IMG/VR virus record: IMGVR_UViG_2537561936_000015
DNA length: 45,623 nucleotides
Reading direction: 5' to 3' (one strand)
Source of the DNA: a virus
Taxonomy: Duplodnaviria > Heunggongvirae > Uroviricota > Caudoviricetes
Of the stretch, positions 1 through 45,623 are shown piece by piece (within the stretch, counting starts at the first letter, position 1; each line of letters begins with the position of its first letter). The notes beneath the pieces are model-generated. The model did not search any database. It was not told the origin of the DNA and saw nothing but the letters and a program-made list of their open reading frames with translations. The position numbers were made by a program, and so were the translations under genes.

Positions 1-1284
1 TTACTTCTTCGCCTCTGCAACCACTTTACTACCCACGCCGCGGTTATTGTATTCCCACATGCGGTTGTAGTTAGTGTCATTCAGATTGCGCTGTATTTCG
101 TCGTTATCATCTACGCTGCCGGTATTACCCGCAAACGGACGATTAGAGATCACCGCATCGGCCCACGGTTTAGCCGTGTTAAAACCTTCGTTGATGGCGC
201 TATCACGGATCACCACCTGACCGTTGGTATTGGCATCAACATCCAGCGAGCGGCCCAGTTGCGCCACACCATCACCGAAAGCATTGAAACGGCTGTTTAC
301 GGCGAGGAAACCGTAGTAAATGTTGGACAGCGTAGCCGGTGCAAACACATACGCTTCTTGCTGAGTACGTGAGTTCACCACGCGGAATTCGGTGTTATCG
401 AACACCACTGCGCCGCGACCAGAAACGATATCCACATCCCCTTCAATGTAGCTGTTGGTCACCAGCGTACGCGGCTGACGGTTGGTTTCCAGACGGTTCT
501 GCACACCGCTGTTGGTGACAAAGAAGGTGTTCTGACGACCGAGAATGTTAACGTTGTTAATCTGTACCTGGTCACCATCAGTACGCAGTGCCACCGCCGG
601 ATGGTTACCTGCATCTACGCTATCGCCCAGCGTGTTTTCGATGGTCAGATTTTGCAGTTGCAGGCCATTGTTTTGTGACCAGAAGACCGCAGAGCAGAGA
701 ACACCGATACTGTCGCTGCGTTTGCTCTGGCAGCTATCGTACATATACCACGCTGGTTTACCTGGCATATATTTGCCGCGCGGGTTGACGTCGTGACGCC
801 AGTCGGCAGGGCTCATGCCACCATCAAGGGAAAGCCCAATCTTCACATCAATCGGTTTTTCACCTGTACCGTACAGAGTAATTCCACCCGGAGCGGCAGG
901 GACATATACCGTTCCCTGATACTCACCAGGCATCACGGCAATATACTGGCGCTTGTTGGTACGCTTGATAATTGCCGCATCTACCGCCGCCTGAATCGTG
1001 GTATGCGTTACCCCTTGAGTGCCCGCCGGGCCGACAACAAAGTCAGGTTGCGCAGGCAGGGTAATCGGGGAAGGATTCCACGCTGCAGCACCTGGTGTCA
1101 GGGATGCAAAATAGTGTTGAGCATCGAAATTCTGCGCTTCTTTTGCCGACAGAATCGGGCGAGAAGAGGTACCAGGCGCGGTTTGATCAGAAGGACGTTG
1201 ATCGGGCGGGGTTGAGCTACAGGCGGTCAGCGTCACGCCAAAAGCCAATGCCAGCGCCAGACGGGAAACTGAAAATGTGTTCAC
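1..1284 (-). CDS. ybhC: Host lipoprotein YbhC (pectinesterase-fold protein) flanking attB-lambda
   Basis: 427-aa ORF with lipoprotein signal (..LTACSS); recognised as E. coli YbhC; lies just outside the att core. Confidence 0.85.
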   Translation of the reverse strand: MNTFSVSRLALALAFGVTLTACSSTPPDQRPSDQTAPGTSSRPILSAKEAQNFDAQHYFASLTPGAAAWNPSPITLPAQPDFVVGPAGTQGVTHTTIQAAVDAAIIKRTNKRQYIAVMPGEYQGTVYVPAAPGGITLYGTGEKPIDVKIGLSLDGGMSPADWRHDVNPRGKYMPGKPAWYMYDSCQSKRSDSIGVLCSAVFWSQNNGLQLQNLTIENTLGDSVDAGNHPAVALRTDGDQVQINNVNILGRQNTFFVTNSGVQNRLETNRQPRTLVTNSYIEGDVDIVSGRGAVVFDNTEFRVVNSRTQQEAYVFAPATLSNIYYGFLAVNSRFNAFGDGVAQLGRSLDVDANTNGQVVIRDSAINEGFNTAKPWADAVISNRPFAGNTGSVDDNDEIQRNLNDTNYNRMWEYNNRGVGSKVVAEAKK

Positions 1285-1315
1285 AGGTTGCTCCGGGCTA
1301 TGAAATAGAAAAATG

Positions 1316-1418
1316 AATCCGTTGAAGCCTGCTTTTTTATACTAAGTTGGCATTATAAAAAAGCATTGCTTATCAATTTGTTGCAACGAACAGGTCACTA
1401 TCAGTCAAAATAAAATCA
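1316..1418. other. attL: attL: bacterial arm + 15-bp core GCTTTTTTATACTAA (1331-1345) + phage P' arm with Int arm-type sites
   Basis: Exact lambda att core followed by lambda P'-arm sequence (..GTTGGCATTATAAAAAAGCATTGCTTATCAATTTGTTGCAACGAACAGGTCACTATCAGTCAAAATAAAATCATTATTTG) directly upstream of int. Confidence 0.9.
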
Positions 1419-2489
1419 TTATTTGATTTCAATTTTGTCCCACTCCCTGCCTCTGTCATCACGATACTGTGATGCCATGGTGTCCGACTTATGCCCGAGA
1501 AGATGTTGAGCAAACTTATCGCTTATCTGCTTCTCATAGAGTCTTGCAGACAAACTGCGCAACTCGTGAAAGGTAGGCGGATCCCCTTCGAAGGAAAGAC
1601 CTGATGCTTTTCGTGCGCGCATAAAATACCTTGATACTGTGCCGGATGAAAGCGGTTCGCGACGAGTAGATGCAATTATGGTTTCTCCGCCAAGAATCTC
1701 TTTGCATTTATCAAGTGTTTCCTTCATTGATATTCCGAGAGCATCAACATGCAATGCTGTTGGGATGGCAATTTTTACGCCTGTTTTGCTTTGCTCGACA
1801 TAAAGATATCCATCTACGATATCAGACCACTTCATTTCGCATAAATCACCAACTCGTTGCCCGGTAACAACAGCCAGTTCCATTGCAAGTCTGAGCCAAC
1901 ATGGTGATGATTCTGCTGCTTGATAAATTTTCAGGTATTCGTCAGCCGTAAGTCTTGATCTCCTTACCTCTGATTTTGCTGCGCGAGTGGCAGCGACAGG
2001 GTTTGTTGTTATATGGCCTTCAGCTATTGCCTCTCGGAATGCATCGCTCAGTGTTGATCTGATTAACTTGGCTGACGCCGCCTTGCCCTCGTCTATGTAT
2101 CCATTGAGCATTGCCGCAATTTCTTTTGTGGTGATGTCTTCAAGTGGAGCATCAGGCAGACCCCTCCTTATTGCTTTAATTTTGCTCATGTAATTTATGA
2201 GTGTCTTCTGCTTGATTCCTCTGCTGGCCAGGATTTTTTCGTAGCGATCAAGCCATGAATGTAACGTAACGGAATTATCACTGTTGATTCTCGCTGTCAG
2301 AGGCTTGTGTTTGTGTCCTGAAAATAACTCAATGTTGGCCTGTATGGCTTCAGTGATTGCGATTCGCCTGTCTCTGCCTAATCCAAACTCTTTACCCGTC
2401 CTTGGGTCCCTGTAGCAGTAATATCCATTGTTTCTTATATAAAGGTTAGGGGGTAAATCCCGGCGCTCATGACTTCGCCTTCTTCCCAT
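1419..2489 (-). CDS. int: Tyrosine integrase Int (phage lambda)
   Basis: 356-aa ORF MGRRRSHERRDLPPNLYIRNNGYYCYRDPRTGKEFGLGRD.. recognised as lambda Int; adjacent to att. Confidence 0.97.
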   Translation of the reverse strand: MGRRRSHERRDLPPNLYIRNNGYYCYRDPRTGKEFGLGRDRRIAITEAIQANIELFSGHKHKPLTARINSDNSVTLHSWLDRYEKILASRGIKQKTLINYMSKIKAIRRGLPDAPLEDITTKEIAAMLNGYIDEGKAASAKLIRSTLSDAFREAIAEGHITTNPVAATRAAKSEVRRSRLTADEYLKIYQAAESSPCWLRLAMELAVVTGQRVGDLCEMKWSDIVDGYLYVEQSKTGVKIAIPTALHVDALGISMKETLDKCKEILGGETIIASTRREPLSSGTVSRYFMRARKASGLSFEGDPPTFHELRSLSARLYEKQISDKFAQHLLGHKSDTMASQYRDDRGREWDKIEIK

Positions 2490-2685
2490 TTCTGATCCTC
2501 TTCAAAAGGCTACCTGTTACTGGTCGATTTAAGTCAACCTTTACCGCTGATTCGTGGAACAGATACTCTCTTCCATCCTTAACCGGAGGAGGGAATATCC
2601 TGCACTCGCGTACCCATCGACGAACTGTTTCAAGGCTTCTTGGGCGTCGCTGGCGTGCGTTCCACTCCTGAAGTGTCAAGTACAT
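2467..2685 (-). CDS. xis: Excisionase Xis (phage lambda)
   Basis: 72-aa ORF MYLTLQEWNARQRRPRSLETVRRWVRECRIFPPP.. overlapping int 5' end as in lambda. Confidence 0.95.
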   Translation of the reverse strand: MYLTLQEWNARQRRPRSLETVRRWVRECRIFPPPVKDGREYLFHESAVKVDLNRPVTGSLLKRIRNGKKAKS

Positions 2686-2711
2686 CGCAAAGTCTCCGCA
2701 ATTACACGCAA

Positions 2712-2735
2712 GAAAAAACCGCCATCAGGCGGCTT
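2712..2735 (-). terminator. Putative rho-independent terminator (minus strand), stem CCGCC/GGCGG followed by U-run
   Basis: Hairpin ccgcc-atca-ggcgg preceded on plus strand by A6 run; overlaps stop of upstream small ORF. Confidence 0.4.
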
Positions 2736-2892
2736 GGTGTTCTTTCAGTTCTTCAATTCGAATATTGGTTACGTCTGCATGTGCTATCTGCGCCCACAGC
2801 ATCCAGTGGTCATAGCAGTCGCTGATGTTCTCGGCTTCGATAACTCTGTTGAATGGTTCTCCATTCCATTCACCTGTGACTCGGAAGTGCAT
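2725..2892 (-). CDS. Small hypothetical protein (55 aa, lambda orf55-like), MHFRVTGEWNGEPFNRVIEAENISDCYDHWMLWAQIAHADVTNIRIEELKEHQAA
   Basis: Hand-translated ORF below the 60-aa track cut-off; GGAG 7 nt upstream of ATG; position matches small ORF next to xis in lambda. Confidence 0.5.
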   Translation of the reverse strand: MHFRVTGEWNGEPFNRVIEAENISDCYDHWMLWAQIAHADVTNIRIEELKEHQAA

Positions 2893-3134
2893 TTATCATC
2901 TCCATAAAACAAAACCCGCCGTAGCGAGTTCAGATAAAAGAAATCCTCGTCAGTGCGAGGATGCTGTTCATTGCTGCTATACACTTTTTTGCTCTCAACG
3001 TAAGCGGTAGCCCATTCTGTTGGGTTGGTGCAGTTGCTTTTAGGAAATGCTATTTACCCCTTAAATGTCGGCTGAAAGAGCTAAAATCCATGCAAAAAAT
3101 TTACGCAATTTTGTGTATTATTGTGCAGTAAGTA

Positions 3135-3737
3135 ATGAGCTATTTTCTGCGCAAAAAATGGATGGTAAATTTGTCCGGGTCAGGAAAAATTTTATGGGCG
3201 CTAAACATGAAAAAAGATTCGTATCCTTATTTGATTTGCATGACAGTTTCAGGGCTGATCTTTATTTTCCTTTTCTTCTGGTGGCGGGCAGATATCTACA
3301 GGGTCACGTTTCTTAATCAGAGTATATCCCACTATTACATTCTGTTTAGCATGGGAATAGCTTTTCTGTTATCTCTGTTTTGGGTTAAGAAGGGGATAGT
3401 AAAACAAAGAGGCTGGAAGAGTCTGTCAGCATACCTTAAGGTTTATGCAGGGATGTGCATATTTGCAGGATTTTTTCTGATTATACCCCTTACGACACTA
3501 ACTTATTTTTTGCCTGGAGAGACATCGTCTTATGTTGCACCGTATCGGTATACTTCCGGTAGTTCAAAAAGTTGTTCTGGAGCTGAGGTGGATGACCCCG
3601 ATCTACATGAGAATATTCGCATTTGCTATCCGTATGGCAATTATGAGTACGATAATATTATCTATGTTGAAAAGAAAATTAATATATTAGGTGCGGTAGT
3701 GACATATGCACAGACCGCGCGTGATGATACTGAATGA
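3135..3737 (+). CDS. Hypothetical integral membrane protein (3 predicted TM helices + ~75-aa C-terminal soluble domain); AT-rich moron gene
   Basis: 200-aa ORF on opposite strand to the early-left operon; hydrophobic segments YLICMTVSGLIFIFLFFWW, ILFSMGIAFLLSLFWV, VYAGMCIFAGFFLIIPLTTLTYFL; alternative start at 3207 (MKKDSYP..); strongly AT-rich region. Confidence 0.55.
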   Translation: MSYFLRKKWMVNLSGSGKILWALNMKKDSYPYLICMTVSGLIFIFLFFWWRADIYRVTFLNQSISHYYILFSMGIAFLLSLFWVKKGIVKQRGWKSLSAYLKVYAGMCIFAGFFLIIPLTTLTYFLPGETSSYVAPYRYTSGSSKSCSGAEVDDPDLHENIRICYPYGNYEYDNIIYVEKKINILGAVVTYAQTARDDTE

Positions 3738-3771
3738 TATAGTATATAGCGGGCAAGTTTTAGTTAATTTA

Positions 3772-3795
3772 TCGAGGTAATATAATTTACCTCGA
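3772..3795 (+). terminator. Perfect palindrome TCGAGGTAA-TATAAT-TTACCTCGA downstream of membrane-protein gene (putative terminator/regulatory hairpin)
   Basis: 9-bp perfect inverted repeat 35 bp after stop codon at 3737. Confidence 0.3.
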
Positions 3796-3947
3796 CTCGT
3801 TTGTTCTGGTATTAATATTTCGCTTTACGACCGATTTTTATCTGATGATATCATGCGGTTTTCATATACTGACTTACTGTCTTTTCTCCGTTAGCGATTT
3901 TCTCCTGCTCAGCGATGATTTTATCTTTGGCTTCTAGTTAATTTCGC

Positions 3948-4169
3948 TCACTTCGAACCTCTCTGTTTACTGATAAGCTCCAGATCCTCCTGGCAACTTG
4001 CACAAGTCCGACAACCCTGAACGACCAGGCGTCTTCGTTCATCTATCGGATCGCCACACTCACAACAATGAGTGGCAGATATAGCCTGGTGGTTCAGGCG
4101 GCGCATTTTTATTGCTGTGTTGCGCTGTAATTCTTCAATTTCTGATGCTGAATCAATGATGTCTGCCAT
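3948..4169 (-). CDS. DksA/TraR-family C4 zinc-finger protein
   Basis: 73-aa ORF with CxxC..(17)..CxxC (CCECGDPIDERRRLVVQGCRTCASC) typical of TraR/DksA-like phage proteins. Confidence 0.6.
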   Translation of the reverse strand: MADIIDSASEIEELQRNTAIKMRRLNHQAISATHCCECGDPIDERRRLVVQGCRTCASCQEDLELISKQRGSK

Positions 4170-4222
4170 CTTCCATTAATCCCTGAATTGTTGGTTAATA
4201 CGCTTGAGGGTGAATGCGAATA

Positions 4223-4246
4223 ATAAAAAAGGAGCCTGTAGCTCCC
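4223..4246 (-). terminator. Putative rho-independent terminator (minus strand) GGAGC-loop-GCTCC + U6
   Basis: Hairpin ggagc ctgta gctcc with A6 on plus strand immediately 5' of it. Confidence 0.45.
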
Positions 4247-4267
4247 TGATGATTTTGCTTTTCATGT

Positions 4268-4579
4268 TCATCGTTCCTTAAAGACGCCGTTTAACATGCC
4301 GATTGCCAGGCTTAAATGAGTCGGTGTGAATCCCATCAGCGTTACCGTTTCGCGGTGCTTCTTCAGTACGCTACGGCAAATGTCATCGACGTTTTTATCC
4401 GGAAACTGCTGTCTGGCTTTTTTGATTTCAGAATTAGCCTGACGGGCAATGCTGCGAAGGGCGTTTTCCTGCTGAGGTGTCATTGAACAAGTCCCATGTC
4501 GGCAAGCATAAGCACACAGAATATGAAGCCCGCTGCCAGAAAAATGCATTCCGTGGTTGTCATACCTGGTCTCTCTCAT
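4268..4579 (-). CDS. Hypothetical early protein (lambda orf61-like); start ambiguous (4579, 4549 or 4483)
   Basis: ORF ..MTPQQENALRSIARQANSEIKKARQQFPDKNVDDICRSVLKKHRETVTLMGFTPTHLSLAIGMLNGVFKER; same strand and order as lambda exo-proximal small ORFs. Confidence 0.5.
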   Translation of the reverse strand: MRETRYDNHGMHFSGSGLHILCAYACRHGTCSMTPQQENALRSIARQANSEIKKARQQFPDKNVDDICRSVLKKHRETVTLMGFTPTHLSLAIGMLNGVFKER

Positions 4580-4751
4580 CTGCTTCTGCTTTCGCCACCA
4601 TCATTTCCAGCTTTTGTGAAAGGGATGCGGCTAACGTATGAAATTCTTCGTCTGTTTCTACTGGTATTGGCACAAACCTGACTCCAATTTGAGCGAGGCT
4701 ATGTGCCATCTCGATACTCGTTCTTAACTCAACGGGAGATGCTTTGTGCAT
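4560..4751 (-). CDS. Hypothetical early protein (lambda orf63-like)
   Basis: 63-aa [66 protein letters not shown]. Confidence 0.6.
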   Translation of the reverse strand: MHKASPVELRTSIEMAHSLAQIGVRFVPIPVETDEEFHTLAASLSQKLEMMVAKAEADERDQV

Positions 4752-4906
4752 ACAGCTCCCCGTTTATTATTTATCTCCTCAGCCAGCCGCTGTGCTTTCA
4801 GGGGATTTCGGATAACAGAAAGGCCGGGAAATACCCAGCCTCGCTTCGTAACGGAGTAGACGAAAGTGATCGTGCCTACGCGGATATTATCGTGAGGATG
4901 TTTCAT
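4724..4906 (-). CDS. Hypothetical early protein (lambda orf60a-like)
   Basis: 60-aa ORF (second Met) overlapping exo stop by 4 nt (ATGA). Confidence 0.6.
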
Positions 4907-5583
4907 CGCCATTGCTCCCCAAATACAAAACCAATTTCAGCCAGTGCCTCGTCCATTTTTTCGATGAACTCCGGCACCATCTCGTCAAAACTCGCCATGT
5001 AATTTTCATCCCGCTCAACCACGACATAATGCAGGCCTTCACGCTTCATTCGTGGGTCATAGTTGGCAAAGTACCAGGCATCTTTTCGCGTCACCCACAT
5101 GCTGTACTGCACCTGGGCCATGTAAGCTGACTTTATGGCCTCGAAACCACCGAGCCGGAATTTCATGAAATCCCGGGAGGTAAACGGGCATTTCAGTTCA
5201 AGGCCGTTGCCGTCACTGCATAAACCATCGGGAGAGCAGGCGGTGCGCATACTTTCGTCGCGATAGATGATCGGGGATTCAGTAACATTCACGCCGGAAG
5301 TAAACTCAAACAGGGCTCTGGCGTCGTTCTCGTACTGTTTTCCCCAGGCCAGCGCCTTAGCATTAACTTCCGGAGCCACACCGGTGCAAACCTCAGCCAG
5401 CAGGGTGTGGAAGTAGGACATTTTCATGTCAGGCCACTTCTTTCCTGAGCGGGGCTTTGCTATCACGTTGTGAACTTCTGAAGCGGTGATGACGCCGAGC
5501 CGTAATTTGTGCCATGCATCATCCCCCTGTTCGACAGCTCTCACGTCGATCCCGGTACGCTGCAGGATAATGTCCGGTGTCAT
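4903..5583 (-). CDS. exo: Lambda exonuclease (Red-alpha)
   Basis: 226-aa [45 protein letters not shown].. recognised as lambda Exo. Confidence 0.97.
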
Positions 5584-6365
5584 GCTGCCCCCTTCTGCTC
5601 AGTGGCTTTCTGTTTCAGGAATCCAAGAGCTTTCACTGCTTCGGCCTGTGTCAGTTCTGACGATGCGCGAATGTCGCGGCGAAATATCTGGGAACAGAGC
5701 GGCAATAAGTCGTCATCCCATGTTTTATCCAGGGCGATCAGCAGAGTGTTAATCTCCTGCATGGTTTCATCGTTAACCGGAGTGATGTCGCGTTCCGGCT
5801 GACGTTCTGCAGTGTATGCAGTATTTTCGACAATGCGCTCGGCTTCATCCTTGTCATAGATACCAGCAAATCCGAAGGCCAGACGGGCACACTGAATCAT
5901 GGCTTTATGCCGTAACATCCGTTTGGGATGCGACTGCCACGGCCCCGTAATTTCTCTGCCTTCGCGAGTTTTGAATGGTTCGCGGCGGCATTCATCCATC
6001 CATTCGGTAACGCAGATCGGATGATTACGGTCCTTGCGGTAAATCCGGCATGTACAGGATTCATTGTCCTGCTCAAAGTCCATGCCATCAAACTGCTGGT
6101 TTTCATTGATGATGCGGGACCAGCCATCAACGCCCACCACCGGAACGATGCCGTTCTGCTTATCAGGGAAGGCGTAAATTTCTTTCGTCCACGGATTAAG
6201 GCCGTACTGGTTGGCGACGATCAACAATGCGATGAACTGCGCATCGCTGGCATCACCTTTAAATGCCGTCTGGCGAAGAGTGGTGATCAGTTCCTGTGGG
6301 TCGACAGAATCCATGCCGACACGTTCAGCCAGCTTCCCTGCCAGCGTTGCGAGTGCTGTACTCAT
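5580..6365 (-). CDS. bet: Recombination protein Bet (Red-beta, single-strand annealing)
   Basis: 261-aa [69 protein letters not shown].. recognised as lambda Bet. Confidence 0.97.
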
Positions 6366-6370
6366 CCGTT

Positions 6371-6667
6371 TTATACCTCTGAATCAATATCAACCTGGTG
6401 GCGGGCAATAGTTTCAACCATGTACCGTATGTGTTCTGCCATGCGTTCCTGAAACTCAACATCGTCATCAAACGCACGGGTAATGGCTTTTTTGCTGGCC
6501 CCGTGGCGTTGCAAATGATCGATGCATAGCGATTCAAACAGGTGCTGGGGCAGGCCTTTTTCCATGTCGTCTGCCAGTTCTGCCTCTTTCTCTTCACGGG
6601 CGATCTGCTGGTAGTGACGCGCCCAGCTCTGAGCCTCAAGACGATCCTGAATGTAATAAGCGTTCAT
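6371..6667 (-). CDS. gam: Gam, RecBCD inhibitor (98-aa short form only)
   Basis: [60 protein letters not shown].. recognised as lambda Gam; in-frame TAA 19 codons upstream of the ATG. Confidence 0.9.
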
Positions 6668-6743
6668 GGCTGAACTCCTGAAAATGGCTGTGAAAATATC
6701 GCCCGCGAAATGCCAGGCTGATTAGGAAAACAGGAAAGGGGGG

Positions 6744-6950
6744 TTAGTGATTCAGGCCGTTACCGCGTCCGTCGAGAAAAACTTCCACGAGCAAATCACG
6801 GGTATAAGTGCGCTCGATGCCGCGATGCAGATAAAGCCGTCCGCGTAAATTAGCTGATGCAGTCCAGGTACCATCTTTGTGTTTGACCAGCATTCCTGGC
6901 ATGACCGCACCTCGATTAACGGTCTGCGTTCCGTAATGTTGATGAACCAT
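6744..6950 (-). CDS. Hypothetical early-left protein (68 aa) in the kil/cIII position
   Basis: ORF MVHQHYGTQTVNRGAVMPGMLVKHKDGTWTASANLRGRLYLHRGIERTYTRDLLVEVFLDGRGNGLNH with AGGAG 5 nt upstream of ATG; longer 96-aa frame has poorer RBS. Confidence 0.45.
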   Translation of the reverse strand: MVHQHYGTQTVNRGAVMPGMLVKHKDGTWTASANLRGRLYLHRGIERTYTRDLLVEVFLDGRGNGLNH

Positions 6951-7080
6951 AAAAACTCCTGCCCGTAAGCTGGGCTGCTGAACATATAAAGACTTCTGCG
7001 CGTATTCAGGCGGTGGATGGCCGCCGGTTGTCATAACTAAGCCGCCTCGTTGAAGCGACTAAGGTATGAAATGTTGAGTT

Positions 7081-7221
7081 AATTTCAGCTGGTCACACCG
7101 ACGTTCACGCGTCCGTTTCACCCCTCGCACTCCCCGAAGCCTGCTGAAATTCAAACTGCGGATCTAAGCGGTCATCGCAACGGTGAATCAGGTAGTTGCC
7201 GTATCGTTGTGTTGTTGCGAT
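7081..7221 (-). ncRNA. Structured PL leader; candidate put-like cis-acting antiterminator RNA (two stem-loops)
   Basis: Inverted repeats AATTTCAGC(7081-7089)/GCTGAAATT(7143-7151) and ATCGCAAC(7174-7181)/GTTGCGAT(7214-7221) directly downstream of predicted PL; no ORF in 7035-7545. Confidence 0.3.
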
Positions 7222-7275
7222 GAACTTATTTAAAACTATAGTTGTTTTATCGTCAACAACAAAAGTTGTTTTATT
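7222..7275 (-). promoter_or_regulatory. Putative PL promoter with OL operators (-35 TTGACG, 17-bp spacer, -10 TTAAAT on minus strand; AACAAC/GTTGTT half-sites)
   Basis: Near-duplicate of the PR module at 8277-8312 (GTTGTTGAC[G/T]A..AACAAC.ATAGTTTTAA). Confidence 0.45.
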
Positions 7276-7545
7276 GGTTGTTTTAGATATAACTGGTTGT
7301 ATTTAGGATGGATTTATTTTGTGACTTGAATCGCATAGCGATAACTGAAGCGAGGTTATGGTGGTTTTTTTAACGGTGTGTGTGATGAGGGGAGGGCAAA
7401 AGAAAACCCGGCACGGTGACCGGGATTCTTACGCCGTTAGGTAAAGATATTATTGCGGTGGCTTAATATTACTACCTAGAGCAAAGATAGGAATTAGTTC
7501 TTTACTGAATGAGCACAATGCCCAGTTGATAATTTTTAATTGGTA

Positions 7546-8235
7546 CTACCCATGCTTCCTATATGTCTGCGGCATGCTCCCAATAACCTTACCGAAGATG
7601 AACACCCGGTTCATCTCGTCTTTCTCGATCGGGTCCCACGGTGAGTAGCTTTTGTTATCAGAGATGACCAGCAGCTTATTCTTCATCATTTGCAGGCGCT
7701 TTACATGGGCTGTGTCGTCGTACAGAAACGCATAGATACCATCACCGTCGAAAGATTTAACTGTGATATCAACGAACAGCAGATCACCTGGTTCGATCGT
7801 TCCTGACATGCTGTCACCACGCACGTTAATGATGCGGATATTTTCCGCCTTCCTACCATCGAACATGTGACGAGCATCGTCAAACGAGTACTCAACCGAG
7901 CGTAGAACTTCTACAAACTCACGGTTGATGACTCCCGGCCCAGCACTGACTTCTATATCAAGAACGTCAATCTTGAAGTATTTGGAATGGCTGACAGTTG
8001 ATTGTATTGGTTGCACTGTACTGTCTGACATATTTCCAACGCCAGAAGATAACCATTCTGCGCGCACACCCAAAGCGTTCGCGATCTCCACGATTTTAGT
8101 TGTTTGATTAGCTTTCCCTGTTTCGATTTTCTGAATAGCAGCCTGGCTAACCCCGACCAAATCCCCAAGCGCCTTTTGTGTAAGGCCTCGCGCTAATCTG
8201 GCTTCTTTAAGTCTTTCTGAGAGTGTTGTTTTCAT
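7546..8235 (-). CDS. cI: CI-type prophage repressor (N-terminal HTH + C-terminal LexA/S24 autocleavage domain)
   Basis: 229-aa ORF from MKTTLSERLKEARLARGLTQKALGDLVGVSQAAIQKIE.. with GDSM..K S24 motifs; divergent from cro; not lambda or 434 cI. Confidence 0.85.
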   Translation of the reverse strand: MKTTLSERLKEARLARGLTQKALGDLVGVSQAAIQKIETGKANQTTKIVEIANALGVRAEWLSSGVGNMSDSTVQPIQSTVSHSKYFKIDVLDIEVSAGPGVINREFVEVLRSVEYSFDDARHMFDGRKAENIRIINVRGDSMSGTIEPGDLLFVDITVKSFDGDGIYAFLYDDTAHVKRLQMMKNKLLVISDNKSYSPWDPIEKDEMNRVFIFGKVIGSMPQTYRKHG

Positions 8236-8239
8236 AGTC

Positions 8240-8325
8240 CAAATGTACAACCAAGGTTTTATTCCATCAAACGAAAATGGTTGTTGACTAAAAACAACCA
8301 TAGTTTTAATCTTGATTCAAATTAA
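8240..8325. promoter_or_regulatory. OR/PR-PRM region: palindromic operator ATGGTTGTT-N7-AACAACCAT (8278-8301), PR -35 TTGACT / -10 TAATCT
   Basis: Perfect 9-bp inverted repeat overlapping promoter hexamers between divergent cI and cro. Confidence 0.55.
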
Positions 8326-8339
8326 CCACGGAGGTTGTT

Positions 8340-8570
8340 ATGAACCCAGCTATCAAAACAGCGATCAATATCGTTGGTTCACAAAAGAAACTGGGCGCTG
8401 CTTGCGAAGTTTCACAGCAGGCCGTCTATAAGTGGCTTCACAACAAAGCAAAGGTATCCCCTGAACATGTCGGCAGCATTGTTACGGCTACTGGTGGAGT
8501 AGTGAAGGCATACCAGATTCGCCCGGATCTTCCGAAGTTGTTTCCACACACCGAAAAGAACGCAGCTTAA
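8340..8570 (+). CDS. cro: Cro-like HTH regulator (YdaS/Cro family)
   Basis: 76-aa ORF, HTH SQKKLGAACEVSQQAVYKWL; GGAGG RBS; divergent from repressor. Confidence 0.75.
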   Translation: MNPAIKTAINIVGSQKKLGAACEVSQQAVYKWLHNKAKVSPEHVGSIVTATGGVVKAYQIRPDLPKLFPHTEKNAA

Positions 8571-8639
8571 ATTTCCATTTCACGCTCTTTAACAATAAGC
8601 AATCAACTTAACAGTCAATTCAAACTAAAGGAGTCAATT

Positions 8640-9179
8640 ATGCAACCACTTACATACCAACAGACTAGCGGATTTAGCCCGACTGCGGTGATAAATCGTT
8701 CTCAAACAAAACAGGTGCCAGGCCACGAAAAAATCCGTGATGCCGTCCGCGCCTGGTCGGCTGTAGATAATCAGGATGTCGTTGCCACACTCATTGTGAA
8801 TGAGTATCGGGAGCAGGGCGGCGGCACCATCGATTTCCCTGATGATGTCAGCCGTGCACGCCAGAAGCTGTTCCGCTTCCTCGATAACAAATTCGATTCT
8901 GAAAAATACCGAAATAATGTGCGTGAACTGACCCCGGCAATTCTGGCGGTACTACCGCTGGAATATCGCGGTTACCTGGTTGAGCAGGATAGCTTCATGG
9001 CTAGGTTGGCTGAAATGGAAAAGGAACTCAGTGAGGCAAAACAGGCTGTCATTCTCAACGCACCACGCCACCAGAAACTGAAGGAAATTAGTGAAGGTAT
9101 TGTGTCGATGTTTCGTGTGGACCCAGATCTGGCTGGTCCATTGATGGCGATGGTTACTACCATGCTGGGGGCGATATGA
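8640..9179 (+). CDS. YdaT-like regulatory protein in the cII position (function uncertain)
   Basis: 179-aa ORF after cro with AAGGAG RBS; family assignment from memory only. Confidence 0.5.
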   Translation: MQPLTYQQTSGFSPTAVINRSQTKQVPGHEKIRDAVRAWSAVDNQDVVATLIVNEYREQGGGTIDFPDDVSRARQKLFRFLDNKFDSEKYRNNVRELTPAILAVLPLEYRGYLVEQDSFMARLAEMEKELSEAKQAVILNAPRHQKLKEISEGIVSMFRVDPDLAGPLMAMVTTMLGAI

Positions 9180-9265
9180 CAGGTTCAGAAATGGCGAAAG
9201 CCGGTCTGCTGGAACAGAACCGACTTTCAGGTGCAAATCGTAACACACTCATTGCGGGAGGAATT

Positions 9266-10195
9266 ATGGCAAACACTGCTGAGATATTCAATTTTCCAGT
9301 GCCGGATGCGGCACAAAAGGAGCCGCGCGTGGCAGATCTCGATGATGGTTATACGCGCATTGCAAATGAGTTGCTGGAAGCTGTGATGCTGGCCGGATTA
9401 ACACAGCACCAGCTTCTGGTCTTCCTGGCTGTCATGCGCAAAACATATGGCTTTAATAAAAAACTGGATTGGGTGAGCAACGAGCAACTTTCCGAGTTGA
9501 CCGGGATATTGCCGCACAAGTGTTCTGCTGCAAAAAGTGTTCTGGTAAAGCGTGGGATTTTTATTCAGAGTGGGCGGAATATCGGCATTAATAATGTGGT
9601 CAGTGAATGGTCAACATTACCCGAATCAGGTAAGAAAAATAAAGTTTACCTGAAAGAGGTAAATTTACCTGAATCAGGTAAGAAAAGTTTACCCAAATCA
9701 GGTAAAGGCGTTTACCCGAATCAGGTAAACACAAAAGACAAACTAACAAAAGACAATATAAAACCTTTTTCGTCCGAGAATTCTGGCGAATCCTCTGACC
9801 AGCCAGAAAACGACTTTCCTTTGGAGAAACTGGATGCTGCAATTCAGAGCGGCAGCAAGTGGGGGACAGCAGAAGACCTGACCGCCGCAGAGTGGATGTT
9901 TAACATGGTGAAGACCATCGCGCCCTCAGCCAGAAAACCGAATTTTGCAGGGTGGGCTAACGATATCCGCCTGATGCGTGAACGTGACGGACGTAACCAC
10001 CGCGACATGTGCGTGCTGTTCCGCTGGGCATGCCAGGACAACTTCTGGTCCGGTAACGTGCTGAGTCCGGCCAAACTCCGCGACAAGTGGACCCAACTCG
10101 AAATCAACCGTAACAAGCAACAGGCTGGCGTGACAACCGGAAAATCAAAACTCGACCTGACAAACACTGACTGGATTTACGGGGTGGATTTATGA
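9266..10195 (+). CDS. O: Replication initiator O (non-lambda N-terminal domain, lambda-like C-terminal P-interaction domain)
   Basis: MANTAEIFNFPVPDAAQKEPRVADLDDGYTRIANELLEA.. resembles lambda O N-terminus; C-terminal ~110 aa reads as lambda O; contains iterons. Confidence 0.85.
   Translation: MANTAEIFNFPVPDAAQKEPRVADLDDGYTRIANELLEAVMLAGLTQHQLLVFLAVMRKTYGFNKKLDWVSNEQLSELTGILPHKCSAAKSVLVKRGIFIQSGRNIGINNVVSEWSTLPESGKKNKVYLKEVNLPESGKKSLPKSGKGVYPNQVNTKDKLTKDNIKPFSSENSGESSDQPENDFPLEKLDAAIQSGSKWGTAEDLTAAEWMFNMVKTIAPSARKPNFAGWANDIRLMRERDGRNHRDMCVLFRWACQDNFWSGNVLSPAKLRDKWTQLEINRNKQQAGVTTGKSKLDLTNTDWIYGVDL
9616..9775. repeat. ori: Origin of replication: five ~19-bp palindromic iterons (TTTACCYRAATCAGGTAAR) at 9616-9729 plus A-rich segment inside O
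   Basis: Repeats visible at 9616, 9645, 9664, 9688, 9711 followed by ACAAAAGACAAACTAACAAAAGACAATATAAAACC. Confidence 0.75.
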
Positions 10196-10893
10196 AAAAC
10201 ATCGCCGCACAGATGGTTAACTTTGACCGTGAGCAGATGCGCCGGATCGCCAACAACATGCCGGAACAGTACGACGAAAAGCCGCAGGTACAGCAGGTAG
10301 CGCAGATCATCAACGGTGTGTTCAGCCAGTTACTGGCAACTTTCCCGGCGAGCCTGGCTAACCGTGACCAGAATGAACTGAACGAAATCCGCCGCCAGTG
10401 GGTTCTGGCTTTCTGGGAAAACGGGATCACCACAATGGAACAGGTTAACGCTGGAATGCGCGTAGCCCGTCGGCAGAATCGACCATTCCTGCCATCACCC
10501 GGGCAGTTTGTCGCCTGGTGCCGGGAAGAAGCATCCGTTACCGCCGGGCTGCCAAACGCCAGCGAGCTGGTTGATATGGTTTACGAGTATTGCCGGAAGC
10601 GCGGGCTGTATCCGGATGCAGAGTCTTATCCGTGGAAATCAAACGCGCACTACTGGCTGGTTACCAACCTGTATCAGAACATGCGGGCCAATGCGTTGAC
10701 TGACGCGGAATTACGGCGCAAGGCTGCCGATGAACTGTCCTGTATGACCGCACGAATTAACCGTGGTGAGGCTATACCTGAACCAGTAAAACAACTTCCT
10801 GTCATGGGCGGTAGACCTCTAAATCGTGCACAGGCTCTGGCGAAGATCGCAGAAATCAAAGCTAAGTTTGGGCTGAAAGGAGCAAGGGTATGA
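10192..10893 (+). CDS. P: Replication protein P (DnaB helicase loader), lambda-type
   Basis: 233-aa ORF MKNIAAQMVNFDREQMRRIANNMPEQYDEKPQVQQVAQIINGVFSQLLATFPASLANRDQNE.. recognised as lambda P. Confidence 0.95.
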   Translation: MKNIAAQMVNFDREQMRRIANNMPEQYDEKPQVQQVAQIINGVFSQLLATFPASLANRDQNELNEIRRQWVLAFWENGITTMEQVNAGMRVARRQNRPFLPSPGQFVAWCREEASVTAGLPNASELVDMVYEYCRKRGLYPDAESYPWKSNAHYWLVTNLYQNMRANALTDAELRRKAADELSCMTARINRGEAIPEPVKQLPVMGGRPLNRAQALAKIAEIKAKFGLKGARV

Positions 10894-11192
10894 CGGGCAA
10901 AGAGGCAATTATTCATTACCTGGGGACTCATAAGAAATTCTGTGCGCAGGACGTTGCCGCGGTAACAGGCGCAACGGTAACCAGCATAAATCAGGCTGCG
11001 GCTAAAATGGCGCGGGCAGGAATCCTGGTCGTTGATGGTAAGGTCTGGCGAACGGTGTATTATCGGTTCGCTACCAGAGAAGAATGGGAAGGAAAGGTGA
11101 GCACGAATTTGATTTTTAAGGAGTGTCGCCAGAGTGCCGCGATGAAACGGGTATTGAGGGTATATAAAAGAACATCAATGGGTACACAATGA
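10890..11192 (+). CDS. ren: Ren (Rex exclusion escape protein), lambda-type
   Basis: MTGKEAIIHYLGTHKKFCAQDVAAVTGATVTSINQAAAKMARAGILVVDGKVWRTVYYRFATREE.. recognised as lambda Ren. Confidence 0.85.
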   Translation: MTGKEAIIHYLGTHKKFCAQDVAAVTGATVTSINQAAAKMARAGILVVDGKVWRTVYYRFATREEWEGKVSTNLIFKECRQSAAMKRVLRVYKRTSMGTQ

Positions 11193-11259
11193 TGAAACAG
11201 GTGAGTTGAGTTCAAACTGTAGTACAATTCTCTCCAGTTTGAACAGGAAAGAATATGCT

Positions 11260-11592
11260 ATGAATCCTTATATTTATCTTGGTGGTGCAATACTTGCAGA
11301 GGTCATTGGTACAACCTTAATGAAGTTTTCAGAAGGTTTTACACGGTTATGGCCATCTGTTGGTACAATTATTTGTTATTGTGCATCATTCTGGTTATTA
11401 GCTCAGACGCTGGCTTATATTCCTACAGGGATTGCTTATGCTATCTGGTCAGGAGTCGGTATTGTCCTGATTAGCTTACTATCATGGGGATTTTTCGGCC
11501 AACGGTTGGACCTGCCAGCCATTATAGGCATGATGTTGATTTGTGCCGGTGTGTTGGTTATTAATTTATTGTCACGAAGCACACCACATTAA
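11260..11592 (+). CDS. emrE: Small multidrug resistance (SMR) efflux transporter EmrE
   Basis: 110-aa MNPYIYLGGAILAEVIGTTLMKFSEGFTRLWPSVGTIICYCASFWLLAQTLAYIP.. recognised as E. coli EmrE (DLP12 cargo gene). Confidence 0.9.
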   Translation: MNPYIYLGGAILAEVIGTTLMKFSEGFTRLWPSVGTIICYCASFWLLAQTLAYIPTGIAYAIWSGVGIVLISLLSWGFFGQRLDLPAIIGMMLICAGVLVINLLSRSTPH

Positions 11593-11847
11593 AAATAATT
11601 TGTTTTTAAACGACTAAAATATGGAGGCTCGTATATTTATATGGGCCTCGTTTTATGCTTTTTGTTAATGTCTTTAGTTTTTATTCATTCTTTTGTGCTT
11701 TCAAGATTATGGTGTAAGAAAATTGCAATACGATTATTGTTGTATATTCAAGATAATGTGACCTTAATTGTCTTTTTAAATAAAAATTAAACAAAAATCA
11801 TATCTCACCACTAAGGTTTATAAAAGCATACTTTAGCAGGTGTCACC

Positions 11848-13374
11848 ATGAAAAAAGCCATAGCATATATGCGATTTTCATCACCAGGTCAGATGTCTGG
11901 TGATTCATTAAACCGCCAGAGAAGGCTTATTACTGAATGGCTAAAGGTAAATAGTGATTATTACCTTGATACCGTAACGTATGAAGATTTGGGGTTAAGC
12001 GCATTCAATGGAAAGCATGCACAATCAGGAGCTTTTTCGGAATTTTTAGATGCTATAGAACATGGTTATATATTGCCAGGGACTACATTGTTAGTTGAAA
12101 GTCTGGACAGACTTTCAAGAGAAAAAGTCGGTGAAGCGATTGAGCGTCTGAAATTGATTTTGAATCACGGTATTGATGTTATAACTCTTTGCGATAATAC
12201 AGTCTATAATATTGACTCATTGAATGAGCCATATTCATTAATAAAAGCCATACTTATAGCACAAAGGGCAAATGAAGAAAGCGAGATAAAGTCAAGTCGG
12301 GTTAAATTATCATGGAAGAAAAAACGGCAGGATGCACTGGAGTCAGGCACGATTATGACGGCGTCTTGTCCGAGATGGCTCTCATTGGATGACAAAAGAA
12401 CGGCTTTTGTTCCAGACCCCGACAGGGTGAAAACTATTGAGCTAATTTTTAAACTCAGGATGGAAAGGCGCTCATTGAATGCAATAGCCAAGTATTTAAA
12501 TGATCATGCTGTAAAGAATTTCTCAGGAAAAGAAAGTGCATGGGGACCTTCTGTAATTGAAAAATTATTAGCGAATAAAGCTCTGATAGGTATATGCGTA
12601 CCTTCATATCGTGCAAGAGGTAAAGGAATAAGTGAAATCGCTGGCTATTATCCCAGAGTCATATCAGATGATTTGTTTTACGCTGTGCAGGAAATTCGGT
12701 TGGCACCTTTTGGTATTAGCAATAGTAGCAAAAATCCTATGTTGATAAATCTACTTCGAACAGTTATGAAGTGCGAGGCTTGTGGTAATACCATGATTGT
12801 TCATGCGGTATCTGGAAGTTTGCATGGCTATTATGTTTGTCCGATGAGAAGACTGCATCGATGTGACAGGCCATCAATAAAGAGAGATTTGGTTGATTAT
12901 AATATCATTAATGAGTTGCTTTTTAATTGTAGTAAAATCCAACCAGTTGAAAACAAGAAAGATGCTAATGAAACTTTAGAGTTGAAAATTATTGAGCTCC
13001 AGATGAAAATTAATAATTTAATTGCTGCATTATCTGTTGCGCCTGAAGTTACCGCTATAGCAGAAAAAATCAGAGTATTAGATAAGGAATTACGAAGGGC
13101 TTCTGTATCATTAAAAACTTTGAAGAGTAAAGCGGTGAGTTCACTTGGTGATTTTCATGCTATTGACTTAACCAGTAAAAATGGGCGAGAGCTATGTCGT
13201 ACACTTGCCTATAAAACATTCGAAAAAATCATAATCAATACAGATAATAAAACCTGTGATATCTATTTTATGAATGGCATTGTTTTTAAACACTATCCTT
13301 TAATGAAAACAATATCTGCCCAGCAGGCGATAAGTACTCTCAAATATATGGTTGATGGTGAGGTTTATTTTTGA
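11848..13374 (+). CDS. ybcK: Large serine recombinase (DLP12 YbcK-like)
   Basis: 508-aa ORF, N-terminal resolvase-type catalytic region (AYMRFSSPGQ); AT-rich; same position as ybcK in DLP12. Confidence 0.85.
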   Translation: MKKAIAYMRFSSPGQMSGDSLNRQRRLITEWLKVNSDYYLDTVTYEDLGLSAFNGKHAQSGAFSEFLDAIEHGYILPGTTLLVESLDRLSREKVGEAIERLKLILNHGIDVITLCDNTVYNIDSLNEPYSLIKAILIAQRANEESEIKSSRVKLSWKKKRQDALESGTIMTASCPRWLSLDDKRTAFVPDPDRVKTIELIFKLRMERRSLNAIAKYLNDHAVKNFSGKESAWGPSVIEKLLANKALIGICVPSYRARGKGISEIAGYYPRVISDDLFYAVQEIRLAPFGISNSSKNPMLINLLRTVMKCEACGNTMIVHAVSGSLHGYYVCPMRRLHRCDRPSIKRDLVDYNIINELLFNCSKIQPVENKKDANETLELKIIELQMKINNLIAALSVAPEVTAIAEKIRVLDKELRRASVSLKTLKSKAVSSLGDFHAIDLTSKNGRELCRTLAYKTFEKIIINTDNKTCDIYFMNGIVFKHYPLMKTISAQQAISTLKYMVDGEVYF

Positions 13375-13485
13375 GTAATAATCACTTTTTCAACCGTGCT
13401 ATAGTAAGAAAGTTAGGTAAGTACAATAAAATTATCTATCCTGAACGAAGCGTCCTGAGCTATGGTTTTACTATAGGGACTGCCA

Positions 13486-13809
13486 ATGGATGCTGGCGTT
13501 CTCGTTCTAGCAGTTCAACAATCCCCAATCACAAAACAATTCACTGATAACGAACTTTGCACACTCGCCTGGTTATGGCGAGCAGGGAATGTGATGTTAA
13601 TTACCTACCAGAACGTTCCTCCTCTTCTTCAGGTTGCGGAGCATCGTGAAGCTGGTCGCTTCACTTCTATCGAGCAAGAATATCCCCAGATACTCAACAG
13701 AGCGCGAGCAATCCTCGTCCGAGAAACGGCACATGTAAAACTTCAGCCGTGGCAGGATGATAAGTGGAGTCGAGTATTGCCGCATTTACCTCAGAATCTG
13801 TTTCAATAA
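13486..13809 (+). CDS. Hypothetical protein (107 aa), unrecognised
   Basis: ORF with GGGA 6 nt upstream of ATG; stop codon two codons upstream in frame; no motif recognised. Confidence 0.4.
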   Translation: MDAGVLVLAVQQSPITKQFTDNELCTLAWLWRAGNVMLITYQNVPPLLQVAEHREAGRFTSIEQEYPQILNRARAILVRETAHVKLQPWQDDKWSRVLPHLPQNLFQ

Positions 13810-13827
13810 AGGCGCTAGTTAGTAAGG

Positions 13828-13853
13828 CTTCCGTCATTCTGCGATGACGGAAG
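13828..13853. repeat. Perfect 10-bp-stem palindrome CTTCCGTCAT-tctgcg-ATGACGGAAG
   Basis: Directly after ORF107 stop; no U-run, so terminator or protein-binding site. Confidence 0.4.
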
Positions 13854-13983
13854 TGCGGGCTGCGTACGGGAGAGCAATTGCATGAATAATATAAATATTC
13901 CGCTCACTCCATATAGCGATTTCTGATACAAACTTATCTATTGTGGTAAAATTATAGAAACAAACTTATAGCGTACTAACCAT

Positions 13984-14766
13984 ATGGACAATATTAATAA
14001 ACACGGGCTCTCAAGAAGAATACCTGAGACAATAAAACGTCAGATAAGGCAAAGGTGCGGCTTTGGCTGTGTAATTTGTGGATTTGGATTTTATGATTAT
14101 GAGCATTTTAAACCTGACTTCGTTGATGCCAAAGTACATGATCCGAATGGAATGACACTTCTTTGCTCCCAATGCAATCAAAAAAGAGCTCGTGGTAGAC
14201 TTTCAGCACAGACAGTGGAAATAGCTGACAGAAATCCCAAGTGCTTACAGGCTGGTTTTGCAAATGAAATGTTTGATTTTCATAATGAGCCTATAACAGT
14301 AAAATTTGCAGGAGTGACGTTTCATAACTGTCAAAATTTGATTGTAGTCAACGAACAACCCATTCTTTCTGTGAAACCTTCACCCATACCACATGGACCG
14401 ATGCTTTTATCAGGAATTTTCTGTAATTCTATTGGTAAGGAGACTTTACTGATAGATGAAAATGAATGGAAAGCTAAATCAGACAATTGGGATGTGGAGT
14501 GTACCGGCCCGCGTATAACAATACGACGTGGGCCAGGAGAGTTTGCCCTCGTTCTAAAAATGGAACCTCCAACAGGATTGATTGTTGAGCGTCTTGATAT
14601 GTTGTATGAAGGGGTCAGGATGAAAGGAGATAAAGATCTGCTGGAAGTTTCGATTAATGGAGGTCCCTTGCACAGATGGCAATCATGCTCAATGTCAAAT
14701 TGCCATACAGGGCTTGCGATTCAGGGCGGTATTAGAGCTGCTAATGATCCTTTGTATTGCGCCTAA
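13984..14766 (+). CDS. Hypothetical protein with N-terminal HNH (His-Me finger) nuclease-like zinc-finger motif and ~190-aa unknown C-terminal domain
   Basis: 260-aa ORF; residues 24-66 RCGFGCVICG..YDYEHF..HDPNGMTLLCSQCNQKR give Cys cluster-EH-N-CxxC spacing; AT-rich codon usage; not AraC-like. Confidence 0.6.
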   Translation: MDNINKHGLSRRIPETIKRQIRQRCGFGCVICGFGFYDYEHFKPDFVDAKVHDPNGMTLLCSQCNQKRARGRLSAQTVEIADRNPKCLQAGFANEMFDFHNEPITVKFAGVTFHNCQNLIVVNEQPILSVKPSPIPHGPMLLSGIFCNSIGKETLLIDENEWKAKSDNWDVECTGPRITIRRGPGEFALVLKMEPPTGLIVERLDMLYEGVRMKGDKDLLEVSINGGPLHRWQSCSMSNCHTGLAIQGGIRAANDPLYCA

Positions 14767-14808
14767 ATCCACTAAATTGATTTTCAACAATCAACTTGCC
14801 ATAATTAA

Positions 14809-14840
14809 GTCACCGGAGTTTGAACTCCTCCGGTGACTTC
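14809..14840 (+). terminator. Hairpin GTCACCGGAG-loop-CTCCGGTGAC after the 260-aa ORF (putative terminator)
   Basis: Perfect 10-bp stem, 9-nt loop, followed by TTCTGCGC. Confidence 0.4.
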
Positions 14841-14860
14841 TGCGCTAAACGGGGACGTTT

Positions 14861-14962
14861 ATGCGCACATACAATCCAACCTCTCTTCTCCATTCACAGA
14901 TGCAGAAATGCACCTGCGATATTTTGCATCCAGCGTTTGATCTCTGCGGAGGTGAAGCGTGA
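14861..14962 (+). CDS. ylcH: Small protein YlcH-like (33 aa), translationally coupled to ybcN
   Basis: [33 protein letters not shown]; stop overlaps ybcN GTG start (GTGA). Confidence 0.5.
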
Positions 14963-15414
14963 ACCTCCCACAAGATGGTATCAAATTGCATCGCGGTAAC
15001 TTCACCGCTATCGGTCGGCAGATCCAGCCTTATCTGGAGGACGGCAAATGCTTTCGCATGGTGCTTAAACCGTGGCGCGAGAGACGCAGTCTTTCCCAGA
15101 ATGCACTCAGCCACATGTGGTACAGCGAAATCAGTGAATACCTCATCAGCAAGGGTAAAACGTTCGCCACTCCAGCTTGGGTAAAAGATGCTCTCAAACA
15201 CACATATCTCGGTTATGAAACCAAAGACCTGGTTGATGTCGTAACCGGTGATATCACCACTATCCAGTCGTTACGCCATACCTCCGATCTTGATACCGGA
15301 GAGATGTATGTCTTCCTGTGTAAGGTTGAAGCCTGGGCGATGAATATTGGCTGCCACCTGACTATTCCGCAGAGCTGCGAGTTCCAGCAGCTCCGCGACA
15401 AACAGGAGGCGTAA
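14959..15414 (+). CDS. ybcN: NinB-family protein (YbcN)
   Basis: 151-aa [57 protein letters not shown].. ; GTG start. Confidence 0.8.
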
Positions 15415-15584
15415 TGGCTACACCGCTTATTCGTGTCATGAACGGACACATCTACAGAGTACCAAATCGTCGTAAGCGTAAACCGGAGCTGAAGCCTTCC
15501 GAAATACCAACACTGCTCGGATATACCGCCAGCCTGGTTGATAAAAAATGGTTGCGACTGGCAGCAAGGAGGAATCATGGCTGA
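15414..15584 (+). CDS. ninE: NinE-like protein (56 aa)
   Basis: Hand-translated [56 protein letters not shown]; overlaps ybcN stop (TAATG). Confidence 0.6.
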   Translation: MATPLIRVMNGHIYRVPNRRKRKPELKPSEIPTLLGYTASLVDKKWLRLAARRNHG

Positions 15585-15867
15585 TTTGAGAAAAGCAGCG
15601 CGTAGTCGGGAATGCCAGGTAAGAATCCCTGGCGTATGTAATGGCAACCCTGAAACGTCTGTACTGGCACATATCCGGCTGACTGGATTGTGCGGCACCG
15701 GTACCAAACCGCCAGACCTGATTGCCCCCATTGCATGTTCTGCCTGCCACGACGAAATCGACCGCCGCACACATTTTGTCGATGCTGCATATGCAAAAGA
15801 ATGCGCGCTGGAAGGTATGGCGAGAACACAGGTTATCTGGCTGAAAGAGGGGGTTATTAAGGCGTGA
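15577..15867 (+). CDS. ybcO: YbcO-like protein (DUF1364, Cys-rich putative nuclease)
   Basis: 96-aa [64 protein letters not shown].. Confidence 0.75.
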
Positions 15868-16226
15868 ATACCTACAGCATCACATTACCCTGGCCTCCGA
15901 GCAATAATCGCTATTACCGCCATAATCGCGGGCGCACGCACGTCAGCGCAGAGGGGCAGGCATACCGCGATAACGTCGCCCGAATCATTAAAAACGCAAT
16001 GCTGGATATCGGCCTGGCTATGCCTGTGAAAATCCGCATTGAGTGCCACATGCCGGATCGCCGTCGCCGTGACCTGGATAATCTGCAAAAAGCCGCTTTT
16101 GACGCACTCACTAAAGCAGGTTTCTGGCTGGATGATGCTCAGGTCGTTGATTACCGCGTTGTGAAGATGCCGGTTGTCAAAGGTGGAAAGCTGGAACTGA
16201 CCATCACTGAACTGGGAGATGAATGA
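15864..16226 (+). CDS. rusA: Holliday junction resolvase RusA
   Basis: 120-aa [48 protein letters not shown].. recognised as RusA; GTG start overlapping ybcO stop. Confidence 0.9.
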
Positions 16227-16363
16227 TGTTTGAGTTTTATATGGCAGAACTTCTTCGCCACCGCTGGATGCGCCTGCGCTTATATCGTTTCCCCGGTTCT
16301 GTTTTGACCGATTACCGAATACTGAAGAATTACGCCAAAACACTGACAGGAGCAGGAGTATGA
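16223..16363 (+). CDS. ylcG: Small protein YlcG-like (46 aa)
   Basis: [46 protein letters not shown]; start overlaps rusA stop. Confidence 0.5.
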
Positions 16364-16448
16364 AGTCAGAGATAACAATCAACTAATACTGTTTTGTTGA
16401 TTTTTGCTTGTAATTGGCGTTCTGGTCTGATTTTTGTGGAGTAAGTTG

Positions 16449-16832
16449 ATGCGTGATATTCAGATGGTTCTTGAGCGTTGGGGAGCGTGGGCGGCTAATA
16501 ATCATGAAGATGTGACCTGGTCGTCCATTGCCGCCGGTTTTAAGGGATTAATTACTTCAAAAGTAAAATCTCGCCCGCAATGTTGTGACGATGACGCGAT
16601 GATTATTTGCGGGTGCATGGCCCGTCTGAAAAAGAACAACAGCGATTTGCACGATTTATTAGTAGATTATTATGTAGTCGGTATGACATTCATGTCACTG
16701 GCAGGTAAGCATTGCTGCTCTGATGGTTATATCGGGAAAAGGTTACAGAAGGCTGAGGGCATAATTGAAGGGATGTTAATGGCATTAGATATCCGGTTAG
16801 AGATGGATATCGTTGTTAATAACTCTAATTAA
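16449..16832 (+). CDS. quuD: Late-gene antiterminator Q (QuuD/phage-21 type)
   Basis: 127-aa [66 protein letters not shown].. ; position before lysis genes. Confidence 0.85.
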
Positions 16833-17020
16833 TATGCCAATTGTTTACTAAAAATTATTAAAAATGGGGCGTTGAGACGCCCCCAAAAATAAAGGGTAAT
16901 ATATAACAGAAGGTTTATATAGTTAGAAGCAAGGTTGTGCTCCTAAAGGAAGTGGCTTGAGGGAGCCACTTATATGTTGGGGAGGCAAAGCCTCCCGCAA
17001 CATATCTTTTAGTAATCAAA

Positions 17021-18103
17021 TTAGAACTGGTAAACCATACCTACAGCAACGATATCATCGGTAGCAACGCCAGATGCTTTCGTGAAATCGCTCTTATCAA
17101 TCAGGTTGATTTTGTAATCAACAAAAGTGGACATATTTTTGTTGAAGTAATAGGTTGCACCTACATCAATATATTCAACCAGGTCCTGATCACCCCACGC
17201 ACCCAAGTCTTTTCCTTTAGATTGCAGGTAAGCAACGGACGGACGCAGACCGAAGTCGAACTGATATTGTGCAACTACTTCGAAGTTTTGTGCTTTGTTG
17301 GCAATATGGTTATTACCAAAAACAGTCATGTTCTGGGTTTCAGAATAGGTGGTAGCCAGATAGATGTTGTTCGCATCATATTTCAGACCAGCTGCCCATA
17401 CTTCAGCATTTTGACCAGATGCATTCAGGCTGTTGTTACCGTAGATAACCTGATTATTAGTGCGGTCAGATTTAGCATAGGTTGCACCTACACCGAATCC
17501 TTCATACTCATAAGTAGTGGAGAAACCGAAACCATCACCATTAGCTTCAGTTACGTCAGTGCGGTCATTTTTACCCTGATACTGAGCAGCAAAGTTCAGA
17601 CCATCAACCAGACCAAAGAAGTCATTGTTACGATAAGTTGCAACACCTGTGGTGCGACCAGTCATGAATACATCTGTTTGGGTCCAGGTATCGCCACCGA
17701 ATTCTGGCAGAACGTCGGTCCATGCACCAATATCGTATGCTACACCGTAGTTACGGCCATAATCGATGGAGCCGTAGTCACCGAATTTCAGGCCAGCGAA
17801 GGCAAGACGGGTTTTGTCTTTGGAGGAACCTTGAGATTCAGCGCGGTTGCCTTTGAATTCATATTCCCACTGACCGAAACCAGTCAGTTGATCGTTGATT
17901 TGGGTTTCACCTTTGAAGCCAAGACGGGCATAAGTAGTATCACCATCATCTGCATCATTAGAGGAGAAGTAGTGCTTAGCATTAACTTTCCCGTACAGAT
18001 CCAGCTTGTTACTGTCTTTATTATAAATTTCAGCTGCCTGAGCAGACATCGCCATCAGTACTGATGCAGCTACAGCAGAAATTGCCACTGTTAATTTTTT
18101 CAT
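17021..18103 (-). CDS. nmpC: Outer membrane porin (NmpC/OmpD, OmpC family), lysogenic-conversion gene, apparently intact
   Basis: 360-aa ORF with signal peptide [24 protein letters not shown]-terminal ..VAVGMVYQF typical of general porins; opposite strand between Q and lysis genes as in DLP12. Confidence 0.9.
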
Positions 18104-18439
18104 CGTGAGCCCTTTTTTTGAACTATTATTAAAAAATGATGTCACTGCGCGATAAATATTCATCTAATCAATGTGATTATTTCAAGATGTAAGTTTTGGT
18201 TTCTCATTTGATTTGTGAAGTAGATCTCTATTTTTATCTGAACTTTTTCTATCGAATCCTATTCATGGCTCTTGGCTGAATAAAAATAAATCTATTAGCC
18301 AATTTATATTAATGGCTGTTATTTATAAGTGCTCTATAATTTGAAGGTTCAATTTAAACCAGCTAAAAATAACGCTGGAAATTATTTGTTGGTTATTTGT
18401 TGAGATTTGCTTATGTATTTGTAGTGGTGTTTTCAATAC

Positions 18440-18529
18440 TCGGTAGCATTCTCGCAAATATCATTTAGTGGTTTACGTACGTAAAAAATTGGTTATGCTG
18501 TTAAGAGTGGTTACTTCGTCACACAGCTT
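18440..18529 (+). promoter_or_regulatory. Candidate late promoter PR' / Q-utilisation region upstream of tR' (exact hexamers uncertain)
   Basis: AT-rich region with candidate -35 TTTACG / -10 TATGCT ~60 nt upstream of strong terminator and ~200 nt upstream of holin gene. Confidence 0.3.
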
Positions 18530-18565
18530 AAACCCGCCGTCGAGCGGGTTTTTCCATTTTTTGAG
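18530..18565 (+). terminator. Rho-independent terminator (tR'-like) AAACCCGC-cgtcga-GCGGGTTT + U-run
   Basis: Perfect 8-bp stem followed by TTTCCATTTTTT, just upstream of essD. Confidence 0.6.
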
Positions 18566-18690
18566 TCTCGATATTAGCTGATAACCCAATACCTGAGTTA
18601 TTCACTGACTCCGAGTCTGTTACGTTTCTGCTTTTTTGCGATACGTTGTATTCCCTCAATTTACACCCGCTTTGTCTGCGAGGTGGGGTT

Positions 18691-18906
18691 ATGAAATCCA
18701 TGGATAAGTTAACAACGGGTGTCGCCTATGGCACCTCAGCAGGTAGTGCCGGTTACTGGTTTTTACAGCTGCTCGATAAAGTCACGCCCTCACAGTGGGC
18801 AGCAATAGGTGTGCTGGGTAGCTTGGTATTTGGCCTGCTGACGTACCTGACAAACCTTTATTTCAAGATTAAAGAAGATAAGCGCAAGGCTGCGAGAGGT
18901 GAATAA
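18691..18906 (+). CDS. essD: Class II holin (pinholin, S21/EssD type) with dual-start motif MKSM
   Basis: 71-aa [71 protein letters not shown]. Confidence 0.85.
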
Positions 18907-19403
18907 TGCCTCCATCATTACGAAAAGCCGTTGCTGCTGCTATTGGTGGCGGAGCAATTGCTATAGCATCAGTGTTAATCACTGGCCCAAGTGGTAACGA
19001 TGGTCTGGAAGGTGTCAGCTACATACCATACAAAGATATCGTTGGCGTATGGACTGTATGTCACGGGCATACAGGAAAAGACATCATTCCCGGTAAAACG
19101 TATACCGAAGCAGAATGCAAAGCCCTCCTGAATAAAGACCTTGCCACGGTAGCCAGACAAATTAACCCGTACATCAAAGTCGATATACCGGAAACAACGC
19201 GCGGCGCTCTTTACTCGTTCGTCTATAACGTGGGCGCAGGCAATTTCAGAACATCTACTCTTCTTCGCAAAATAAACCAGGGCGATATCAAGGGCGCATG
19301 TGACCAGCTACGTCGCTGGGCATACGCTGGCGGTAAGCAATGGAAAGGCCTGATGACTCGTCGTGAGATTGAGCGTGAGGTCTGTTTGTGGGGGCAACAA
19401 TGA
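18906..19403 (+). CDS. rrrD: SAR endolysin (lysozyme, R21/RrrD type)
   Basis: 165-aa ORF with N-terminal signal-anchor-release segment ([20 protein letters not shown]) and lysozyme domain. Confidence 0.9.
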
Positions 19404-19867
19404 GCAGGGTAACCGCGATTATCTCCGCTCTGGTTATCTGCATCATCGTCTGCCTGTCATGGGCTGTTAATCATTACCGTGATAATGCAATCGCCTACAA
19501 AGAACAGCGCGATAACAAGGCCAGTGAACTGGAGAAGGCGAACGCCACCATTACTGACATGCAGCAGCGCCAGCGTGATGCTGATGCACTCGATGATAAA
19601 TACACGAAGGAGTTAGCTGATGCGAAAGCTGAAAATGATGCTCTTCGGCGCAAGCTTGATAATGGTGGTCGGGTGCTCGTCAAAGGAAAATGCCCTGTGC
19701 CATCCTCAGCCGAAACCTCCAGCGCCTCCGGCATGGGCAATGATGCCACCGTCGAACTCTCTCCAGTTGCTGGACGAAACGTTCTCGGTATCCGGGACGG
19801 AATTATCCGCGACCAAACAGCACTGAGAACGCTTCAGGAATACATCAGGACGCAATGCCTTCGATGA
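19400..19867 (+). CDS. rzpD: Spanin inner-membrane subunit Rz
   Basis: 155-aa ORF with N-terminal TM ([20 protein letters not shown]) and coiled-coil; overlaps endolysin stop. Confidence 0.8.
19620..19826 (+). CDS. rzoD: Spanin outer-membrane lipoprotein subunit Rz1, embedded in +1 frame of Rz
   Basis: 68-aa ORF with lipobox (MVVGC) and proline-rich segment [11 protein letters not shown]; AAGGAG RBS 7 nt upstream. Confidence 0.75.
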
Positions 19868-20041
19868 TAGCGATAATTTTACTCATCATCCTTCACATCT
19901 GGCTCTGTAGACAGGGTGGTGCTCACTTCTGGAGTGAATCCAGATTAAACATCTCATTGCTGATGCTTGATATTGAGCATTTTGCGCGCGGTAAGGGGCT
20001 GCGTTGAGATAAGAACCAGTCATTACAAATACCAGGATTTA

Positions 20042-20065
20042 GCCTCGCATTCGCGGGGCTTTTTA
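20042..20065 (+). terminator. Putative rho-independent terminator downstream of lysis cassette
   Basis: Hairpin GCCTCGC-attc-GCGGGGC followed by TTTTTATT. Confidence 0.4.
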
Positions 20066-20358
20066 TTGCCATTACAAAAGCCACTTCCTACAGAGTGGCT
20101 TTGATAATGGTTTATACCCTACACGGGATAACTTAACTGATATCCCTTTTAAAGGATAAAGGTATTCAAGCCTGACACATCATGCGCTGTATCGTCGCCG
20201 TATTCCCGTATTAACAGAGACCGTAGCCCGACGGGGAACTCCTTCTGCGCGAGTGTGCGGGAATAATCAAAAACGATGCACACCGGGGTTACCGGGTACA
20301 CATATTTCATCATGCCAGCGAGTCCGGTTCTGGCACGGAAGAAACCGGACGTTATGAT

Positions 20359-20769
20359 TTAGTGCGGAAATATTTGTGTAGTGTTCTGAATGTTCTCAGT
20401 AAAGAGTAATGAATTATCAAAGGTATAGTAATACCTTTTGTTTTCGTGGATATTTGTAATCCATCTGAAAACCCCTGCTGTAGCAAGATTTTTCCTGTAT
20501 TCGTAAAATGATAACTCTCCTGATTTGAATCCTTTTAAGGTGGCTTCTATAAGGCATTTATTTTTTGAAAATCTTACATTTACAACCTTACCCTGTCCTT
20601 TTATTAAAACCGTATTATCGTTTTCAAGAACAAGATGAATATTCTCTGTAGCTAAATAGTAAATGTAATGTGAGACATTGTGACGTTTTAGTTCAGAATA
20701 AAACCAGTGATAGTTTAAATTATTTCGCACTTTATCGAATATTTGTTTAAAAATGGCAACCTGAGCCAT
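20359..20769 (-). CDS. ybcV: DUF1398-family protein YbcV-like
   Basis: 136-aa [67 protein letters not shown].. recognised as DLP12 YbcV-like. Confidence 0.7.
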
Positions 20770-20825
20770 TGTAGTACCTTCCATGTGATATGAGGGGCGT
20801 AGTCTGCACGATTATCTAAATTGCT

Positions 20826-21059
20826 TCAATCTGGTCTGATCTGTTTTCTGAGCAATTCAGTAATGTCACTCTTTTCTTTGTTTGCTTCAGGAGAAACTCT
20901 TTTTTCTGAGCACAGTCTCCGGCGGCAGGCTTCAATGACCCAGGCTGAGAAATTCCCGGACCCTTTTTGATCAAGAGCGATGTTAATTTGTTCAATCATT
21001 TGGTTAGGAAAGCGGATGTTGCGGATTGTTGTTCTGCGGGTTCTGTTCTTCGTTGACAT
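20826..21059 (-). CDS. Small ribbon-helix-helix-like protein (YlcI-like) adjacent to cos
   Basis: 77-aa MSTKNRTRRTTIRNIRFPNQMIEQINIALDQKGSGNFSAWVIEACRRRL.. Confidence 0.6.
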   Translation of the reverse strand: MSTKNRTRRTTIRNIRFPNQMIEQINIALDQKGSGNFSAWVIEACRRRLCSEKRVSPEANKEKSDITELLRKQIRPD

Positions 21060-21258
21060 GAGGTTGTCCCGTATTTAGTGTCGCTGATTTGTATTGTCTG
21101 AAGTTGTTTTTACGTTAAGTTGATGCAGATCAATTAATATGATACCTGCGTCATAATTGATTATTTGACGTGGTTTGATGGCGTAGATGCACGTTGTGAC
21201 ATGCAGATGATAATTATTATCATTTTGCGGGTCCTTTCCGGCGATCCGACAGGTTACG

Positions 21259-21270
21259 GGGCGGCGACCT
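21259..21270. other. cos: cosN cohesive-end site GGGCGGCGACCT (lambda cos); cosB/Nu1-binding region extends to ~21445
   Basis: Exact lambda left-end sequence GGGCGGCGACCTCGCGGGTTTTCGCTATTTATGAAAA.. preceding Nu1. Confidence 0.9.
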
Positions 21271-21447
21271 CGCGGGTTTTCGCTATTTATGAAAAATTTC
21301 CGGTTTAAGGCGTTTCCGTTCTTCTTCGTCATAACTTAATGTTTTTATTTAAAATACCCTCTGAAAAGAAAGGAAACGACAGGTGCTGAAAGCGAGCTTT
21401 TTGGCCTCTGTCGTTTCCTTTCTCTGTTTTTGTCCGTGGAATGAACA

Positions 21448-21967
21448 ATGGAAGTCAACAAAAAGCAGCTGGCTGACATTTTCGGTGCGAGTATCCGTAC
21501 CATTCAGAACTGGCAGGAACAGGGAATGCCCGTTCTGCGAGGCGGTGGCAAGGGTAATGAGGTGCTTTATGACTCTGCCGCCGTCATAAAATGGTATGCC
21601 AAAAGGGATGCTGAAATTGAGAACGAAAAGCTGCGCCGGGAGGTTGAAGAACTGCGGCAGGCCAGCGAGGCAGATCTCCAGCCAGGGACTATTGAGTACG
21701 AACGCCATCGACTTACGCGTGCGCAGGCCGACGCACAGGAACTGAAGAATGCCAGAGACTCCGCTGAAGTGGTGGAAACCGCATTCTGTACTTTCGTGCT
21801 GTCGCGGATCGCAGGTGAAATTGCCAGTATTCTCGACGGGATCCCCCTGTCGGTGCAGCGGCGTTTTCCGGAACTGGAAAACCGACATGTTGATTTCCTG
21901 AAACGGGATATCATCAAAGCCATGAACAAAGCAGCCGCGCTGGATGAACTGATACCGGGGTTGCTGA

Positions 21968-21993
<26 letters not shown>
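21448..21993 (+). CDS. nu1: Terminase small subunit Nu1
   Basis: 181-aa MEVNKKQLADIFGASIRTIQNWQEQGMPVLRGGGKGNEVLYDSAAVIKWYAKRDAEIENEKLRRE.. recognised as lambda Nu1. Confidence 0.97.
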
Positions 21994-25674
<3,681 letters not shown>

Positions 25675-25694
<20 letters not shown>

Positions 25695-26994
25695 TCTCCC
25701 GCATATTGCCAGCATGGCTTTTAATGAGCCGCTGATGCTTGACCCCGCCTATGCGCGGGTTTTCTTTTGTGCGCTTGCAGGCCAGCTTGGGATCAGTCGC
25801 CTGACGGATGCAGTATCCGGCGACAGCCTGACTGCCGGAGAGGCACCCGCGGCGCTGGCGTTATCCGGTGATGATGACGGACCACGACAGGCCCGCAGTT
25901 ATCAGGTCATGAACGGCATCGCCGTGCTGCCGGTGTCCGGTACGCTGGTCAGCCGGACGCGGGCGCTGCAGCCGTATTCGGGAATGACCGGTTACAACGG
26001 CATTATCGCCCGTCTGCAACAGGCTGCCAGCGATCCGATGGTGGACGGCATTCTGCTCGATATGGACACACCGGGCGGGATGGTGGCGGGAGCATTTGAC
26101 TGTGCTGACATCATCGCCCGTGTGCGTGACATAAAGCCGGTATGGGCGCTGGCCAACGACATGAACTGCAGTGCAGGTCAGCTGCTTGCCAGCGCCGCCT
26201 CCCGGCGTCTGGTCACGCAGACCGCCCGGACAGGCTCCATCGGCGTCATGATGGCTCACAGTAATTACGGCGCTGCGCTGGAGAAACAGGGCGTGGAAAT
26301 CACGCTGATTTACAGCGGCAGCCATAAGGTGGATGGCAACCCCTACAGCCATCTACCGGGTGATGTCCGGGAGACACTGCAGTCCCGGATGGATGCAACC
26401 CGCCGGATGTTTGCGCAGAAGGTGTCGGCATATACCGGCCTGTCCGTGCAGGCTGTGCTGGATACCGAGGCTGCAGTGTACAGCGGTCAGGAGGCCATTG
26501 ATGCCGGACTGGCTGATGAACTTGTCAACAGCACCGATGCGATCACCGTTATGCGTGATGCACTGGATGCACGTAAATCCCGTTTCTCAGGAGGGCGAAT
26601 GACCAAAGAGACTCAATCAACAACTGTTTCAGCCACTGCTTCGCAGGCTGACGTTACTGACGTGGTGCAAGCGACGGAGGGCGAAAACGCCAGCGCGGCG
26701 CAGCCGGACGTGAACGCGCAGATCACCGCTGCGGTTGCGGCAGAAAACAGCCGCATTATGGGGATCCTCAACTGTGAGGAGGCTCACGGACGCGAAGAAC
26801 AGGCACGTGTGCTGGCCGAAACCCCCGGTATGACCGTGGAAACGGCCCGCCGCATTCTGGCAGCTGCACCACAGAGTGCACAGGCGCGCAGTGACACTGC
26901 GCTGGATCGTCTGATGCAGGGGGCACCGGCACCACTGGCTGCAGGTAACCCGGCATCTGATGCCGTTAACGATTTGCTGAACACACCAGTGTAA
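25675..26994 (+). CDS. C: Head protease/scaffold-fusion protein C (GTG start)
   Basis: 439-aa from VTAELRNLPHIASMAFNEPLML..; overlaps B 3' end; ClpP/SppA-like fold region. Confidence 0.9.
26389..26994 (+). CDS. nu3: Scaffolding protein Nu3 (in-frame internal start within C)
   Basis: In-frame ATG at 26389 (MDATRRMFAQKVS..) sharing stop with C as in lambda. Confidence 0.65.
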   Translation: MDATRRMFAQKVSAYTGLSVQAVLDTEAAVYSGQEAIDAGLADELVNSTDAITVMRDALDARKSRFSGGRMTKETQSTTVSATASQADVTDVVQATEGENASAAQPDVNAQITAAVAAENSRIMGILNCEEAHGREEQARVLAETPGMTVETARRILAAAPQSAQARSDTALDRLMQGAPAPLAAGNPASDAVNDLLNTPV

Positions 26995-27003
26995 GGGATG
27001 TTT

Positions 27004-27336
27004 ATGACGAGCAAAGAACCCTTTACCCATTACCAGCCGCTGGGCAACAGTGACCCGGCACATACGGCAACCGCGCCCGGCGGATTGAGTGCGAAAGCGC
27101 CTGCAATGACCCCGCTGATGCCGGATACCTCCACCCGTAAGCTGGTTGCGTGGGATGGCACCACCGACGGTACTGCCGTTGGCATTCTGGCGGTTGATGC
27201 TGACCAGACCAGCACCACGCTGACGTTCTACAAGTCCGGCACGTTCCGTTATGAGGATGTGCTCTGGCCGGAGGCTGCCAGCGACGAGACGAAAAAACGG
27301 ACCGCGTTTGCCGGAACGGCAATCAGCATCGTTTAA
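27004..27336 (+). CDS. D: Capsid decoration protein D
   Basis: 110-aa [64 protein letters not shown].. Confidence 0.95.
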
Positions 27337-27391
27337 CCTTACCCTTCATCACTAAAGGCCGCCTGTGCGGCTTTTTTTACGGGATTTTTTT

Positions 27392-28417
27392 ATGTCGATG
27401 TACACAACCGCCCAGCTGCTGGCGGCAAATGAGCAGTAATTTAAGTTTGATCCGCTGTTTCTGCGTCTCTTTTTCCGTGAGAGCTATCCCTTCACCACGG
27501 AGAAAGTCTATCTCTCACAAATTCCGGGACTGGTAAACATGGCGCTGTACGTTTCGCCGATTGTTTCCGGTGAGGTTATCCGTTCCCGTGGCGGCTCCAC
27601 CTCTGAATTTACGCCGGGATATGTCAAACCCAAGCATGAGGTGAATCCGCAGATGACCCTGCGTCGCCTGCCGGATGAAGATCCGCAGAATCTGGCGGAC
27701 CCGGCTTACCGCCGCCGTCGCATCATCATGCAGAACATGCGAGACGAAGAGCTGGCCATTGCTCAGGTCGAAGAGATGCAGGCAGTTTCTGCTGTGCTTA
27801 AGGGCAAATACACCATGACCGGTGAAGCCTTCGATCCGGTTGAGGTGGATATGGGCCGCAGTGCGGCGAACAACATCACACAGTCCGGTGGTACGGAGTG
27901 GAGCAAGCGTGACAAGTCCACGTATGACCCGACCGACGATATCGAAGCCTATGCGCTGAACGCCAGCGGCGTGGTGAATATCATCGTGTTTGATCCGAAA
28001 GGCTGGGCGCTGTTCCGTTCCTTCAAAGCCGTCAAGGAGAAGCTGGATACCCGTCGCGGCTCTCATTCCGAGCTGGAGACAGCGGTAAAAGACCTGGGCG
28101 AAGCGGTGTCCTATAAGGGGATGTATGGCGATACGGCGATCGTCGTGTATTCCGGACAGTACGTGGAAAACGACGTCAAAAAGAACTTCCTGCCGGACAA
28201 CACGATGGTGCTGGGGAACACTCAGGCACGCGGTCTGCGCACCTATGGCTGCATTCAGGATGCGGACGCACAGCGCGAAGGTATTAACGCCTCTGCCCGC
28301 TACCCGAAAAACTGGGTGACCACCGGCGATCCGGCGCGTGAGTTCACCATGATTCAGTCAGCCCCGCTGATGCTGCTGGCTGATCCTGATGCGTTCGTGT
28401 CCGTACAACTGGCGTAA
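27392..28417 (+). pseudogene. E: Major capsid protein E with in-frame TAA at codon 16 (27437-27439); next in-frame ATG at 27539
   Basis: ATG at 27392 encodes MSMYTTAQLLAANEQ then TAA, then the same frame continues FKFDPLFLRLFFRESYPFTTEKVYLSQIPGLVNMALYVSP.. to 28417. Confidence 0.8.
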
Positions 28418-28458
28418 TCATGGCCCTTCGGGGCCATTTTCTCTCTGTGGAGGAGTCC

Positions 28459-28854
28459 ATGACGAAAGATGAACTGATTGCCCGTCTTCAGGTGCTGGGT
28501 GAGCAACTGAACCGTGATGTCAGCCTGACGGGGACGAAAGAAGAACTGGTGCTCCGTGTGGCAGAGCTGGAAGAGGAGCTTGATGACACGGATGACGCTG
28601 CCGGTCAGGACACATCTGTCAGCCCGGAAAATGCGCTGACCGGACATGAAAATGAGGTGGTATCAGCGCAGCCGGATACCGTGATTGATACGGCTGCTCT
28701 GGTCACGGTCGTGGCACTGGTGACGCTGCATACTGATGCACTTCACGCCACGCGGGATGAGCCTGTGGCATTTGTGCTGCCGGGAACGGCGTTTCGTGTC
28801 TCTGCCGGTGTGGCAGCCGAAATGACAGAACATGGCCTGGCCAGAATGCAATAA
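28459..28854 (+). CDS. FI: DNA packaging/head assembly protein FI
   Basis: 131-aa MTKDELIARLQVLGEQLNRDVSLTGTKEELVLRVAELEEELDDTDDAAG..; GGAGG RBS. Confidence 0.9.
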   Translation: MTKDELIARLQVLGEQLNRDVSLTGTKEELVLRVAELEEELDDTDDAAGQDTSVSPENALTGHENEVVSAQPDTVIDTAALVTVVALVTLHTDALHATRDEPVAFVLPGTAFRVSAGVAAEMTEHGLARMQ

Positions 28855-28865
28855 CGGGAGGCGCT

Positions 28866-29219
28866 GTGGCTGATTCCGATAACCTGTTCGATGCTGCCAT
28901 TGCCCGCGCCGATGAAACGATACGCGGGTACATGGGAACGTCAGCCACCATGACATCCGGTGAGCTGTCCGGTGCTGTGATACGTGGTGTTTTTGATGAC
29001 CCTGAAAATATCAGCTATGCCGGACAGGGGGTGCGCGTTGAAGGCTCCAGCCCGTCCCTGTTTGTCCGGACTGATGATGTGCGGCAGCTGCGGCGTGGAG
29101 ACACACTGACCATCGGCGAGGAAAACTTCTGGGTGGACCGGATTTCGCCGGATGATGGCGGAAGCTGTCATCTCTGGCTTGGGCGGGGCGTACCGCCTGC
29201 CGTTAACCGTCGCCGCTGA
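28866..29219 (+). CDS. FII: Head-tail connector protein FII
   Basis: 117-aa ORF recognised as lambda gpFII. Confidence 0.95.
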   Translation: MADSDNLFDAAIARADETIRGYMGTSATMTSGELSGAVIRGVFDDPENISYAGQGVRVEGSSPSLFVRTDDVRQLRRGDTLTIGEENFWVDRISPDDGGSCHLWLGRGVPPAVNRRR

Positions 29220-29230
29220 AGGGGGGATGT

Positions 29231-29809
29231 ATGGCCATAAAAGGTCTTGAGCAGGCCGTTGAAAACCTCAGTCGTATCAGCAAAACGGCGGTGCCCGGTG
29301 CGTCAGCAATGGCCATTAACCGCGTTGCGTCATCCGCGATATCGCAGTCTGCGTCACAGGTTGCCCGTGAGACAAGGGTACGCCGGAAACTGGTAAAGGA
29401 AAGGGCCAGGCTGAAAAGGGCCACGGTTAAAAATCCGCAGGCCAGAATCAGGGTTAACCGGGGGGATTTGCCCGTAATCAAGCTGGGTAACGCGCGGGTT
29501 GTCCTGTCCCGACGCAGGCGTCGTAAAAAGGGGCAGCGTTCATCCCTGAAAGGTGGCGGCAGCGTGCTTGTGGTGGGAAACCGTCGTATTCCCGGCGCGT
29601 TTATTCAGCAACTGAAAAATGGCCGCTGGCATGTCATGCAGCGTGTGGCCGGGAAAAACCGTTACCCCATTGATGTGGTGAAAATCCCGATGGCGGTGCC
29701 GCTGACCACGGCGTTTAAACAGAATATTGAGCGGATACGGCGTGAGCGTCTTCCGAAAGAGCTGGGCTATGCGCTGCAGCATCAACTGAGGATGGTAATA
29801 AAGCGATGA
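29231..29809 (+). CDS. Z: Tail completion protein Z
   Basis: 192-aa ORF recognised as lambda gpZ. Confidence 0.95.
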   Translation: MAIKGLEQAVENLSRISKTAVPGASAMAINRVASSAISQSASQVARETRVRRKLVKERARLKRATVKNPQARIRVNRGDLPVIKLGNARVVLSRRRRRKKGQRSSLKGGGSVLVVGNRRIPGAFIQQLKNGRWHVMQRVAGKNRYPIDVVKIPMAVPLTTAFKQNIERIRRERLPKELGYALQHQLRMVIKR

Positions 29810-30201
29810 AACATACTGAACTCCGTGCAGCCGTACTGGATGCACTGGAGAAGCATGACACCGGGGCGACGTTTTTTGATGGTCGCCCCGCTGTTTTTGA
29901 TGAGGCGGATTTTCCGGCAGTTGCCGTTTATCTCACCGGCGCTGAATACACGGGCGAAGAGCTGGACAGCGATACCTGGCAGGCGGAGCTGCATATCGAA
30001 GTTTTCCTGCCTGCTCAGGTACCGGATTCAGAGCTGGATTCGTGGATGGAGTCCCGGATTTATCCGGTGATGAGCGATATCCCGGCACTGTCAGATTTGC
30101 TCACCAGTATGGTGGCCAGTGGCTATGACTACCGGCGCGACGATGATGCGGGCCTGTGGAGTTCTGCCGATCTGACTTATGTCATTACCTATGAAATGTG
30201 A
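29806..30201 (+). CDS. U: Tail terminator protein U
   Basis: 131-aa ORF recognised as lambda gpU. Confidence 0.95.
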
Positions 30202-30208
30202 GGACGAT

Positions 30209-30949
30209 ATGCCTGTACCAAATCCAGCAATACCGGTGAAAGGTGCCGGGACCACCCTGTGGGTTTATAACGGGAGCGGCGACCCTTATGCGAACCCGCT
30301 TTCAGACGTTGACTGGTCGCGTCTGGCTAAAGTTAAAGACCTGACGCCCGGCGAACTGACCGCTGAGTCCTATGACGACAGTTATCTCGATGATGAAGAT
30401 GCGGACTGGACCGCGACCGGGCAGGGGCAGAAATCCGCCGGAGATACCAGCTTCACGCTGGCGTGGATGCCCGGAGAGCAGGGGCAGCAGGCGCTGCTGG
30501 CGTGGTTTAATGAAGGTGATACCCGTGCCTATAAAATCCGCTTCCCGAACGGCACGGTCGATGTGTTCCGTGGCTGGGTCAGCAGTATCGGTAAGGCGGT
30601 GACGGCGAAGGAAGTGATCACCCGTACGGTGAAGGTCACCAATGTGGGCCGTCCGTCAATGGCAGAAGATCGCAGTACGGTGACGGCGGCAACCGGTATG
30701 ACTGTGACGCCTGCCAGCTCCTCGGTGGTGAAAGGGCAGAGCACCACGCTGACCGTGGCATTCCAGCCGGAGGGCGCAACTGACAAGAGCTTCCGTGCGG
30801 TGTCAGCGGATAAAACAAAAGCCACCGTGTCGGTCAGTGGTATGACCATCACCGTGAAAGGCGTTGCTGCAGGTAAGGTCAACATTCCGGTTGTATCCGG
30901 TAATGGTGAACTTGCTGCGGTTGCAGAAATCACTGTCACCGACAGTTAA
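30209..30949 (+). CDS. V: Major tail tube protein V
   Basis: 246-aa [67 protein letters not shown].. Confidence 0.95.
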
Positions 30950-30964
30950 TCCGGAGAGTCAGCG

Positions 30965-31387
30965 ATGTTCCTGAAAACCGAATCATTTGAACATAACGGC
31001 GTGACCGTCACGCTTTCTGAACTGTCAGCCCTGCAGCGTATTGAGCATCTCGCCCTGATGAAACGGCAGGCAGAACAGGCGGAGTCAGACAGCAACCGGA
31101 AGTTTACTGTGGAAGACGCCATCAGAACCGGCGCGTTTCTGGTGGCGATGTCCCTGTGGCATAACCATCCGCAGAAGACGCAGATGCCGTCCATGAATGA
31201 AGCCGTTAAACAGATTGAGCAGGAAGTGCTTACCACCTGGCCTACAGAGGCAATTTCTCATGCTGAAAACGTGGTGTACCGGCTGTCTGGTATGTATGAG
31301 TTTGTGGTGAATAATGCCCCTGAACAGACAGAGGACGCCGGGCCCGCAGAGCCTGTTTCTGCGGGAAAGTGTTCGACGGTGAGCTGA
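30965..31387 (+). CDS. G: Tail assembly chaperone G
   Basis: 140-aa ORF recognised as lambda gpG. Confidence 0.95.
   Translation: MFLKTESFEHNGVTVTLSELSALQRIEHLALMKRQAEQAESDSNRKFTVEDAIRTGAFLVAMSLWHNHPQKTQMPSMNEAVKQIEQEVLTTWPTEAISHAENVVYRLSGMYEFVVNNAPEQTEDAGPAEPVSAGKCSTVS
31362..31368 (+). promoter_or_regulatory. Slippery heptamer GGGAAAG for programmed -1 frameshift producing G-T fusion
   Basis: G GGA AAG at the 3' end of G, with T ORF open in the -1 frame. Confidence 0.7.
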
Positions 31388-31803
31388 GTTTTGCCCTGAA
31401 ACTGGCGCGTGAGATGGGGCGACCCGACTGGCGTGCCATGCTTGCCGGGATGTCATCCACGGAGTATGCCGACTGGCACCGCTTTTACAGTACCCATTAT
31501 TTTCATGATGTTCTGCTGGATATGCACTTTTCCGGGCTGACGTACACCGTGCTCAGCCTGTTTTTCAGCGATCCGGATATGCATCCGCTGGATTTCAGTC
31601 TGCTGAACCGGCGTGAGGCTGACGAAGAGCCTGAAGATGATGTGCTGATGCAGAAAGCGGCAGGGCTTGCCGGAGGTGTCCGCTTTGGCCCGGACGGGAA
31701 TGAAGTTATCCCTACTTCCCCGGATGTGGCGGACATGACGGAGGATGACGTAATGCTGATGACAGTATCAGAAGGGATCGCAGGAGGAGTCCGGTATGGC
31801 TGA
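31369..31803 (+). CDS. T: Tail assembly protein T (expressed as G-T fusion by -1 frameshift)
   Basis: 144-aa open frame overlapping G 3' end; recognised as lambda gpT region. Confidence 0.85.
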   Translation: MFDGELSFALKLAREMGRPDWRAMLAGMSSTEYADWHRFYSTHYFHDVLLDMHFSGLTYTVLSLFFSDPDMHPLDFSLLNRREADEEPEDDVLMQKAAGLAGGVRFGPDGNEVIPTSPDVADMTEDDVMLMTVSEGIAGGVRYG

Positions 31804-34375
31804 ACCGGTAGGCGATCTGGTCGTTGATTTGAGTCTGGATGCGGCCAGATTTGACGAGCAGATGACCAGAGTCAGGCGTCATTTTTCCGGTACGGAAAGT
31901 GATGCGAAAAAAACAGCGGCAGTCGTTGAACAGTCGCTGAGCCGACAGGCGCTGGCTGCACAGAAAGCGGGGATTTCCGTCGGGCAGTATAAAGCCGCCA
32001 TGCGTATGCTGCCTGCACAGTTCACCGACGTGGCCACGCAGCTTGCAGGCGGGCAAAGTCCGTGGCTGATCCTGCTGCAACAGGGTGGTCAGGTTAAGGA
32101 CTCCTTCGGCGGGATGATCCCCATGTTCCGGGGGCTTGCCGGTGCGATCACCCTGCCGATGGTGGGGGCCACCTCGCTGGCGGTGGCGACCGGTGCGCTG
32201 GCGTATGCCTGGTATCAGGGCAACTCAACCCTGTCCGATTTCAACAAAACGCTGGTCCTTTCCGGCAATCAGGCGGGACTGACGGCAGATCGTATGCTGG
32301 TCCTGTCCAGAGCCGGGCAGGCGGCAGGGCTGACGTTTAACCAGACCAGCGAGTCACTGACGGCGCTGGTGAATGCCGGTGTGCGTGGTGGTGAGCAGTT
32401 TGAGGCGATCAGCCAGAGTGTGGCGCGTTTCTCCTCTGCATCCGGCGTGGAGGTGGACAAGGTCGCTGAAGCCTTCGGGAAGCTGACCACAGACCCGACG
32501 TCGGGACTGACAGCGATGGCACGTCAGTTCCATAACGTGACGGCGGAGCAGATTGCGTATGTTGCTCAGTTGCAGCGTTCCGGAGATGAAGCCGGGGCAT
32601 TGCAGGCGGCGAACGAGGCCGCAACGAAAGGGTTTGATGACCAGACCCGCCGCCTGAAAGAGAACATGGGCACGCTGGAGACCTGGGCAGACAGGACAGC
32701 ACGGGCATTCAAATCCATGTGGGATTCGGTGCTGGATATTGGTCGCCCGGACACTGCCCAGGGAATGCTGGAGAAAGCAGAAAAGGCTTTTGATGAGGCG
32801 GACAAAAAATGGCAGTGGTATCAGAGCCGGAGCCACCGGCGCGGTAAAACCTCAGCATTTCTTGCCAATCTCCGGGGAGCATGGGAGGACAGAGCGAATG
32901 CGCAACTTGGGCTTTCAGCCGCCACGTTGCAGGCCGATCTTGAAAAGGCCAGAGAGATGGCAGCAAAGGACTGGGCCGAGTCTGAGGCATCACGGCTGAA
33001 ATATACCGAAGAGGCGCAGAAGGCTTACGAACGGCTGCAGACGCCGCTGGAGAAATATACCGCCCGTCAGGAAGAACTGAACAAGGCACTGAAAGACGGG
33101 AAAATCCTGCAGGCGGATTACAACACGCTGATGGCGGCGGCGAAAAAGGATTATGAAGCGACGCTGAAAAAGCCGAAACAGTCCGGCGTGAAGGTGTCTG
33201 CGGGCGATCGTCAGGAAGACAGTGCTCATGCTGCCCTGCTGATGCTTCAGACAGAACTCCGGACGCTGGAGAAGCATGCCGGAGCGAATGAGAAAATCAG
33301 CCAGCAGCGCCGGGATTTGTGGAAGGCAGAAAGTCAGTTCGCGGTACTGGAGGAGGCGGCGCAACGTCGTCAGTTGTCTGCACAGGAGAAATCCCTGCTG
33401 GCGCATAAAGATGAGACGCTGGAGTACAAACGCCAGCTGGCTGCACTTGGCGACAAGGTTACGTATCAGGAGCGCCTGAACGCGCTGGCGCAGCAGGCGG
33501 ATAAATTCGCACAGCAGCAACGGGCAAAACGGGCCGCCATTGATGCGAAAAGCCGGGGGCTGACTGACCGGCAGGCAGAACGGGAAGCCACGGAACAGCG
33601 CCTGAAGGAACAGTATGGCGATAATCCGCTGGCGCTGAATAACGTCATGTCAGAGCAGAAAAAGACCTGGGCGGCTGAAGACCAGCTTCGCGGGAGCTGG
33701 ATGGCAGGCCTGAAGTCCGGCTGGAGTGAGTGGGAAGAGAGCGCCACGGACAGTATGTCGCAGGTTAAAAGTGCAGCCACGCAGACCTTTGATGGTATTG
33801 CACAGAATATGGCGGCGATGCTGACCGGCAGTGAGCAGAACTGGCGCAGCTTCACCCGTTCCGTGCTGTCCATGATGACAGAAATTCTGCTTAAGCAGGC
33901 AATGGTGGGGATTGTCGGGAGTATCGGCAGCGCCATTGGCGGTGCTGCCAGTGGTGGAGCATCCGCGTCAGGCGGTACAGCCATTCAGGCCGCTGCGGCG
34001 AAATTCCATTTTGCGACCGGGGGATTTACGGGAACCGGCGGCAAATATGAGCCAGCGGGGATTGTTCACCGTGGTGAATTTGTCTTCACGAAGGAGGCAA
34101 CCAGCCGGATTGGTGTCGGCAACCTGTACCGCCTGATGCGGGGCTATGCGGAAGGTGGTTATGTGGGCGGTGCCGGAAGTCCGGCGCAGATGCGGCGGGC
34201 TGAAGGCATTAATTTTAATCAGAACAATCACGTGGTGATTCAGAACGACGGTACGAATGGTCTGCCAGGTCCACAGATGATGAAGGCAGTGTATGACATG
34301 GCCCGCAAGGGTGCCCGTGATGAAATTCAGACACAGATGCGTGATGGTGGCCTGTTCTCCGGAGGTGGACGATGA
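31796..34375 (+). CDS. H: Tail tape-measure protein H
   Basis: 859-aa ORF MAEPVGDLVVDLSLDAARFDEQM.. recognised as lambda gpH with a divergent central segment. Confidence 0.95.
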   Translation: MAEPVGDLVVDLSLDAARFDEQMTRVRRHFSGTESDAKKTAAVVEQSLSRQALAAQKAGISVGQYKAAMRMLPAQFTDVATQLAGGQSPWLILLQQGGQVKDSFGGMIPMFRGLAGAITLPMVGATSLAVATGALAYAWYQGNSTLSDFNKTLVLSGNQAGLTADRMLVLSRAGQAAGLTFNQTSESLTALVNAGVRGGEQFEAISQSVARFSSASGVEVDKVAEAFGKLTTDPTSGLTAMARQFHNVTAEQIAYVAQLQRSGDEAGALQAANEAATKGFDDQTRRLKENMGTLETWADRTARAFKSMWDSVLDIGRPDTAQGMLEKAEKAFDEADKKWQWYQSRSHRRGKTSAFLANLRGAWEDRANAQLGLSAATLQADLEKAREMAAKDWAESEASRLKYTEEAQKAYERLQTPLEKYTARQEELNKALKDGKILQADYNTLMAAAKKDYEATLKKPKQSGVKVSAGDRQEDSAHAALLMLQTELRTLEKHAGANEKISQQRRDLWKAESQFAVLEEAAQRRQLSAQEKSLLAHKDETLEYKRQLAALGDKVTYQERLNALAQQADKFAQQQRAKRAAIDAKSRGLTDRQAEREATEQRLKEQYGDNPLALNNVMSEQKKTWAAEDQLRGSWMAGLKSGWSEWEESATDSMSQVKSAATQTFDGIAQNMAAMLTGSEQNWRSFTRSVLSMMTEILLKQAMVGIVGSIGSAIGGAASGGASASGGTAIQAAAAKFHFATGGFTGTGGKYEPAGIVHRGEFVFTKEATSRIGVGNLYRLMRGYAEGGYVGGAGSPAQMRRAEGINFNQNNHVVIQNDGTNGLPGPQMMKAVYDMARKGARDEIQTQMRDGGLFSGGGR

Positions 34376-34701
34376 AAACCTTCCGCTGGAAAGTGAAACC
34401 CGGTATGGATGTGGCTTCGGCCCCTTCTGTAAGAAAGGTGCGCTTTGGTGATGGCTATTCCCAGCGAGCGCCTGCCGGGCTGAATGCCAACCTGAAAACG
34501 TACAGCGTGACGCTTTCTGTCCCCCGTGAGGAGGCCACGGTACTGGAGTCGTTTCTGGCTGAGCACGGGGGCTGGAAATCCTTTCTGTGGACGCCGCCTT
34601 ATGAGTGGCGGCAGATAAAGGTGACCTGCGCAAAATGGTCGTCGCGGGTCAGTATGTTGCGTGTTGAGTTCAGCGCAGAGTTTGAACAGGTGGTGAACTG
34701 A
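34372..34701 (+). CDS. M: Tail tip protein M
   Basis: 109-aa ORF recognised as lambda gpM. Confidence 0.95.
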   Translation: MKTFRWKVKPGMDVASAPSVRKVRFGDGYSQRAPAGLNANLKTYSVTLSVPREEATVLESFLAEHGGWKSFLWTPPYEWRQIKVTCAKWSSRVSMLRVEFSAEFEQVVN

Positions 34702-35399
34702 TGCAGGATATCCGACAGGAAACACTGAATGAATGCACCCGTGCGGAGCAGTCGGCCAGCGTGGTGCTCTGGGAAATCGACCTGACAGAGGTCGGTGGAG
34801 AACGTTATTTTTTCTGTAATGAGCAGAACGAAAAAGGTGAGCCGGTCACCTGGCAGGGGCGACAGTATCAGCCGTATCCCATTCAGGGGAGTGGTTTTGA
34901 ACTGAATGGCAAAGGCACCAGTACGCGCCCCACGCTGACGGTTTCTAACCTGTACGGTATGGTCACTGGGATGGCGGAAGATATGCAGAGTCTGGTCGGC
35001 GGAACGGTGGTCCGGCGTAAGGTTTACGCCCGTTTTCTGGATGCGGTGAACTTCGTCAACGGAAACAGTTACGCCGATCCGGAGCAGGAGGTGATCAGCC
35101 GCTGGCGCATTGAGCAGTGCAGCGAACTGAGCGCGGTGAGTGCCTCCTTTGTACTGTCCACGCCGACGGAAACGGATGGCGCTGTTTTTCCGGGACGTAT
35201 CATGCTGGCCAACACCTGCACCTGGACCTATCGCGGCGATGAGTGCGGTTATCACGGTCCGGCTGTCGCGGATGAATATGACCAGCCAACGTCCGATATC
35301 ACGAAGGATAAATGCAGCAAATGCCTGAGCGGTTGTAAGTTCCGCAATAACGTCGGCAACTTTGGCGGCTTCCTTTCCATTAACAAACTTTCGCAGTAA
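34701..35399 (+). CDS. L: Tail tip protein L
   Basis: 232-aa ORF recognised as lambda gpL (Cys cluster near C-terminus). Confidence 0.95.
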   Translation: MQDIRQETLNECTRAEQSASVVLWEIDLTEVGGERYFFCNEQNEKGEPVTWQGRQYQPYPIQGSGFELNGKGTSTRPTLTVSNLYGMVTGMAEDMQSLVGGTVVRRKVYARFLDAVNFVNGNSYADPEQEVISRWRIEQCSELSAVSASFVLSTPTETDGAVFPGRIMLANTCTWTYRGDECGYHGPAVADEYDQPTSDITKDKCSKCLSGCKFRNNVGNFGGFLSINKLSQ

Positions 35400-35404
35400 A
35401 TCCC

Positions 35405-36148
35405 ATGACACAGACAGAATCAGCGATTCTGGCGCACGCCCGGCGATGTGCGCCAGCGGAGTCGTGCGGCTTCGTGGTAAGCACGCCGGAGGGGGAAAGA
35501 TATTTTCCCTGCGTGAATATTTCCGGTGAGCCGGAGGCGTATTTCCGTATGTCGCCGGAAGACTGGCTGCAGGCAGAAATGCAGGGTGAGATTGTGGCGC
35601 TGGTCCACAGCCACCCCGGTGGTCTGCCCTGGCTGAGTGAGGCCGACCGGCGGCTGCAGGTGCAGAGTGATTTGCCGTGGTGGCTGGTCTGCCGGGGGAC
35701 GATTCATAAGTTCCGCTGTGTGCCGCATCTCACCGGGCGGCGCTTTGAGCACGGTGTGACGGACTGTTACACACTGTTCCGGGATGCTTATCATCTTGCA
35801 GGTATCGATTTGCCGGATTTTTACCGACATGATGACTGGTGGAAATCAGGTCAGAATCTCTATCTGGATAATCTGGAGGCCACAGGGCTGTATCAGGTGC
35901 CGTTGTCATCAGCACAACCGGGCGATGTGCTGCTGTGCTGCTTTGGTTCATCGGTGCCGAATCATGCCGCCATTTACTGTGGTGACGGCGAGCTGCTGCA
36001 CCATATTCCTGAACAACTGAGCAAACGAGAGAGGTATACCGACAAATGGCAGCGACGCACACACTCCCTCTGGCGTCACCAGGCATGGCACGTATCTGCC
36101 TTTACGGGGATTTACAACGATTTGGCCGCCGCATCGATCTGCGTGTGA
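35405..36148 (+). CDS. K: Tail tip assembly protein K (JAB/MPN + NlpC/P60 domains)
   Basis: 247-aa ORF with JAMM motif (ALVHSHPGG..SEAD) and NlpC/P60 Cys/His (DCYTLF, NHAAIY). Confidence 0.85.
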   Translation: MTQTESAILAHARRCAPAESCGFVVSTPEGERYFPCVNISGEPEAYFRMSPEDWLQAEMQGEIVALVHSHPGGLPWLSEADRRLQVQSDLPWWLVCRGTIHKFRCVPHLTGRRFEHGVTDCYTLFRDAYHLAGIDLPDFYRHDDWWKSGQNLYLDNLEATGLYQVPLSSAQPGDVLLCCFGSSVPNHAAIYCGDGELLHHIPEQLSKRERYTDKWQRRTHSLWRHQAWHVSAFTGIYNDLAAASICV

Positions 36149-36685
36149 AAACGGGGGCCGAAGCCATCCGGGCGCTGGCCATGCAGATCCCGGCGTTTCG
36201 TCAGAAGCTGAGCGACGGCTGGTATCAGGTACGCATTGCCGGGCGTGATACAGGTGAAACGGAATTATCAGCCCGTTTCATGAACTCTGGCTGATGGTGC
36301 TGTGATCCATATCGTGCCGCGTCTGGCAGGAGCCAAAAGTGGCGGTGTGTTTCAGGCTGTGCTGGGGGCGGCTGTTATGGCGGTTGCTATATGGATGCCG
36401 GGGGTAGGAATTATGGCGAGTAATCTGCTGTTTTCTCTCGGTGCCAGTATGACGCTTGGCGGTGTTGCACAGATGCTGGCCCCTAAACCCAAAACCCCCC
36501 GCACACAGACAACGGATAACGGCAAACAGAACACCTATTTTTCTTCACTGGATAACATGGTTGCCCAGGGCAATGTTCTGCCTGTTCTGTACGGTGAAAT
36601 GCGCGTGGGGTCACGCGTGGTTTCTCAGGAGATCAGCACGGCAGACGAAGGGGATGGTGGTCAGGTTGTGGTGATTGGTCGCTGA
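36046..36685 (+). pseudogene. I: Tail tip assembly protein I, split into two reading frames (36046-36294 and 36302-36685)
   Basis: N-terminal part (MAATHTLPLASPGMARICLYGDLQRFGRRIDLRVKTG..) ends at TGA 36292-36294; C-terminal part (..AVIHIVPRLAGAKSGG..QVVVIGR) is in the +1 frame; span is 640 nt, not a multiple of 3. Confidence 0.6.
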
Positions 36686-36745
36686 TGCAAAATGTTTTAT
36701 GTGAAACCGCCTGCGGGCGGTTTTGTCATTTATGGAGCGTGAGGA

Positions 36746-39700
36746 ATGGGTAAAGGCAGCAGTAAGGGGCATACCCCGCGCGAAGCGAAGGACAACCTGA
36801 AGTCCACGCAGCTGCTGAGTGTGATCGATGCCATCAGCGAAGGGCCGGTTGAAGGTCCGGTGGATGGATTAAAAAGCGTGCTGCTGAACAGTACGCCGGT
36901 GCTGGACACTGAGGGGAATACCAACATCTCCGGTGTCACGGTGGTGTTCCGTGCCGGTGAGCAGGAGCAGACACCGCCGGAGGGGTTTGAATCCTCCGGC
37001 TCCGAGACGGTGCTGGGTACGGAAGTGAAATATGACACGCCGATCACCCGCACCATTACGTCTGCAAACATCGACCGTCTGCGCTTTACCTTCGGTGTGC
37101 AGGCACTGGTGGAAACCACCTCAAAGGGGGACCGGAATCCGTCGGAAGTCCGCCTGCTGGTTCAGATACAGCGTAACGGTGGCTGGGTGACGGAAAAAGA
37201 CATCACCATTAAGGGCAAAACCACCTCGCAGTATCTGGCCTCGGTGGTGGTGGATAACCTGCCGCCGCGCCCGTTTAATATCCGGATGCGCAGGATGACG
37301 CCGGACAGCACCACAGACCAGCTGCAGAACAAAACGCTCTGGTCGTCATACACCGAAATCATCGATGTGAAACAGTGCTACCCGAACACGGCACTGGTCG
37401 GCGTGCAGGTGGACTCGGAACAGTTCGGCAGCCAGCAGGTGAGCCGTAATTATCATCTTCGCGGGCGTATTCTGCAGGTGCCGTCGAACTATAACCCGCA
37501 GACGCGGCAATACAGCGGTATCTGGGACGGAACGTTTAAGCCAGCATACAGCAACAACATGGCCTGGTGTATGTGGGATATGCTGACCCATCCGCGCTAC
37601 GGCATGGGGAAGCGTCTCGGTGCAGCGGATGTAGATAAATGGGCGCTGTATGTCATCGGCCAGAATTGCGACCAGTCGGTGCCGGATGGCTTTGGTGGCA
37701 CGGAGCCGCGCATCACCTGTAATGCCTGGCTGACCACACAGCGCAAGGCGTGGGATGTTCTCAGTGATTTCTGCTCGGCGATGCGCTGTATGCCGGTATG
37801 GAACGGGCAGACGCTGACGTTCGTGCAGGACCGACCGTCGGATAAGGTGTGGACCTATAACCGCAGTAATGTGGTGATGCCGGATGATGGCGCGCCGTTC
37901 CGCTACAGCTTCAGTGCCCTGAAGGACCGTCATAATGCCGTTGAGGTGAACTGGATTGACCCGGATAACGGCTGGGAGACGGCGACAGAGCTTGTTGAAG
38001 ATACGCAGGCCATTGCCCGTTACGGTCGTAACGTCACGAAGATGGATGCCTTTGGCTGTACCAGCCGGGGGCAGGCGCACCGCGCCGGGCTGTGGCTGAT
38101 TAAAACGGAACTACTGGAAACGCAGACCGTGGACTTCAGCGTGGGTGCGGAAGGGCTTCTCCATGTGCCGGGCGATGTCATTGAAATCTGCGATGATGAC
38201 TATGCGGGGATCAGCACCGGCGGGCGCGTGCTGGCGGTGAACAGCCAGACCCGGACGCTGACGCTCGACCGTGAAATCACGCTGCCATCCTCCGGTACCA
38301 CGCTGATAAGCCTGGTTGACGGAAGTGGCAATCCGGTCAGCGTGGAGGTCCAGTCCGTCACCGACGGCGTGAAGGTAAAAGTGAGCCGTGTTCCTGACGG
38401 CGTTGCCGGATACAGCGTATGGGGGCTGAAGCTGCCGACGCTGCGCCAGCGCCTGTTCCGCTGCGTGAGTATCCGTGAGAACGACGACGGCACGTATGCC
38501 ATCACCGCCGTGCAGCATGTACCGGAAAAAGAAGCCATCGTGGATAACGGGGCGCACTTTGACGGCGACCAGAGCGGCACGGTGAATGGTGTCACGCCGC
38601 CAGCAGTGCAGCACCTGACTGCCGAAGTCACCGCAGACAGCGGGGAGTATCAGGTACTGGCCCGCTGGGACACGCCGAAGGTGGTGAAGGGCGTGAGTTT
38701 CCTGCTCCGTCTGACCGTGACAGCGGATGACGGCAGTGAGCGGCTGGTCAGCACAGCCAGGACGACGGAAACCACATACCGCTTCACGCAACTGGCGCTG
38801 GGAAATTACAGGCTGACAGTCCGGGCGGTAAATGCGTGGGGACAGCAGGGCGATCCGGCATCGGTATCGTTCCGGATTGCCGCACCGGCAGCACCGTCGC
38901 GGATTGAGCTGACGCCGGGCTATTTTCAGATAACCGCCACGCCGCATCTTGCGGTTTATGATCCGACGGTACAGTTTGAGTTCTGGTTCTCGGAAAAGCG
39001 GATTGCGGATATCAGGCAGGTTGAAACCACAGCACGCTATCTTGGCACGGCGCTGTACTGGATAGCCGCCAGTATCAATATCAGGCCGGGCCATAATTAT
39101 TATTTTTACGTTCGCAGTGTGAACACCGTTGGCAAATCGGCATTCGTGGAGGCTGTTGGTCAGCCGAGTGATGACGCATCCGGCTATCTGGATTTTTTCA
39201 AAGGCGAGATAGGGAAAACCCATCTGGCTCAGGAGCTGTGGACGCAGATTGATAACGGTCAGCTTGCGCCTGACCTGGCTGAAATCAGGACATCCATTAC
39301 GGATGTCAGCAATGAAATCACACAGACCGTCAATAAGAAACTGGAAGACCAGAGTGCAGCGATCCAGCAGATACAGAAGGTTCAGGTTGATACAAATAAT
39401 AATCTGAACAGCATGTGGGCTGTGAAGCTGCAGCAGATGCAGGACGGACGCCTTTATATCGCGGGTATCGGTGCCGGTATTGAGAACACCTCCGACGGCA
39501 TGCAGAGTCAGGTGCTGCTGGCGGCAGACAGGATTGCGATGATTAATCCTGCGAATGGCAACACAAAGCCGATGTTTGTTGGTCAGGGCGATCAGATATT
39601 CATGAACGAAGTGTTCCTGAAATATCTGACGGCTCCCACCATTACCAGCGGCGGTAATCCTCCGGCATTTTCCCTGACACCGGACGGAAAGCTGACCGCT

Positions 39701-40225
39701 AAAAATGCGGATATCAGTGGCAGTGTGAATGCGAACGCCGGGACGCTCAACAACGTCACGATTAACGAGAACTGCCGGGTTCTGGGAAAACTGTCCGCGA
39801 ACCAGATTGAAGGCGATCTCGTTAAAACAGTGGGCAAAGCTTTCCCCCGGGACTCCCGTGCACCGGAGCGGTGGCCATCAGGGACCATTACCGTCAGGGT
39901 TTATGACGATCAGCCGTTTGACCGGCAAATTGTTATTCCGGCGGTGGCATTCAGTGGCGCTAAGCATGAGAGAGAGCATACTGATATTTACTCCTCATGC
40001 CGTCTGATAGTGCGGAAAAACGGTGCTGAAATTTATAACCGTACCGCGCTGGATAATACGCTGATTTACAGTGGCGTTATTGATATGCCTGCCGGTCACG
40101 GTCACATGACGCTGGAGTTTTCGGTATCAGCATGGCTGGTGAATAACTGGTATCCCACAGCAAGTATCAGCGATTTGCTGGTTGTGGTGATGAAGAAAGC
40201 CACCGCAGGCATCAGTATCAGCTGA
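36746..40225 (+). CDS. J: Tail tip / host-specificity protein J
   Basis: 1159-aa [48 protein letters not shown].. recognised as lambda gpJ family. Confidence 0.95.
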
Positions 40226-40243
40226 ATTTTATAACCCATATAC

Positions 40244-40269
40244 GGGCGCCAGAAATGGCGCCTTTTTTA
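40244..40269 (+). terminator. Rho-independent terminator after J (GGCGCC-agaaat-GGCGCC + T6)
   Basis: Perfect 6-bp stem with T-run. Confidence 0.55.
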
Positions 40270-40292
40270 TTGCAGAAAAGCGAGAGGTAATT

Positions 40293-40892
40293 ATGCGTAA
40301 ATTATGTGCTGTTATTCTGTCCGCAGCCATCTGTCTGTCCGTATCCGGTGCGCCTGCATGGGCGTCTGAACATCAGTCCACACTGAACGCGGGGTATCTT
40401 CATGCCCGTACGAACGCTCCCGGCAGCGATAATCTGAACGGGATTAACGTGAAATACCGTTATGAGTTTACGGACACGCTGGGGCTGGTGACGTCATTCA
40501 GTTATGCCAATGCCAAAGATGAGCAAAAAACGCATTACAGCGATACCCGCTGGCATGAAGATTCCGTGCGTAACCGCTGGTTCAGCGTGATGGCGGGGCC
40601 GTCTGTACGCGTGAATGAATGGTTCAGCGCGTATGCGATGGCGGGTGTGGCTTACAGCCGTGTGTCGACTTTCTCCGGGGATTATCTCCGCGTAACTGAC
40701 AACAAGGGGAAAACGCACGACGTGCTGACCGGAAGTGATGACGGTCGCCACAGCAATACCTCTCTGGCGTGGGGAGCTGGCGTGCAGTTTAACCCGACCG
40801 AATCCGTGGCCGTTGATGTCGCTTATGAAGGCTCCGGCAGCGGTGACTGGCGTACCAACAGTTTCATCGTGGGTGTCGGCTATAAATTCTGA
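40293..40892 (+). CDS. lom: Outer membrane protein Lom (Ail/Lom family)
   Basis: 199-aa ORF with signal peptide, C-terminal ..GVGYKF beta-barrel signature; position after J as in lambda. Confidence 0.9.
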   Translation: MRKLCAVILSAAICLSVSGAPAWASEHQSTLNAGYLHARTNAPGSDNLNGINVKYRYEFTDTLGLVTSFSYANAKDEQKTHYSDTRWHEDSVRNRWFSVMAGPSVRVNEWFSAYAMAGVAYSRVSTFSGDYLRVTDNKGKTHDVLTGSDDGRHSNTSLAWGAGVQFNPTESVAVDVAYEGSGSGDWRTNSFIVGVGYKF

Positions 40893-40918
40893 TTAGCCAG
40901 GTAACACAGTGTTATGAC

Positions 40919-40946
40919 AGCCCGCCGGTTCAGGCGGGCTTTTTTG
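40919..40946 (+). terminator. Rho-independent terminator after lom (AGCCCGCC-ggttca-GGCGGGCT + T5)
   Basis: Perfect 8-bp stem with T-run. Confidence 0.55.
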
Positions 40947-40957
40947 TGGGGGGGAAT

Positions 40958-43870
40958 ATGGCAGTACTGATTTCAGGTGTACTGAAAGACGGTGCAGGTA
41001 AGCCGATACAAAACTGCACCATTCAGCTAAAGGCCAGGCGCAACAGCACCACGGTGGTGGTGAACACAGTGGCCTCAGAAAATCCGGATGAAGCCGGGCG
41101 TTATACAATGGACGTCGAGTATGGTCAGTACAGCGTCAGTCTGTTGGTGGAGGGGTTCCCGCCGTCACACGCCGGGATTATCACCGTATATGAGGACTCA
41201 AAGCCTGGCACACTGAATGATTTCCTCGGTGCAATGACGGAGGATGATGCCCGTCCGGAGGCACTGCGCCGTTTTGAGCTGATGGTGGAAGAGGTGGCGC
41301 GTAACGCCTCCGCGGTGGCACAGAACACGGCAGCCGCGAAGAAGTCAGCCAGCGATGCCAGCACATCAGCCCGTGAGGCGGCAACCCGTGCGACTGATGC
41401 TGCAGGCTCAGCACGTGCCGCCAGCACGTCAGCCGGACAGGCCGCGTCGTCGGCTCAGTCAGCGTCTTCCAGCGCAGGAACGGCATCGACAAAGGCCAGT
41501 GAAGCAGCGAAAAGTGCTGCTGCTGCAGAGTCATCAAAAAGCGCGGCAGCCACCAGTGCCGGTGCGGCGAAAACGTCAGAAACGAATGCTGCAGCGTCAC
41601 AAAAATCTGCAGCCGCTTCTGCATCCACCGCGACCATGAAGGCGTCAGAAGCTGCCACCTCGGCACGGGATGCGGCTGCCTCAAAAGAGGCAGCAAAATC
41701 ATCAGAAACGAATGCATCATCAAGTGCCAGTAGTGCAGCTTCCTCGGCAACGGCGGCAGGCAATTCCGCGAAGACGGCAAAGACGGCTGAGACAAACGCT
41801 AAGTCTTCTGAAACGGCAGCAGCACAGAGTGCCTCCGCAGCAGCGGGCTCAAAAACAGCGGCTGCATCGTCGGCCAGTGCCGCGTCAACAAGTGCCGGGC
41901 AGGCCTCAGCCAGTGCCACCGCCGCCGGAAAATCGGCAGAAAGCGCCGCATCATCCGCTTCAACAGCCACAACGAAGGCTGGCGAAGCCACTGAGCAAGC
42001 CACTGCAGCAGCGAGGTCTGCTTCTGCAGCAAAAACCTCTGAAACAAATGCAAAGACTTCAGCAGACAATGCTGCTTCCTCTAAGGCGGCAGCCGCATCG
42101 TCCGCTGGTTCAGCGGCGTCATCGGCATCATCTGCGTCTGCTTCAAAAGATGAGGCGACCAGACAAGCGTCAGCAGCGAAAGGTAGTGCCACGACAGCAA
42201 CAACGAAAGCATCAGAGGCGGCAGGCAGTGCGACGGCTGCATCTCAGAGCAAAGTTGCTGCTGAATCCGCGGCAACGCGTGCCGAAACAGCGGCAAAACG
42301 GGCAGAGGATATTGCTGATGCCGTATCTCTGGAAGATGCGAGCACGACGAAAAAAGGTGTGGTTCAGCTCAGCAGCGCGACCAACAGCACTTCCGAGTCA
42401 CTGGCGGCAACACCAAAGGCAGTAAAGGCAGCATATGATCTTGCTAACGCAAAATATACCGCTCAGGACGCCACGACGGCACGAAAAGGGGTAGTTCAGC
42501 TCAGTAGCGCCACTAACAGCCCGTCTGAAACGCTGGCTGCGACACCAAAAGCGGTTAAGGCGGTAATGGATGAAACGAACAAGAAAGCGCCTTTAAACAG
42601 TCCTGCGCTGACCGGAACGCCAACAACGCCAACTGCGCCAAAAGGGACTAATAATACTCAGATCGCAAGCACGGCTTATGTGATGGCCGCGATTGCCGCA
42701 CTTGTAGACTCGTCGCCTGACGCACTGAATACGCTGAACGAGCTGGCGGCGGCGCTGGGAAACGACCCGAATTTTGCGACCACCATGACTAACGCGCTTG
42801 CGGGTAAGCAACCGAAAGATGCCACCCTGACGGCGCTGGCCGGGCTTGCTACTGCGGCAGACAGGTTTCCGTATTTTACGGGGAATGATGTCGCCAGCCT
42901 GGCAACCCTGACAAAAGTCGGGCGGGATATTCTTGCGAAATCGACCGTTGCCGCTGTTATCGAATACCTCGGTTTACAGGAAACGGTAAACAAGGCTGGT
43001 AACGCCGTTCAGCGTTCCGGTGATAAAATGACCGGAGAACTGAAAATTGGCACGGTGAATGCGCTGCGAATTTTCAATGATGCCTTCGGTCTTATTTTCC
43101 GTCGTTCAGAAGATTTTCTTCATTTCATTCCGACGGCTGAAGGACAAGGCGAAAACGGTGATATCGGCCCATTAAGGCCATTCGCTATAAATCTGAGAAC
43201 AGGTGCTATATCTGTCAGCCACGGGGCCAAAATTGAAGGAGGTCTAGCTATTGGAGCTACTGATAACGCACTGGGTGAAAACTCCATTGTTCTGGGAGAT
43301 AACGACACCGGATTTAGGCAAGATGGAGATGGTTTTATTAGCTTCTTTTCAAATGGTTCGCGCATAGGACATATTGATGAGTTAGGATTACATATTTATA
43401 AAGATATTGAATCTAATGGCAGCAATTTTAGATTAAAAGGTAATTACCGCCACCACATTACATTCGCCAACGAAGACGGAAGTATTCGTATGTTTTTGTG
43501 GAAAGATAAAGATGGTGATGGTGTTCATATTAATAATGGTTCAAGCGGTGGCGGTGATTTCGTTTTTAAAACAGATGGGGGATTTGCGCTGGGAAGTGGT
43601 GCGCAAGTTGCGTCTAATGGCGATATTTATGGTTCAGTGTGGGAAAACAACTGGTTAAGCGCATGGCTGCATAATCATGTCGTTCGGGATATTCGTCTTG
43701 GCAGCATTGAATATAAAAACGTATGGCGCGACTCCGGCTTTGGCGATGCGTCAGGTTATGTTTTAACAGCCGCAATTAACAGCAATGCGGATGATATTGT
43801 CGACACTGTTGCCAGAAGGCCAATTCAGAAATTGATTGGGGGAATATGGTATAACGTGGGGAGTGTTTAA
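40958..43870 (+). CDS. stf: Side tail fibre protein Stf with Ala/Ser-rich repeat shaft and exchangeable C-terminal tip
   Basis: 970-aa from [49 protein letters not shown].. recognised as lambda Stf N-terminus; C-terminal ~300 aa AT-rich and non-lambda. Confidence 0.9.
42957..42982. promoter_or_regulatory. Gin/Pin/Cin-type DNA invertase crossover site (gix-like) inside stf
   Basis: TTATCGAATACCTCGGTTTACAGGAA; reverse complement matches Mu gix (TTCCTGTAAACCGAGGTTTTGGATAA, from memory) at 23 of 26 positions; encodes ..IEYLGLQE.. Confidence 0.6.
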
Positions 43871-43871
43871 G

Positions 43872-44399
43872 ATGATGCACCTGAAAAATATTAAGGCCGG
43901 GAATCCGAAAACAAAAGAGCAATACCAGCTAACTAAAAAAGCGGGCGTGGTATGGCTCTTTTGCGAAGATGGCAAAAACTGGTATGAGGAACAAAAGAAT
44001 TTTCAGCCAGACACCATAAAAATTGCTTACGATGAGAACAACATCATCGTTGCTGTCAGTAAAGACGTTTCAACTATTAATCCTGAAGGGCTAAGCATAG
44101 TTGAAGTTCCTGATATTACGGCAAATCGTCGCGCAGACAATAACGGAAAATGGATGTTTCTGGATGGTAAAGTAGTAAAGAGGGAATATACAGAACAGGA
44201 ACTGCAACAACAGGCCGAATCACAAAAGGCCGCATTGCTTTCCGAAGCTGAATCAGTCATCCAGCCGCTGGAACGCGCTGTCAGGCTGAATATGGCAACA
44301 GACGAGGAACGCACACGACTGGAAGCATGGGAACGCTACAGTGTTCTGGTCAGCCGTGTGGATACGGCAAATCCTGAATGGCCACAAAAGCCTGAATAA
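43872..44399 (+). CDS. tfa: Tail fibre assembly protein Tfa
   Basis: 175-aa [48 protein letters not shown].. Confidence 0.85.
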
Positions 44400-44405
44400 A
44401 AATTA

Positions 44406-44422
44406 AGGCCCGATAGCGGGCC
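44406..44422. terminator. Hairpin AGGCCCG-atag-CGGGCCT between convergent tfa genes (putative bidirectional terminator)
   Basis: 7-bp perfect stem between stop codons at 44399 and 44428. Confidence 0.4.
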
Positions 44423-44427
44423 TCGTC

Positions 44428-44961
44428 TCATTCAGGTTGTTCGGGAAATGTTACTGGCAGGCTGGAGGTGTCTGTAGATTCGACTTTCTGCGCATAGAGC
44501 ATCCACTCGGTTAATTTTTGTTTATTCTCGTCGGAAATGATGCCCAGCCGTAGCTGTGAGTCCCATAGCTGGGTTTTATCCCTGACAAGTTGCAACAGGC
44601 TTTGCTTTTCATTCTCTGCCTGCTGCCTCTGTTCCTCTTCGGTATAAGTTCGCTTTATCACTACGCCATCTTTGAACATCCATTTACCCGAAATATCAGC
44701 CCGGCGATTTGCTGTAATATCAGGTAATTCAACGACGCTTGCGCCTTCCGGATTAATTGCTGAAACATCCTTTTCAATACAAATAATAACGCCGTTATGG
44801 TCATAGGCCATTTTCAATGTGTCTGGCCGGAAATTCTTTTGTTCCTCATACCAGTTTTTTCCATTGTCTGAATAAAGCCATTTGATGTTAAATTGCTTTG
44901 TTAGCTGGTATTGCTCTTTTGTTTTAGGATTGCCAGCAGTAATGTTTTTTAAGTGCATCAT
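44428..44961 (-). CDS. Alternative tail fibre assembly protein Tfa' (inverted orientation)
   Basis: 177-aa [48 protein letters not shown].., paralogous to tfa at 43872-44399 on the opposite strand. Confidence 0.8.
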   Translation of the reverse strand: MMHLKNITAGNPKTKEQYQLTKQFNIKWLYSDNGKNWYEEQKNFRPDTLKMAYDHNGVIICIEKDVSAINPEGASVVELPDITANRRADISGKWMFKDGVVIKRTYTEEEQRQQAENEKQSLLQLVRDKTQLWDSQLRLGIISDENKQKLTEWMLYAQKVESTDTSSLPVTFPEQPE

Positions 44962-44963
44962 AA

Positions 44964-45623
44964 TTAAATACTCCCTGCGTTATACCACGTTCCATTAATG
45001 CAATACTGAATTGGCCTTGCCTGAGTTGTATCAATTAATTCATCACGGTTTCCGTTAACTGAACCCGTAACGACATAACCTGACCTGTCAGACCAGCCGG
45101 GACCATTCCATGTCTGAACAGATGACAGACCGCCCAGACGAATACCTGTAATAAACTTTGAGTTACATTCCGCTTTGGTATATGCACCAACATCCCCCGC
45201 AGAGGGTTTGTAGGTTGTGGTGTAAAACGCTGACCAGTTATCTTCAAAGCCATAACCATCACGCGCTGAACGATAAAGGATACCGCCGTTCCTGTAATTC
45301 ACACGGAACTGTACGGCAGGGCAACTCCCCGTATTCATATTGAAGTGGAGTATTAATGCTGTTGCGCCTTTGATATCTGCATCATAAACACCGCTATTCC
45401 AGTTCCAGCCAACAGCTTTATCATTTGCAACCCTGCTTCCTGTTTGCCCTAAAGCAAATGCAGGCTGCTGGTTTTTCGTGTTGTAGTCTCGTCGCCAGCC
45501 AGGAGCATAAGCATCACCATGATTAATATAGGTGAATTGAGCGTTAGTAATTCCGCCGCCGCTGGACGTACTCGCCGTAGTAACGCGTATGGTCATTGCG
45601 CCGCGAGTGCCAATAACTTCCAC
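44964..45623 (-). CDS. Alternative side tail fibre C-terminal domain (inverted orientation; 5' end beyond window)
   Basis: Open to window edge; C-terminus ..RDELIDTTQARPIQYCINGTWYNAGSI parallels stf C-terminus ..[26 protein letters not shown]. Confidence 0.75.
   Translation of the reverse strand: MEVIGTRGAMTIRVTTASTSSGGGITNAQFTYINHGDAYAPGWRRDYNTKNQQPAFALGQTGSRVANDKAVGWNWNSGVYDADIKGATALILHFNMNTGSCPAVQFRVNYRNGGILYRSARDGYGFEDNWSAFYTTTYKPSAGDVGAYTKAECNSKFITGIRLGGLSSVQTWNGPGWSDRSGYVVTGSVNGNRDELIDTTQARPIQYCINGTWYNAGSI

What the first reader, a model, noticed from the sequence alone, without database searches (positions are those of the whole stretch)
2893..3947. AT-rich, oppositely oriented moron encoding a 3-TM membrane protein between orf55 and the TraR-like gene
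Seen in sequence: a ~1 kb strongly AT-rich segment interrupts the minus-strand early-left operon and carries one plus-strand ORF (3135-3737, 200 aa; alternative start 3207) with three hydrophobic helices and a ~75-aa polar C-terminal domain (..SKSCSGAEVDDPDLHENIRICYPYGNYEYDNIIYVEKK..), an AT-rich upstream region and a perfect palindrome 35 bp after its stop. Established knowledge: in lambda this slot holds ea8.5/ea22; antisense, own-promoter morons near int/xis commonly encode superinfection-exclusion or abortive-infection membrane proteins. Inference: candidate lysogen-expressed exclusion/defence membrane protein.
Basis: partly seen in the sequence, partly recalled or inferred. Interest (0 to 1): 0.6.

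Follow-up and report, generated by a model that had tools for sequence, protein, structure and literature searches.

The report
Phage 434 membrane-protein cargo cassette
A self-contained, AT-rich gene cassette from phage 434 encodes a small inner-membrane protein whose conserved part faces the periplasm; it is very common in E. coli prophages, also sits in the anti-phage "hotspot" of P2-like phages, and has never been tested for function.

Summary
Window 2963-3936 (38% GC against 51%) cleanly replaces lambda's ea8.5 and ea22, between orf55 with its tL4 terminators and the TraR-like orf73. It carries one plus-strand gene, antisense to the pL operon. The true start is M25 (3207), giving 176 aa rather than 200.

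The protein has three TM helices (N-in) and a periplasmic five-stranded β-barrel with two invariant cysteines. Twenty-five of 32 invariant residues are periplasmic, and dN/dS is about 0.1.

The same insert is in phage 434, mEp332, 2B8 and 905 of 5426 complete E. coli genomes. The core 3070-3827 (conserved extended −10 promoter, ORF, terminator) also occurs in the gpQ-gpA (old/tin) defence hotspot of P2-like prophages. There the family is Rousset 2022's untested "System #4, 3 TM" (470 occurrences). The E. coli P2 copy carries an Ea22-like pseudogene fragment, showing transfer from a lambdoid phage.

Diverged, GC-ameliorated, syntenic chromosomal copies exist in Enterobacter and other genera. 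The family has no homology to SieA, PADLOC, Pfam or PDB entries.

Best reading (about 0.4): a prophage-expressed protein that acts in the periplasm to block phage genome entry. Main rival (about 0.3): an envelope conversion factor unrelated to phages.

The parts
2963..3936 (.). Segment that replaces lambda ea8.5 and ea22. It is the 434-type insert and is AT-rich (38.1% GC).
   Evidence: Alignment with lambda NC_001416: near-identity up to ~2962 and from ~3937, unrelated in between. GC statistics. The same segment is 98.7-99.7% identical in phage 434, mEp332 and 2B8.
2912..2962 (-). Two tandem intrinsic-terminator hairpins of the pL operon (tL4 of phage 434), forming the left recombination joint of the insert.
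   Evidence: Terminator scan. M60848 annotates 't-L4' here. Fold -20.9 kcal/mol, z = -3.8. 214 phage records share only these first ~96 nt of the query and then diverge.
3070..3827 (+). Core mobile cassette (upstream control region + ORF + terminator), shared with the gpQ-gpA hotspot of E. coli and Salmonella P2-like prophages.
   Evidence: blastn: window 3070-3827 = L020 5864-6619, 76% identity, E = 4e-162; L006 3074-3705, 72%.
3101..3127 (+). Three helically phased (10-bp) heptamers, TTACGCA / TTGTGTA / TTGTGCA, about -78/-68/-58 from the predicted transcription start. This is a possible regulator site. It includes the 'CII box' marked by the 434 annotators (3111-3124).
   Evidence: Conserved at -106/-96/-86 from the ATG in the window, L020, L005 and L006, with perfect TTGTGCA x3 in L006. 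The generic TTGYN6TTGY pattern is at chance frequency in the window (10 found, 11.8 expected).
3143..3171 (+). Predicted sigma-70 promoter: weak -35 TTTTCT (3143-3148), 17-nt spacer, extended -10 TGgTAAATT (3163-3171). Predicted start ~3178, giving a 5'UTR of ~28 nt.
   Evidence: TGnTAAATT lies at -44 from the ATG in the window, L020, L005 and L006, and TGATAATTT at -47 in L011-L013, despite ~30% DNA divergence. The motif alone is not rare (7 in the window, 3.6 expected). The stringent scan found no canonical promoter here. This is a prediction only.
3207..3737 (+). CDS of 176 aa plus stop. Predicted layout in 176-aa numbering: TM1 ~7-26, periplasmic loop 27-42 (with a short strand), TM2 43-60, basic cytoplasmic loop 61-78, TM3 79-103, periplasmic beta-barrel domain 104-170 (window ~3516-3716) with invariant Cys123 and Cys140.
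   Evidence: Alignments A1/A2. Hydropathy and charge. AF2 models at pLDDT 85.7 and 89.4. dN/dS 0.10-0.16. Conservation by region. PHROG 1416 E = 7e-51 over the C-terminal 88 aa.
3772..3809 (+). Intrinsic terminator of the cassette: 9-bp perfect stem, 6-nt loop, T-rich tail.
   Evidence: The hairpin is retained with a compensatory A-T to G-C change in the P2-type copy L020. On the minus strand the stem forms but no U-tract follows.
3851..3951 (-). Decayed remnant of an ead/Ea22-like gene: GTG start at 3951 overlapping the orf73 stop, 'VSEIN*', then out of frame 'LEAKDKIIAEQEKIANGEKTVSQYMKTA*'. There is a ~232-bp internal deletion relative to the copy in P2-like prophages.
   Evidence: Six-frame translation and blastn against L022, where PGAP annotates an 'ead/Ea22-like family protein, frameshifted, incomplete' right after the cassette. 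Lambda Ea22 starts VSEINSQALRE.
2961..3131 (+). 56-aa ORF annotated as 'putative membrane protein' in 434 and mEp332. It is probably not a gene.
   Evidence: It overlaps the tL4 hairpin and the cassette's control region, has no family hits, is not called by PGAP, and similarity to the P2-type cassettes starts only at 3070.
2725..2892 (-). orf55 (lambda lambdap35 homolog), the left neighbour.
   Evidence: PHROG 676 E = 5e-40. Annotated ORF55 in M60848. Aligned to lambda.
3948..4169 (-). TraR/DksA-type zinc-finger protein, the lambda Orf73 homolog and right neighbour.
   Evidence: Pfam zf-dskA_traR E = 1.6e-8. Near-identical to lambda DNA. PGAP 'TraR/DksA family transcriptional regulator'. Lambda Orf73 as a TraR homolog: PMC9239242.

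Best explanation
The cassette is an autonomous cargo unit ('moron') of 434-type lambdoid prophages. It is probably transcribed from its own extended -10 sigma-70 promoter in the repressed prophage and terminated at its own hairpin.

Its 176-aa product inserts into the inner membrane with three helices, N-terminus in the cytoplasm. It displays, just above the membrane in the periplasm, a compact five-stranded beta-barrel, probably disulfide-locked (Cys123-Cys140), packed against a short strand from the TM1-TM2 loop.

The most likely function is superinfection exclusion at the envelope. The periplasmic module would bind either a periplasm-exposed part of an incoming phage's DNA-delivery machinery or a host inner-membrane or periplasmic factor used for genome entry, and so block DNA translocation. 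After induction, N-antiterminated pL transcription crosses the cassette antisense and would shut it off.

Shown: the anatomy, the mobility, purifying selection, and the hotspot location of relatives. Predicted only, from hydropathy, the positive-inside rule and structure models: the membrane topology and the periplasmic placement of the conserved face. Inferred: expression in lysogens, the disulfide, the entry-block activity and its target.
For: - Clean replacement of ea8.5/ea22, with joints at the tL4 hairpin and 11 nt past the orf73 stop.
- The unit shared with an unrelated phage family is exactly control region + ORF + terminator.
- An extended -10 element sits at a fixed distance from the ATG in seven diverged cassettes, and the terminator hairpin is kept with a compensatory change.
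- Purifying selection is strong: dN/dS 0.10-0.16 overall and 0.07-0.10 in the C-terminal domain.
- The positive-inside rule gives an N-in/C-out topology, and the AF2 models are confident.
- 25 of 32 invariant positions are periplasmic and none lie in the cytoplasmic loop.
- 7 of 11 diverged homolog clusters lie in the gpQ-gpA hotspot of P2-like prophages. That is the old/tin slot, shown to be a reservoir of anti-phage systems (PMC9122126). There the family is the fourth most frequent 'system' (470 occurrences; 51% identity, E = 2e-56).
- Hotspot neighbours include HicAB, YafO and an AAA_16 ATPase system.
- The size and 3-TM inner-membrane architecture parallel P22 SieA, a proven DNA-entry blocker (PMC10883804).
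Against: - No sequence or profile similarity to SieA (hhalign probability 0.2%), to any PADLOC model, Pfam or NCBIfam family or PDB sequence.
- The family was not among the systems cloned and tested by Rousset 2022 and was not recovered in Vassallo 2022.
- P2 hotspots also hold non-defence cargo such as partition systems and cdt. Only 15-32% of unknown P2-hotspot proteins score as antiviral by machine learning (PMC13586616).
- A diverged branch is chromosomal, GC-ameliorated and syntenic across five Enterobacter species. Other chromosomal copies occur in Klebsiella, Cedecea, Citrobacter and Pseudescherichia. That distribution is unlike typical fast-turnover defence genes.
- No expression data exist. 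The promoter is only predicted, and the stringent scan did not find it.
Confidence: 0.4

Rival explanations
1. It is a lysogenic-conversion envelope protein unrelated to phage defence. On this reading it is a periplasm-facing membrane protein that changes envelope physiology (stress, antimicrobial-peptide or toxin tolerance, colonisation). It would have been captured by phages from, or domesticated as, a conserved chromosomal gene.
For: - Syntenic, host-GC chromosomal orthologs occur in five Enterobacter species, in the order gene, GGDEF gene, AI-2E transporter gene.
- Chromosomal copies without phage genes nearby occur in Klebsiella sp., Cedecea, Citrobacter and Pseudescherichia.
- P2 hotspots and lambdoid morons also carry non-defence cargo. 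This window itself carries a porin and an SMR pump.
Against: - In E. coli, Salmonella and Klebsiella the gene is almost always in phage cargo hotspots enriched for anti-phage functions.
- It is absent from plasmids.
- No link to any known envelope pathway was found.
Confidence: 0.3
2. It is an abortive-infection membrane effector. The 3-TM protein would depolarise or permeabilise the inner membrane when infection is sensed, killing the cell before phage release.
For: Small multi-TM proteins are common effectors of abortive-infection systems (discussion in PMC9122126). The hotspot location also fits.
Against: - It is a single-gene cassette with no sensor partner conserved across contexts.
- Conservation is concentrated on the periplasmic side, while the cytoplasmic loop and TM2 have no invariant residue. 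That pattern is poorly suited to sensing intracellular phage cues.
- There is no PADLOC hit.
Confidence: 0.1
3. It is an orphan immunity protein against an envelope-acting toxin, such as a pore-forming bacteriocin or a contact-dependent, T6SS or Rhs effector. It would be kept by prophages to protect the lysogen.
For: - From my own knowledge, immunity proteins to pore-forming colicins are 3-4-TM inner-membrane proteins of similar size, often on the opposite strand with constitutive promoters.
Against: - No Pfam or NCBIfam colicin-immunity hit.
- No toxin gene adjacent in any of about 20 contexts examined.
Confidence: 0.06
4. It is a CII-activated gene acting in lysogeny establishment. This follows the 434 annotators' CII box at 3111-3124, and the gene would not be a prophage-expressed moron.
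For: TTGTgtattaTTGT matches the consensus TTGYN6TTGY and is annotated as a CII site in OL657226. The repeats are conserved.
Against: - The pattern occurs at chance frequency (10 found against 11.8 expected).
- The same phased heptamers are conserved in P2-like cassettes, and P2-like phages, from my own knowledge, have no CII.
- The heptamer (TTGTGCA x3) is longer than, and different from, a CII tetrad pair.
- A conserved extended -10 lies 40 nt further downstream.
Confidence: 0.05

Closest known systems
P2-hotspot 'System #4 (3 TM)' of Rousset et al. 2022 (Table S5B, PMC9122126)
   Same: It belongs to the same protein family: 51% identity over 168 aa, E = 2e-56. It has the same length, 3-TM layout and C-terminal motifs (SCSGA, ICYPxG, LGAVVTYA), and it is a single-gene cassette.
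   Different: That entry lies in the gpQ-gpA hotspot of P2-like prophages, whereas the window copy lies in the exo-xis region of a lambdoid prophage. It was only catalogued (470 occurrences) and does not appear among the cloned and tested systems.
P22 SieA superinfection-exclusion protein (PMC10883804)
   Same: It is a prophage-expressed, ~162-aa inner-membrane protein with three predicted TM helices, encoded by a stand-alone gene with its own promoter, and it blocks DNA injection. The gross architecture and genetic logic are similar.
   Different: There is no detectable homology (BLASTP E = 12; hhalign probability 0.2%). SieA's conserved motif FxRYPxEAxxFNK is predicted to be cytoplasmic, whereas here the conserved part is periplasmic. 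SieA lies between genes 16 and 9 of P22-like phages.
Lambda ea8.5 / ea22 (occupants of the same slot in lambda)
   Same: They occupy the same genomic slot between orf55/tL4 and orf73. A decayed Ea22-like remnant still flanks the cassette.
   Different: ea8.5 and ea22 are minus-strand, pL-transcribed, soluble early proteins. The cassette is plus-strand, autonomous and encodes a membrane protein. There is no sequence relationship.
P2 old and tin (classical exclusion genes of the gpQ-gpA slot)
   Same: Relatives of the window gene occupy exactly this slot in P2-like prophages.
   Different: From my own knowledge, Old is an ATPase-nuclease and Tin a soluble protein that poisons T-even replication. 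They share no sequence or architectural similarity with a 3-TM periplasm-facing protein.
HK97 gp15, and T4 Imm and Sp (small inner-membrane entry-exclusion proteins; from my own knowledge, with gp15/TMP work cited)
   Same: They are small prophage- or phage-encoded inner-membrane proteins that stop genome entry at the periplasm/inner-membrane step. gp15 is itself a moron.
   Different: They are different, shorter proteins with 1-2 TM helices. No similarity was detected in the PHROG, Pfam or BFVD searches. I did not compare them directly.
DUF1093 membrane-associated small beta-barrel proteins (PDB 3npp, 2k5q)
   Same: These are the best structural matches to the periplasmic domain. They are small five-stranded barrels attached to a membrane anchor.

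Membership tests
Moron (autonomous cargo transcription unit in a prophage) | Extra or foreign DNA lying between genes that are adjacent or differently filled in related phages | tested here: met
   Segment 2963-3936 replaces lambda ea8.5/ea22 with sharp joints. 209 of 214 phage records sharing the left joint carry something else.
Moron (autonomous cargo transcription unit in a prophage) | Deviant base composition | tested here: met
   38.1% against 50.7% GC, the minimum of the early-left arm.
Moron (autonomous cargo transcription unit in a prophage) | Own terminator | tested here: met
   Hairpin 3772-3795 plus T tail, dG -12.9, z = -3.6. It is conserved with a compensatory change in the P2-type copy.
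Moron (autonomous cargo transcription unit in a prophage) | Own promoter | tested here: inconclusive
   An extended -10 TGnTAAATT is conserved at -44/-47 in seven cassettes. It is not found by the stringent scan, and the motif alone is not rare.
Moron (autonomous cargo transcription unit in a prophage) | Expressed from the repressed prophage | not testable with these tools
   This needs RNA-seq or 5'RACE of a 434-type lysogen.
Rousset 2022 P2-hotspot System #4 / PHROG 1416 protein family | Sequence homology to the family representative | tested here: met
   BLASTP 51% identity, E = 2e-56. PHROG 1416 E = 7e-51. Profile search finds 61 representatives, nearly all ~170 aa.
Rousset 2022 P2-hotspot System #4 / PHROG 1416 protein family | Location between gpA and gpQ of a P2-like prophage | tested here: not met
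   The window copy is in a lambdoid exo-xis region. Homologs P0039, P0044, P0048, P0050, P0054, P0061 and P0064 are in the P2 slot.
P22 SieA superinfection-exclusion family | Sequence or profile homology to SieA types A-C, including the motif FxRYPxEAxxFNK | tested here: not met
   BLASTP E = 12 and hhalign probability 0.2%. The motif is absent from the sequence.
P22 SieA superinfection-exclusion family | ~160-aa inner-membrane protein with three TM helices | tested here: met
   Prediction only: hydropathy and the AF2 model. SieA description.
P22 SieA superinfection-exclusion family | Blocks DNA injection of superinfecting phage | not testable with these tools
   This requires plaque, K+ efflux or DNA-entry assays.
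Known anti-phage defence systems (PADLOC-DB v2) | Match to any defence-protein HMM | tested here: not met
   No hit at E <= 10.
Rex-type or abortive-infection membrane effector systems | Membrane effector paired with a sensor or partner gene in the same unit | tested here: not met
   The unit shared across contexts is a single gene. Neighbouring genes differ in every context.
Pore-forming colicin immunity proteins | Match to colicin-immunity families and linkage to a bacteriocin gene | tested here: not met
   No Pfam or NCBIfam hits. No toxin gene in any context examined.
CII-dependent promoter (pRE / pI / paQ type) | TTGC-N6-TTGC straddling the -35 region, more than expected by chance, in a CII-encoding phage | tested here: inconclusive
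   The consensus is present at 3111-3124. However, the pattern is at chance frequency, and the repeats are conserved as three TTGTGCA heptamers in P2-like cassettes as well.

The most novel reading that the evidence does not exclude
The protein founds a new family of single-gene entry-exclusion factors that act in the periplasm. The family is exchanged between lambdoid and P2-like temperate phages, and it is related to a conserved chromosomal envelope gene of Enterobacter. Its target would then be a host periplasmic or inner-membrane component, or a conserved feature of phage DNA conduits, that many unrelated phages need for genome entry. Escape mutants would identify that component.
Probability: 0.25. 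Interest if true: 0.65.

Novelty: new member of a known kind. Interest (0 to 1): 0.45.

Why it matters
The gene sits in a founding model phage (434). It is present in about one in six complete E. coli genomes. Its family is the fourth most common cargo of the P2 defence hotspot. Yet it has no name, no domain annotation and no assay result.

It is a single 0.76-kb unit with its own control signals, so it can be tested directly by cloning, deletion from a 434 lysogen, and phage panels.

If it blocks genome entry, escape mutants would point to a periplasmic or inner-membrane step of DNA delivery that is still poorly defined for siphoviruses and myoviruses. If it does not, it is a widespread lysogenic-conversion envelope protein, and that would bear on how 'defence hotspots' are interpreted.

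The Ea22-like fragment carried into the P2 hotspot is also a concrete, directional example of cargo exchange between unrelated temperate phage families.

Tried and rejected
- Rfam scan of 2400-4700 at E <= 1 found nothing. The prophage sRNA svsR was considered, but it lies at the 3' end of cI and is not relevant here.
- Pfam, NCBIfam and PADLOC gave no family. Only a sub-threshold DUF6057 hit appeared.
- PDB sequence search found nothing below E = 0.4.
- SieA homology was tested and rejected.
- P0122, a 3074-aa repeat protein from the profile search, gave weak short matches to a Cys motif in each repeat and is judged spurious.
- The 200-aa (3135) and 188-aa (3171 TTG, the 434 annotation) gene models are rejected in favour of 3207.
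- The 56-aa ORF 2961-3131 is judged not to be a gene.
- A plasmid search found no copies.
- A search of the Vassallo 2022 supplements for the family motifs found nothing. No paper mentions the protein accessions. The 434 genome announcement does not discuss the gene. The supplements of the 2026 P2/P4 paper are not held.
- Holin, spanin and lipoprotein readings were rejected. The gene is not in the lysis cassette, has no conserved lipobox (Cys11 is not conserved), and TM1 is too long for a cleavable signal peptide.
Full report
**1. Setting**

The window is a lambda-like prophage integrated next to ybhC. The left arm reads int (1419-2489), xis, orf55 (2725-2892), a TraR/DksA-type zinc-finger gene (3948-4169), then orf63- and orf60a-like genes, exo, bet, gam and kil, all on the minus strand. 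The zinc-finger gene is the homolog of lambda Orf73, a published TraR homolog (PMC9239242).

**2.

Aligned with lambda, the window is almost identical up to ~2962. That point is the end of a hairpin that the old phage-434 record M60848 calls terminator tL4. Identity resumes at ~3937, 11 nt past the orf73 stop. In between, lambda has ea8.5 and ea22, and the window has 974 unrelated bases.

- The insert has 38.1% GC against 50.7% for the window. It is the GC minimum of the whole early-left arm, and only 4.3% of same-size windows are as AT-rich.
- GC skew changes sign over it, in line with a gene on the opposite strand.
- The palindrome 35 nt after the stop is a 9-bp perfect stem with a 6-nt loop (3772-3795). 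Its dG is -12.9 kcal/mol (z = -3.6), and it is followed by a T-rich tail only on the plus strand.

**3. Gene model**

The 200-aa ORF from 3135 is too long.

- In an alignment of 21 homologs, M25 is invariant, and the diverged members (169-180 aa) begin there.
- At the DNA level the stretch upstream of 3207 is conserved between the lambdoid and the P2-type cassettes. In the E. coli P2-type copy, however, that frame is closed by a TAA created by a 1-nt indel. The stretch is therefore conserved as non-coding control sequence.
- The product is 176 aa (3207-3737).
- The gene is real. dN/dS is 0.10-0.16 against copies with dS of 1-2, and 0.07-0.10 in the C-terminal domain.
- The 56-aa ORF (2961-3131) annotated in 434 and mEp332 is probably spurious.

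**4. Protein**

Hydropathy gives three TM segments. Lys and Arg cluster at the N-terminus and in the TM2-TM3 loop, which predicts an N-in/C-out topology. The C-terminal ~73 residues are acidic and carry two cysteines.

AlphaFold2 models are confident, with pLDDT 85.7 for the whole protein and 89.4 for the domain alone. They show three long helices, a short strand in the TM1-TM2 loop, and a five-stranded beta-barrel.

Of the 32 invariant positions, 21 lie in the C-terminal domain (including Cys123 and Cys140) and 4 in the periplasmic loop. None lie in the cytoplasmic loop or TM2. The periplasmic face is therefore where selection acts.

**5. No known relatives with a function**

- Pfam, NCBIfam and PADLOC give nothing.
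- PHROG 1416 (unknown function) matches the C-terminal 88 residues. Its 90-aa profile reflects N-terminally truncated gene calls or variants such as the 112-aa form, which is seen on at least 1000 contigs.
- An exhaustive profile search of 1.84 billion representatives finds only 61 proteins, nearly all ~170 aa. Named members come from E. coli, Shigella, Salmonella, Klebsiella, Enterobacter, Cedecea, Citrobacter, Pseudescherichia, Phytobacter, Erwinia, Proteus and Providencia, and all are annotated 'hypothetical'.
- P22 SieA shares size, three TM helices and inner-membrane location (PMC10883804) but is not detectably homologous.

**6. Distribution and mobility**

The whole insert is 98.7-99.7% identical in phage 434 (CPT_434_35/36, 'putative membrane protein'), mEp332 and 2B8. 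These are the only 5 of 50,697 phage records that encode the family. It is present at 80% coverage or more in 905 of 5426 complete E. coli genomes and is absent from plasmids.

Diverged homologs tell more. Clusters at 78%, 71%, 59%, 57%, 55% and ~50% identity, from E. coli, Salmonella, Enterobacter, Klebsiella and metagenomes, all sit between the portal gene Q and the replication gene A of P2-like prophages. Some lie beside YafO, HicAB or an AAA_16 ATPase system.

Rousset et al. 2022 define this gpA-gpQ interval, the old/tin slot, as a hotspot of anti-phage systems. Their Table S5B lists 'System #4': no Pfam, 470 occurrences, '3 TM'. Its sequence is 51% identical to the window protein. The family's motifs do not occur in their tables of cloned systems, so it was catalogued but not tested.

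The DNA shared between the lambdoid and the E. coli P2-type copies is window 3070-3827 at 76% identity. That is ~137 nt upstream, the ORF, and ~90 nt downstream including the hairpin, which keeps pairing through a compensatory change.

Right after the cassette, the P2-like prophage carries a frameshifted, truncated ead/Ea22-like pseudogene starting MSEINYQALRE. In the window the same gene survives only as 'VSEIN*' fused to its last ~28 codons (3851-3951, minus strand), which is a ~232-bp deletion. Ea22 is a lambdoid exo-xis gene, so this P2 copy came from a lambdoid phage together with part of its neighbour.

**7. Control signals (predicted)**

An extended -10 element (TGgTAAATT, 3163-3171) lies 44 nt before the ATG in the window, in one E. 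coli locus and in two Salmonella P2-type loci. TGATAATTT lies 47 nt before it in three more loci of a further Salmonella clade. A weak -35 (TTTTCT) sits 17 nt upstream. The motif alone is not rare, and the stringent scan missed it. The evidence is its positional conservation.

Upstream lie three heptamers in 10-bp phase, with consensus TTGTGCA and a perfect triple in L006. The 434 annotators marked two of them as a CII box. That pattern occurs at chance frequency, and the heptamers are also conserved in P2-like cassettes. An unknown, probably host, factor is more likely.

**8. Chromosomal branch**

Copies at 36-45% identity in five Enterobacter species lie at one syntenic site, upstream of a GGDEF gene and an AI-2E transporter gene. 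Their GC equals that of the flanks. Further chromosomal copies occur in Klebsiella sp., Cedecea, Citrobacter (next to an rstB-like kinase gene and tus) and Pseudescherichia. Phage-borne copies are AT-rich, at 38-44% against 50-55% in their flanks.

**9. Interpretation**

The gene is an autonomous cargo unit. Its product works on the periplasmic side of the inner membrane.

Three points make an entry-exclusion role the single most likely function (about 0.4):
- Its homologs sit in a validated defence hotspot.
- It has been exchanged between two unrelated temperate phage families.
- Its architecture parallels proven entry blockers.

Three points keep a non-phage envelope role a strong rival (about 0.3):
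- A branch of the family is vertically inherited on the chromosome.
- The family has no homology to any defence protein.
- Hotspots are known to be of mixed content. In Rousset's study, 3 of 8 additional P2 systems tested were active, and 15-32% of unknown P2-hotspot proteins are predicted antiviral.

Abortive-infection effector, orphan toxin-immunity and CII-controlled readings are less likely, for the reasons given under the rival explanations.

**10. Verdict**

The sequence is already in databases, and its family has been counted in P2 hotspots, but nothing is known about function. It is a new member of a known kind (a prophage moron or hotspot cargo gene), moderately interesting, and directly testable.

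Noticed in passing
window 3851-3951 (minus strand); L022 5775-6145: This is a decayed Ea22-like gene remnant: 'VSEIN*' plus 'LEAKDKIIAEQEKIANGEKTVSQYMKTA*'. A longer pseudogene of the same gene follows the cassette inside the gpQ-gpA hotspot of an E. coli P2-like prophage. This gives a directional trace of cargo transfer from a lambdoid exo-xis region into the P2 hotspot.
   Followed up: yes
window 3101-3127: Three 10-bp-phased heptamers (TTACGCA/TTGTGTA/TTGTGCA, with perfect TTGTGCA x3 in Salmonella locus L006) lie upstream of the predicted promoter. They are conserved in lambdoid and P2-type cassettes. The binding factor is unknown. One copy in L006 (TGTGCAAAA) also fits a DnaA-box consensus, judged by eye.
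   Followed up: partly
L008, L026-L029, L033 (Enterobacter spp.), gene at 6001-~6510: A diverged branch of the family (36-45% identity) is a syntenic, GC-ameliorated chromosomal gene in at least five Enterobacter species. It lies just upstream of a GGDEF-domain gene and an AI-2E transporter gene, and in some species directly after a LysR regulator gene.
   Followed up: partly
P0131 (112 aa) and P0160 (128 aa), cluster members: N-terminally shortened forms (TM3 plus the periplasmic domain only) are very common, with the 112-aa form on at least 1000 contigs.
   Followed up: partly
window 11206-13374: An AT-rich island after the replication genes carries an EmrE-like SMR efflux pump (128 aa) and a 508-aa large serine recombinase. 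The arrangement resembles the DLP12 emrE-ybcK arrangement.
   Followed up: partly
window 16434-18163: An intact 380-aa general porin gene (Porin_1, E = 4e-153) lies on the minus strand just downstream of antiterminator Q. It is an NmpC/Lc-type lysogenic-conversion porin. A DUF1398 gene lies at 20359-20784 in another AT-rich patch.
   Followed up: partly
window 13984-14766: A 260-aa ORF in the same AT-rich island has no Pfam or PADLOC hit. The 107-aa ORF before it (13486-13809) carries only a P22 antirepressor C-terminal domain.
   Followed up: no
L014 2281-5623 (Klebsiella P2-like prophage): In the same gpQ-gpA hotspot as the 3-TM homolog lies a 790-aa AAA_16 ATPase gene plus a 279-aa gene with no Pfam hit. 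This may be an uncharacterised defence pair.
   Followed up: no
L024 (contig JARKOR010000073.1): A 3.5-kb contig labelled 'Candidatus Nanosynbacter' MAG carries this cassette at 100% protein identity together with lambda exo and orf73. This is almost certainly E. coli prophage contamination of the bin.
   Followed up: partly
L023 3833-4000 (E. coli 600468): In a RefSeq genome whose insert is 100% identical to the window's, PGAP marks the orf55 homolog as a pseudogene with an internal stop. The window's own orf55 reads through intact.
   Followed up: no

What the first reader, a model, noticed from the sequence alone, without database searches (positions are those of the whole stretch)
7222..9179. 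Non-lambda immunity module: LexA-type repressor, duplicated promoter-operator modules, YdaS-like Cro and a 179-aa protein in place of cII
Seen in sequence: repressor with S24 autocleavage domain, divergent cro, and PL (7222-7260) and PR (8277-8312) that are near-identical 36-bp modules built around AACAAC/GTTGTT half-sites, including a perfect palindrome ATGGTTGTT-N7-AACAACCAT at OR. No rexAB/sieB-like genes lie between cI and PL. The gene after cro (8640-9179) is not CII-like. Established knowledge: such modules define immunity specificity; the repressor C-terminus resembles HK022-type repressors as I recall them.
Basis: partly seen in the sequence, partly recalled or inferred. Interest (0 to 1): 0.38.

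Follow-up and report, generated by a model that had tools for sequence, protein, structure and literature searches.

The report
Ordinary lambdoid prophage immunity switch
This is the lysis/lysogeny control region of a very common E. coli lambda-like prophage (cleavable repressor, Cro, phi80-type CII, two promoter-operator sets); it is built from known parts and is already present and annotated in sequenced phages, so it is ordinary.

Summary
The region contains a 229-aa HTH + S24 repressor (7546-8235, minus), a divergent YdaS-family cro (8340-8570), a 179-aa gene (8640-9179), and two about 88%-identical promoter-operator modules, including the perfect ATGGTTGTT-N7-AACAACCAT palindrome at 8277-8301. 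The interpretation needs two corrections. First, the 179-aa protein is CII-like in function. It is 66% identical to phage phi80 cII and belongs to the YdaT family (Pfam 8.5e-30; predicted fold matches only YdaT structures), the published CII equivalent. Second, the operators are most likely 14-bp dyads of the form ACAAC-N4-GTTGT, as in phage 434, not GTTGTT-N7-AACAAC. All five matches with at most one mismatch in 45.6 kb lie in OL or OR. Seventeen relatives from other genera keep these half-sites while the 4-bp centres vary. A sister immunity group has different half-sites at the same positions. The big palindrome is the junction of two adjacent operators. OR reads as lambda-like: three sites 24 and 23 bp apart, plus a fourth over the cro ribosome-binding site, with a leaderless cI. 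The module is 99.9% identical to Escherichia phage PhiR34_1, where it is annotated cI/Cro/cII. It occurs in 1524 of 5426 complete E. coli genomes. It is already known and of low interest. A side note: this phage has no N gene.

The parts
6744..7034 (-). kil-like gene, the first gene of the PL operon. The likely product is 68 aa, starting at 6950; the 96-aa ORF is the maximal reading frame.
   Evidence: PHROG 294 'Kil protein for bacterial septation inhibition', 1.2e-38. NCBIfam FtsZ inhibitor, 1.8e-17, below its curated cut-off. Annotated Kil in relatives.
6951..7220 (-). Untranslated PL leader of about 190-270 nt. It contains no N gene and no nutL boxA.
   Evidence: No ORF of 40 aa or more. 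No Rfam family. No similarity to HK022 putL or putR. The fold z-score is only -1.35.
7228..7233 (-). PL -10 hexamer (TTAAAT on the minus strand), inferred
   Evidence: 17-bp spacer from TTGACG. The same TTGACn-17-TTAAAT/TTTAAT arrangement follows the OL pair in 10 relatives.
7232..7245 (-). OL1 operator, ACAACTATAGTTTT on the minus strand, lying in the PL spacer
   Evidence: One-mismatch match to ACAAC-N4-GTTGT. One copy of a 17-nt direct repeat with 24-bp spacing. A conserved pair is seen in relatives.
7251..7256 (-). PL -35 hexamer (TTGACG on the minus strand), inferred
   Evidence: Read from the sequence. The position is conserved in relatives.
7256..7269 (.). OL2 operator, ACAACAAAAGTTGT, a perfect dyad abutting the PL -35
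   Evidence: Zero-mismatch match. Lies 24 bp from OL1. Ten of 17 relatives have the same pair 23-24 bp apart downstream of cI.
7270..7545 (.). Empty cargo (moron) slot between cI and PL, including the cI terminator at 7407-7424 (minus strand)
   Evidence: No ORF. Terminator hairpin CCCGGTCACCGTGCCGGG followed by a T-run. Relatives carry a roughly 1.4-kb two-gene cassette here, GevT/GevA with an ASCH domain.
7546..8235 (-). cI repressor, 229 aa: HTH domain with recognition helix SQAAIQKIE, plus an S24 autocleavage domain
   Evidence: Pfam. PHROG 4. AG, GDSM and VKRL motifs. 41% identical to HK022 cI.
8242..8247 (-). PRM -10 hexamer (TACATT on the minus strand). It ends 6 nt before the cI ATG, so the cI mRNA is inferred to be leaderless.
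   Evidence: T1, A2 and T6 of this hexamer are invariant in 17 genera-spanning relatives (alignment A1). There is no Shine-Dalgarno sequence in the 11-12 nt before the ATG.
8247..8260 (.). Operator d (OR3-like), ACAACCAAGGTTTT, inside the PRM spacer and -10
   Evidence: Nine of 10 half-site columns are invariant and the 4 centre columns are free in A1. Present in all 30 loci that carry the SQAAIQKIE helix.
8265..8270 (-). PRM -35 hexamer (TTGATG on the minus strand), inferred
   Evidence: 17-bp spacer to TACATT. The TTG is invariant in A1.
8271..8284 (.). Operator c (OR2-like), ACGAAAATGGTTGT. Weak left half. It abuts the PRM -35 and overlaps the first base of the PR -35.
   Evidence: Two-mismatch match. 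The right half GTT.T is invariant in A1. Relatives have ACAATCATAGTTGT or ACAAACATGGTTGT at this position.
8284..8289 (+). PR -35 hexamer (TTGACT)
   Evidence: Read from the sequence. Conserved as TTGAC/TTGAT in A1.
8294..8307 (.). Operator b (OR1-like), ACAACCATAGTTTT, in the PR spacer
   Evidence: An 18-nt direct repeat with operator d. Eight of 10 half-site columns are invariant.
8307..8312 (+). PR -10 hexamer (TAATCT), inferred
   Evidence: 17-bp spacer. T1, A2 and T6 are invariant in A1.
8325..8338 (.). Operator a, ACCACGGAGGTTGT, covering the cro Shine-Dalgarno sequence. This is the weakest assignment.
   Evidence: One-mismatch match. An AC.AC-GGAG-GTTKT form is kept in most relatives but absent in L025 and L026. 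HK022 also has an operator between its PR -10 and the cro ribosome-binding site.
8340..8570 (+). cro, 76 aa, YdaS family
   Evidence: PF15943, 4.1e-17, above its cut-off. PHROG 35, 1.5e-27.
8584..8595 (+). boxA-like GCTCTTTAACAA in the cro-cII spacer, at the nutR position
   Evidence: Unique exact match in the window. Relatives carry a boxA downstream of both PL and cro.
8640..9179 (+). phi80-type CII (YdaT family), 179 aa
   Evidence: PF06254, 8.5e-30. 66% identical to phi80 cII. PHROG 163 'CII-like transcriptional activator', 3.9e-67. PDB profile hit to 8bt1, 1.4e-7. AlphaFold2 model with Foldseek hits only to 3c4r and 8bt1.

Best explanation
This is the immunity (lysis/lysogeny) switch of a functional, widespread E. 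coli lambdoid phage lineage. It works like the lambda, 434 and HK022 switches but uses a different set of interchangeable parts.

Shown here:
- cI has a 434-like HTH domain and a LexA-like S24 self-cleavage domain.
- cro is a YdaS-family HTH protein.
- The gene after cro is a phi80-type, YdaT-fold CII.
- The only sequence motif specific to the two control regions is the 14-bp dyad ACAAC-N4-GTTGT.

Inferred mechanism:
- cI dimers bind these dyads.
- At OL, two sites 24 bp apart flank the PL -35 hexamer and shut off PL, which drives kil-gam-bet-exo.
- At OR, sites b (in the PR spacer) and c (touching the PR -35 and abutting the PRM -35) repress PR. By analogy with lambda OR2, site c probably also stimulates PRM.
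- Site d sits in the PRM spacer and -10 and gives negative autoregulation. It is also the likely target through which Cro shuts off PRM.
- A fourth, weaker site a lies over the cro ribosome-binding site.
- cI is transcribed from PRM as a leaderless mRNA.
- On DNA damage, RecA-stimulated cleavage at A98-G99 separates the DNA-binding domain from the dimerisation domain and derepresses PL and PR.
- After infection, the YdaT-type CII tetramer activates a leftward establishment promoter near the cro-cII junction. I could not locate that site.

Immunity specificity resides in a small exchangeable block: cI codons 1-44, OR, cro (8103-8638), and a roughly 60-bp OL patch.
For: Domains and families. Catalytic and cleavage motifs.

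Motif specificity: ACAACNNNNGTTGT with at most one mismatch has 5 matches in 45,623 bp, against 1.45 expected. All 5 fall in the two control regions, which together span roughly 220 bp, where about 0.007 would be expected. The unbiased repeat finder returns the same units: a 17-nt direct repeat 24 bp apart at OL, and an 18-nt direct repeat at OR.

Phylogenetic footprint: 17 loci from Kosakonia, Enterobacter, Klebsiella, Brenneria, Pantoea, Erwinia, Providencia, Serratia, Morganella, Photorhabdus, Xenorhabdus and others carry a 54-77% identical DNA-binding domain with the same recognition helix. In them the half-site columns and the T1, A2 and T6 positions of both -10 hexamers are invariant, while the operator centres and flanks vary. 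Ten of these loci also have an OL pair 23-24 bp apart, at variable distance downstream of cI.

Covariation: loci with a different recognition helix lack the motif (L037-L041). The sister immunity group (ST104, PhiR68_2, Klebsiella phage 6) has helix AQPTIWRL and carries ATAC(G)-N-(C)GTAT dyads at the equivalent positions of OR and OL.

Resemblance to 434: the DNA-binding domain is 39% identical to the 434 repressor (E 7e-16), and 434 operators are ACAA-N6-TTGT spaced 22-23 bp apart.

CII. Published work shows that YdaS and YdaT are Cro and CII analogues, that YdaT activates a PRE, and that the repressor mRNA is leaderless in CP-933P (PMC8630535; PMC9986795).

Functionality: the region is 99.9% identical to Escherichia phage PhiR34_1, a phage record whose listed host is K-12 MG1655.

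Mosaic boundaries.
Against: - No binding, transcription-start or cleavage experiment exists for this immunity type that I could find. All promoter and operator functions are inferred from sequence and analogy.
- The simple sigma-70 scanner did not call PR, PL or PRM, because their -10 hexamers are weak.
- Site c has a poor left half. Site a coincides with the Shine-Dalgarno sequence, so its conservation may be translational rather than operator-related. Site a is absent in L025 and L026.
- The extra 3-4 bp of symmetry that make the 9-N7-9 palindrome perfect in this window are not explained by the 14-bp model. They could be chance.
- No CII binding site or PRE was identified. The CP-933P YdaT motif TTGATT-N6-AATCAA is not present near cro or cII: the best nearby matches have 2-3 mismatches, at the chance level.
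Confidence: 0.8

Rival explanations
1. Each control region has one long operator, GTTGTT-N7-AACAAC (ATGGTTGTT-N7-AACAACCAT at OR), bound by one repressor dimer over the -35 hexamer.
For: The palindrome at 8277-8301 is perfect (9 + 9 nt) and unique in the window. It covers the PR -35, which is a sensible place for a repressor.
Against: - The OL counterpart has an 8-bp spacer, as does Klebsiella L027.
- Brenneria and Symbiopectobacterium loci break the palindrome (GTTTT...AAAAC) but keep a full 14-bp dyad at site b.
- The best-conserved site (d, 8247-8260) is an isolated 14-bp dyad with no partner at N7.
- Half-site centres would be 13-14 bp apart and so would not lie on one face of the helix, unlike the 9 bp of the 14-bp dyad and of 434 operators.
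- Allowing 2 mismatches, the pattern finds only chance hits elsewhere and none at OL.
Confidence: 0.07
2. The region is a decayed, non-functional remnant of a cryptic prophage like DLP12 or Rac. The repeats are historical duplications without a present regulatory role.
For: The window carries DLP12-type cargo (emrE, ybcK) to the right of the replication genes. It has no N gene. The slot between cI and PL is empty.
Against: - All ORFs are intact, with catalytic and cleavage motifs present.
- The region is 99.9% identical to a deposited phage genome whose listed host is K-12, and 93-97% identical to several other isolated phages.
- The operator half-sites and -10 positions are under purifying selection across genera.
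Confidence: 0.05
3. The cro-like and 179-aa genes form a YdaS/YdaT toxin-antitoxin pair, as the Pfam names suggest, rather than Cro and CII.
For: The Pfam names are 'Bacterial toxin YdaS' and 'Bacterial toxin ydaT'. Many database homologues are called 'toxin YdaT domain-containing protein'.
Against: - Published experiments show that YdaS and YdaT of CP-933P are Cro and CII analogues and are not a toxin-antitoxin pair (PMC8630535).
- YdaT is a tetrameric DNA-binding protein (PMC9986795).
- The 179-aa protein is 66% identical to the genetically defined cII of phi80.
- The gene order cI / cro / this gene / O / P is the canonical lambdoid one.
Confidence: 0.03

Closest known systems
Escherichia phage PhiR34_1 (PV340559), with IdasGreatGrand, PhiR47_2, PhiR26_1, PhiR5_1 and Turner
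   Same: The same immunity region at 96-99.9% nucleotide identity, annotated cI / Cro / cII / O. The cI protein is 99.6-100% identical.
   Different: Several of these phages carry a roughly 1.4-kb GevT/GevA (ASCH) cassette between cI and PL. In this window the slot is empty, as it is in PhiR34_1. No operators are annotated in any of these records.
Phage phi80 early region (X13065, JX871397)
   Same: The CII protein is the same type: 66% identity over all 179 aa. The gene order is the same: cI, a cro-like gene (gene 30), cII, then replication genes. A short stretch downstream of N matches window 7011-7071.
   Different: phi80 has an N gene and a nutL boxA downstream of OL. It also has genes 40A and 40B between cI and OL. 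Its cI, cro and operators are unrelated at the DNA level.
Phage HK022 immunity region (X16093)
   Same: - The cI C-terminal S24 domain is 50% identical.
- cI lies directly next to OL/PL, with no rex genes.
- Two OL operators are annotated.
- One OR operator lies between the PR -10 and the cro ribosome-binding site.
- There is no N gene.
   Different: - The HK022 DNA-binding domain is unrelated: no BLASTP hit.
- Its operators are 15-bp TGAAC-N5-GTTCA.
- HK022 has Nun and put RNAs, and no similarity to put was found here.
- HK022 has a lambda-type CII site (oE TTGC repeats), not a YdaT-type CII.
Phage 434 repressor and operators
   Same: Both use 14-bp dyad operators with the same outer bases, ACAA-N6-TTGT, arranged as three OR sites 22-24 bp apart. 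The DNA-binding domain is 39% identical (E 7e-16).
   Different: - Recognition-helix residues differ: 434 has T-Q-Q-S-I-E-Q, this protein has S-Q-A-A-I-Q-K.
- Here the fifth base (C/G) is invariant.
- The PR and PRM -35 hexamers are separated by an operator here instead of overlapping.
- There is a fourth site over the cro ribosome-binding site.
- The C-terminal domains are only distantly related: 29% identity overall.
CP-933P / Sp12 immunity region of E. coli O157:H7 (PaaR2 / YdaS / YdaT)
   Same: A YdaS-family Cro and a YdaT-fold CII sit downstream of PR. The repressor mRNA is leaderless. PL and PR carry shared repeats (PMC8630535; PMC9986795; fold match).
   Different: - The repressor there (PaaR2) has no S24 domain and heads a toxin-antitoxin operon.
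- YdaT there is only 28% identical to this protein.
- Its TTGATT-N6-AATCAA site is not found at the cro-cII junction here.
Sister immunity group: Salmonella phage ST104, Escherichia phage PhiR68_2, Klebsiella phage 6 LV-2017
   Same: The cI region from residue 45 onward is the same (83% identical to ST104 at the protein level). The cII gene is 99% identical in PhiR68_2 at the nucleotide level. The layout of 14-bp dyads relative to PR, PRM and PL is the same.
   Different: The recognition helix is AQPTIWRL rather than SQAAIQKIE, and the half-sites are ATAC(G)/(C)GTAT rather than ACAAC/GTTGT. This predicts a different immunity specificity.

Membership tests
Lambdoid CI / LexA-like autocleavable repressor | N-terminal HTH DNA-binding domain | tested here: met
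   PF01381 HTH_3, 5.4e-13, residues 9-62. 39% identical to the 434 repressor DNA-binding domain.
Lambdoid CI / LexA-like autocleavable repressor | C-terminal S24 domain with a Ser-Lys dyad and an Ala-Gly cleavage site | tested here: met
   PF00717, 1.5e-18. A98-G99, GDS142M and VK179RL are present. The same motifs occur in HK022 cI.
Lambdoid CI / LexA-like autocleavable repressor | RecA-stimulated self-cleavage leading to induction | not testable with these tools
   Needs cleavage assays or mitomycin C induction.
Lambdoid CI / LexA-like autocleavable repressor | A divergent cro gene with multiple shared dyad operators at OR and a second operator set at PL | tested here: met
   Binding itself was not tested.
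HK022 immunity group | HK022-type DNA-binding domain and TGAAC-N5-GTTCA operators | tested here: not met
   No BLASTP hit between the N-terminal domains. HK022 operators differ from those here. Only the C-terminal domain is related, at 50% identity.
Phage 434 immunity group | ACAA-N6-TTGT operators recognised by the Gln28/Gln29/Gln33 helix | tested here: inconclusive
   The operator form matches. Only one of the three Gln residues is kept in the BLASTP alignment, where the helix reads S-Q-A-A-I-Q-K. Cross-immunity was not testable.
YdaS / COG4197 Cro-type regulators | Match to PF15943 above the gathering score, encoded first downstream of PR and divergent from the repressor | tested here: met
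   62.2 bits against a cut-off of 30. For position.
YdaT / phi80-type CII | Sequence membership in PF06254 | tested here: met
   103.5 bits against a cut-off of 21. 66% identical to phi80 cII. PHROG 163, 3.9e-67.
YdaT / phi80-type CII | POU-like HTH domain followed by a long helix (the fold of 8bt1 and 3c4r) | tested here: met
   AlphaFold2 with a 31-sequence alignment gives mean pLDDT 72, about 90 for residues 30-110. Foldseek hits only 3c4r and 8bt1, with probability 1.00 and TM 0.65-0.67 by target. The PDB profile hit is 1.4e-7. The C-terminal helices have pLDDT of only 60-70, and tetramerisation was not modelled.
YdaT / phi80-type CII | Position between cro and the replication genes | tested here: met
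   Order is cro 8340-8570, this gene 8640-9179, then O 9176-10195 and P.
YdaT / phi80-type CII | Binds an inverted repeat near the cro-cII junction and activates a leftward PRE | tested here: inconclusive
   The CP-933P motif is not found there. The only local inverted repeat, GATTTA-N15-TAAATC at 8671-8697, is not conserved in phi80. No site was identified.
N / nut antitermination (typical lambdoid early control) | N gene and a nutL (boxA + boxB) immediately downstream of PL | tested here: not met
   No ORF lies between PL and kil. There is no boxA in the PL leader. phi80 and many relatives do have a boxA there.
HK022-type put RNA antitermination | put-like RNA downstream of PL and/or PR | tested here: not met
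   Local alignment scores to HK022 putL and putR equal those of shuffled controls. No Rfam hit. A structural search with a put covariance model was not done.

The most novel reading that the evidence does not exclude
The immunity region may belong to a lambdoid design that works without N. The PL operon starts with a 190-270-nt leader that has no N gene, no nutL boxA and no HK022-like put element. A lone rrn-type boxA (GCTCTTTAACAA) remains between cro and cII. OR carries a fourth operator over the cro ribosome-binding site. If so, delayed-early expression in this very common E. coli phage lineage would rely on N-independent read-through, either through boxA and Nus factors alone or through an undescribed leader RNA.
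Probability: 0.15. Interest if true: 0.35.

Novelty: already known. Interest (0 to 1): 0.12.

Why it matters
The practical value is for annotation.
- The 'toxin YdaS' and 'toxin YdaT' labels on this very common E. coli prophage module (28% of complete genomes) should read Cro and phi80-type CII.
- The operators of this immunity group can be written as ACAAC-N4-GTTGT dyads.
- This predicts which prophages are homo-immune and which are hetero-immune. For example, PhiR34_1-type and PhiR68_2/ST104-type phages share most of cI and all of cII but differ in recognition helix and operators.

It does not change what is known about how lambdoid switches work.

Tried and rejected
- Rfam, at gathering thresholds on the whole window and at permissive thresholds on 6600-9300, found nothing relevant.
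- Folding the PL leader gave a z-score of only -1.35.
- Smith-Waterman comparison of the PL leader and the PR-proximal transcript with HK022 putL and putR gave scores equal to shuffles.
- The sigma-70 consensus scan did not call PR, PL or PRM. It gave only a plus-strand hit at 7215-7242, which I regard as chance because the cargo genes in relatives are on the cI strand.
- I searched for the CP-933P YdaT operator near cro and cII. Only chance-level matches with 2-3 mismatches were found.
- The inverted repeat GATTTA-N15-TAAATC inside the 5' end of cII is not conserved in phi80 or L008, so I dropped it as a CII site.
- I looked for a third OL operator. None has 2 or fewer mismatches; only extra ACAACC half-sites lie upstream of OL2.
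- Single-sequence AlphaFold2 of the 179-aa protein was useless, with pLDDT 39.
- A literature search for the PhiR phage names and for GevT/GevA returned nothing relevant.
- I tried to confirm that the conserved Pectobacterium homologue is RdgA. NCBIfam gives no name and the papers found only cite Liu et al. 1994, so this remains a recollection.
- The GTTGTT at 7211 belongs to the PL leader and is also present in PhiR68_2, which has different operators. It is therefore not an operator half-site.


Full report
**Context.** The window is an almost complete E. coli lambdoid prophage. To the left of the finding lie exo, bet, gam (Pfam Gam, 3.6e-65) and a Rac-type kil. To the right lie O- and P-type replication genes, ren, an SMR pump and a ybcK-like recombinase, which is a DLP12-like arrangement.

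**Observation.**
- cI is 7546-8235 on the minus strand (229 aa). It has HTH_3 and Peptidase_S24 domains and the A98-G99, GDS142M and VK179RL motifs.
- cro (8340-8570) scores above the gathering cut-off for PF15943 YdaS.
- The palindrome ATGGTTGTT-N7-AACAACCAT at 8277-8301 is perfect and unique.
- The PL and PR modules align with 28 of 31 identities and one 1-bp gap.
- Between cI and PL there is no ORF, only the cI terminator at 7424-7407.
- The recalled resemblance to HK022 holds for the C-terminal domain (50% identity, E 1.8e-55) but not for the DNA-binding domain, which gives no hit. Full-length identity is 41%.

**The module is already known.**
- Window 7000-9300 is 99.9% identical to Escherichia phage PhiR34_1, where the genes are annotated cI, Cro, cII and O. 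It is 93-97% identical to about a dozen other isolated coliphages.
- The immunity-specific part (8030-8480) occurs at 95% identity or more in 1524 of 5426 complete E. coli genomes, including O26:H11 11368, O104:H4 2009EL-2071 and O157:H7 strains.
- It also occurs in at least 80 IMG/VR contigs.

**The 179-aa protein.**
- It matches PF06254 (YdaT) at 8.5e-30 and PHROG 163 'CII-like transcriptional activator' at 3.9e-67.
- It is 66% identical over its full length to phi80 cII, 67% to mEp237 CII and 52% to HK225 and HK639 cII.
- A profile of 31 homologues hits the YdaT crystal structure 8bt1 at 1.4e-7.
- An AlphaFold2 model built with that alignment has pLDDT of about 90 for residues 30-110. In the PDB it matches only 3c4r and 8bt1 (probability 1.00, TM 0.65-0.67, 28% identity).
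- Published work shows that YdaS and YdaT of prophage CP-933P are the Cro and CII analogues. YdaT activates a PRE-like promoter, is homologous to phi80 CII, and is a tetramer with a POU-like HTH domain that binds an inverted repeat (PMC8630535; PMC9986795).
- The gene is therefore CII in function and belongs to a known alternative CII family. It is neither an unknown substitute nor a toxin.

**Operators.** The evidence favours the opposite pairing, a 14-bp dyad ACAAC-N4-GTTGT.

1. *Specificity.* With at most one mismatch the dyad pattern has five matches in the 45.6-kb window (1.45 expected by chance), and all five lie in OL or OR: 7232-7245, 7256-7269, 8247-8260, 8294-8307 and 8325-8338. A sixth site with two mismatches lies at 8271-8284.

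2. *Repeat structure.* The repeat finder independently reports a 17-nt direct repeat 24 bp apart at OL and an 18-nt direct repeat at OR.

3. *Conservation.* A scan of one genome per species found 30 loci whose repressor carries the same recognition helix, (V/I/L)SQAAIQKIE. I aligned the 16 that have an adjacent cro with the window, giving 17 sequences that include Kosakonia, Enterobacter, Klebsiella, Brenneria, Pantoea, Erwinia, Providencia, Serratia, Morganella, Photorhabdus and Xenorhabdus.
   - The half-site columns are invariant or nearly so.
   - The four central columns of site d vary freely.
   - The flanks diverge.
   - Ten of these loci also show a second pair, [ACAAC-N4-GTTGT]-TGACn6-[ACAAC-N4-GTTTT]-AAAT, at variable distance downstream of cI. 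This is an OL/PL module of the same design.

4. *Covariation.* Loci with another recognition helix lack the motif. The sister group (ST104, PhiR68_2, Klebsiella phage 6) shares the rest of cI but has helix AQPTIWRL. It carries ATAC(G)..(C)GTAT dyads at the corresponding positions of OR and OL.

It is destroyed in L021, L023 and L025, which keep a complete 14-bp site b with the weak half on the other side. Half-site centres 9 bp apart, as in the 14-bp dyad, fit an HTH dimer. Centres 13-14 bp apart do not (inference from the general geometry of HTH dimers).

6. *Resemblance to 434.* The DNA-binding domain is 39% identical to that of the 434 repressor, whose operators are ACAA-N6-TTGT.

The perfect 9-N7-9 palindrome is therefore best read as the right half of site c plus the left half of site b. 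The extra 3-4 symmetric bases remain unexplained.

**Promoters (inferred).**
- In alignment A1 the T1, A2 and T6 positions of two hexamers are invariant: TAATCT at 8307-8312, lying 17 bp after TTGACT at 8284-8289 (PR), and TACATT on the minus strand at 8247-8242, lying 17 bp after TTGATG at 8270-8265 (PRM).
- PRM's -10 ends 6 nt before the cI ATG and no Shine-Dalgarno sequence precedes it. The cI mRNA is therefore probably leaderless, as for lambda cI and for PaaR2.
- Site d lies in the PRM spacer and -10. Site c abuts the PRM -35 and touches the PR -35. Site b fills the PR spacer. Their centres are 24 and 23 bp apart.
- This is the lambda OR3-OR2-OR1 logic (established knowledge), with an additional weak site a over the cro ribosome-binding site. 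HK022 also has a site in that position.
- At OL, two sites flank the -35 TTGACG. The -10 is TTAAAT at 7233-7228.

**Mosaicism.** Compared with PhiR68_2, the window differs only in 8103-8638 (cI codons 1-44, OR, cro and the cro-cII spacer) and in a short OL patch. The rest of cI is 90% identical and cII is 99% identical. In relatives the slot between cI and PL holds a GevT/GevA (ASCH) cassette on the cI strand, upstream of the same terminator. It is empty here.

**What remains open.** I could not locate the CII binding site or PRE.

The phage has no N gene.
- PL is followed by a 190-270-nt leader and then kil. phi80 has N and a boxA in this place, and many relatives with the same operators carry a boxA downstream of both PL and cro.
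- The window keeps only the cro-proximal boxA, at 8584-8595.
- No HK022-type put element was detectable by sequence or by Rfam.
- Because PhiR34_1 is a deposited phage genome whose listed host is K-12, the N-less design is presumably viable. How delayed-early transcription is sustained was not resolved.

**Verdict.** The element is an ordinary, already sequenced and annotated lambdoid immunity module assembled from known families. Interest is low.

Noticed in passing
window 6951-7222 (minus strand) and 8584-8595: The prophage has no N gene and no nutL. PL is followed by a 190-270-nt leader and then kil. phi80 and many relatives with the same operators have a boxA, and in phi80 also N, downstream of PL. 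A lone exact rrn-type boxA, GCTCTTTAACAA, survives between cro and cII. No HK022 put similarity and no Rfam hit were found.
   Followed up: partly
window 14777-14794: TTGATTTTCAACAATCAA is a perfect match to the published CP-933P YdaT operator TTGATT-N6-AATCAA. About 0.003 exact matches would be expected in the window. It lies 11 bp after the stop of the 260-aa ORF 13984-14766 and just before a strong hairpin at about 14810-14838. The window's own YdaT-type protein is only 28% identical to the CP-933P protein, so the meaning is unclear.
   Followed up: no
window 7270-7545; L141 732-2160; L142 727-2143; L003 3281-4736: The cI-PL gap is a cargo slot. It is empty here and in PhiR34_1. In PhiR47_2, 4A7, PhiR68_2 and others it holds a roughly 1.4-kb two-gene cassette, annotated GevT toxin and GevA antitoxin (ASCH domain), on the cI strand and upstream of the same terminator.
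   Followed up: partly
L009-L020 (Pectobacterium species), about 2350-3235 in each locus: Every Pectobacterium species representative carries a chromosomal cI-like S24 repressor. Its DNA-binding domain is 66-72% identical to this cI, with the same SQAAIQKIE helix. A perfect ACAAC-N4-GTTGT dyad sits 11 bp before its start, but there is no adjacent cro. From memory this may be RdgA, the DNA-damage regulator of pectin lyase. I could not confirm the name.
   Followed up: partly
window 8102/8103 and 8638/8639, plus about 7225-7290: There are sharp mosaic boundaries against PhiR68_2. Only cI codons 1-44, OR, cro, the cro-cII spacer and a short OL patch differ. This defines a compact immunity cassette that cuts inside the cI DNA-binding domain.
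   Followed up: yes
window 8589-8640: The cro-cII spacer contains direct repeats: TTAACA twice and AGTCAATT twice, each 19 bp apart. The element TTAACAATAAGCAATCAAC has a near-copy (TTAACTGATAAGGCAATGAC) just before cII in PhiR68_2. It is a candidate for PRE or CII-site elements, or for translational signals. This was not resolved.
   Followed up: partly
window 11206-13374: An emrE-type SMR pump and a ybcK-like serine recombinase are inserted after ren, as in prophage DLP12 and in phage PhiR34_1.
   Followed up: no
window 7215-7242 (plus strand): The consensus scanner calls a rightward promoter, TTGCGA-16-TATAGT, inside the OL/PL region, pointing into the empty slot and antisense to cI. It is probably a chance match.
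   Followed up: no

Follow-up and report, generated by a model that had tools for sequence, protein, structure and literature searches.

A lambda-like E. coli prophage (the window; 45,623 bp, IMG/VR record IMGVR_UViG_2537561936_000015) carries two ORFs, here ORF107 and ORF260, between ybcK and the ylcH-ybcN pair, raising the questions of whether the two form one accessory unit and what role ORF260 has. An initial annotation, made from the sequence alone, proposed a two-gene cargo in which ORF260, with an HNH-like N-terminus, would be a single-effector defence nuclease or a free-standing homing endonuclease, with ORF107 as its partner or regulator. The positions given there for the ORFs, a palindrome and a hairpin all proved exact in the window (Table 1).

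The prophage and its exchangeable cargo

The window is 100% identical to sequence of E. coli GPEC60-12-649 (NZ_CM160084.1) and corresponds to a complete lambda-like prophage adjoining ybhC, not to DLP12 at argU. The emrE-ybcK-ORF107-ORF260-ybcN module is also present in the argU prophage of strain FWSEC0008. G+C content across ORF260 (0.37–0.45) is low vs that of the nin genes (0.50–0.54) and O/P (0.53–0.58), in agreement with the AT-rich composition first ascribed to it, and is even lower in the emrE-ybcK segment (0.30–0.42).

Table 1 Coordinates of features in and around the ORF260 cargo (window positions)
Feature	Position	Strand	Remarks
ybcK	11848–13374		ORF position confirmed
ORF107	13486–13809	+	107 aa; 3′ remnant of a Rha/antirepressor gene; outside the ORF260 unit
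Palindrome	13828–13853	+	Perfect 10-bp stem, 6-nt loop; travels with the ORF107/Rha block
AT-rich upstream region of cargo	13861–13983	+	G+C ~0.37–0.40; left border from blastn
ORF260	13984–14766	+	Complete, 260 aa; RefSeq WP_001348590.1 ‘hypothetical protein’; phrog_6544, unknown function
ORF260 N-terminal domain	13984–14253	+	Residues 1–90; zinc-finger HNH (beta-beta-alpha-Me)
HNH core	14068–14178	+	C29/C32, then E40-H41, then C61/C64-N65
ORF260 C-terminal domain	14257–14721	+	Residues ~92–246; 17-strand antiparallel beta-meander (predicted)
Last 50 bp of ORF260	14717–14766	+	Remnant in SIR2 prophages, fused to an ORF107-like pseudogene fragment
Start of right flank	14777–14860	+	ylcH/ninB side, outside the cargo; homology with Turner and PhiR5_1 resumes at 14777
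ylcH-like ORF	14861–14962		33 aa; overlaps ybcN start at 14959

By blastn, phages Turner and PhiR5_1 match the window up to 13789 and 13860, respectively, and both resume at the start of the right flank, with unrelated small ORFs in between. Since homology stops by 13860 and restarts at 14777, the exchangeable unit can be placed at ~13861–14776, and the cargo consists of ORF260 and 123 bp of AT-rich upstream DNA. This upstream DNA includes a sigma-70-like site (CTGATA-18-TAAAAT with TG; 13923–13952) that agrees with the consensus at 9/12 positions and, judged by that consensus match, may be an active promoter; six 9/12 promoter-like matches were observed in the region, with 3.6 ± 1.9 expected, which counts against the defence reading. 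A promoter-like site of its own and a foreign base composition are features of ORF260 that would suit a defence gene.

The two inverted repeats flanking ORF260 both lie outside these borders. The palindrome (CTTCCGTCAT-TCTGCG-ATGACGGAAG), whose perfect stem was described correctly, falls inside the stretch shared with PhiR5_1 up to position 13860, and blastn identified the segment 13499–13860, comprising ORF107 and the palindrome, in phages carrying other cargo. As RNA the palindrome folds at -20.7 kcal/mol (z -2.4), no T-run was found after it in a terminator scan, and it may be a transcription stop of the ORF107/Rha block or a regulatory site. The hairpin at 14809–14837 (GTCACCGGAG-TTTGAACTC-CTCCGGTGAC; 10-bp stem, 9-nt loop) had been read as a terminator belonging to the cargo, and is instead part of the conserved ninB-side flank by blastn. 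It folds at -20.4 kcal/mol (z -5.1; 0 shuffles fold equally well), and was not called by the consensus terminator scan because only TTCT comes after it. The flank itself (14777–14860) has an 85.7% match to the phage 82 record X92588, in which promoter signals are annotated.

In K-12 the ren-ninB interval holds ybcL/ybcM. Exchange of cargo in this slot, suggested in the initial annotation, is evident from the small unknown ORFs of Turner and PhiR5_1 and from other E. coli prophages in which a 643-aa SIR2 gene, matching the PADLOC SIR2/PDC-S65 models, is found after gene P. For two of these SIR2 prophages (L019 and L020) blastn homology to the window stops at 13713 and resumes at 14717, inside ORF260, and the SIR2-carrying E. 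coli prophages are, from this arrangement, deletion derivatives. As they keep pieces of both ORF107 and ORF260, the adjacency of the two genes is old in this lineage.

ORF107, an antirepressor remnant

The only Pfam match of ORF107 was to P22AR_C (E 3.3e-15), with a further match to phrog_7640, and the RefSeq product name is ‘P22AR C-terminal domain-containing protein’. ORF107 is 81% identical to residues 147–249 of Rha (249 aa) from phage PhiR5_1, and thus shares the P22AR_C domain of phage Rha and P22 Ant antirepressors but, unlike them, lacks the N-terminal 146 residues, and no Rha/Bro-N/ANT domain precedes its P22AR_C. Because P22AR_C only is retained, aligning to the end of Rha, ORF107 is a Rha-type antirepressor gene cut down to its C-terminal part, unrelated to ORF260.

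In Enterobacter, Klebsiella, Pseudomonas, Comamonas, Alcaligenes and Vibrio, the ORF260 homologue has no P22AR_C gene as a neighbour, and co-occurrence of ORF107 and ORF260 was seen in one lineage only, different genes adjoining the homologues in other prophages and genera. A 107-aa ORF upstream of the homologue in a Klebsiella phage was compared with ORF107 as a possible relative, and is not one. With ORF107 a Rha remnant that persists next to other cargo and is absent beside homologues in six genera, the two-gene cargo is not upheld: the ORF107-ORF260 adjacency, old within the E. coli lineage, is yet an accident of history.

Two domains of ORF260

The N-terminal motif on which the HNH/His-Me finger proposal was based (RCGFGCVICG..YDYEHF..HDPNGMTLLCSQCNQKR) is present in ORF260 as quoted, and the proposal is supported by the fold, by conservation of catalytic residues and by relatives that score above the Pfam HNH threshold. 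The domain has the beta-beta-alpha-metal fold; its catalytic His follows an acidic residue, and its helix bears the metal-ligand His/Asn. ORF260 itself scores below the gathering cut-off for PF01844 (14.5 vs 21.4 bits) and a relative, P0175, scores above it (25.0 bits), so that the link of ORF260 to Pfam HNH is transitive. In an alignment of 386 family members, C29, C32, H41, H52 and C61 are essentially invariant, His being found at position 41 in 383/386 and Glu or Asp at position 40 in 370/386. Position 65 is His in 249 of the 386 and Asn in 126, including ORF260 (‘HNN’ variant). The canonical central-Asn position, five before C61, is occupied by G56; nearby, D/N53 and N55 vary while H52 is invariant. 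The apparent lack of conservation of the central Asn of the HNH motif, with Gly at the canonical position, is an observation that counts against a defence nuclease. ORF260 has an HNH fold with a conserved catalytic core, and probably has nuclease activity.

The remainder of the protein, ~170 aa beyond the HNH region, is without a known match, as first noted. N160 and W169-D170 are near-invariant in the predicted beta-meander, for which no relative was detectable among solved structures. Searches with ORF260 gave nothing usable by phmmer against PDB (best E 1.9), 0 matches in NCBIfam, and only PtuB (E 0.031) among the PADLOC 2.0 models, with no defence model matched; by profile search it was assigned to phrog_6544. 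A gp160 match in a PDB profile search (E 0.057) was considered spurious. The C-terminal domain has no similarity to known modified-base readers (SRA, PUA/EVE, YTH, SBD, McrA-N), no NUMOD, IENR1 or HTH module was found in ORF260 by Pfam search, and nothing specific was found in the literature on WP_001348590.1 or on lambdoid single-gene HNH defence.

Distribution and mobility of the ORF260 family

ORF260 is a real, intact gene: 305 homologues were found among 90%-identity clusters, and a profile search identified 2741 representatives of 50%-identity clusters (870 with E<1e-30). Almost all homologues align over their full length, keeping both domains together, and some bear C-terminal extras (a SEC-C motif, TPR repeats or a CxxCxxCC domain). 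Homologue loci come from Proteobacteria, Cyanobacteria, Planctomycetes, Chloroflexi, Acidobacteria, Bacillota, Deinococcus, Chlamydiae and one Methanothrix MAG. The family is large and phylogenetically broad, and is absent from PADLOC 2.0 and NCBIfam. Among complete E. coli genomes, 82/5426 carry ORF260 at ≥99% identity, always on the chromosome, the match covering at least 80% of its length in 80 of the 82. A homologue is present in 1/50,697 phage records, and plasmid records with one are also rare (7).

No neighbour family recurs in more than five of 86 homologue loci, and the few that recur differ in where they lie and in strand. Similarly, no Pfam or PADLOC family was matched more than three times among 149 immediate neighbours. 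Defence genes are scattered among the neighbours (GmrSD, SLFN/AlbA_2, DrmMI, DpdE, ZorD and components of type I/IV R-M systems). The defence-island signal is modest, because housekeeping genes (such as those for ThiG, LepA and exonuclease VII) make up many of the neighbours in other phyla.

Positions within prophages also differ. The Enterobacter homologue lies after gene P and before a RES-domain gene, the Klebsiella homologue is in the nin region of an induced prophage, and the Pseudomonas homologue stands alone on the opposite strand. In an Alcaligenes prophage the gene is between tail and lysis genes, where it adjoins a DUF4238 gene and one for a type IV-REase-like HNH protein; the HNH gene next to it (245 aa) was rejected as a paralogue (E 0.076, match restricted to the HNH motif). 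The Comamonas homologue is chromosomal, beside a divergent XRE-type regulator.

Two further contexts involve integron-type sites. A V. cholerae homologue (53% identical; locus L013, gene at 750–1499) is enclosed by VCR repeats (605–728 and 1495–1618), between an acetyltransferase cassette and a glyoxalase cassette. This homologue is rare and environmental, belonging to a cluster of seven members, and is not a cassette of pandemic N16961; a search seeded with the Vibrio SEC-C subfamily likewise gave no pandemic V. cholerae member among the best 120 matches. Genes of this SEC-C subfamily show 96–98% DNA identity between Photobacterium, Vibrio and Marinomonas only over ~963–1008 bp, the upstream boundary of this block coinciding with the GTT of an attC-like site. 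ORF260 moves as a single gene, with no conserved partner.

Alternative roles for ORF260

ORF260 might be a nuclease for phage DNA metabolism or host repair, i.e. a nin-region enzyme like NinG/Rap, RusA or YbcO. Its place is in the early-right operon, where ninB/ybcN, ninE, ybcO and rusA come immediately after it; the annotation of phage Turner makes ybcO (DUF1364) an HNH endonuclease; ORF260 has a weak resemblance to NinG (phrog_5034, E 0.44; BFVD fold rank 4); and homologues in other phyla are often among housekeeping genes. However, ORF260 is carried by only 82 of the 5426 E. coli genomes and a homologue by a single phage record, sibling phages swap in unrelated cargo yet retain the nin genes, and the family extends to an integron cassette and to non-phage islands, making such a role unlikely.

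The precise borders of the cargo, its intergenic position between the Rha remnant and ninB and its foreign base composition, together with the combination of HNH and an extra, possibly DNA-binding, domain, would also fit a selfish free-standing HNH homing endonuclease, the alternative put forward initially. The modules typed as NUMOD, IENR1 and HTH are missing, though, and the C-terminal domain is predicted to be all-beta and is unmatched. The near-absence of the family from sequenced phages (1/50,697) and the conservation of homologues at 30–60% identity across phyla, integron cassettes included, also argue against homing, and no cognate target gene is evident, because neighbours are unrelated over the 86 loci. 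We regard homing as quite improbable.

A toxin or addiction module, a counter-defence factor or an inter-phage weapon, restrained by a factor that the host or the prophage encodes at another locus, could explain why the nuclease is solo and no immunity gene is seen beside it. The divergent XRE-type HTH gene upstream of the Comamonas homologue and the RES-domain gene adjoining that of Enterobacter point in this direction, and toxin-antitoxin cassettes are abundant in integron arrays (bioRxiv 10.1101/2024.07.02.601686). Yet no small antitoxin-like ORF recurs beside homologues, ORF260 is stably intact (≥99.7% identity in 80 E. coli genomes) and it has no secretion or delivery domain, leaving only a slim chance of a role of this kind. 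A colicin-like or contact-dependent toxin was rejected (no delivery domain, no immunity gene), as was a terminase-associated HNH protein (wrong location and size).

A two-gene system, in which ORF107 would regulate ORF260 or act as its partner, is highly improbable and already largely refuted: adjacency is constant in E. coli (the whole 1486-bp segment is present in 80 genomes) and, as the deletion derivative indicates, predates ybcK, but ORF107 is a truncated Rha C-terminus, is retained with different cargo in Turner and PhiR5_1, and has no P22AR_C counterpart or conserved neighbour family of any kind beside homologues elsewhere.

A candidate single-gene defence nuclease

The preferred reading is that ORF260 is an autonomous, one-protein anti-phage or anti-mobile-DNA defence nuclease carried as a prophage moron, a role suggested by context only and for which the balance is about even. 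It is favoured because the gene is autonomous and mobile on its own, occurs both as a prophage moron and in integrons, and occupies a slot that elsewhere holds SIR2, and because defence genes are scattered near homologues and a precedent exists in Sirona and Nemetona. Of the defence role first proposed, the single-effector nuclease is retained as the most plausible function from context, while ORF107 as partner or regulator is abandoned.

In a lysogen, a defence nuclease of this type would be transcribed from its own AT-rich promoter, and the C-terminal domain, with a putative site formed by invariant N160/W169-D170, would restrict or license the nuclease. As in type IV restriction enzymes, this domain could recognise foreign DNA by its modified bases or by an unusual structure; alternatively, it could sense a phage product and release the nuclease, leading to abortive infection. 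The two cannot be separated in silico. E40-H41 would then provide the general base and N65 a metal ligand, and the nuclease would cut DNA. Expression in the lysogen, nuclease activity, a defence phenotype and the mode of triggering are all presumed on this basis.

Among known systems, type IV restriction enzymes are closest to the layout of ORF260, a solo HNH nuclease plus a second domain. Like them, ORF260 has no cognate methyltransferase (no conserved neighbour), but compared with the HNH enzymes of this type (EcoKMcrA, ScoMcrA, TagI, VcaM4I) the domain order is reversed, with HNH at the N-terminus, and the second domain is unlike an SRA, PUA, SBD or McrA N-terminal reader. Only the HNH part of the CBASS effector Cap5 (HNH-SAVED) aligns with ORF260, over 97 residues; there is no SAVED domain, and ORF260 is solo, with no cyclase gene among the neighbours. 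Septu PtuB and retron-associated HNH effectors share a similar HNH fold and a weak profile match (PtuB, E 0.031), but act with an ATPase or reverse transcriptase partner, neither of which is found beside ORF260. An immunity or modification partner that would account for self-tolerance is missing from the locus, as is a known modified-DNA reader from the protein, and both observations weigh against the defence reading.

A parallel by description exists with two HNH-like cassettes of the V. cholerae superintegron, Sirona and Nemetona, each a single gene that protects against phages (Darracq et al., bioRxiv 10.1101/2024.07.02.601686). Both are only distantly HNH-like and were missed by DefenseFinder at that time, and Sirona has homologues in 34 Pseudomonadota genera (bioRxiv 10.1101/2024.07.02.601686). 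With DefenseFinder, Sirona is by now also reported from Citrobacter and from a prophage (PMC13268207, PMC12874462), and it has been re-isolated by T4 selection (10.64898/2026.03.17.712381). ORF260 is likened to them by description, not by sequence, as a gene that is likewise single and HNH-like, and its 53% homologue, a single-gene V. cholerae cassette flanked by attC/VCR sites, is in the same type of context. If ORF260 were a homologue of Sirona, the defence phenotype would already be published, and mechanism and fold would remain. That it is instead a new single-protein immune system, with the beta-meander as a novel sensor, distinct from all those catalogued including Sirona and Nemetona, is possible but doubtful.

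The functional unit here is one gene, not two. Its nuclease half is ordinary; out of the ordinary are the fold of the C-terminal domain, an unannotated family of such size and breadth, and its solo mobility. Should the defence reading be true, ORF260 would represent a compact nuclease system of 260 aa that needs no partner and has a new fold for regulation or targeting, belonging to a widespread family that spreads singly via prophage cargo slots and integrons and is missing from PADLOC 2.0, NCBIfam and Pfam, and it would be a tractable system in which to study how a nuclease acting alone spares its host. The ren-ninB interval of lambdoid phages, with SIR2, ORF260 or ybcL/ybcM, would in that case be a hotspot for defence cargo.

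Accessory genes in the ren–ninB interval and elsewhere

In two sibling E. coli prophages (L019 and L020), the interval that corresponds to ~10900–14776 of the window is occupied by a gene encoding a 643-aa SIR2-family protein, which matches two models in the PADLOC defence library, SIR2 (pAgo-associated) and the candidate PDC-S65. Downstream of it lie a decayed fragment of ORF107 (itself a 3′ remnant of a Rha/antirepressor gene) and then the final 50 bp of the HNH-like gene ORF260. Presence of the SIR2 gene together with these leftovers indicates that the ren–ninB interval behaves as a hotspot for defence cargo.

Within the window, the very AT-rich emrE-ylcJ-ybcK block (30–42% G+C) is an insertion behind ren that apparently truncated the Rha gene, leaving ORF107. 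The same block is present in phage Turner, an isolated phage, and is thus compatible with a viable phage. Close to int/xis, the gene for WP_001348592.1 is oriented against the surrounding leftward operon; the protein has no match in Pfam or PADLOC, making the gene a candidate for further moron-like cargo.

Coordinates and context of accessory features in the window and in related loci
Feature	Location	Strand	Context
SIR2-family gene (643 aa)	L019 580–2511; L020 580–2511		E. coli lambdoid prophages; between gene P and ninB
Hypothetical gene (200 aa; WP_001348592.1)	window 3135–3737	+	near int/xis
emrE (SMR efflux), ylcJ, ybcK (large serine recombinase)	window 11260–13374		after ren
OmpC/NmpC-type porin, prophage-borne	window 17021–18103	-	between Q and lysis genes
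DUF1398 gene	window 20359–20769	-	between lysis and terminase genes, opposite strand
Type IV-REase-like HNH gene (245 aa) and DUF4238 gene	L015 6983–9338		Alcaligenes prophage; directly 3′ of ORF260 homologue
DUF7946/DUF7947 protein	L003 2024–2881	-	Enterobacter Rac-like prophage; adjoins repressor
SEC-C subfamily, ORF260 family	L051 5995–6927; L052 5272–6204; L057 5995–6927

In the Alcaligenes prophage, the two genes that follow the ORF260 homologue, the 245-aa HNH gene (PADLOC mREase_IV, E 3.5e-7) and the gene for DUF4238, a P2-hotspot defence family, make up a small defence islet between tail and lysis genes. The DUF7946/DUF7947 gene of the Enterobacter prophage, equivalent in position to rexAB beside the lambda repressor, is a possible exclusion gene.

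Members of the SEC-C subfamily occur in Photobacterium, Vibrio and Marinomonas, and in Aeromonas and Providencia as well. They carry the CxxCH motif in its canonical form and end in a SEC-C zinc motif, and their sole database name is ‘SEC-C metal-binding domain-containing protein’. Copies are near-identical between genera, a degree of sequence identity that indicates very recent cassette transfer.

The porin and DUF1398 sites of the window are both typical moron positions of lambdoid phages.

Follow-up and report, generated by a model that had tools for sequence, protein, structure and literature searches.

An intact lc/nmpC-ipeX cassette, very probably for lysogenic conversion, lies reversed between Q and PR' of a complete lambdoid prophage

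The late region and its porin gene

The analysed window, a stretch of 45,623 nucleotides (IMG/VR record IMGVR_UViG_2537561936_000015), corresponds to a complete lambdoid prophage that occupies the attachment site of lambda (ybhC side). Its gene order is ybhC, int, xis (int/xis at 1419-2685), exo/bet/gam, repressor, O/P/ren, emrE, ybcK, the nin region, rusA and Q, followed by a porin gene, the lysis genes (essD/rrrD in the RefSeq annotation), terminase, head, tail, J, lom and side tail fibres; its nin-to-lysis segment is of the DLP12 type, as in K-12. The porin gene lies on the strand opposite to Q and holin and between them, as a preliminary description had proposed (Table 1). Together with its flanking regulatory sequences it forms a cassette at ~16854-18235 within a 1.6-kb insert that separates Q from the late promoter PR'; because the cassette is reversed between Q and PR', it is outside the late operon. 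The C-terminal 300 residues of the tail protein J have their best matches in another ECOR phage and in Stx2a phages (~54% for lambda-type J), and no receptor was assignable from them.

Table 1. Features between Q and the lysis genes, in window coordinates; transcription start sites (TSS) are positions carried over from K-12
Feature	Position	Strand	Details
Late antiterminator Q, QuuD type	16449..16832	+	Pfam PF06530, E = 4e-53
Porin 3'UTR, predicted IpeX homologue, 167 nt	16854..17020	-	Four internal hairpins, then intrinsic terminator
Porin gene lc/nmpC, intact, 360 aa	17021..18103	-	Signal peptide encoded by 18035-18103
Strong divergent promoter	18124..18136	+	-10 TATTAT (18124-18129), TSS A 18136
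PnmpC	18148..18185	-	-35 TTGAAA (18185-18180), 18-nt spacer, -10 GAATAT (18161-18156), hexamers as read by us; TSS G ~18148
CRP-binding site (predicted)	18211..18231	-	Annotated in PA-2 record J02580.1, exactly conserved here
PR'	18472..18506	+	-35 TTTACG (18472-18477), -10 TATGCT (18494-18499), TSS A 18506
PR' initial transcribed region, probably qut	18502..18526	+	Block TAAGAGTGGTTAC invariant across 6 phages
Intrinsic terminator tR'	18530..18562	+	8-bp GC-rich stem and U-run; scan, fold, VT1-Sakai alignment
Lysis cassette: P21-type holin, SAR-type lysozyme, Rz	18691..19867	+	Pfam PF04971, PF00959, PF03245

The open frame of the porin gene spans 17021-18163 on the - strand and offers two in-frame starts, ATG 18103, which opens a 360-aa reading, and ATG 18163, which opens one of 380 aa. 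Because ATG 18163 precedes the TSS mapped from K-12 (~18148), we consider the 360-aa start correct. The product matches the Pfam model Porin_1 (PF00267) over its whole length (1-337/337; E = 3e-153) and is a general bacterial porin of the OmpC/OmpF/PhoE family. Its signal peptide of 23 aa ends in AQA (an A-x-A site) and has the length of the sig_peptide annotated in the PA-2 lc record; the mature part begins AEIYNK, and mature porin chains in the PDB align from query residue 24. At the other end the protein terminates in ...GMVYQF, with Y358, Q359 and F360 invariant in the homologue alignment; a C-terminal Phe is required for outer-membrane assembly of porins. The preliminary description had called the product a 360-aa general porin with a signal peptide and C-terminal Phe, and all of these attributes are borne out. 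In an AlphaFold2 model (pLDDT 72) the protein forms a 16-strand barrel, with the constriction loop L3 itself at low confidence; the PEFGGD motif of this loop is conserved across a 29-sequence alignment, in which only F and D hold at the 90% level.

As a reference for intactness, we rebuilt an IS5-free K-12 NmpC by taking out IS5B and one copy of the CTAA target duplication. The window porin has 329/365 identities (90%) to this reference, its first 147 residues are identical, and the two proteins differ by two in-frame indels of 3 and 2 aa; the alignment revealed no frameshift, stop, IS element or insertion in the porin gene. In K-12, IS5 after codon 346 replaces the last 19 residues and splits the porin from ipeX, whereas the window sequence is uninterrupted. 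The claims that the gene is an intact nmpC (it is 90% identical to NmpC and to Lc) and that the IS5 disruption of the DLP12 copy is not found here therefore hold; likewise, the proposed comparison with functional porins showed no internal frameshift or truncation, and the comparison with Salmonella OmpD gave ~80% identity. The differences from K-12 NmpC or PA-2 Lc are concentrated in the external loops L4-L8 (26/36). When loops and strands were mapped on the AlphaFold2 model and column entropy was calculated over 28 homologues, values were 1.0-2.0 bits in loops L1, L2 and L4-L8, 0.30 in strands and 0.16 in L3, while periplasmic turns reached at most ~0.5 in 6/7 cases, with T2 at 1.28. Such loop-focused variation is the usual pattern of a functional surface-exposed porin under diversifying pressure.

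We also considered whether the gene might be host ompC or a chromosomal paralogue rather than phage cargo. Its RefSeq/PGAP name is ompC, and it passes the NCBIfam model 'porin OmpC' (518 bits vs a cut-off of 484), which is a subfamily model and no equivalog, while it stays below the NCBIfam PhoE and OmpF equivalog cut-offs. On the other hand, int/xis on one side and the tail genes on the other place the gene within a complete prophage, the same gene is found in 42 phage genomes, and its named relatives include Lc and NmpC; moreover, in end-to-end alignments with solved structures OmpK37 is the best match and E. coli OmpC ranks lower, ahead of PhoE and OmpF chains. With the PhoE and OmpF equivalogs unreached, the OmpC assignment at subfamily level only and the locus in a prophage, we rejected identity with a chromosomal OmpC orthologue, and we regard a host origin in general as scarcely credible. 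The RefSeq label 'porin OmpC' thus conceals the prophage-cargo nature of the gene.

The porin transcription unit and the late promoter

The region upstream of the porin gene is AT-rich, as noted in the preliminary description, with a GC content of 27.5-29.5% in 18100-18500 vs ~50% in the flanks. A simple promoter scan found no match of at least 9/12 in either spacer, and the real promoters in the spacers are weaker matches that are recognised via TSS data and homology. In K-12, SMRT-Cappable-seq defines a reverse-strand unit b0553/b0552 (nmpC-IS5) with a TSS at NC_000913.3 576870, corresponding to window 18148, a position that, like the other TSS positions given here, is carried over from identical K-12 sequence in which IS5 interrupts nmpC. 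By 5'RACE in K-12, PnmpC starts at a 'G', is active and is the main driver of IS5 transposase transcription (PMC11677980); the - strand base at window 18148 is G. The resulting 5'UTR is 45 nt (TSS ~18148 to ATG 18103), and by our own reading the hexamers TTGAAA/GAATAT of PnmpC would be of the sigma-70 type. The PA-2 record annotates two CRP sites, and the window conserves both exactly. The first (18211-18231) is centred at -73 from the porin TSS, a class-I-like position by computed spacing. The second, at 18506-18526, is likewise called a 'CRP site' in the 1986 record, but it falls on the initial transcribed region of PR'. Phages without the porin conserve this region too, so that PR'/qut function accounts for the conservation better than porin regulation does. 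The mapped start at ~18148 and the conserved CRP site at 18211-18231 agree with the earlier view of an antisense cargo and would give it regulation of its own.

The porin unit ends on the - strand in a hairpin (16883-16866) followed by a U-run, identified by terminator scan. Between stop codon and terminator lies a 3'UTR that is ~98% identical to the stretches after K-12 nmpC and PA-2 lc; the 171-nt stretch past the porin stop folds at -63.2 kcal/mol (z = -9.6), and Rfam returned no family over the IpeX region. We take IpeX to occupy exactly the porin 3'UTR, where it was reportedly placed by Castillo-Keller 2006, in agreement with the description in PMC12197685. IpeX is a 167-nt RNA borne by DLP12 that originates from the phage porin promoter within the porin transcript, is then processed and represses OmpC and OmpF (PMC12197685; PMC5069750; PMC7177473; PMC3333887). 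The first 167 nt past the porin stop match this RNA (Castillo-Keller, Vuong and Misra 2006) at ~98% identity and are strongly structured; the differences from the K-12 and PA-2 versions are a few substitutions, one of which changes an A-U stem pair to G-U, and one 1-nt indel. The porin 3'UTR is therefore a predicted IpeX RNA homologue, an element that the preliminary description had overlooked.

The product of the Q gene is identical to K-12 QuuD (127/127), 78% identical to Q of the VT1-Sakai/H-19B type and distant from Q21 (32 bits). Downstream of the porin cassette, window 18471-18553 is 78-90% identical to the segment that directly follows Q in many Stx and Shigella phages. In VT1-Sakai this segment carries the annotations 'putative late promoter', 'putative Q-utilization' and 'rho-independent terminator for pR' transcript', and in Ss-VASD 'putative late promoter PR''; window 18472-18499 aligns base for base with the annotated promoter of both phages. 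The K-12 Cappable-seq table that we used, which comprises + strand rows only and was mapped from U00096.2 by a 777-bp offset and the K-12/window alignment, holds a weak TSS (576452; score 1.7) that falls at window 18506, 7 nt past TATGCT. The 'putative Q-utilization' feature of VT1-Sakai aligns to window ~18513-18520, and the 78% identity between the Q proteins of the window and of VT1-Sakai leads one to expect a common qut. The tR' hairpin (18530-18551), which is followed by a T-run, aligns with the annotated pR' terminators of Stx phages and would give a leader of ~57 nt from PR'. Together these alignments indicate that 18472-18562 is a predicted Q-dependent late unit, PR'-qut-tR', with its cognate Q upstream. 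An Rfam Trp_leader match on the tR' hairpin is spurious (E = 0.52). Lambda_ev087 was tried as a means of delimiting PR' and was uninformative: it shares the Q N-terminus, its Q diverges over residues 77-127, an antisense blc follows, and it has no downstream DNA in common with the window. Phage-21 QBE (TGAGCA repeats; PMC6606751) was likewise dismissed as a model for the Q site here, given the remote relationship between the window Q and Q21. Ahead of a + strand start at 18136, a TGAGCC/TGAACT pair bears an unsupported likeness to this element.

The homology of PR'/qut/tR' and the K-12 TSS at 18506 argue that late transcription starts beyond the 5' end of the porin gene, and late transcription therefore has no need to cross it. 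The earlier guess that PR' lies at ~18440-18565 proved accurate: the Stx-phage alignment covers 18471-18553, the terminator 18530-18551 and the K-12 TSS is at 18506. The K-12 Cappable-seq table contains no + strand TSS between the Q stop and the porin stop. These results bear on the idea that the porin is a late-operon moron, made mainly in lytic growth via Q-modified transcription in the manner of stx. Its place in the Q-to-lysis interval, where stx and other morons sit, would suit this idea; but the gene is on the opposite strand, so that rightward transcription could yield only antisense RNA, PR' and tR' lie beyond its 5' end, and a promoter and terminator of its own have been mapped for it, all of which makes late-operon expression of the porin very improbable. 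The Stx phages H-19B and VT1-Sakai do have the same Q family (78%), a homologous PR'/qut/tR' and cargo in the Q-to-holin interval. In these phages, however, PR' overlaps the end of Q, and stx is downstream of tR', co-oriented and Q-dependent, whereas the window cargo is between Q and PR', antisense and independent of Q.

Relatives and frequency of the cassette

The module was described in 1985-86, and literature from 1975 to 2006 covers the phage-borne Lc/NmpC porin together with its location in a late region of the qsr'/DLP12 type, its catabolite control and the attached IpeX. PA-2 lc (J02580.1; Blasband, Marcotte and Schnaitman 1986) has the same position and orientation beside the lysis genes, and its record is 92.7% identical to the window at the nucleotide level over 16795-19000 (2.2 kb); the two share the signal peptide, both annotated CRP sites and the 3'UTR. 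For lc/nmpC DNA in general, nucleotide identity is 92-93%. The proteins have 329/365 identities, with 36 aa differences including two small indels, and the window porin is shorter (360 aa vs 365 in PA-2); with 26 of the differences in external loops L4-L8, it is a different surface allele from PA-2 Lc. In K-12 DLP12 (qsr'), the nin region, spacer (96%), PR'/tR' and lysis genes are homologous to those in the window in addition to the identical Q; DLP12, however, is a remnant at argU, while the window prophage is complete and at lambda attB (ybhC side). Salmonella OmpD and Klebsiella OmpK37 belong to the same branch as the window porin and share its barrel and L3 motif, but their genes are chromosomal, whereas the window gene is phage-borne with a phage-specific promoter and 3'UTR. 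The exact window protein sits in a 2741-member cluster that bears the name 'porin OmpC', and its named relatives are Lc, NmpC and, at ~80% identity, Salmonella OmpD.

Among phages, 42 records encode the porin and the layout of Q, reversed porin and holin recurs. PhiR34_1 and PhiR68_2, both induced ECOR phages, have a 100% identical porin in the same gene order, and the layout is identical in PhiR34_1, PA-2, 434B and DLP12, with 434B having a porin copy disrupted by IS5 as in K-12. Of 5426 complete E. coli genomes, 4971 give matches to the 2.5-kb Q-porin-holin module, and at least 2396 have 80% or more of its length covered, IS-interrupted copies included. Because the module is present in nearly half of the complete genomes, porin-based predictions of antibiotic permeability or of phage receptors should count intact nmpC-ipeX.

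SfII and cdtI also carry antisense genes in the Q-to-PR' slot, SfII_49/50 and orf53/54 respectively, with one of the latter pair being DUF6731, and in each case a homologous PR'/tR' segment then follows.

A divergent start and the expected effects in a lysogen

A second promoter, overlooked in the preliminary description, faces away from PnmpC. The K-12 Cappable-seq TSS at U00096.2 576081 (score 90.2) maps to window 18136, 7 nt past TATTAT, and is the strongest + strand start in the interval, 50x the PR' start (90.2 vs 1.7, both in K-12). It lies 12 nt from the porin TSS at 18148, so that the two promoters are back-to-back and overlap, and because of this arrangement occupancy of one should exclude the other. 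A + strand transcript from 18136 would run for ~427 nt, over PR', to tR'. The transcript begins on the A of the ATG of an 18-codon leaderless ORF; a ribosome-profiling preprint on small proteins makes no mention of this ORF. With PR'/tR' placed exactly against the cassette and the divergent start located, a clean map is available for work on the regulation of DLP12-type lysis genes.

Considering all of these features, we suggest that the window very probably holds an intact lc/nmpC-ipeX lysogenic-conversion cassette, reversed between Q and PR' in a complete lambdoid prophage. PA-2 lysogens make Lc as a major outer-membrane protein. The label 'lysogenic conversion' draws on published work on PA-2 and DLP12, and what follows for this strain, namely expression, CRP dependence, repression of OmpC and OmpF and phage exclusion, we infer from the literature. 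In the lysogen, RNA polymerase of the host would start at the sigma-70 promoter of the cassette (TSS ~18148), with stimulation of PnmpC by CRP bound at -73. The 360-aa precursor would be translated, exported by Sec and assembled as a 16-strand general-diffusion porin, the variable external loops of which would differ from those of other alleles. The transcript would run through the 167-nt 3'UTR and end at the terminator short of Q, and the IpeX RNA would lower host OmpC and OmpF post-transcriptionally; IpeX is likely the core of the lysogenic-conversion phenotype. The net effect would be that the major host porins are swapped for the phage porin, resulting in a change of permeability and in removal of OmpC-type receptors for superinfecting phages and colicins.

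Alternatively, the porin gene may be intact but quiescent in the lysogen, without an ordinary phenotype, for instance as a result of H-NS silencing or interference from the divergent promoter. This would agree with the very AT-rich upstream region (~28% GC), with the back-to-back overlap of the strong + strand start at 18136 with PnmpC and with internal antisense TSSs at 17163 and 17517. The title of Prilipov 1998, moreover, lists nmpC among the 'quiescent' porin genes of E. coli B, a label from which porin expression may be low or conditional. Against quiescence speak the production of Lc by PA-2 lysogens, the activity of K-12 PnmpC, which drives the IS5 transposase and was detected by both 5'RACE and SMRT-Cappable-seq, and the fact that the ORF, loops, CRP site and IpeX are free of lesions across thousands of genomes and viable phages. 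We judge a quiescent gene unlikely.

Control of the lysis cassette by QDLP12 and RpoE has reportedly been described by Rueggeberg in 2013 and 2015. The 'SRRz promoter' is numbered from -121 to +650 after Rueggeberg 2015 (PMC7918800), and the forward primer in PMC7918800 falls at window 18031-18050, which places '+1' near 18152. It is therefore possible that RpoE regulates the DLP12 lysis cassette from a promoter near 18152, where GAACT-N16-TCACT is a possible RpoE-like motif by our unverified reading. Q may act on either the 18136 or the 18506 start. As a more speculative proposal, to which we give little credence, the 5' edge of the porin cassette would be a regulatory node besides the cargo promoter, and the Q-to-PR' slot a recurrent landing site for antisense cargo. 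If this were true, CRP and possibly RpoE signals would be coupled to the choice between porin/IpeX and a transcription that interferes with or primes PR' and the lysis genes. The K-12 data further contain modest antisense starts, one within Q (16676) and two within the porin gene (17163, 17517).

Transcription starts and the distal "CRP site"

A strong start on the + strand (score 90.2 in K-12 Cappable-seq, mapped to the window) lies at 18136 and forms a back-to-back pair with that of the porin gene at 18148. This + strand TSS is the A of the ATG that opens an 18-codon ORF. RNA from this start would be predicted to run across the late promoter PR' and to end at the terminator tR', and the start may be that of the lysis-cassette promoter for which regulation by RpoE has been published. 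For three K-12 starts of lower score within Q and the porin ORF (listed below with the other features), the window keeps the flanking promoter sequences; RNA from these starts could be antisense to the transcript of the porin gene and IpeX, the regulatory RNA homologue in its 3'UTR.

The PA-2 annotation of 1986 includes a distal "CRP site" that falls in the same place as the initial transcribed (qut) block of PR' at 18506-18526, and this block is nearly invariant among porin-less Stx phages. The distal site lies 368 nt away from the TSS of the porin gene and probably does not serve in porin regulation. The spacer of K-12 DLP12 is 96% identical to that of the window apart from a 16-bp stretch, TCTGCTTTTTTGCGAT, which is present in the window at 18628-18643 in the holin leader and missing from K-12 DLP12.

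Porin naming and other cargo

In RefSeq/PGAP, the prophage porin at 17021-18103 is labeled "ompC: porin OmpC", while several phage records have OmpD. The OmpC label stems from a subfamily-level model and hides the Lc/NmpC identity. The slot directly after Q holds other antisense genes in the phage records SfII, cdtI, and Lambda_ev087; in SfII and cdtI, the PR'/tR' segment comes after the antisense cargo as it does in the window.

The early-right region (11260-13374) carries emrE, encoding an SMR multidrug efflux protein, and a ybcK-type serine recombinase gene, as does that of DLP12, and this pair is additional non-phage cargo. A second outer-membrane cargo gene of the prophage, lom (Ail/Lom beta-barrel), is located at 40293-40892.

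Features of the porin region, the slot after Q, and the tail end (record coordinates for the phages)
Feature	Sequence	Position	Strand	Source
Start within Q gene	Window	16676	+	K-12 Cappable-seq, score 9.3
Antisense start within porin ORF	Window	17163	+	K-12 Cappable-seq, score 16.8
Antisense start within porin ORF	Window	17517	+	K-12 Cappable-seq, score 2.8
Strong start, 18-codon ORF	Window	18124-18192	+	K-12 Cappable-seq TSS, mapped
Two antisense genes of unknown function	SfII (L012)	1082-2696
Two antisense genes, one DUF6731	cdtI (L008)	1512-2900
Antisense lipocalin Blc	Lambda_ev087 (L007)	647-1171
tfa	Window	43836-44399	+
tfa, inverted copy	Window	44428-44961	-
gp37_C-like ORF, extends past window end	Window	44964-45623	-

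Organization of the tail end

Up to ~34.9 kb, the E. coli record that matches best is almost identical to the window; from ~34900 to 45623 the two diverge in J, in the side tail fibre, and at the right end, so the tail end is mosaic. At 43816-45623, the tip of the side tail fibre and the gene for its assembly are present as an inverted duplicate, and tfa, its inverted copy, and the gp37_C-like ORF are flanked by inverted repeats of 55-267 nt. Its layout resembles that of invertible host-range segments such as those of Mu (G), P1 (C), or e14.

Follow-up and report, generated by a model that had tools for sequence, protein, structure and literature searches.

Organization of the prophage

The stretch of DNA that we analyzed (45,623 nucleotides, referred to here as the window) begins in the host gene ybhC and continues into a lambda-like prophage of an E. 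coli chromosome, which occupies the lambda attachment site, with ybhC on one side and ybhB/bioA on the other. The features that are referred to below are as follows.

1–1284, minus strand: host gene ybhC
1331–45623, plus strand: lambda-like prophage; attL core GCTTTTTTATACTAA at 1331, attR beyond the window
27392–28417, plus strand: major capsid gene E, 341 codons, broken at codon 16; matches lambda gpE with K16 restored, and Pfam PF03864
27437–27439, plus strand: premature ochre codon TAA (AAA>TAA, Lys16>stop); the next base is T, which gives the tetranucleotide UAAU
27392–27439, plus strand: residual 15-codon frame, MSMYTTAQLLAANEQ and then the stop
27455–28417, plus strand: counterpart of the 320-aa PGAP coding sequence, with CTG at codon 22 (WP_249438622.1 in the sister genome)
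27539–28417, plus strand: residual 292-codon ORF from Met50, the next in-frame ATG
36145–36685, plus strand: tail-tip gene I, a possible second lesion; split frame, with a patch at about 36277–36297

The early genes were found in the order int, xis, exo, bet, gam, cI, cro, O, P, ren. An accessory block of the DLP12 type (11260–18103), set within an otherwise lambda-type genome, contains emrE (an SMR efflux gene), ybcK (serine recombinase family), ybcN, ninE, ybcO, rusA, ylcG, Q (quuD-type), an ompC/nmpC-like porin gene on the opposite strand, S, R, and Rz. The names essD, rrrD, quuD, nohD, ybcN, ybcO, and rusA, which appear in the annotation, are of DLP12 origin. The late genes are Nu1-A-W-B-C-D-E-FI-FII-Z-U-V-G-T-H-M-L-K-I-J, then lom, stf, and tfa. 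When the window was compared with the phage PhiR34_1, the counterparts of its genes were full-length, stop-free, and 88–100% identical, with the exceptions of E (one stop) and I (two frames); Rz in the window is a different allele from that of PhiR34_1. The genes for lysis and replication and the Red genes exo and bet are intact.

In the sister genome (GPEC60-12-649, described below), both att cores flank the prophage. Neither attR nor the pin invertase gene was found in the locus of the source assembly (L137), which ends too early; just past the end of the window, it contains only a 64-aa resolvase fragment (L137 19688–19882). Beyond stf/tfa, on the minus strand, there are a second tail-fibre-assembly ORF (44428–44961) and a fibre C-terminal fragment (44964–45623). 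The inverted arrangement of these fragments suggests an invertible host-range segment.

Gene E is interrupted at codon 16

From the ATG at 27392, the frame codes for MSMYTTAQLLAANEQ, and its codon 16 is TAA (27437–27439). After that codon, the frame continues as FKFDPLFLRLFFRESYPFTTEKVYLSQIPGLVNMALYV (FKFDPLFLRL...) and is free of stops up to the TAA at 28415–28417. The first in-frame ATG, GTG, or TTG past the premature stop is the ATG at 27539, i.e., codon 50, from which a 292-aa ORF runs. The positions given for the start, the two stops and the internal ATG in a first-pass annotation of this DNA were all confirmed in the sequence; its statement that a restart at 27539 would cost about 49 N-terminal residues also agrees with a start at codon 50. 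An uninterrupted E frame of about 341 codons, including the N-arm, is absent from the window. One A>T transversion at 27437 (AAA>TAA), in the context cagAaat, accounts for the lesion; codon 16 is AAA, coding for Lys, in lambda and in all other relatives examined.

The first-pass annotation had taken the gene for a lambda-type major capsid gene E and had proposed an alignment with lambda E. The assignment was borne out by the D-E-FI synteny, by that alignment, and by the Pfam match. With Lys16 restored, the protein is identical to lambda gpE (PDB 7VI9) at 334 of 341 residues, residues 1–156 being identical throughout. The restored protein scored 239.8 bits against PF03864 (cut-off 22.9), covering profile positions 1–328 of 329. 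The 292-aa remnant scored 202.1 bits over positions 47–328, so that positions 1–46 of the 329 are lost. Distant homologues of gpE with solved structures align from residue 3 or 13. In the head gene order Nu1-A-W-B-C/Nu3-D-E-FI-FII, every neighbour of E is present, in place, and full-length. Judged by its sequence, E in the window is functionally a pseudogene; it can be recognized as E but would not be a functional member of the family. The 15-residue peptide is the sole product to be expected from the native start.

Two GC-rich hairpins flank E, each preceding a T-rich run, at positions conserved with lambda. The one between D and E (GCCGC-ctgt-GCGGC followed by T7, 27358–27378) was seen by eye and missed by the terminator scan; the other (ATGGCCC-ttcg-GGGCCAT, 28420–28437), directly 3' of the E stop, was flagged by the scan. 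The promoter and terminator scan around E gave nothing that bears on the lesion.

Occurrence of the TAA allele

Of the 5,426 complete E. coli genomes that we scanned, 3,047 contained the 81 nt surrounding codon 16. In its TAA form, this 81-mer was present without mismatch in one of these 3,047 genomes, GPEC60-12-649; the remainder were one mismatch away. GPEC60-12-649 is a chicken isolate from Georgia, USA, with a chromosome-level assembly and one copy of E. An exact-protein index also placed the 292-aa product, as an exact match, on further contigs. Between the E start and the internal ATG, all 150 nt, including the TAA, were identical to the window in the Logan assemblies of the runs SRR13995188, SRR29657870, and SRR446928. 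The carriers of the allele are listed by locus.

L001, L124, L125, L126: carriers of the TAA allele besides the source

Outside the recombinant K/I/J tract, the carriers differed from the window by no more than 10 SNPs in 28 kb; in the host flank and early region, there were three mismatches in 8.6 kb. A chance statistic has no bearing on a lone SNP; because the same allele recurs in independent assemblies (at least four other assemblies or runs, with the same haplotype), the TAA is genuine. The TAA haplotype has a single origin and is vertically inherited.

Among the records with the stretch around codon 16, the TAA allele was found in none of the 78 phage records and none of the 44 plasmid records. 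The first-pass annotation had allowed that related functional phages might share the stop and start E at 27539; such phages were looked for, with the above result. A 48-mer containing the TAA had no match in GTDB-representative genomes, IMG/VR, or JGI metagenome contigs, and the AAA version of the same 48-mer had more than 120 matches in IMG/VR. The intact protein, differing solely by Lys16, was present on at least 1,000 contigs; the 292-aa call was present on 17 contigs and the 320-aa call on four. Since the intact K16 protein is so widespread, the TAA allele is best read as a recent and rare loss-of-function allele, one mutational step away from a very common intact allele.

The tract containing K, I, J, lom, and stf (about 35000–42500) has a different history. 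Along it, the identity to the sister prophages with TAA falls from about 99.97% to 96.5% and then to 89.5%, and the allele type of gene I switches within the tract. We read this as an exchange of the tail-tip/fibre module with another lambdoid, at about the time when the TAA haplotype arose or after it.

Quality of the source assembly and the state of gene I

The locus L137 (assembly GCA_000357145.2, contig APYJ01000143.1) is 100% identical to positions 26302–45623 of the window, over 19,322 bases. At six positions (13618, 15727, 23830, 25743, 27019, and 28363), the window is unlike all sister prophages. All six differences are A:T>C:G, and five of them are GGT>GGG on one strand, the dominant motif of Illumina systematic error (PMC3295828). 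These private differences are probably base-call errors in GCA_000357145.2. Three of them change an amino acid (T51P in ybcO, E23D in C, and T8P in D). A mutator of the mutT type was also considered as their source and was set aside, five of the six falling in the Illumina motif.

The TAA itself had been regarded in the first-pass annotation as a possible sequencing error, the true codon being AAA. The six private differences of L137 and its unique, odd 21-bp patch in gene I lend such an error some plausibility. Against this, the TAA is not private, being shared with GPEC60-12-649 and the assemblies of three further SRA runs, and an A>T change in cagAaat falls outside the GGT>GGG class. We reject the error explanation, the probability of which we consider negligible.

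Gene I reads for 49 codons up to a TGA at 36292–36294, and the remaining 127 or more codons follow in the +1 frame to the normal end. Compared with the closest intact alleles (those of HB-Coli0 and phage PhiR49_1), the gene is 2 nt short, and the differences are confined to a patch of 21 bp that looks chimeric, as if a lambda-type and an HB-Coli0-type allele had been joined there. Only L137 was found to have this patch; the other carriers of TAA have an intact I. A first reading of the look-up with the 127-aa fragment, in which the frameshift seemed to be widespread, was rejected on this ground. The other loci with the 127-aa fragment had either an in-frame allele with a late start set by the gene caller, scaffold Ns, or a different stop (L138). 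gpI is a structural plug of the tail tip (PMC10721106), and the frameshift, if real, would block tail assembly as well. Because it occurs only in L137, whose assembly has probable Illumina errors, we hold the frameshift as unconfirmed, either a second lesion or an assembly artefact.

Predicted consequences for capsid formation

Nonsense mutants of lambda E are conditional lethals that form no head structures and still make tails. Late transcription, being antiterminated by Q, escapes nonsense polarity. It is because lambda E nonsense mutants make no heads, and because of the HK97-fold structure of the protein, that we infer a loss of capsid production here. The course of events may be outlined as follows. 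Translation from the native start would end after 15 residues at UAAU. Re-initiation at Met50 would yield, at best, a little gpE that lacks the N-arm. No proheads would form in the absence of gpE, and DNA packaging would fail. On induction, excision, replication, lysis, and the production of tail parts would persist, and infectious particles would be absent unless help is provided.

The N-arm matters to the structure of the shell. A strand of this arm, together with the E-loop of a neighbouring subunit and the N-terminus of gpD, makes up the sheet of four strands by which the lambda shell is stapled together (PMC5701804). This bears on an internal start, at Met50 or at the CTG of codon 22, as the source of a working capsid protein. 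PGAP calls a 320-aa "major capsid protein" in the sister genome, and the pairing with a Shine–Dalgarno (SD)-like sequence is stronger for the ATG at 27539 (−6.2 kcal/mol) than for the native start (−4.1 kcal/mol). Given this modest SD-like sequence, some of the truncated protein may be made from Met50. The CTG at codon 22, on the other hand, has no SD sequence (−0.9 kcal/mol). A start at Met50 removes 46 of the 329 conserved profile positions along with the strand that contributes to the gpD-stapled sheet; this region is conserved in the distant solved homologues, and lambda and all the 78 phage records keep the full N-terminus. The Met50 product would be expected to fail in assembly, and we find it extremely improbable that an internal start supplies a functional capsid protein.

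Enough gpE could also be obtained, in principle, if the stop were leaky or if the host carried an ochre suppressor, in which case the prophage would be a natural conditional-lethal phage of the "sus" type. The lesion is indeed a lone nonsense codon in an otherwise intact E, and a lysine-inserting ochre suppressor would give exactly the wild-type gpE. The sequence context does not favour this. No tRNA gene was found within the window. UAA is the least leaky stop codon and UAAU the strongest bacterial termination signal, the U at +4 lowering both read-through and suppression (PMC5289835). Moreover, a lambda head takes about 415 copies of gpE (PMC10721106), for which trace read-through would be insufficient, and the TAA allele is missing from all records submitted as phage genomes. 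That suppression or read-through provides sufficient gpE is, in our estimate, highly improbable. Programmed read-through or recoding was considered separately and rejected, the stop lying in the tightest context, UAAU, and occurring in one of the 3,047 genomes and none of the 78 phage records.

The prophage very probably cannot build heads on its own. The first-pass annotation had described it as probably defective unless suppressed, and the UAAU context, the lack of a tRNA gene in the window, the conserved N-terminus, and the absence of TAA from the 78 phage records support that description. We consider it highly likely that the window carries a genuine, inherited Lys16>ochre change in gene E, within a lambda-like prophage that is nearly intact in other respects, and that capsid production would be lost as a result.

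Lesions of E in related prophages

To place this lesion among its relatives, we used the IMG/VR loci L002–L121 that have the wild-type codon 16 and the whole E gene in the locus (106 contigs). E was disrupted in 19 of them (about 18%), by insertions, frameshifts, and another nonsense codon. Twelve of the 19 share one junction, with total divergence before codon 86, and this is probably one insertion in one lineage. A clean nonsense codon was found at codon 278 of E in L051.

Three further lesions lie near the 5' end of the gene. In L131 (SRR16952362), codon 8 is an amber codon (CAG>TAG); in L122 (SRR12643344), an IS66-family element is inserted in E, with an overlap of about 9 bp at window positions 27423–27431; and in L123 (GCA_045607565.1), there is a 2-bp insertion near codon 29. 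These three came to light because each leaves an identical 292-aa ORF. A 5' hot-spot for lesions in E was rejected for this reason, the clustering being an ascertainment effect, as the 292-aa product had served as the query.

It may be noted that L123 contains, at 1–6300, a satellite-like island beside a fragmentary lambda-like prophage. The island has a D5_N primase and AlpA, a 309-aa Phage_cap_E protein of its own, an HDPD-like decoration protein, and a Nu1-like small terminase. Its layout resembles that of a capsid-forming PICI. Fragmentation affects many of the genes nearby, and the assembly may be noisy.

Annotation of the truncated gene

In the RefSeq/PGAP annotation of GPEC60-12-649, E is entered as a "major capsid protein" of 320 aa (WP_249438622.1) with the CTG of codon 22 as its start (L001 20156–21118), and it is not marked as a pseudogene. 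Most likely, the CTG call serves as a device of the annotation and conceals a pseudogene. With a gene content that looks intact and a 320-aa call in RefSeq, completeness tools and predictions of inducibility or transduction would overrate such a prophage. The cargo at stake in predictions of transduction comprises emrE, the porin, and lom.

The value of the observation lies mainly in this practical matter of annotation. It also offers a clean natural case of the first step of decay, a single SNP with the rest intact. A small base rate is gained as well: in E. coli prophage contigs, about 18% of the lambda-type capsid genes sampled are disrupted. The stop in E raises no new biological question.

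Fate of the element

The TAA in E is a case of ordinary prophage decay at its first, single-SNP step, a kind of feature that is already known. Measured against lambda, PhiR34_1, and the 78 phage records, an essential structural gene stops prematurely here, and the prophage may be classed from its sequence as defective.

A prophage that is defective by itself might still be mobile, if a co-resident lambda-type E supplied capsids in trans or repaired the codon by recombination. E. coli genomes with up to five copies of E (at least 95% identity) do occur, and defective prophages of O157 Sakai are induced, packaged, and transferred through interactions between prophages (PMC2669165). The exchanged K/I/J/stf tract, by comparison with the sister prophages, indicates ongoing recombination with lambdoids, and the Red genes exo and bet are intact. 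On the other side, the sister GPEC60-12-649 has a single copy of E. Rescue of this kind is plausible in general; for this prophage we consider it unlikely, and it retains a small share of the probability.

Adaptive domestication would hold that the loss of the capsid was selected, so that virions are lost while the cargo (emrE, the porin, and lom), the immunity, and possibly the tails are kept. Its appeal lies in the persistence of the allele, which is found in several strains distinguished by a recombined tail tract, in the capsid-gene lesions of 19 of the 106 relatives, and in the independent 5' lesions of other strains. The frequency of lesions is predicted equally well by neutral decay, however, and the multiple 5' lesions reflect the use of the 292-aa query. 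Induction would still kill a cell in which lysis and replication are intact, and a capsid knockout would give that cell no protection. The allele is, moreover, rare (about 1 in 3,000 genomes). Domestication, which the data do not call for, is on balance distinctly unlikely.

A related and bolder idea is that of a stable "headless" element, one that supplies tails or late functions to others (e.g., capsid-forming satellites such as the PICI-like island in L123, which has E- and D-like genes of its own) or is rescued by recombination with co-resident lambdoids. Such an element would keep its immunity, Red recombination, lysis, and cargo (emrE, the porin, and lom), and possibly its tail production. 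We rate this idea as very unlikely to apply here. That the allele occurs in strains whose tail tract has been exchanged is compatible with it, and neutral hitch-hiking explains the occurrence equally well. Our preferred reading is still that of ordinary decay.

Comparison with known systems

Lambda gpE (J02459 6135–7160; PDB 7VI9 and 7SJ5; PF03864) has the same length as E of the window and, likewise, D upstream and FI downstream. The two differ at codon 16, which is AAA in lambda and TAA in the window, and by seven conservative substitutions in the C-terminal half.

PhiR34_1 (PV340559.1) is the same mosaic as the window, joining a lambda-type module for recombination and structure to the DLP12-type genes from emrE and ybcK through Q and the porin to lysis; compared one protein at a time, the two are 96–100% identical. 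It was deposited as a complete phage genome, with K-12 MG1655 as host, and has an intact 341-aa E and a 190-aa I. Its integrase differs from that of the window, and its ybcL, ybcM, bor, and pin were not found in the window. The cryptic prophage DLP12 of E. coli K-12 has the module emrE-ybcK-ybcN-ninE-ybcO-rusA-ylcG-quuD-porin-essD-rrrD in common with the window. DLP12 has lost nearly all of its structural genes, whereas the prophage in the window retains the full set of head and tail genes and stands one or two point lesions short of a working phage.

The laboratory amber "sus" mutants of lambda E (such as Eam4 in lysogens used for in vitro packaging) carry UAG and are kept and grown in supE or supF hosts. 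As in those mutants, E in the window contains a nonsense codon within a prophage that is complete in other respects and should be inducible, for which no proheads and the other late proteins would be expected. The laboratory mutations are induced and UAG, whereas the one in the window is a natural UAA (in UAAU) from wild isolates, of poultry and other origin, and the window itself contains no suppressor.

The pool of defective prophages in O157 Sakai (PMC2669165) also consists of lambdoids that look otherwise complete and have defects in morphogenesis, caused in Sakai by point mutations or insertions. For O157 Sakai, induction, packaging, and transfer were measured, whereas the lesion in the window is one SNP, known from the sequence alone.

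Follow-up and report, generated by a model that had tools for sequence, protein, structure and literature searches.

We are all but certain that the heptamer G GGA AAG near the 3′ end of gene G is a lambda-type G/GT programmed −1 ribosomal frameshift site of the tail assembly chaperones, carried by a lambda-like prophage at attλ. The site, its phase, the two reading frames flanking it, the family membership of their products, the order of the surrounding genes, and the near-identity to lambda are all directly visible in the window, by which we mean the whole 45,623-nucleotide stretch of DNA analysed. The features of the G-T region are as follows:

31363-31369, + strand: slippery heptamer G GGA AAG, assigned as a −1 programmed ribosomal frameshift site on its sequence, phase, and alignment with lambda
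30965..31387, + strand: gene G, encoding gpG, tail assembly chaperone, 140 aa (zero-frame ORF, homology)
31369..31803, + strand: T reading frame, −1 relative to G, 144 codons plus stop, C-terminal half of gpGT (ORF, homology)
30965..31803, + strand: gpGT fusion, join 30965..31369 / 31369..31803, 279 aa (conceptual translation)

The codons of the G frame at the heptamer are GCG (31361-63), GGA (31364-66), and AAG (31367-69), corresponding to the X XXY YYZ phase, and the sequence across the site, divided according to the same frame, reads cct gtt tct gcG GGA AAG tgt tcg acg gtg agc tga. Downstream of the heptamer, the G frame contains 5 sense codons followed by a TGA stop at 31385-87, so that 18 nt separate the heptamer end from the last base of the stop codon. 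The first −1 codon after the slip is GTG at 31369, from which the frame is open for 144 codons up to a TGA at 31801-31803, and on the 5′ side of the heptamer the −1 frame is open for 39 nt only (stop at 31321-23). Conceptual translation of the joined frames yields the fusion junction ...PVSAGK/VFDGELSF..., and the peptide spanning this junction is ...PVSAGKVFDGELSFALK. The original prediction, which placed a slippery G GGA AAG at the end of G with the T frame open in −1 as far as 31803, thus described the arrangement correctly, including the end of the T frame, and the heptamer that it named is present and in phase; its coordinates for the heptamer (31362-31368), however, were one base off, because these positions read CGGGAAA.

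GGGAAAG is found in a single copy within the G-T region. In the window as a whole, the bare motif occurs 10 times on the two strands, compared with 5.2±2.1 expected, and this count is not significant, so the argument for the site has to come from its phase, ORF configuration, and alignment. For the second of these, we required a heptamer to be preceded by no fewer than 100 open zero-frame codons, to be followed within 15 codons by a stop in that frame, and to have no fewer than 100 open −1 codons after it. Among the 188 heptamers of the X XXY YYZ type present on the two strands of the window, the one at 31363-31369 alone has this configuration.

The products of both frames belong to the expected families. 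The gpG protein matches PF06894 (206.9 bits, E=9e-62) and the equivalog TIGR01674 (219.2 bits, E=1.5e-65), whereas the T product matches PF06223 (54.2 bits) and the NCBIfam equivalog TIGR01715 (189.1 bits), and the two Pfam domains are detected together in the single conceptual 279-aa gpGT. The G/T pair is located between the tail tube and tape measure genes, a V–G/T–H order identical to that of lambda, with the following neighbours:

30209..30949, + strand: gene V, major tail tube protein, upstream neighbour (tblastn against lambda V, 96.7% over 246 aa, without internal stop)
31796..34375, + strand: gene H, tape measure protein, 859 aa, downstream neighbour (tblastn against lambda H, 89.5%, 6-aa insertion, intact ORF)

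The last 8 nt of T also form the start of gene H, an overlap shared with lambda. Consistent with the further proposal that the tail assembly module is otherwise intact, genes Z, U, V, G, T, H, M, L, K, and J are all uninterrupted ORFs. Gene K (35405-36148) encodes 247 aa with JAB/MPN and NlpC/P60 domains and begins 6 nt past L, as in PhiR30_1; in RefSeq lambda, K comprises 199 aa from a later start (14276-14875) and I comprises 223 aa overlapping K by 103 nt, and the classical lambda K and I starts look mis-set relative to the newer annotations.

Comparison with lambda places the heptamer precisely. Positions 30965-31803 of the window align without gaps to lambda 9711-10549, with 832 of the 839 positions identical, and the heptamers of the window and of lambda (10109-10115) occupy the same alignment columns, 399-405. 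The proposed match to the tail-chaperone frameshift of lambda, for which misalignment of the two heptamers had been named as the refuting outcome, is therefore borne out. The gpG protein is 100% identical to lambda G, and the T product is identical to lambda T at 143 of 144 positions; the G-T region has a single amino-acid change, which replaces Ala with Thr in T (31714). The remaining 6 of the 7 base differences are silent and fall at third codon positions, 4 of them in the G frame 5′ of the site and 2 in the T frame 3′ of it, a pattern indicating that both frames are read as proposed. The base differences from lambda closest to the heptamer on either side are at 31246 and 31614, and the intervening segment (31247-31613; about 360 nt, reaching ~116 nt 5′ and ~244 nt 3′ of the heptamer) is base-for-base that of lambda, so that any local cis element is also identical.

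The G-T region matches 164 phage records, from which we chose six diverse phages and compared their shift sites together with that of lambda. In all seven, the distance from the shift site to the last base of the G stop is 18 nt, and the heptamers are distributed as follows:

GGGAAAG: lambda and PhiR12_1 (about 78% identical in DNA)
AAAAAAG: VT1-Sakai
GGAAAAG: N15, Flotzy, mEp213, and LLS

In the records of N15 and LLS, the site is annotated as a −1 frameshift, with a joined CDS in the case of LLS. The T frame opens merely 9-57 nt 5′ of the shift site across the seven phages. These data bear on the reading of T as an independent gene initiated at GTG 31369, under which the heptamer would be incidental. 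A GTG-initiated 144-aa ORF does exist at 31369-31803, and a stand-alone T CDS starting from the homologous GTG is annotated in RefSeq lambda, PhiR30_1, and E. coli GPEC60-12-649. The GTG, however, has no Shine-Dalgarno sequence at a usable spacing, the only purine-rich stretch being the heptamer itself, 2 nt away. Furthermore, in 5 of the 7 phages (VT1-Sakai, N15, Flotzy, mEp213, and LLS), the −1 frame begins after the slip with an Ala codon (GCA or GCC) and there is no start codon at this position, although the T protein is conserved from that codon onward; in these five, the T frame opens 12-57 nt upstream. The GTG shared by lambda and the window is thus probably coincidental. In addition, gpGT is reported as a frameshift fusion product in PMC3296357 and PMC5009743. 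We accordingly rejected independent initiation of T on comparative grounds, namely, the Ala codon in the five relatives, and regard it as very improbable.

How the site would operate can be outlined from lambda, and the slip, its frequency, and the chaperone function are ascribed to the window by analogy with the lambda experiments in the literature. The slippery sequence of lambda is GGGAAAG, at which about 96% of ribosomes keep the frame to produce gpG and ~4% slip by −1 to produce gpGT; a single tRNA-Lys(UUU) reads both AAG and AAA, and the modification of its U34 tunes the rate of the shift (PMC3296357). PMC5009743, citing Levin 1993 and Xu 2004/2013/2014, puts the gpG:gpGT ratio at roughly 30:1 and describes it as crucial for tail assembly; it also states that the G part of gpG and gpGT binds the tape measure protein gpH, that the T part binds the tube protein gpV, and that the mature tail is without gpG and gpGT. 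By the same scheme, most ribosomes translating the window's G-T region would read ...GCG GGA AAG TGT TCG ACG GTG AGC TGA, ending with the 140-aa gpG. In the few others (about 4% in lambda), a −1 slip would occur with tRNA-Gly on GGA and tRNA-Lys (anticodon mnm5s2UUU) on AAG, whereupon the two tRNAs would re-pair with GGG and AAA and translation would resume as GTG TTC GAC... in the T frame, giving the 279-aa gpGT. Many gpG and few gpGT molecules would then coat gpH via their common G part, and the T part of gpGT would recruit gpV, such that the tube could polymerise around gpH to the correct length, with both chaperones expected to be absent from the finished tail.

No extra stimulator backs the frameshift call. 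The downstream segment 31370-31470 folds at −38.7 kcal/mol, compared with −33.8±3.4 kcal/mol for shuffled versions, and the difference is not significant (z = −1.45; 13 of 200 shuffles fold equally well). An Rfam scan of positions 30900-31900 revealed no family, the only hit being a chance snoRNA match (E=0.52). We also considered an upstream Shine-Dalgarno stimulator of the kind known from dnaX, and rejected the sole GAGGA-like stretch (31331-31335, located by eye) as too distant, at about 27 nt upstream of the heptamer. The missing significant structure fits a low-efficiency shift driven mainly by the heptamer. Transcriptional slippage is supported by A runs of about 7-9 (reviewed in PMC5009743), far above the three A's of the run in the heptamer. 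Chance occurrence of the heptamer, or a fusion made by RNA polymerase slippage at this A run and not by the ribosome, would agree with a motif count little above expectation and with the negative folding and Rfam results, but is exceedingly unlikely given that the position and phase of the heptamer are kept across phages whose flanks have diverged to 68-78% identity, that its ORF configuration is unique among the 188 heptamers, and that modification of U34 in tRNA-Lys, an influence exerted at the ribosome, alters the lambda shift (PMC3296357).

Local BLAST against the full lambda genome identified the window as a lambda-like E. coli prophage at attλ with ybhC on the left flank. Homology to the att core begins at window position 1331 (lambda 27724), cos is at 21258/21259, window positions 21259-32781 are 97.3% identical to lambda 1-11527, and the lambda head and tail proteins, Nu1 to J, align collinearly. 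The immunity region differs from that of lambda: it encodes a 250-aa HTH and S24 peptidase repressor (7546-8301, − strand) and a YdaT-family protein (8640-9179), and BLAST against lambda returned no DNA similarity between about 6750 and 9729. Besides a lambda-type tyrosine integrase (1419-2489), the window encodes a 508-aa large serine recombinase (11848-13374; Resolvase, Recombinase, and Zn_ribbon_recom domains) in the nin/late-regulatory region, with no lambda counterpart. An OmpC/NmpC-type porin cargo gene (17021-18163, − strand; Porin_1, 510 bits) lies directly 5′ of the lysis genes, an arrangement also present in DLP12-like prophages and in the prophage of GPEC60-12-649. The right end carries an inverted duplication (43816-45623), in which the C-terminus of stf and tfa (+ strand, up to 44399) are opposed on the − strand by another tfa (44428-44961) and another tail-fibre C-terminal segment with a gp37_C domain (44964-45623), with inverted repeats of 55-267 nt. 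The layout of this duplication suggests a host-range cassette that can invert, of the Mu G, P1 C, or e14 type; no invertase gene for it was found within the window.

An intact tail module does not make the phage functional, since codon 16 of the head gene E is TAA. The major capsid gene E (27392-28417) is otherwise 97.7% identical to lambda E, and the change, AAA→TAA at 27437-27439 (E K16*), went unmentioned in the original prediction. Sequencing error was rejected as its source: the same TAA is found in the 99.6%-identical prophage of E. coli GPEC60-12-649, for which PGAP annotated a shortened capsid CDS and whose G-T segment is identical to that of the window. The lesion is therefore real and inherited, and common to at least two independently sequenced E. 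coli strains. The disruption of gene I, by contrast, had been recognised from the outset and is confirmed here: the first 49 codons (36145-36291, PF06805) run into a stop, the remainder lies in another frame (36302-36685), and the gene is 2 nt shorter than its closest intact allele, that of E. coli GF161 (98.9% identical; 663 nt vs 661 nt in the window, with the difference at about 36280). The break (near 36280-36300) falls inside a mosaic segment that has diverged from lambda and also lacks 21 and 9 nt in frame. This shorter allele is absent from 5,426 complete E. coli genomes, so that the lesion is either private to the source or an assembly error.

Despite the intact G/GT site, the prophage is probably defective, with its head affected by the E lesion, and, given the E nonsense codon and the frame-broken I, the site may have ceased to contribute to the making of virions in its host. 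We considered whether a head-less, tail-only function, such as a tailocin-like particle, has been retained with the frameshift site under selection for it, and find this highly doubtful. Recent decay of an ordinary prophage is a far more likely explanation of the E and I lesions and is favoured because all other head genes are intact.

The G/GT site of the window is real but ordinary; it represents an already known system, with nothing novel about it. Because the heptamer and about 360 nt of surrounding sequence do not differ from lambda, the site offers no new insight into how frameshifting works. For annotation, gpG and a joined gpGT CDS (30965..31369, 31369..31803) should replace the stand-alone T gene, and the intact site indicates that the tail-chaperone module has not decayed. 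As a by-product, the analysis points to a prophage that is probably defective through E K16* together with the broken gene I.

Among known systems, the closest is the lambda G/G-T frameshift itself (Levin, Hendrix & Casjens 1993; Xu, Hendrix & Duda 2004, 2013, 2014), with which the window shares the heptamer, its phase, the distance to the G stop, the lengths of G and T, and the V–G/T–H order, differing by 7 base substitutions in 839 nt and in being carried by a prophage that has both E K16* and a disrupted frame in I. Genes 14/15 of N15, G/T of VT1-Sakai, and the corresponding genes of the phi80-like mEp213 and of LLS carry the site equally far from the stop codon of the preceding chaperone ORF and, likewise, a T-family product encoded in a −1 ORF preceding the tape measure gene. 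These relatives use A AAA AAG or GGAAAAG and have T parts of 113-117 codons, whereas the window has the lambda-type heptamer G GGA AAG and a full-length lambda-type T. Outside the tailed phages, E. coli dnaX (tau/gamma) also relies on a −1 slip at an XXXAAAG-type heptamer with a single tRNA-Lys for AAA and AAG. At the dnaX site, however, A AAA AAG is flanked by a Shine-Dalgarno-like element on its 5′ side and a stem-loop on its 3′ side, shifting occurs at about 50%, and the product is truncated; in the window, there is no significant structure and no Shine-Dalgarno-like element at 10-14 nt, and the shift, whose efficiency in lambda is about 4%, would yield an extended fusion.

Follow-up and report, generated by a model that had tools for sequence, protein, structure and literature searches.

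A frameshifted tail assembly gene I with a clustered lesion in a defective lambda-type prophage of Escherichia coli

Analysis of a 45,623-nucleotide stretch of viral DNA (here called the window) revealed that I, a classical tail-assembly gene, does not encode one protein at this locus. A single uninterrupted I ORF of about 200-223 aa is absent, and ORFs of 82 aa and 127 aa are present instead in different frames. We conclude that a well-known gene has here become a frameshifted pseudogene of an ordinary kind in a defective E. coli prophage, a local assembly error being the less likely account. Our full reading, to which we assign a probability of about 0.65, is that I is a pseudogene in a decaying prophage and was hit by a templated event.

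The window carries a lambda-type tail module consisting of H (31796-34375), M, L, K (35405-36148), I and J (36746-40225), and the L-K-I-J gene order matches that of the lambda-type module as judged from the ORF list, Pfam matches and the annotation of collinear relatives. Both neighbors of I are intact and lie on the + strand. K, upstream, encodes peptidase domains of the JAB/MPN and NlpC/P60 types, and J, downstream, encodes the central tail fibre of 1159 aa. The start of I at 36046 lies 103 nt within K, in another frame. From this ATG the 5' fragment of I (ORF1) extends on the + strand to a TGA ending at 36294 and encodes 82 aa, composed of 77 native residues followed by the out-of-frame residues FMNSG. 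The remainder of I occupies the +1 frame of the same strand (36284-36685). This frame opens at 36284, past its own TGA at 36281-36283, and the ORF listed in it (ORF2, 36302-36685, 127 aa) starts at a GTG that sits 7 nt past the TGA at 36292-36294. The two frames share 11 nt (36284-36294), and the I span totals 640 nt, which is 1 mod 3. An earlier sequence-only reading of this DNA had described the same two ORFs and a span that is not a multiple of three, exactly as we find them.

The two ORFs were compared with the intact I of E. coli 503025, a protein of 213 aa. Residues 1-77 of ORF1 are 100% identical to the corresponding residues of the intact protein, and the final 129 residues of the +1 frame are 100% identical to its residues 85-213. 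The whole of the intact 503025 protein can be aligned with lambda gpI (223 aa; E = 8.7e-108 with PDB 8iyk chain I), and homology to gpI is present over both the N-terminal ubiquitin-like and the C-terminal domains. By sequence comparison, then, the two ORFs are a genuine split of one homologous gene and not a chance pair. The earlier statement that I is normally a single protein was borne out, as the intact relatives examined encode one ORF of 213-223 aa; functional relatives encoding two separate proteins, which that reading had named as the contrary case, were not found among them. The annotated start of I varies by record, corresponding to positions 36046, 36085 or 36145 of the window, and because of this variable choice the annotated length of one and the same gene ranges from 180 to 223 aa.

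The closest records to the window at this locus are phages 500465-3, 606R7, PhiR49_1 and mEp332 together with many E. coli chromosomes, in which the I span measures 642 nt versus 640 nt in the window. PhiR49_1 and mEp332 are annotated with one I CDS, and all annotated close relatives are single-gene. A length of 640 nt was not found among the top matches in complete E. coli genomes and phage records, the best of which have 642 nt and an intact I. The window allele itself was absent from 5,426 complete E. coli genomes and 50,697 phage records (no match at 99% identity or above, and none to a query with the lesion patch alone). A 37-aa peptide specific to the patch is recorded solely in contig APYJ01000143.1 of assembly GCA_000357145.2, which is 100% identical to the window across the compared 1,341 nt (K-I, 35405-36745) and evidently represents the origin of the window sequence or a clone of that origin. 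Neither the 82-aa product nor a 69-aa product had a record in other assemblies. As a stand-alone ORF, the 127-aa reading frame is called in no fewer than 24 further contigs; the patch region is intact there, and these calls stem from N-gaps, scaffold duplications or another indel. Other split I genes that we saw were annotated frameshifted pseudogenes only.

Alignment with the 503025-type allele resolved the anatomy of the lesion. Across 35789-36727 (940 nt), the window and E. coli 503025 differ by one SNP and six lesion edits and are otherwise identical; the lone SNP, at 36328, is synonymous. All six edits fall within 18 nt of the + strand (36276-36293), where roughly 19 nt have become 17 nt. 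They comprise two deletions of 1 nt each (36276/77 and 36284/85) and four substitutions (36279, 36286, 36292 and 36293), such that CCGTCTTAATGAACCGCTGGCAAATGG in the 503025-type allele reads CCGTTTCATGAACTCTGGCTGATGG in the window. The last two substitutions, AA>TG, change GGCAAAT to GGCTGAT and create a premature TGA in the I frame (36292-36294, + strand). As a result of the net loss of 2 nt and the AA>TG change, the frame is shifted, a TGA is met five codons on, and the product ends at 82 aa. The sequence-only reading had proposed an indel of 1-2 nt near 36256-36291. A net 2-nt loss does lie in that interval, but the lesion comprises six edits at 36276-36293 rather than one such indel. A simple 1-2-nt indel or a homopolymer error is excluded by the occurrence of two deletions and four substitutions within 18 nt where there is no homopolymer; inspection of the homopolymer context, a point raised in that reading, placed no edit within any homopolymer. 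The frame break is likewise not the mosaic junction between the GPEC60-like backbone and the 503025-like tail-tip module, which lies in K at approximately 35.5-35.8 kb, about 480 nt upstream.

The patch closely resembles a different allele of I. The 17-nt patch of the window is 3 edits away from the lambda-type sequence TTACATGAGACTCTGCCTG, an allele carried at the I locus by strain GPEC60-12-649, the closest relative of the prophage backbone, while the ancestor-like patch is 8 edits away. A resemblance that close was obtained for 1 of 200,000 random patches of equal edit load (p about 5e-6), a value computed after the pattern had been seen. Each of the four substitutions introduces the lambda-type base, and the two gaps can be aligned with columns that distinguish the alleles. 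Compared with a lambda-type donor, the patch lacks two bases and retains the 503025-type base at one position. Going by this likeness, the patch may be a remnant of, or a micro-conversion from, a lambda-type I allele. No donor copy of the patch was found elsewhere in the window at 3 mismatches or fewer. An in-frame chimeric parent, combining a 503025-type left flank with a lambda-like patch, was sought without success in complete E. coli genomes, phage records, IMG/VR, the GTDB species representatives and the JGI metagenomes.

The edits also complete two inverted repeats. The first (36255-36280) pairs TGAAACGG at 36255-36262 with CCGTTTCA at 36273-36280 and matches at 8 of 8 positions in the window versus 6 of 8 in the ancestor-like allele. 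The second (36267-36295) pairs ATCAGCC at 36267-36273 with GGCTGAT at 36289-36295 and matches at 7 of 7 positions versus 5 of 7. Both repeats were gained in only 2 of 20,000 random patches, again computed after the pattern was seen, and the predicted energy of the DNA hairpin changes from -3.8 kcal/mol in the ancestor-like allele to -8.1 kcal/mol in the window. Two of the 3 edits that part the patch from the lambda-type sequence are those that complete the two repeats. Completion of this kind is the mark expected of quasi-palindrome template switching, a process reportedly formulated as the Ripley model and reportedly studied in E. coli by the Lovett laboratory. As in the window, it involves clustered substitutions and a 1-nt loss that perfect imperfect inverted repeats. 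The window differs in that two separate repeats have to be corrected simultaneously, and in that positions 36284-36286 are untemplated while the patch matches another allele far above chance. Specifically, the change of ACCGCTGG to AC-TCTGG (36284-36286) is complementary to neither arm, and copying from the opposite arm leaves these edits unexplained. Neither model covers all six edits: the repeats miss 36284-36286 and a lambda-type donor misses the two lost bases. Since the patch both resembles the lambda-type allele and completes two repeats, a templated event is suggested, and the patch probably arose as a single complex templated event rather than as six independent mutations.

We considered whether the lesion could have been produced during assembly; the sequence-only reading had named a sequencing error as its alternative. 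On this account the true I is intact, and reads from the lambda-type I of a second prophage were merged into the local consensus. Merging of this kind would yield a hybrid patch with dropped bases, and the substitutions are indeed all lambda-type while the gaps fit columns where the two alleles differ. Paralogous reads are plausible, given that E. coli genomes with I homologues hold a median of 2 and a maximum of 12 copies, and the split allele is private to one WGS draft assembly. However, no allele mixing is seen beyond the patch, the comparison of 35789-36727 with 503025 showing a single SNP despite many columns at which the alleles differ. The assembly is not generally error-prone either, with zero indels relative to GPEC60 over positions 1-36250, and the lost bases lie outside homopolymers. 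Two perfected inverted repeats would not be expected from consensus noise. Moreover, k-mer graph assemblers do not emit k-mers that the reads lack. We regard an artefact as rather unlikely on these grounds, and the I lesion as, with fair probability, a real mutation. If it were an artefact, the locus would serve as a caution on consensus errors where paralogous prophage genes meet; if real, it would represent a natural complex templated mutation or a micro-conversion between co-resident lambdoid prophages.

The position of the break within the protein bears on what would be lost. I opens at its N terminus with a ubiquitin-like beta-grasp domain, closed by a conserved glycine, and continues through a Gly-rich linker into a C-terminal domain (PMC1779556); Iyer et al. 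predict that the JAB peptidase domain of K cleaves I at that glycine (PMC1779556). In cryo-EM structures of lambda, gpI residues 135-223 form a trimeric plug in the lumen of the tail tip (PMC10721106), with gpI resolved from residue 101 onward as a plug trimer in a second study (PMC11101478). The plug retains the tape-measure protein and DNA, and the N-terminal domain is unseen in virions (PMC10721106, PMC11101478). ORF1 matches Pfam PF06805 (Lambda_tail_I) with E = 8.9e-19 over profile positions 2-63 of 83, versus positions 2-83 in intact relatives. The break falls after residue 77, at profile position 63 of 83, and is located within the beta-grasp fold rather than at a domain boundary. It precedes the ...AGAKSGG motif by about 20 residues; this motif is in the other frame, and ORF1 lacks a complete beta-grasp domain with its C-terminal glycine. 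The remainder in the +1 frame encodes the Gly-rich linker and the hydrophobic helices, along with the C-terminal plug region seen resolved in structures of the lambda tail tip.

Both halves of the window's gene are homologous to lambda gpI (223 aa; PDB 8IYK/8IYL/8K35/8XCG chain I; PF06805 plus TAPI-C), which shares the position between K and J, the ubiquitin-like domain, the Gly-rich linker, the hydrophobic helices and the C-terminal plug. Unlike lambda, the window encodes no single polypeptide of that architecture, the frame being lost after residue 77. In the mechanism we propose, an intact 503025-type I of 213 aa would have been hit by one localized and probably templated event at 36276-36293. 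The resulting 82-aa fragment would stop short of the final strand and the terminal Gly-Gly of the ubiquitin-like domain, and the C-terminal plug part would be cut off from a proper translation start. Neither functional gpI nor infectious tails would be expected. Taking domain content and frame together, loss of gpI function, and hence of infectious tails, is the most likely consequence, in line with the tail-tip assembly defect proposed in the sequence-only reading. A partial parallel is the side tail fibre gene stf of laboratory lambda, in which a frameshift also splits a tail gene into two adjacent ORFs in different frames and a tail component is lost (PMC10721106). The phage tolerates loss of stf, whereas gpI plugs the tail tip structurally, and a phage without it would be expected to lack tail function.

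A split that is tolerated would require that ribosomes terminate at the TGA at 36292-36294 and reinitiate at the GTG at 36302 or at internal ATGs, making the plug as a separate protein. The GTG start 7 nt past the stop is suggestive of this, and low-level coupled translation of the 127-aa ORF from that point may occur. The 127-aa ORF also includes every gpI residue resolved in lambda tails, the N-terminal domain being unseen in virions, and the Gly-Gly at which JAB cleavage is predicted (PMC1779556) is some 20 residues downstream of the break. SD-like pairing reaches -8.4 kcal/mol at one internal ATG of the ORF2 frame (36377) and -9.9 kcal/mol at another (36413). The anti-SD pairing of the GTG at 36302, at -3.1 kcal/mol, is however weak compared with the -7 to -11 kcal/mol at most neighboring starts. 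Furthermore, the break is inside the beta-grasp fold, the arrangement occurs in no relative, the allele is private with no sign of selection for it, and the prophage would be unable to make capsids in any case. A tolerated split is accordingly very improbable in our estimation, and that working tails are made despite the split, with a plug supplied by termination and reinitiation at the GTG at 36302, is highly improbable. If it were true, the covalent ubiquitin-like domain of gpI would be dispensable or trans-acting. As a side observation, translation from the ATG at 36413 would give a 90-aa product beginning near the start of the resolved lambda gpI plug, which is probably a coincidence. A programmed +1 ribosomal frameshift joining the two frames, comparable to the -1 frameshift between G and T in this tail operon, has next to no probability: the 11-nt overlap of the frames (36284-36294) and the capacity of an A-site stop codon to stimulate +1 shifts are compatible with it, but on inspection AAC TCT GGC TGA offers no slippery codon permitting +1 re-pairing, intact relatives are all single-frame and the arrangement is conserved nowhere, and we exclude it on the missing +1 slippery site and the lack of conservation.

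The major capsid gene E (27392-28417) contains an in-frame TAA at codon 16 (27437-27439; ...AANEQ*FKFD...), a codon that is Lys in lambda. The sequence-only reading had noted an E nonsense codon and a decaying prophage; the stop is real and fits such decay. E. coli GPEC60-12-649 has an identical stop, and its PGAP annotation begins the capsid gene at a downstream ATG corresponding to 27455, for a product of 320 aa. The lengths of the window's other head and tail genes are lambda-like. On the evidence of E, the prophage lineage is predicted to be head-defective. Because the E stop is common to GPEC60 and the I lesion is private, the prophage was most likely head-defective before I was hit. The tail genes of this prophage were probably under no selection once its major capsid gene had been lost, and the most likely sequence of events would be loss of the capsid first and the I lesion later, under relaxed selection and continuing decay.

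Breaks in I at nearly the same spot recur in prophages, although the lesions there are simpler and of other kinds. Two complete genomes, those of E. coli 789 (NZ_CP010315.1) and TUM2826 (NZ_CP128947.1), carry the PGAP annotation 'tail assembly protein, frameshifted'. Both have the same I allele type as the window, a break within a few bases of the window's, and intact K and J. Their lesion is the loss of one A from CTTAATG (locus positions ~690-720), and strain 789 has a second deletion 12 nt upstream, where a T is lost from GGAATTATC. These are plain 1-nt deletions, in contrast to the six-edit cluster with lambda-type bases found in the window. CTTAATG may be a recurrent indel site, or may attract recurrent long-read errors. 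The significance of the locus is slight beyond annotation, for which the label should be a frameshifted I pseudogene in a defective prophage with both E and I broken, and not two hypothetical proteins; what is mildly instructive is the shape of the lesion, a clustered and apparently templated patch in which two I alleles are mixed and two inverted repeats are perfected.

Comparison with relatives along its length indicates that the window is a mosaic of a GPEC60-like backbone and a 503025-like tail-tip module. Over the first 34.9 kb, 10 SNPs separate it from the GPEC60-12-649 prophage, with no indels. The switch occurs inside K at approximately 35.5-35.8 kb and is followed by near-identity with ETEC-type strains such as 503025 (K 3' end, I and J). 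The transition zone occupies positions ~34890-35800 of the window, in genes L and K. Positions 1-21000 include cargo and late-region genes like those of DLP12, namely emrE, the ybcK recombinase, ybcN, ninE, rusA, quuD, an ompC/nmpC-like porin and the essD/rrrD lysis genes, and also hold Red exo/bet/gam; on this side, that of the lambda attachment site, the prophage adjoins ybhC. At the other end, past the side tail fibre gene, positions 43872-45623 contain two opposed tail-fibre-assembly genes and an inverted ORF for a tail-fibre C terminus, and a 64-aa resolvase-domain fragment lies just past the window end. From its gene arrangement, the region at 43872-45623 looks like a Gin/Pin-type invertible tail-fibre segment with a truncated invertase.

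Follow-up and report, generated by a model that had tools for sequence, protein, structure and literature searches.

A Gin/Pin-type invertible side tail fibre segment with a truncated invertase gene, probably flipped by an enzyme supplied in trans

Introduction

Is a side tail fibre gene that carries a gix-like site part of a working genetic switch, and if so, which enzyme turns it? The question is raised by the right end of a 45,623-nucleotide tailed-phage sequence (IMG/VR record IMGVR_UViG_2537561936_000015), the whole of which we call the window. Tail-fibre switches of the Mu, P1 and e14 type are textbook material. A first-pass annotation of the window, made from the sequence alone, placed the locus among them and expected the second crossover site and the invertase gene just beyond position 45623. 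The module itself has already been described: its sites, its truncated invertase and both orientations were reported for Phi4 of Escherichia coli EC958 in 2014, and inversion in trans was proposed for that segment (PMC4134206).

Results

The window end was extended with the public contig L003 (GCA_000357145.2), which is 100% identical to window positions 30958-45623 (14.7 kb). The segment and its surroundings contain the following features, with positions beyond 45623 given as window equivalents.

40958-43870, + strand: stf (side tail fibre), in the present orientation an ORF of 970 aa in which the constant part is fused to tip A
42957-42982, + strand: stf-proximal gix-like crossover site TTATCGAATACCTCGGTTTACAGGAA, inside stf, with the core dinucleotide TC at 42969-42970; left arm of the inverted repeat
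42971-43870, + strand: variable tip A, the roughly 296 residues of Stf past the site; the currently expressed copy
43872-44399, + strand: tfaA, 175 aa, the tail fibre assembly chaperone that goes with tip A, Pfam Caudo_TAP (PF02413) at E = 8e-37
44405-44424 (L003 13448-13467), no strand: G+C-rich hairpin between the convergent tfa genes, terminator-like by consensus match only
44428-44961, - strand: tfaB, 177 aa, the chaperone belonging to the stored cassette, Caudo_TAP at E = 6e-37
44964-45623 and on to about 45921, - strand: variable tip B, the stored alternative C-terminus of Stf, cut by the window end
45909-45934 (L003 14952-14977), - strand: inverted partner site TTATCTAAAACCTCGGTTTACAGGAA, 286 bp beyond the window end

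The 26-bp site inside stf was found on the + strand as annotated, and it was the sole match in the window at ≤3 mismatches (dinucleotide-shuffle expectation 0.00). It marks the border between two modules: database matches to the DNA on its 3' side mostly start exactly at 42957, and the G+C content drops from 0.59 just 5' of the site to 0.46, 0.38 and 0.45 going 3', which bears out the proposed junction between the fibre shaft and an AT-rich tip. The site had been said to match gix at 23 of 26 positions. Both annotated G boundaries of the Mu genome read TTATCCAAAACCTCGGTTTACAGGAA, with which the window site agrees at 24/26. Agreement with P1 cixR is 21/26, the other 5/26 positions being different.

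The second crossover site lies where it had been expected, in the identical contig beyond the window. Both sites share the core TC, inverted to each other, and their inner halves are identical; the arms of the inverted repeat show near-identity over 41 bp and 80% identity over 56 nt. The invertible segment between the two sites measures 2,978 bp.

The mirrored gene arrangement, with one tfa gene on the + strand followed by a second tfa gene and a second tip on the opposite strand, was confirmed by ORFs, tblastn and Pfam. The order J (36746-40225), lom (40293-40892), stf and tfa is that of a lambda-type Stf/Tfa region. Stf contains a phage_tail_N domain (PF08400, residues 1-134) and Phage_fiber_2 repeats (PF03406), and an identical 970-aa protein is present in GCA_000357145.2. 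Tip A has a weak Pfam gp37_trimer match. A close relative of it was sought among deposited phages and none was found, the best being 46% identical, in Yersinia Mu-like phages. The stored cassette is Mu-like: tip B is 93.8% identical to the variable part of Mu S' over 322 aa and tfaB is 96% identical to Mu U', while tfaA is 83% identical to Mu U. The reading frame of tip B stays open as far as the second site, whose outer half contributes the TAA that closes it upstream. The locus thus holds in-frame alternative C-termini, each with its cognate assembly gene: a 970-aa Stf with tfaA, or a 989-aa Stf' with tfaB. Judged by its sequence, the hairpin between the tfa genes, about which the segment is mirrored, is likely a terminator.

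The invertase gene did not turn up as anticipated. Extension of the window yielded the inverted 26-bp copy, but no Hin/Gin-family gene of about 190 aa. All that follows the second site is a 64-codon remnant of such a gene, in which some 233 nt of invertase sequence with an in-frame TGA are joined to the 3' fragment of a tfa gene. The remnant spans positions 2-73 of the 145 in the Pfam Resolvase model and is devoid of the helix-turn-helix domain; an intact adjacent serine invertase gene, with a catalytic domain and a C-terminal helix-turn-helix in about 185-195 aa, is absent. A tblastn search of the window, L003 and contig L001 with Gin and PinE returned nothing other than this remnant, and the window contains no Gin/Pin-like gene. 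The cassette's own invertase gene is dead. Since only a 64-codon remnant without the helix-turn-helix is left, there is no cis-encoded Gin/Pin enzyme to drive inversion, and the enzyme would therefore have to come from another element in the cell.

The segment is nevertheless found in both orientations. The tail region recurs in E. coli E66 at 99.8-99.9% identity, together with the same remnant, and there the segment is exactly inverted. J, lom and stf and the right flank are collinear with the window's contig, the cassette is inverted, and each flank keeps its outer half-site. The crossover can be placed within a 25-bp interval of identity that holds the core. When the window's contig was flipped in silico at the core, it gave a 989-aa Stf identical to the annotated E66 protein at 989/989 positions, and in E66 tip A is the silent copy, closed upstream. 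The same was seen in two ST131 strains, EC958 and JJ1886, whose flanks are 100% identical and whose cassettes are inverted; here the exchange falls within 12 bp (site positions 10-21). The junction between the remnant and the tfa fragment is common to E66, JJ1886 and EC958. Among complete genomes, tip B lies next to the remnant in at least 43 and a tip-A-like end in at least 144. The inverted sites, the Mu-like cassette and the two orientations in near-identical prophages show that the Gin/Pin-type invertible tail-fibre segment is real and belongs with Mu G, P1 C and e14 P, as the first-pass annotation had proposed.

Discussion

With a dead invertase, one may ask whether the cassette still moves. 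It could be a relic that was once invertible and, in this strain, has been locked in its present orientation since the invertase was lost, so that the differences among genomes are old. This would fit the 64-codon remnant and a window without any Gin/Pin-like gene. It would also fit the result from E66, whose chromosome was searched by megablast with a chimeric query made of an E66-specific anchor (the junction of stf and tip B) and the 3' halves of four invertase genes (gin, pinE, cin and one of P2 type). The anchor alone was matched, so at the similarity that megablast covers there is no Gin/Pin/Cin gene on that chromosome; an e14-like element at icd was scanned for in E66 and not found. However, one and the same complex remnant junction accompanies both orientations, in prophages whose tail regions are only 0.1-0.2% diverged and in ST131 strains whose flanks are 100% identical; the flips therefore post-date the truncation of the invertase. 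In addition, PacBio reads of a single EC958 culture were assembled into separate contigs for the two orientations of the Phi4 region (PMC4134206). We therefore regard a frozen segment as unlikely. An apparent flip might also arise in assembly. The window's source contig itself resembles a join of two prophages, the putative ybhC...potB join falling in the region 35000-37300, which makes errors in a repeated region plausible. Yet the orientation differences are seen in the finished chromosomes of E66, EC958 and JJ1886, the breakpoints lie exactly at the 26-bp sites, half-sites are exchanged reciprocally and both forms yield intact in-frame genes, so that an artefact is hardly credible.

If the inversion is real, it might still proceed by a route other than a Gin-type enzyme. 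In E. coli, RecA-dependent recombination needs a minimum of homology close to 25 bp. Such recombination between the two short repeats in inverted orientation, with no site-specific invertase, would draw on the 41 bp of near-identity and the 56 nt at 80% in the arms, and on the 25-bp exchange interval between the window and E66. In the ST131 pair, however, the crossover falls in an interval of only 12 bp with the core dinucleotide at its centre, too short for homologous recombination. The sites also agree at 24/26 with a known invertase target, and the alternative orientation of EC958 Phi4 was assembled separately from the same culture, while the mixture of about 50% described for that strain concerns the Phi1 segment and not Phi4 (PMC4134206). 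We consider this route very improbable. The window does encode one intact serine recombinase, a YbcK-like protein of 508 aa (11848-13374) with a complete Resolvase catalytic domain. This protein has the architecture of a large serine recombinase (Recombinase domain and zinc ribbon) without the Gin-type helix-turn-helix, and it was not detected by tblastn with Gin or PinE at E ≤ 1. Large serine recombinases use att sites of their own and need neither Fis nor an enhancer. Moreover, the YbcK-like gene sits in a part of the window that comes from a different prophage, one without an invertible segment, and blastn shows no relationship between the early regions of the window and of the E66 prophage. 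That it flips the cassette is scarcely conceivable. RecA-dependent recombination, assembly artefact and the YbcK-like recombinase were thus rejected as causes of the orientation difference.

The explanation that we favour, and hold to be very probable as a whole, is a two-state cassette with a dead invertase that is flipped by an enzyme supplied in trans. A serine invertase of the Gin/Pin/Cin family, made by another prophage or a phage-plasmid in the same cell, would recombine the sites at the central TC and catalyse the flip. In the state of the window, the constant Stf shaft would be followed by tip A and tfaA (970 aa); in the flipped state, it would be followed by the Mu S'-like tip B and tfaB (989 aa). 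Such a flip would probably alter the receptor specificity of the side tail fibres, and with it the host range. There is a precedent for the trans route, since the e14 P segment is inverted by PinQ of Qin (PMC12529663).

The remnant retains the 5' stretch in which homologous systems have their Fis-dependent recombinational enhancer with its two Fis sites. The Cin enhancer is annotated in P1 at cin nt 19-90. Over the equivalent positions the remnant is identical to Mu gin at 71/72 nt, and over the first 180 nt at 175/180. Its distance from the crossover, some 85-156 bp, is comparable to that in the Hin system, for which roughly 100 bp has been reported. By its retained sequence, the 5' stretch of the remnant may work as an enhancer; the JJ1886 remnant has extra substitutions within it. 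We put forward more tentatively, as possible but doubtful, that the stub is kept for the cis-acting enhancer and that the cassette is an orphan switch, flipped only by the invertases of co-resident prophages or phage-plasmids. If this were true, the host range of this lambdoid phage would depend on which other mobile elements share its cell. A still more far-reaching possibility, by analogy with the report on PinQ/StfE2 (PMC12529663), is that inversion in a lysogen yields a fibre protein that blocks the adsorption of other phages.

Some consequences are practical. Annotation routinely turns the silent tip and the invertase stub into partial or hypothetical genes, and a change of orientation can pass for an assembly error or a difference between strains. 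The fibre specificity of this prophage is probably not fixed by the orientation seen in an assembly. Reliance on a foreign invertase would also be a small example of cross-talk between mobile elements.

Comparison with known systems

The closest described counterpart is EC958 Phi4 of E. coli ST131 (Forde et al. 2014, PMC4134206). It has the identical stf-side 26-bp site, the same junction of truncated invertase and tfa fragment followed by the same methyltransferase gene, and a lambdoid stf context, and it is there that both orientations were observed and inversion in trans was proposed. The two elements differ in location, Phi4 being integrated at ompW/trpA and the window's element lying next to potB. 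The Phi4 cassette is 3,106 bp long as against 2,978 bp here, one tip is not the same, its invertase-side site GGTTTACGAGAA differs by 2 bases in the inner half, and its remnant has additional point mutations.

The Mu G segment resembles the window's in its gix sites (24/26), its S'/U' cassette (94-96% identical) and U (83%). The spacing from site to invertase start is 67 bp in both, and gin and the remnant agree at 97% over the first 180 nt. Mu differs in having an intact 193-aa Gin and Mu S as the constant part, where the window has a lambda-type Stf. There is no relationship between tip A and Mu Sv except in the first 28 residues past the site and in a weakly similar C-terminal stretch of about 65 residues (~40% identical).

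P1 C/Cin and e14 P/PinE share the mirrored layout, in which inverted crossover sites enclose two tips and two tfa-type genes beside a serine invertase gene, and in P1 the enhancer is within the 5' end of that gene. Both of these invertases are intact, and cin differs in being transcribed towards the segment. The window site had no match in K-12 e14 at ≤7 mismatches.

In a P2-like prophage of E. coli E300082 (NZ_CM128602.1), the whole cassette and 558 bp of the upstream constant part are about 95% identical to those of the window's element, and both sites are identical. The constant part of its fibre is otherwise of the P2 H type, and the second site is followed by an intact invertase of 196 aa.

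Crossover sites and cassette boundaries

The side-tail-fibre gene stf carries a gix-like site of 26 bp, TTATCGAATACCTCGGTTTACAGGAA, and is followed by two chaperone genes and a second fibre tip. The first-pass annotation had described this site, its stf context and the genes and tip downstream, and all are present where it placed them. The features of the region are:

36746-40225, J, upstream of lom and stf
40293-40892, lom, between J and stf
40958-43870 (+), stf, 970-aa ORF containing the stf-side site, with a Pfam prophage tail fibre N-terminal domain and fibre repeats
42957-42982, stf-side site
42983-43870 (+), tip A, the C-terminal end of Stf
43872-44399 (+), tfaA
44405-44424, hairpin between tfaA and tfaB
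44428-44961 (-), tfaB
44964 to the window end (-), second fibre tip (tip B)

The site is matched once in the window at up to three mismatches, with 0 matches expected from shuffles. In the Mu genome, TTATCCAAAACCTCGGTTTACAGGAA is centred on each annotated G-segment boundary. Against these Mu sites the window site agrees at 24 of 26 positions, against 23 in the first-pass annotation, while P1 cixR differs from it at five. When complete E. coli genomes were searched, matches to the downstream DNA mostly began at query position 358 (window 42957), and the G+C content at the site falls from 0.59 through 0.46 to 0.38. The stf-side site is therefore a genuine module boundary. The Ala/Ser/Thr-rich, repetitive shaft of stf (41125-42425) also holds several long overlapping ORFs of 100-251 aa, in frames different from that of stf or antisense to it; these extra ORFs on both strands are most likely compositional artefacts and not genes.

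The second site and the invertase remnant

The exact 970-aa Stf protein was found in one public contig, APYJ01000143.1 (GCA_000357145.2; L003), which is 100% identical to window 30958-45623 (L003 position = window position - 30957). A second, inverted site and an invertase gene had been expected beyond 45623. The site, TTATCTAAAACCTCGGTTTACAGGAA, lies at L003 14952-14977 (-), equivalent to window 45909-45934 and 286 bp past the window end, giving a cassette of 2,978 bp with both sites counted. The inner halves of the two sites are identical and the core is TC in both; the mismatches are at outer positions 6 and 9.

The expected invertase gene once existed, and what is left of it is a 64-codon remnant fused to a tfa end. 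Its frame starts 67 bp past the second crossover, 175 of its first 180 nt are identical to Mu gin, and it stops at a TGA after codon 64, followed by a short scrambled stretch, about 30 nt of pinE-like sequence and the 3' end of a tfa gene. In Pfam the remnant covers only positions 2-73 of the 145 of the Resolvase model and has no DNA-binding domain. Judged from its sequence, the invertase gene adjoining the cassette is dead, and a search for a Gin/Pin-like gene elsewhere in the window found none. The prophage nin region holds an intact YbcK-like large serine recombinase of 508 aa (11848-13374, +; Resolvase, Recombinase and zinc ribbon), with no relation to Gin/Pin at the tblastn level.

After the remnant::tfa junction, L003 continues with a methyltransferase gene and then potB, potA and pepT. 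The methyltransferase gene (class I, SAM-dependent) lies on the reverse strand within L003 15239-16364 (window-equivalent 46196-47321, past the window), with a 76-bp direct repeat of a tfa 3' end on either side of it (L003 15264-15339 and 16289-16364). The arrangement resembles a cargo cassette that entered via recombination between tfa ends. The same repeat-bracketed unit is 3' of the invertase stub in E. coli strains E66, EC958 and JJ1886.

Inversion of the cassette in related genomes

The finished chromosome of E66 shares the tail region (window 37268-42997 at 99.88% identity) and has the same remnant as L003. Its cassette is 99.8% identical and, with respect to both flanks, points the other way. 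Between E66 and the window element the outer half-sites remain with the flanks and the inner sequences are exchanged, within an interval of 25 bp that includes the core. When L003 is flipped at the core in silico, the resulting Stf has 989 aa and agrees with the annotated E66 protein at 989 of 989 residues; for the displaced tip, a TAA in the outer half-site closes the upstream frame.

The remnant junction is adjoined by tip B in at least 43 complete E. coli genomes and by a tip-A-like end in at least 144. The ST131 strains EC958 and JJ1886 share the remnant::tfa junction; their flanks are 100% identical and the 3.1-kb cassette is inverted between them. The exchange in this pair is confined to 12 bp around the core (site positions 10-21), an interval too short for homologous recombination, which we rejected as the cause of this inversion. 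The flips are more recent than the truncation of the invertase.

Relatives of the tips and chaperones

Tip B is closest to the variable part of Mu S' (322 aa; 93.8% identity), TfaB to Mu U' (96%) and TfaA to Mu U (83%). Tip A is the expressed receptor-binding end in the window orientation. No close relative of it was found among deposited phage genomes, the best match being Yersinia Mu-like phages at 46% identity; it is present in several E. coli prophages, both lambdoid and P2-like. One of these, a P2-like prophage of E. coli E300082, carries the whole cassette with tip A and sites identical to those of the window element, but differs in having an intact 196-aa invertase.

Prophage mosaic and cargo

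The window joins two lambdoid prophages, with the switch at about 35000-37300. The part from 1 to about 35000 matches, at about 100% identity, a prophage that sits at ybhC|ybhB in strain GPEC60-12-649; this prophage ends with stfR-tfa and is without the cassette. From about 37300 onward the window is about 100% identical to the E66 potC|potB prophage. At one end of the source draft contig is ybhC and at the other potB-potA-pepT-phoQP, each flank being oriented as in K-12, and a ybhC-to-potB join would mean about 380 kb lost in a K-12-like chromosome. The join is either a genuine rearrangement between prophages or a chimera of the assembly, formed via repeated tail genes; the cassette finding is unaffected. 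Genes for an SMR efflux pump, EmrE (11260-11592, +), and an OmpC-type porin (17021-18103, -), both annotated from the identical region of a finished genome, are prophage cargo.

Proposed mechanism and supply of the invertase

In Mu, P1 and e14, invertase dimers bind the sites, which synapse at a Fis-bound enhancer and exchange strands at a 2-bp core. By homology, a serine invertase dimer would occupy each site of the present cassette, the sites would synapse at a Fis-bound enhancer and strand exchange would occur at the 2-bp core. The Mu enhancer was reportedly located within gin by Kahmann et al. in 1985. The P1 annotation places the enhancer at cin nt 19-90, and over the equivalent nucleotides the remnant is identical to Mu gin at 71 of 72 positions. 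The distance from the crossover to this putative enhancer would be about 85-156 bp, comparable with the figure of about 100 bp reported for the Hin system. The remnant may persist for the enhancer it carries, which is the only mildly new suggestion made here.

Since the invertase in cis is dead, yet the flips post-date its truncation, any enzyme that flips the cassette must be supplied in trans. On the E66 chromosome, a megablast-level search for the 3' halves of gin, cin, pinE and a P2-type invertase gene found no close match, and e14 was not found at icd. Two published cases support supply in trans. Prophage Phi4 of EC958 has a truncated invertase, inversion in trans was proposed for it, and PacBio reads of a single culture assembled into contigs of alternative orientation (PMC4134206); PinQ of Qin inverts the e14 P segment (PMC12529663).

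An intact invertase next to the cassette is the one structural feature of Gin/Pin-type invertible tail-fibre segments that the locus lacks. A cassette of this type with a dead invertase is already known, and functionally the window locus equals the orphan, trans-dependent variant described for ST131 Phi4 of EC958.
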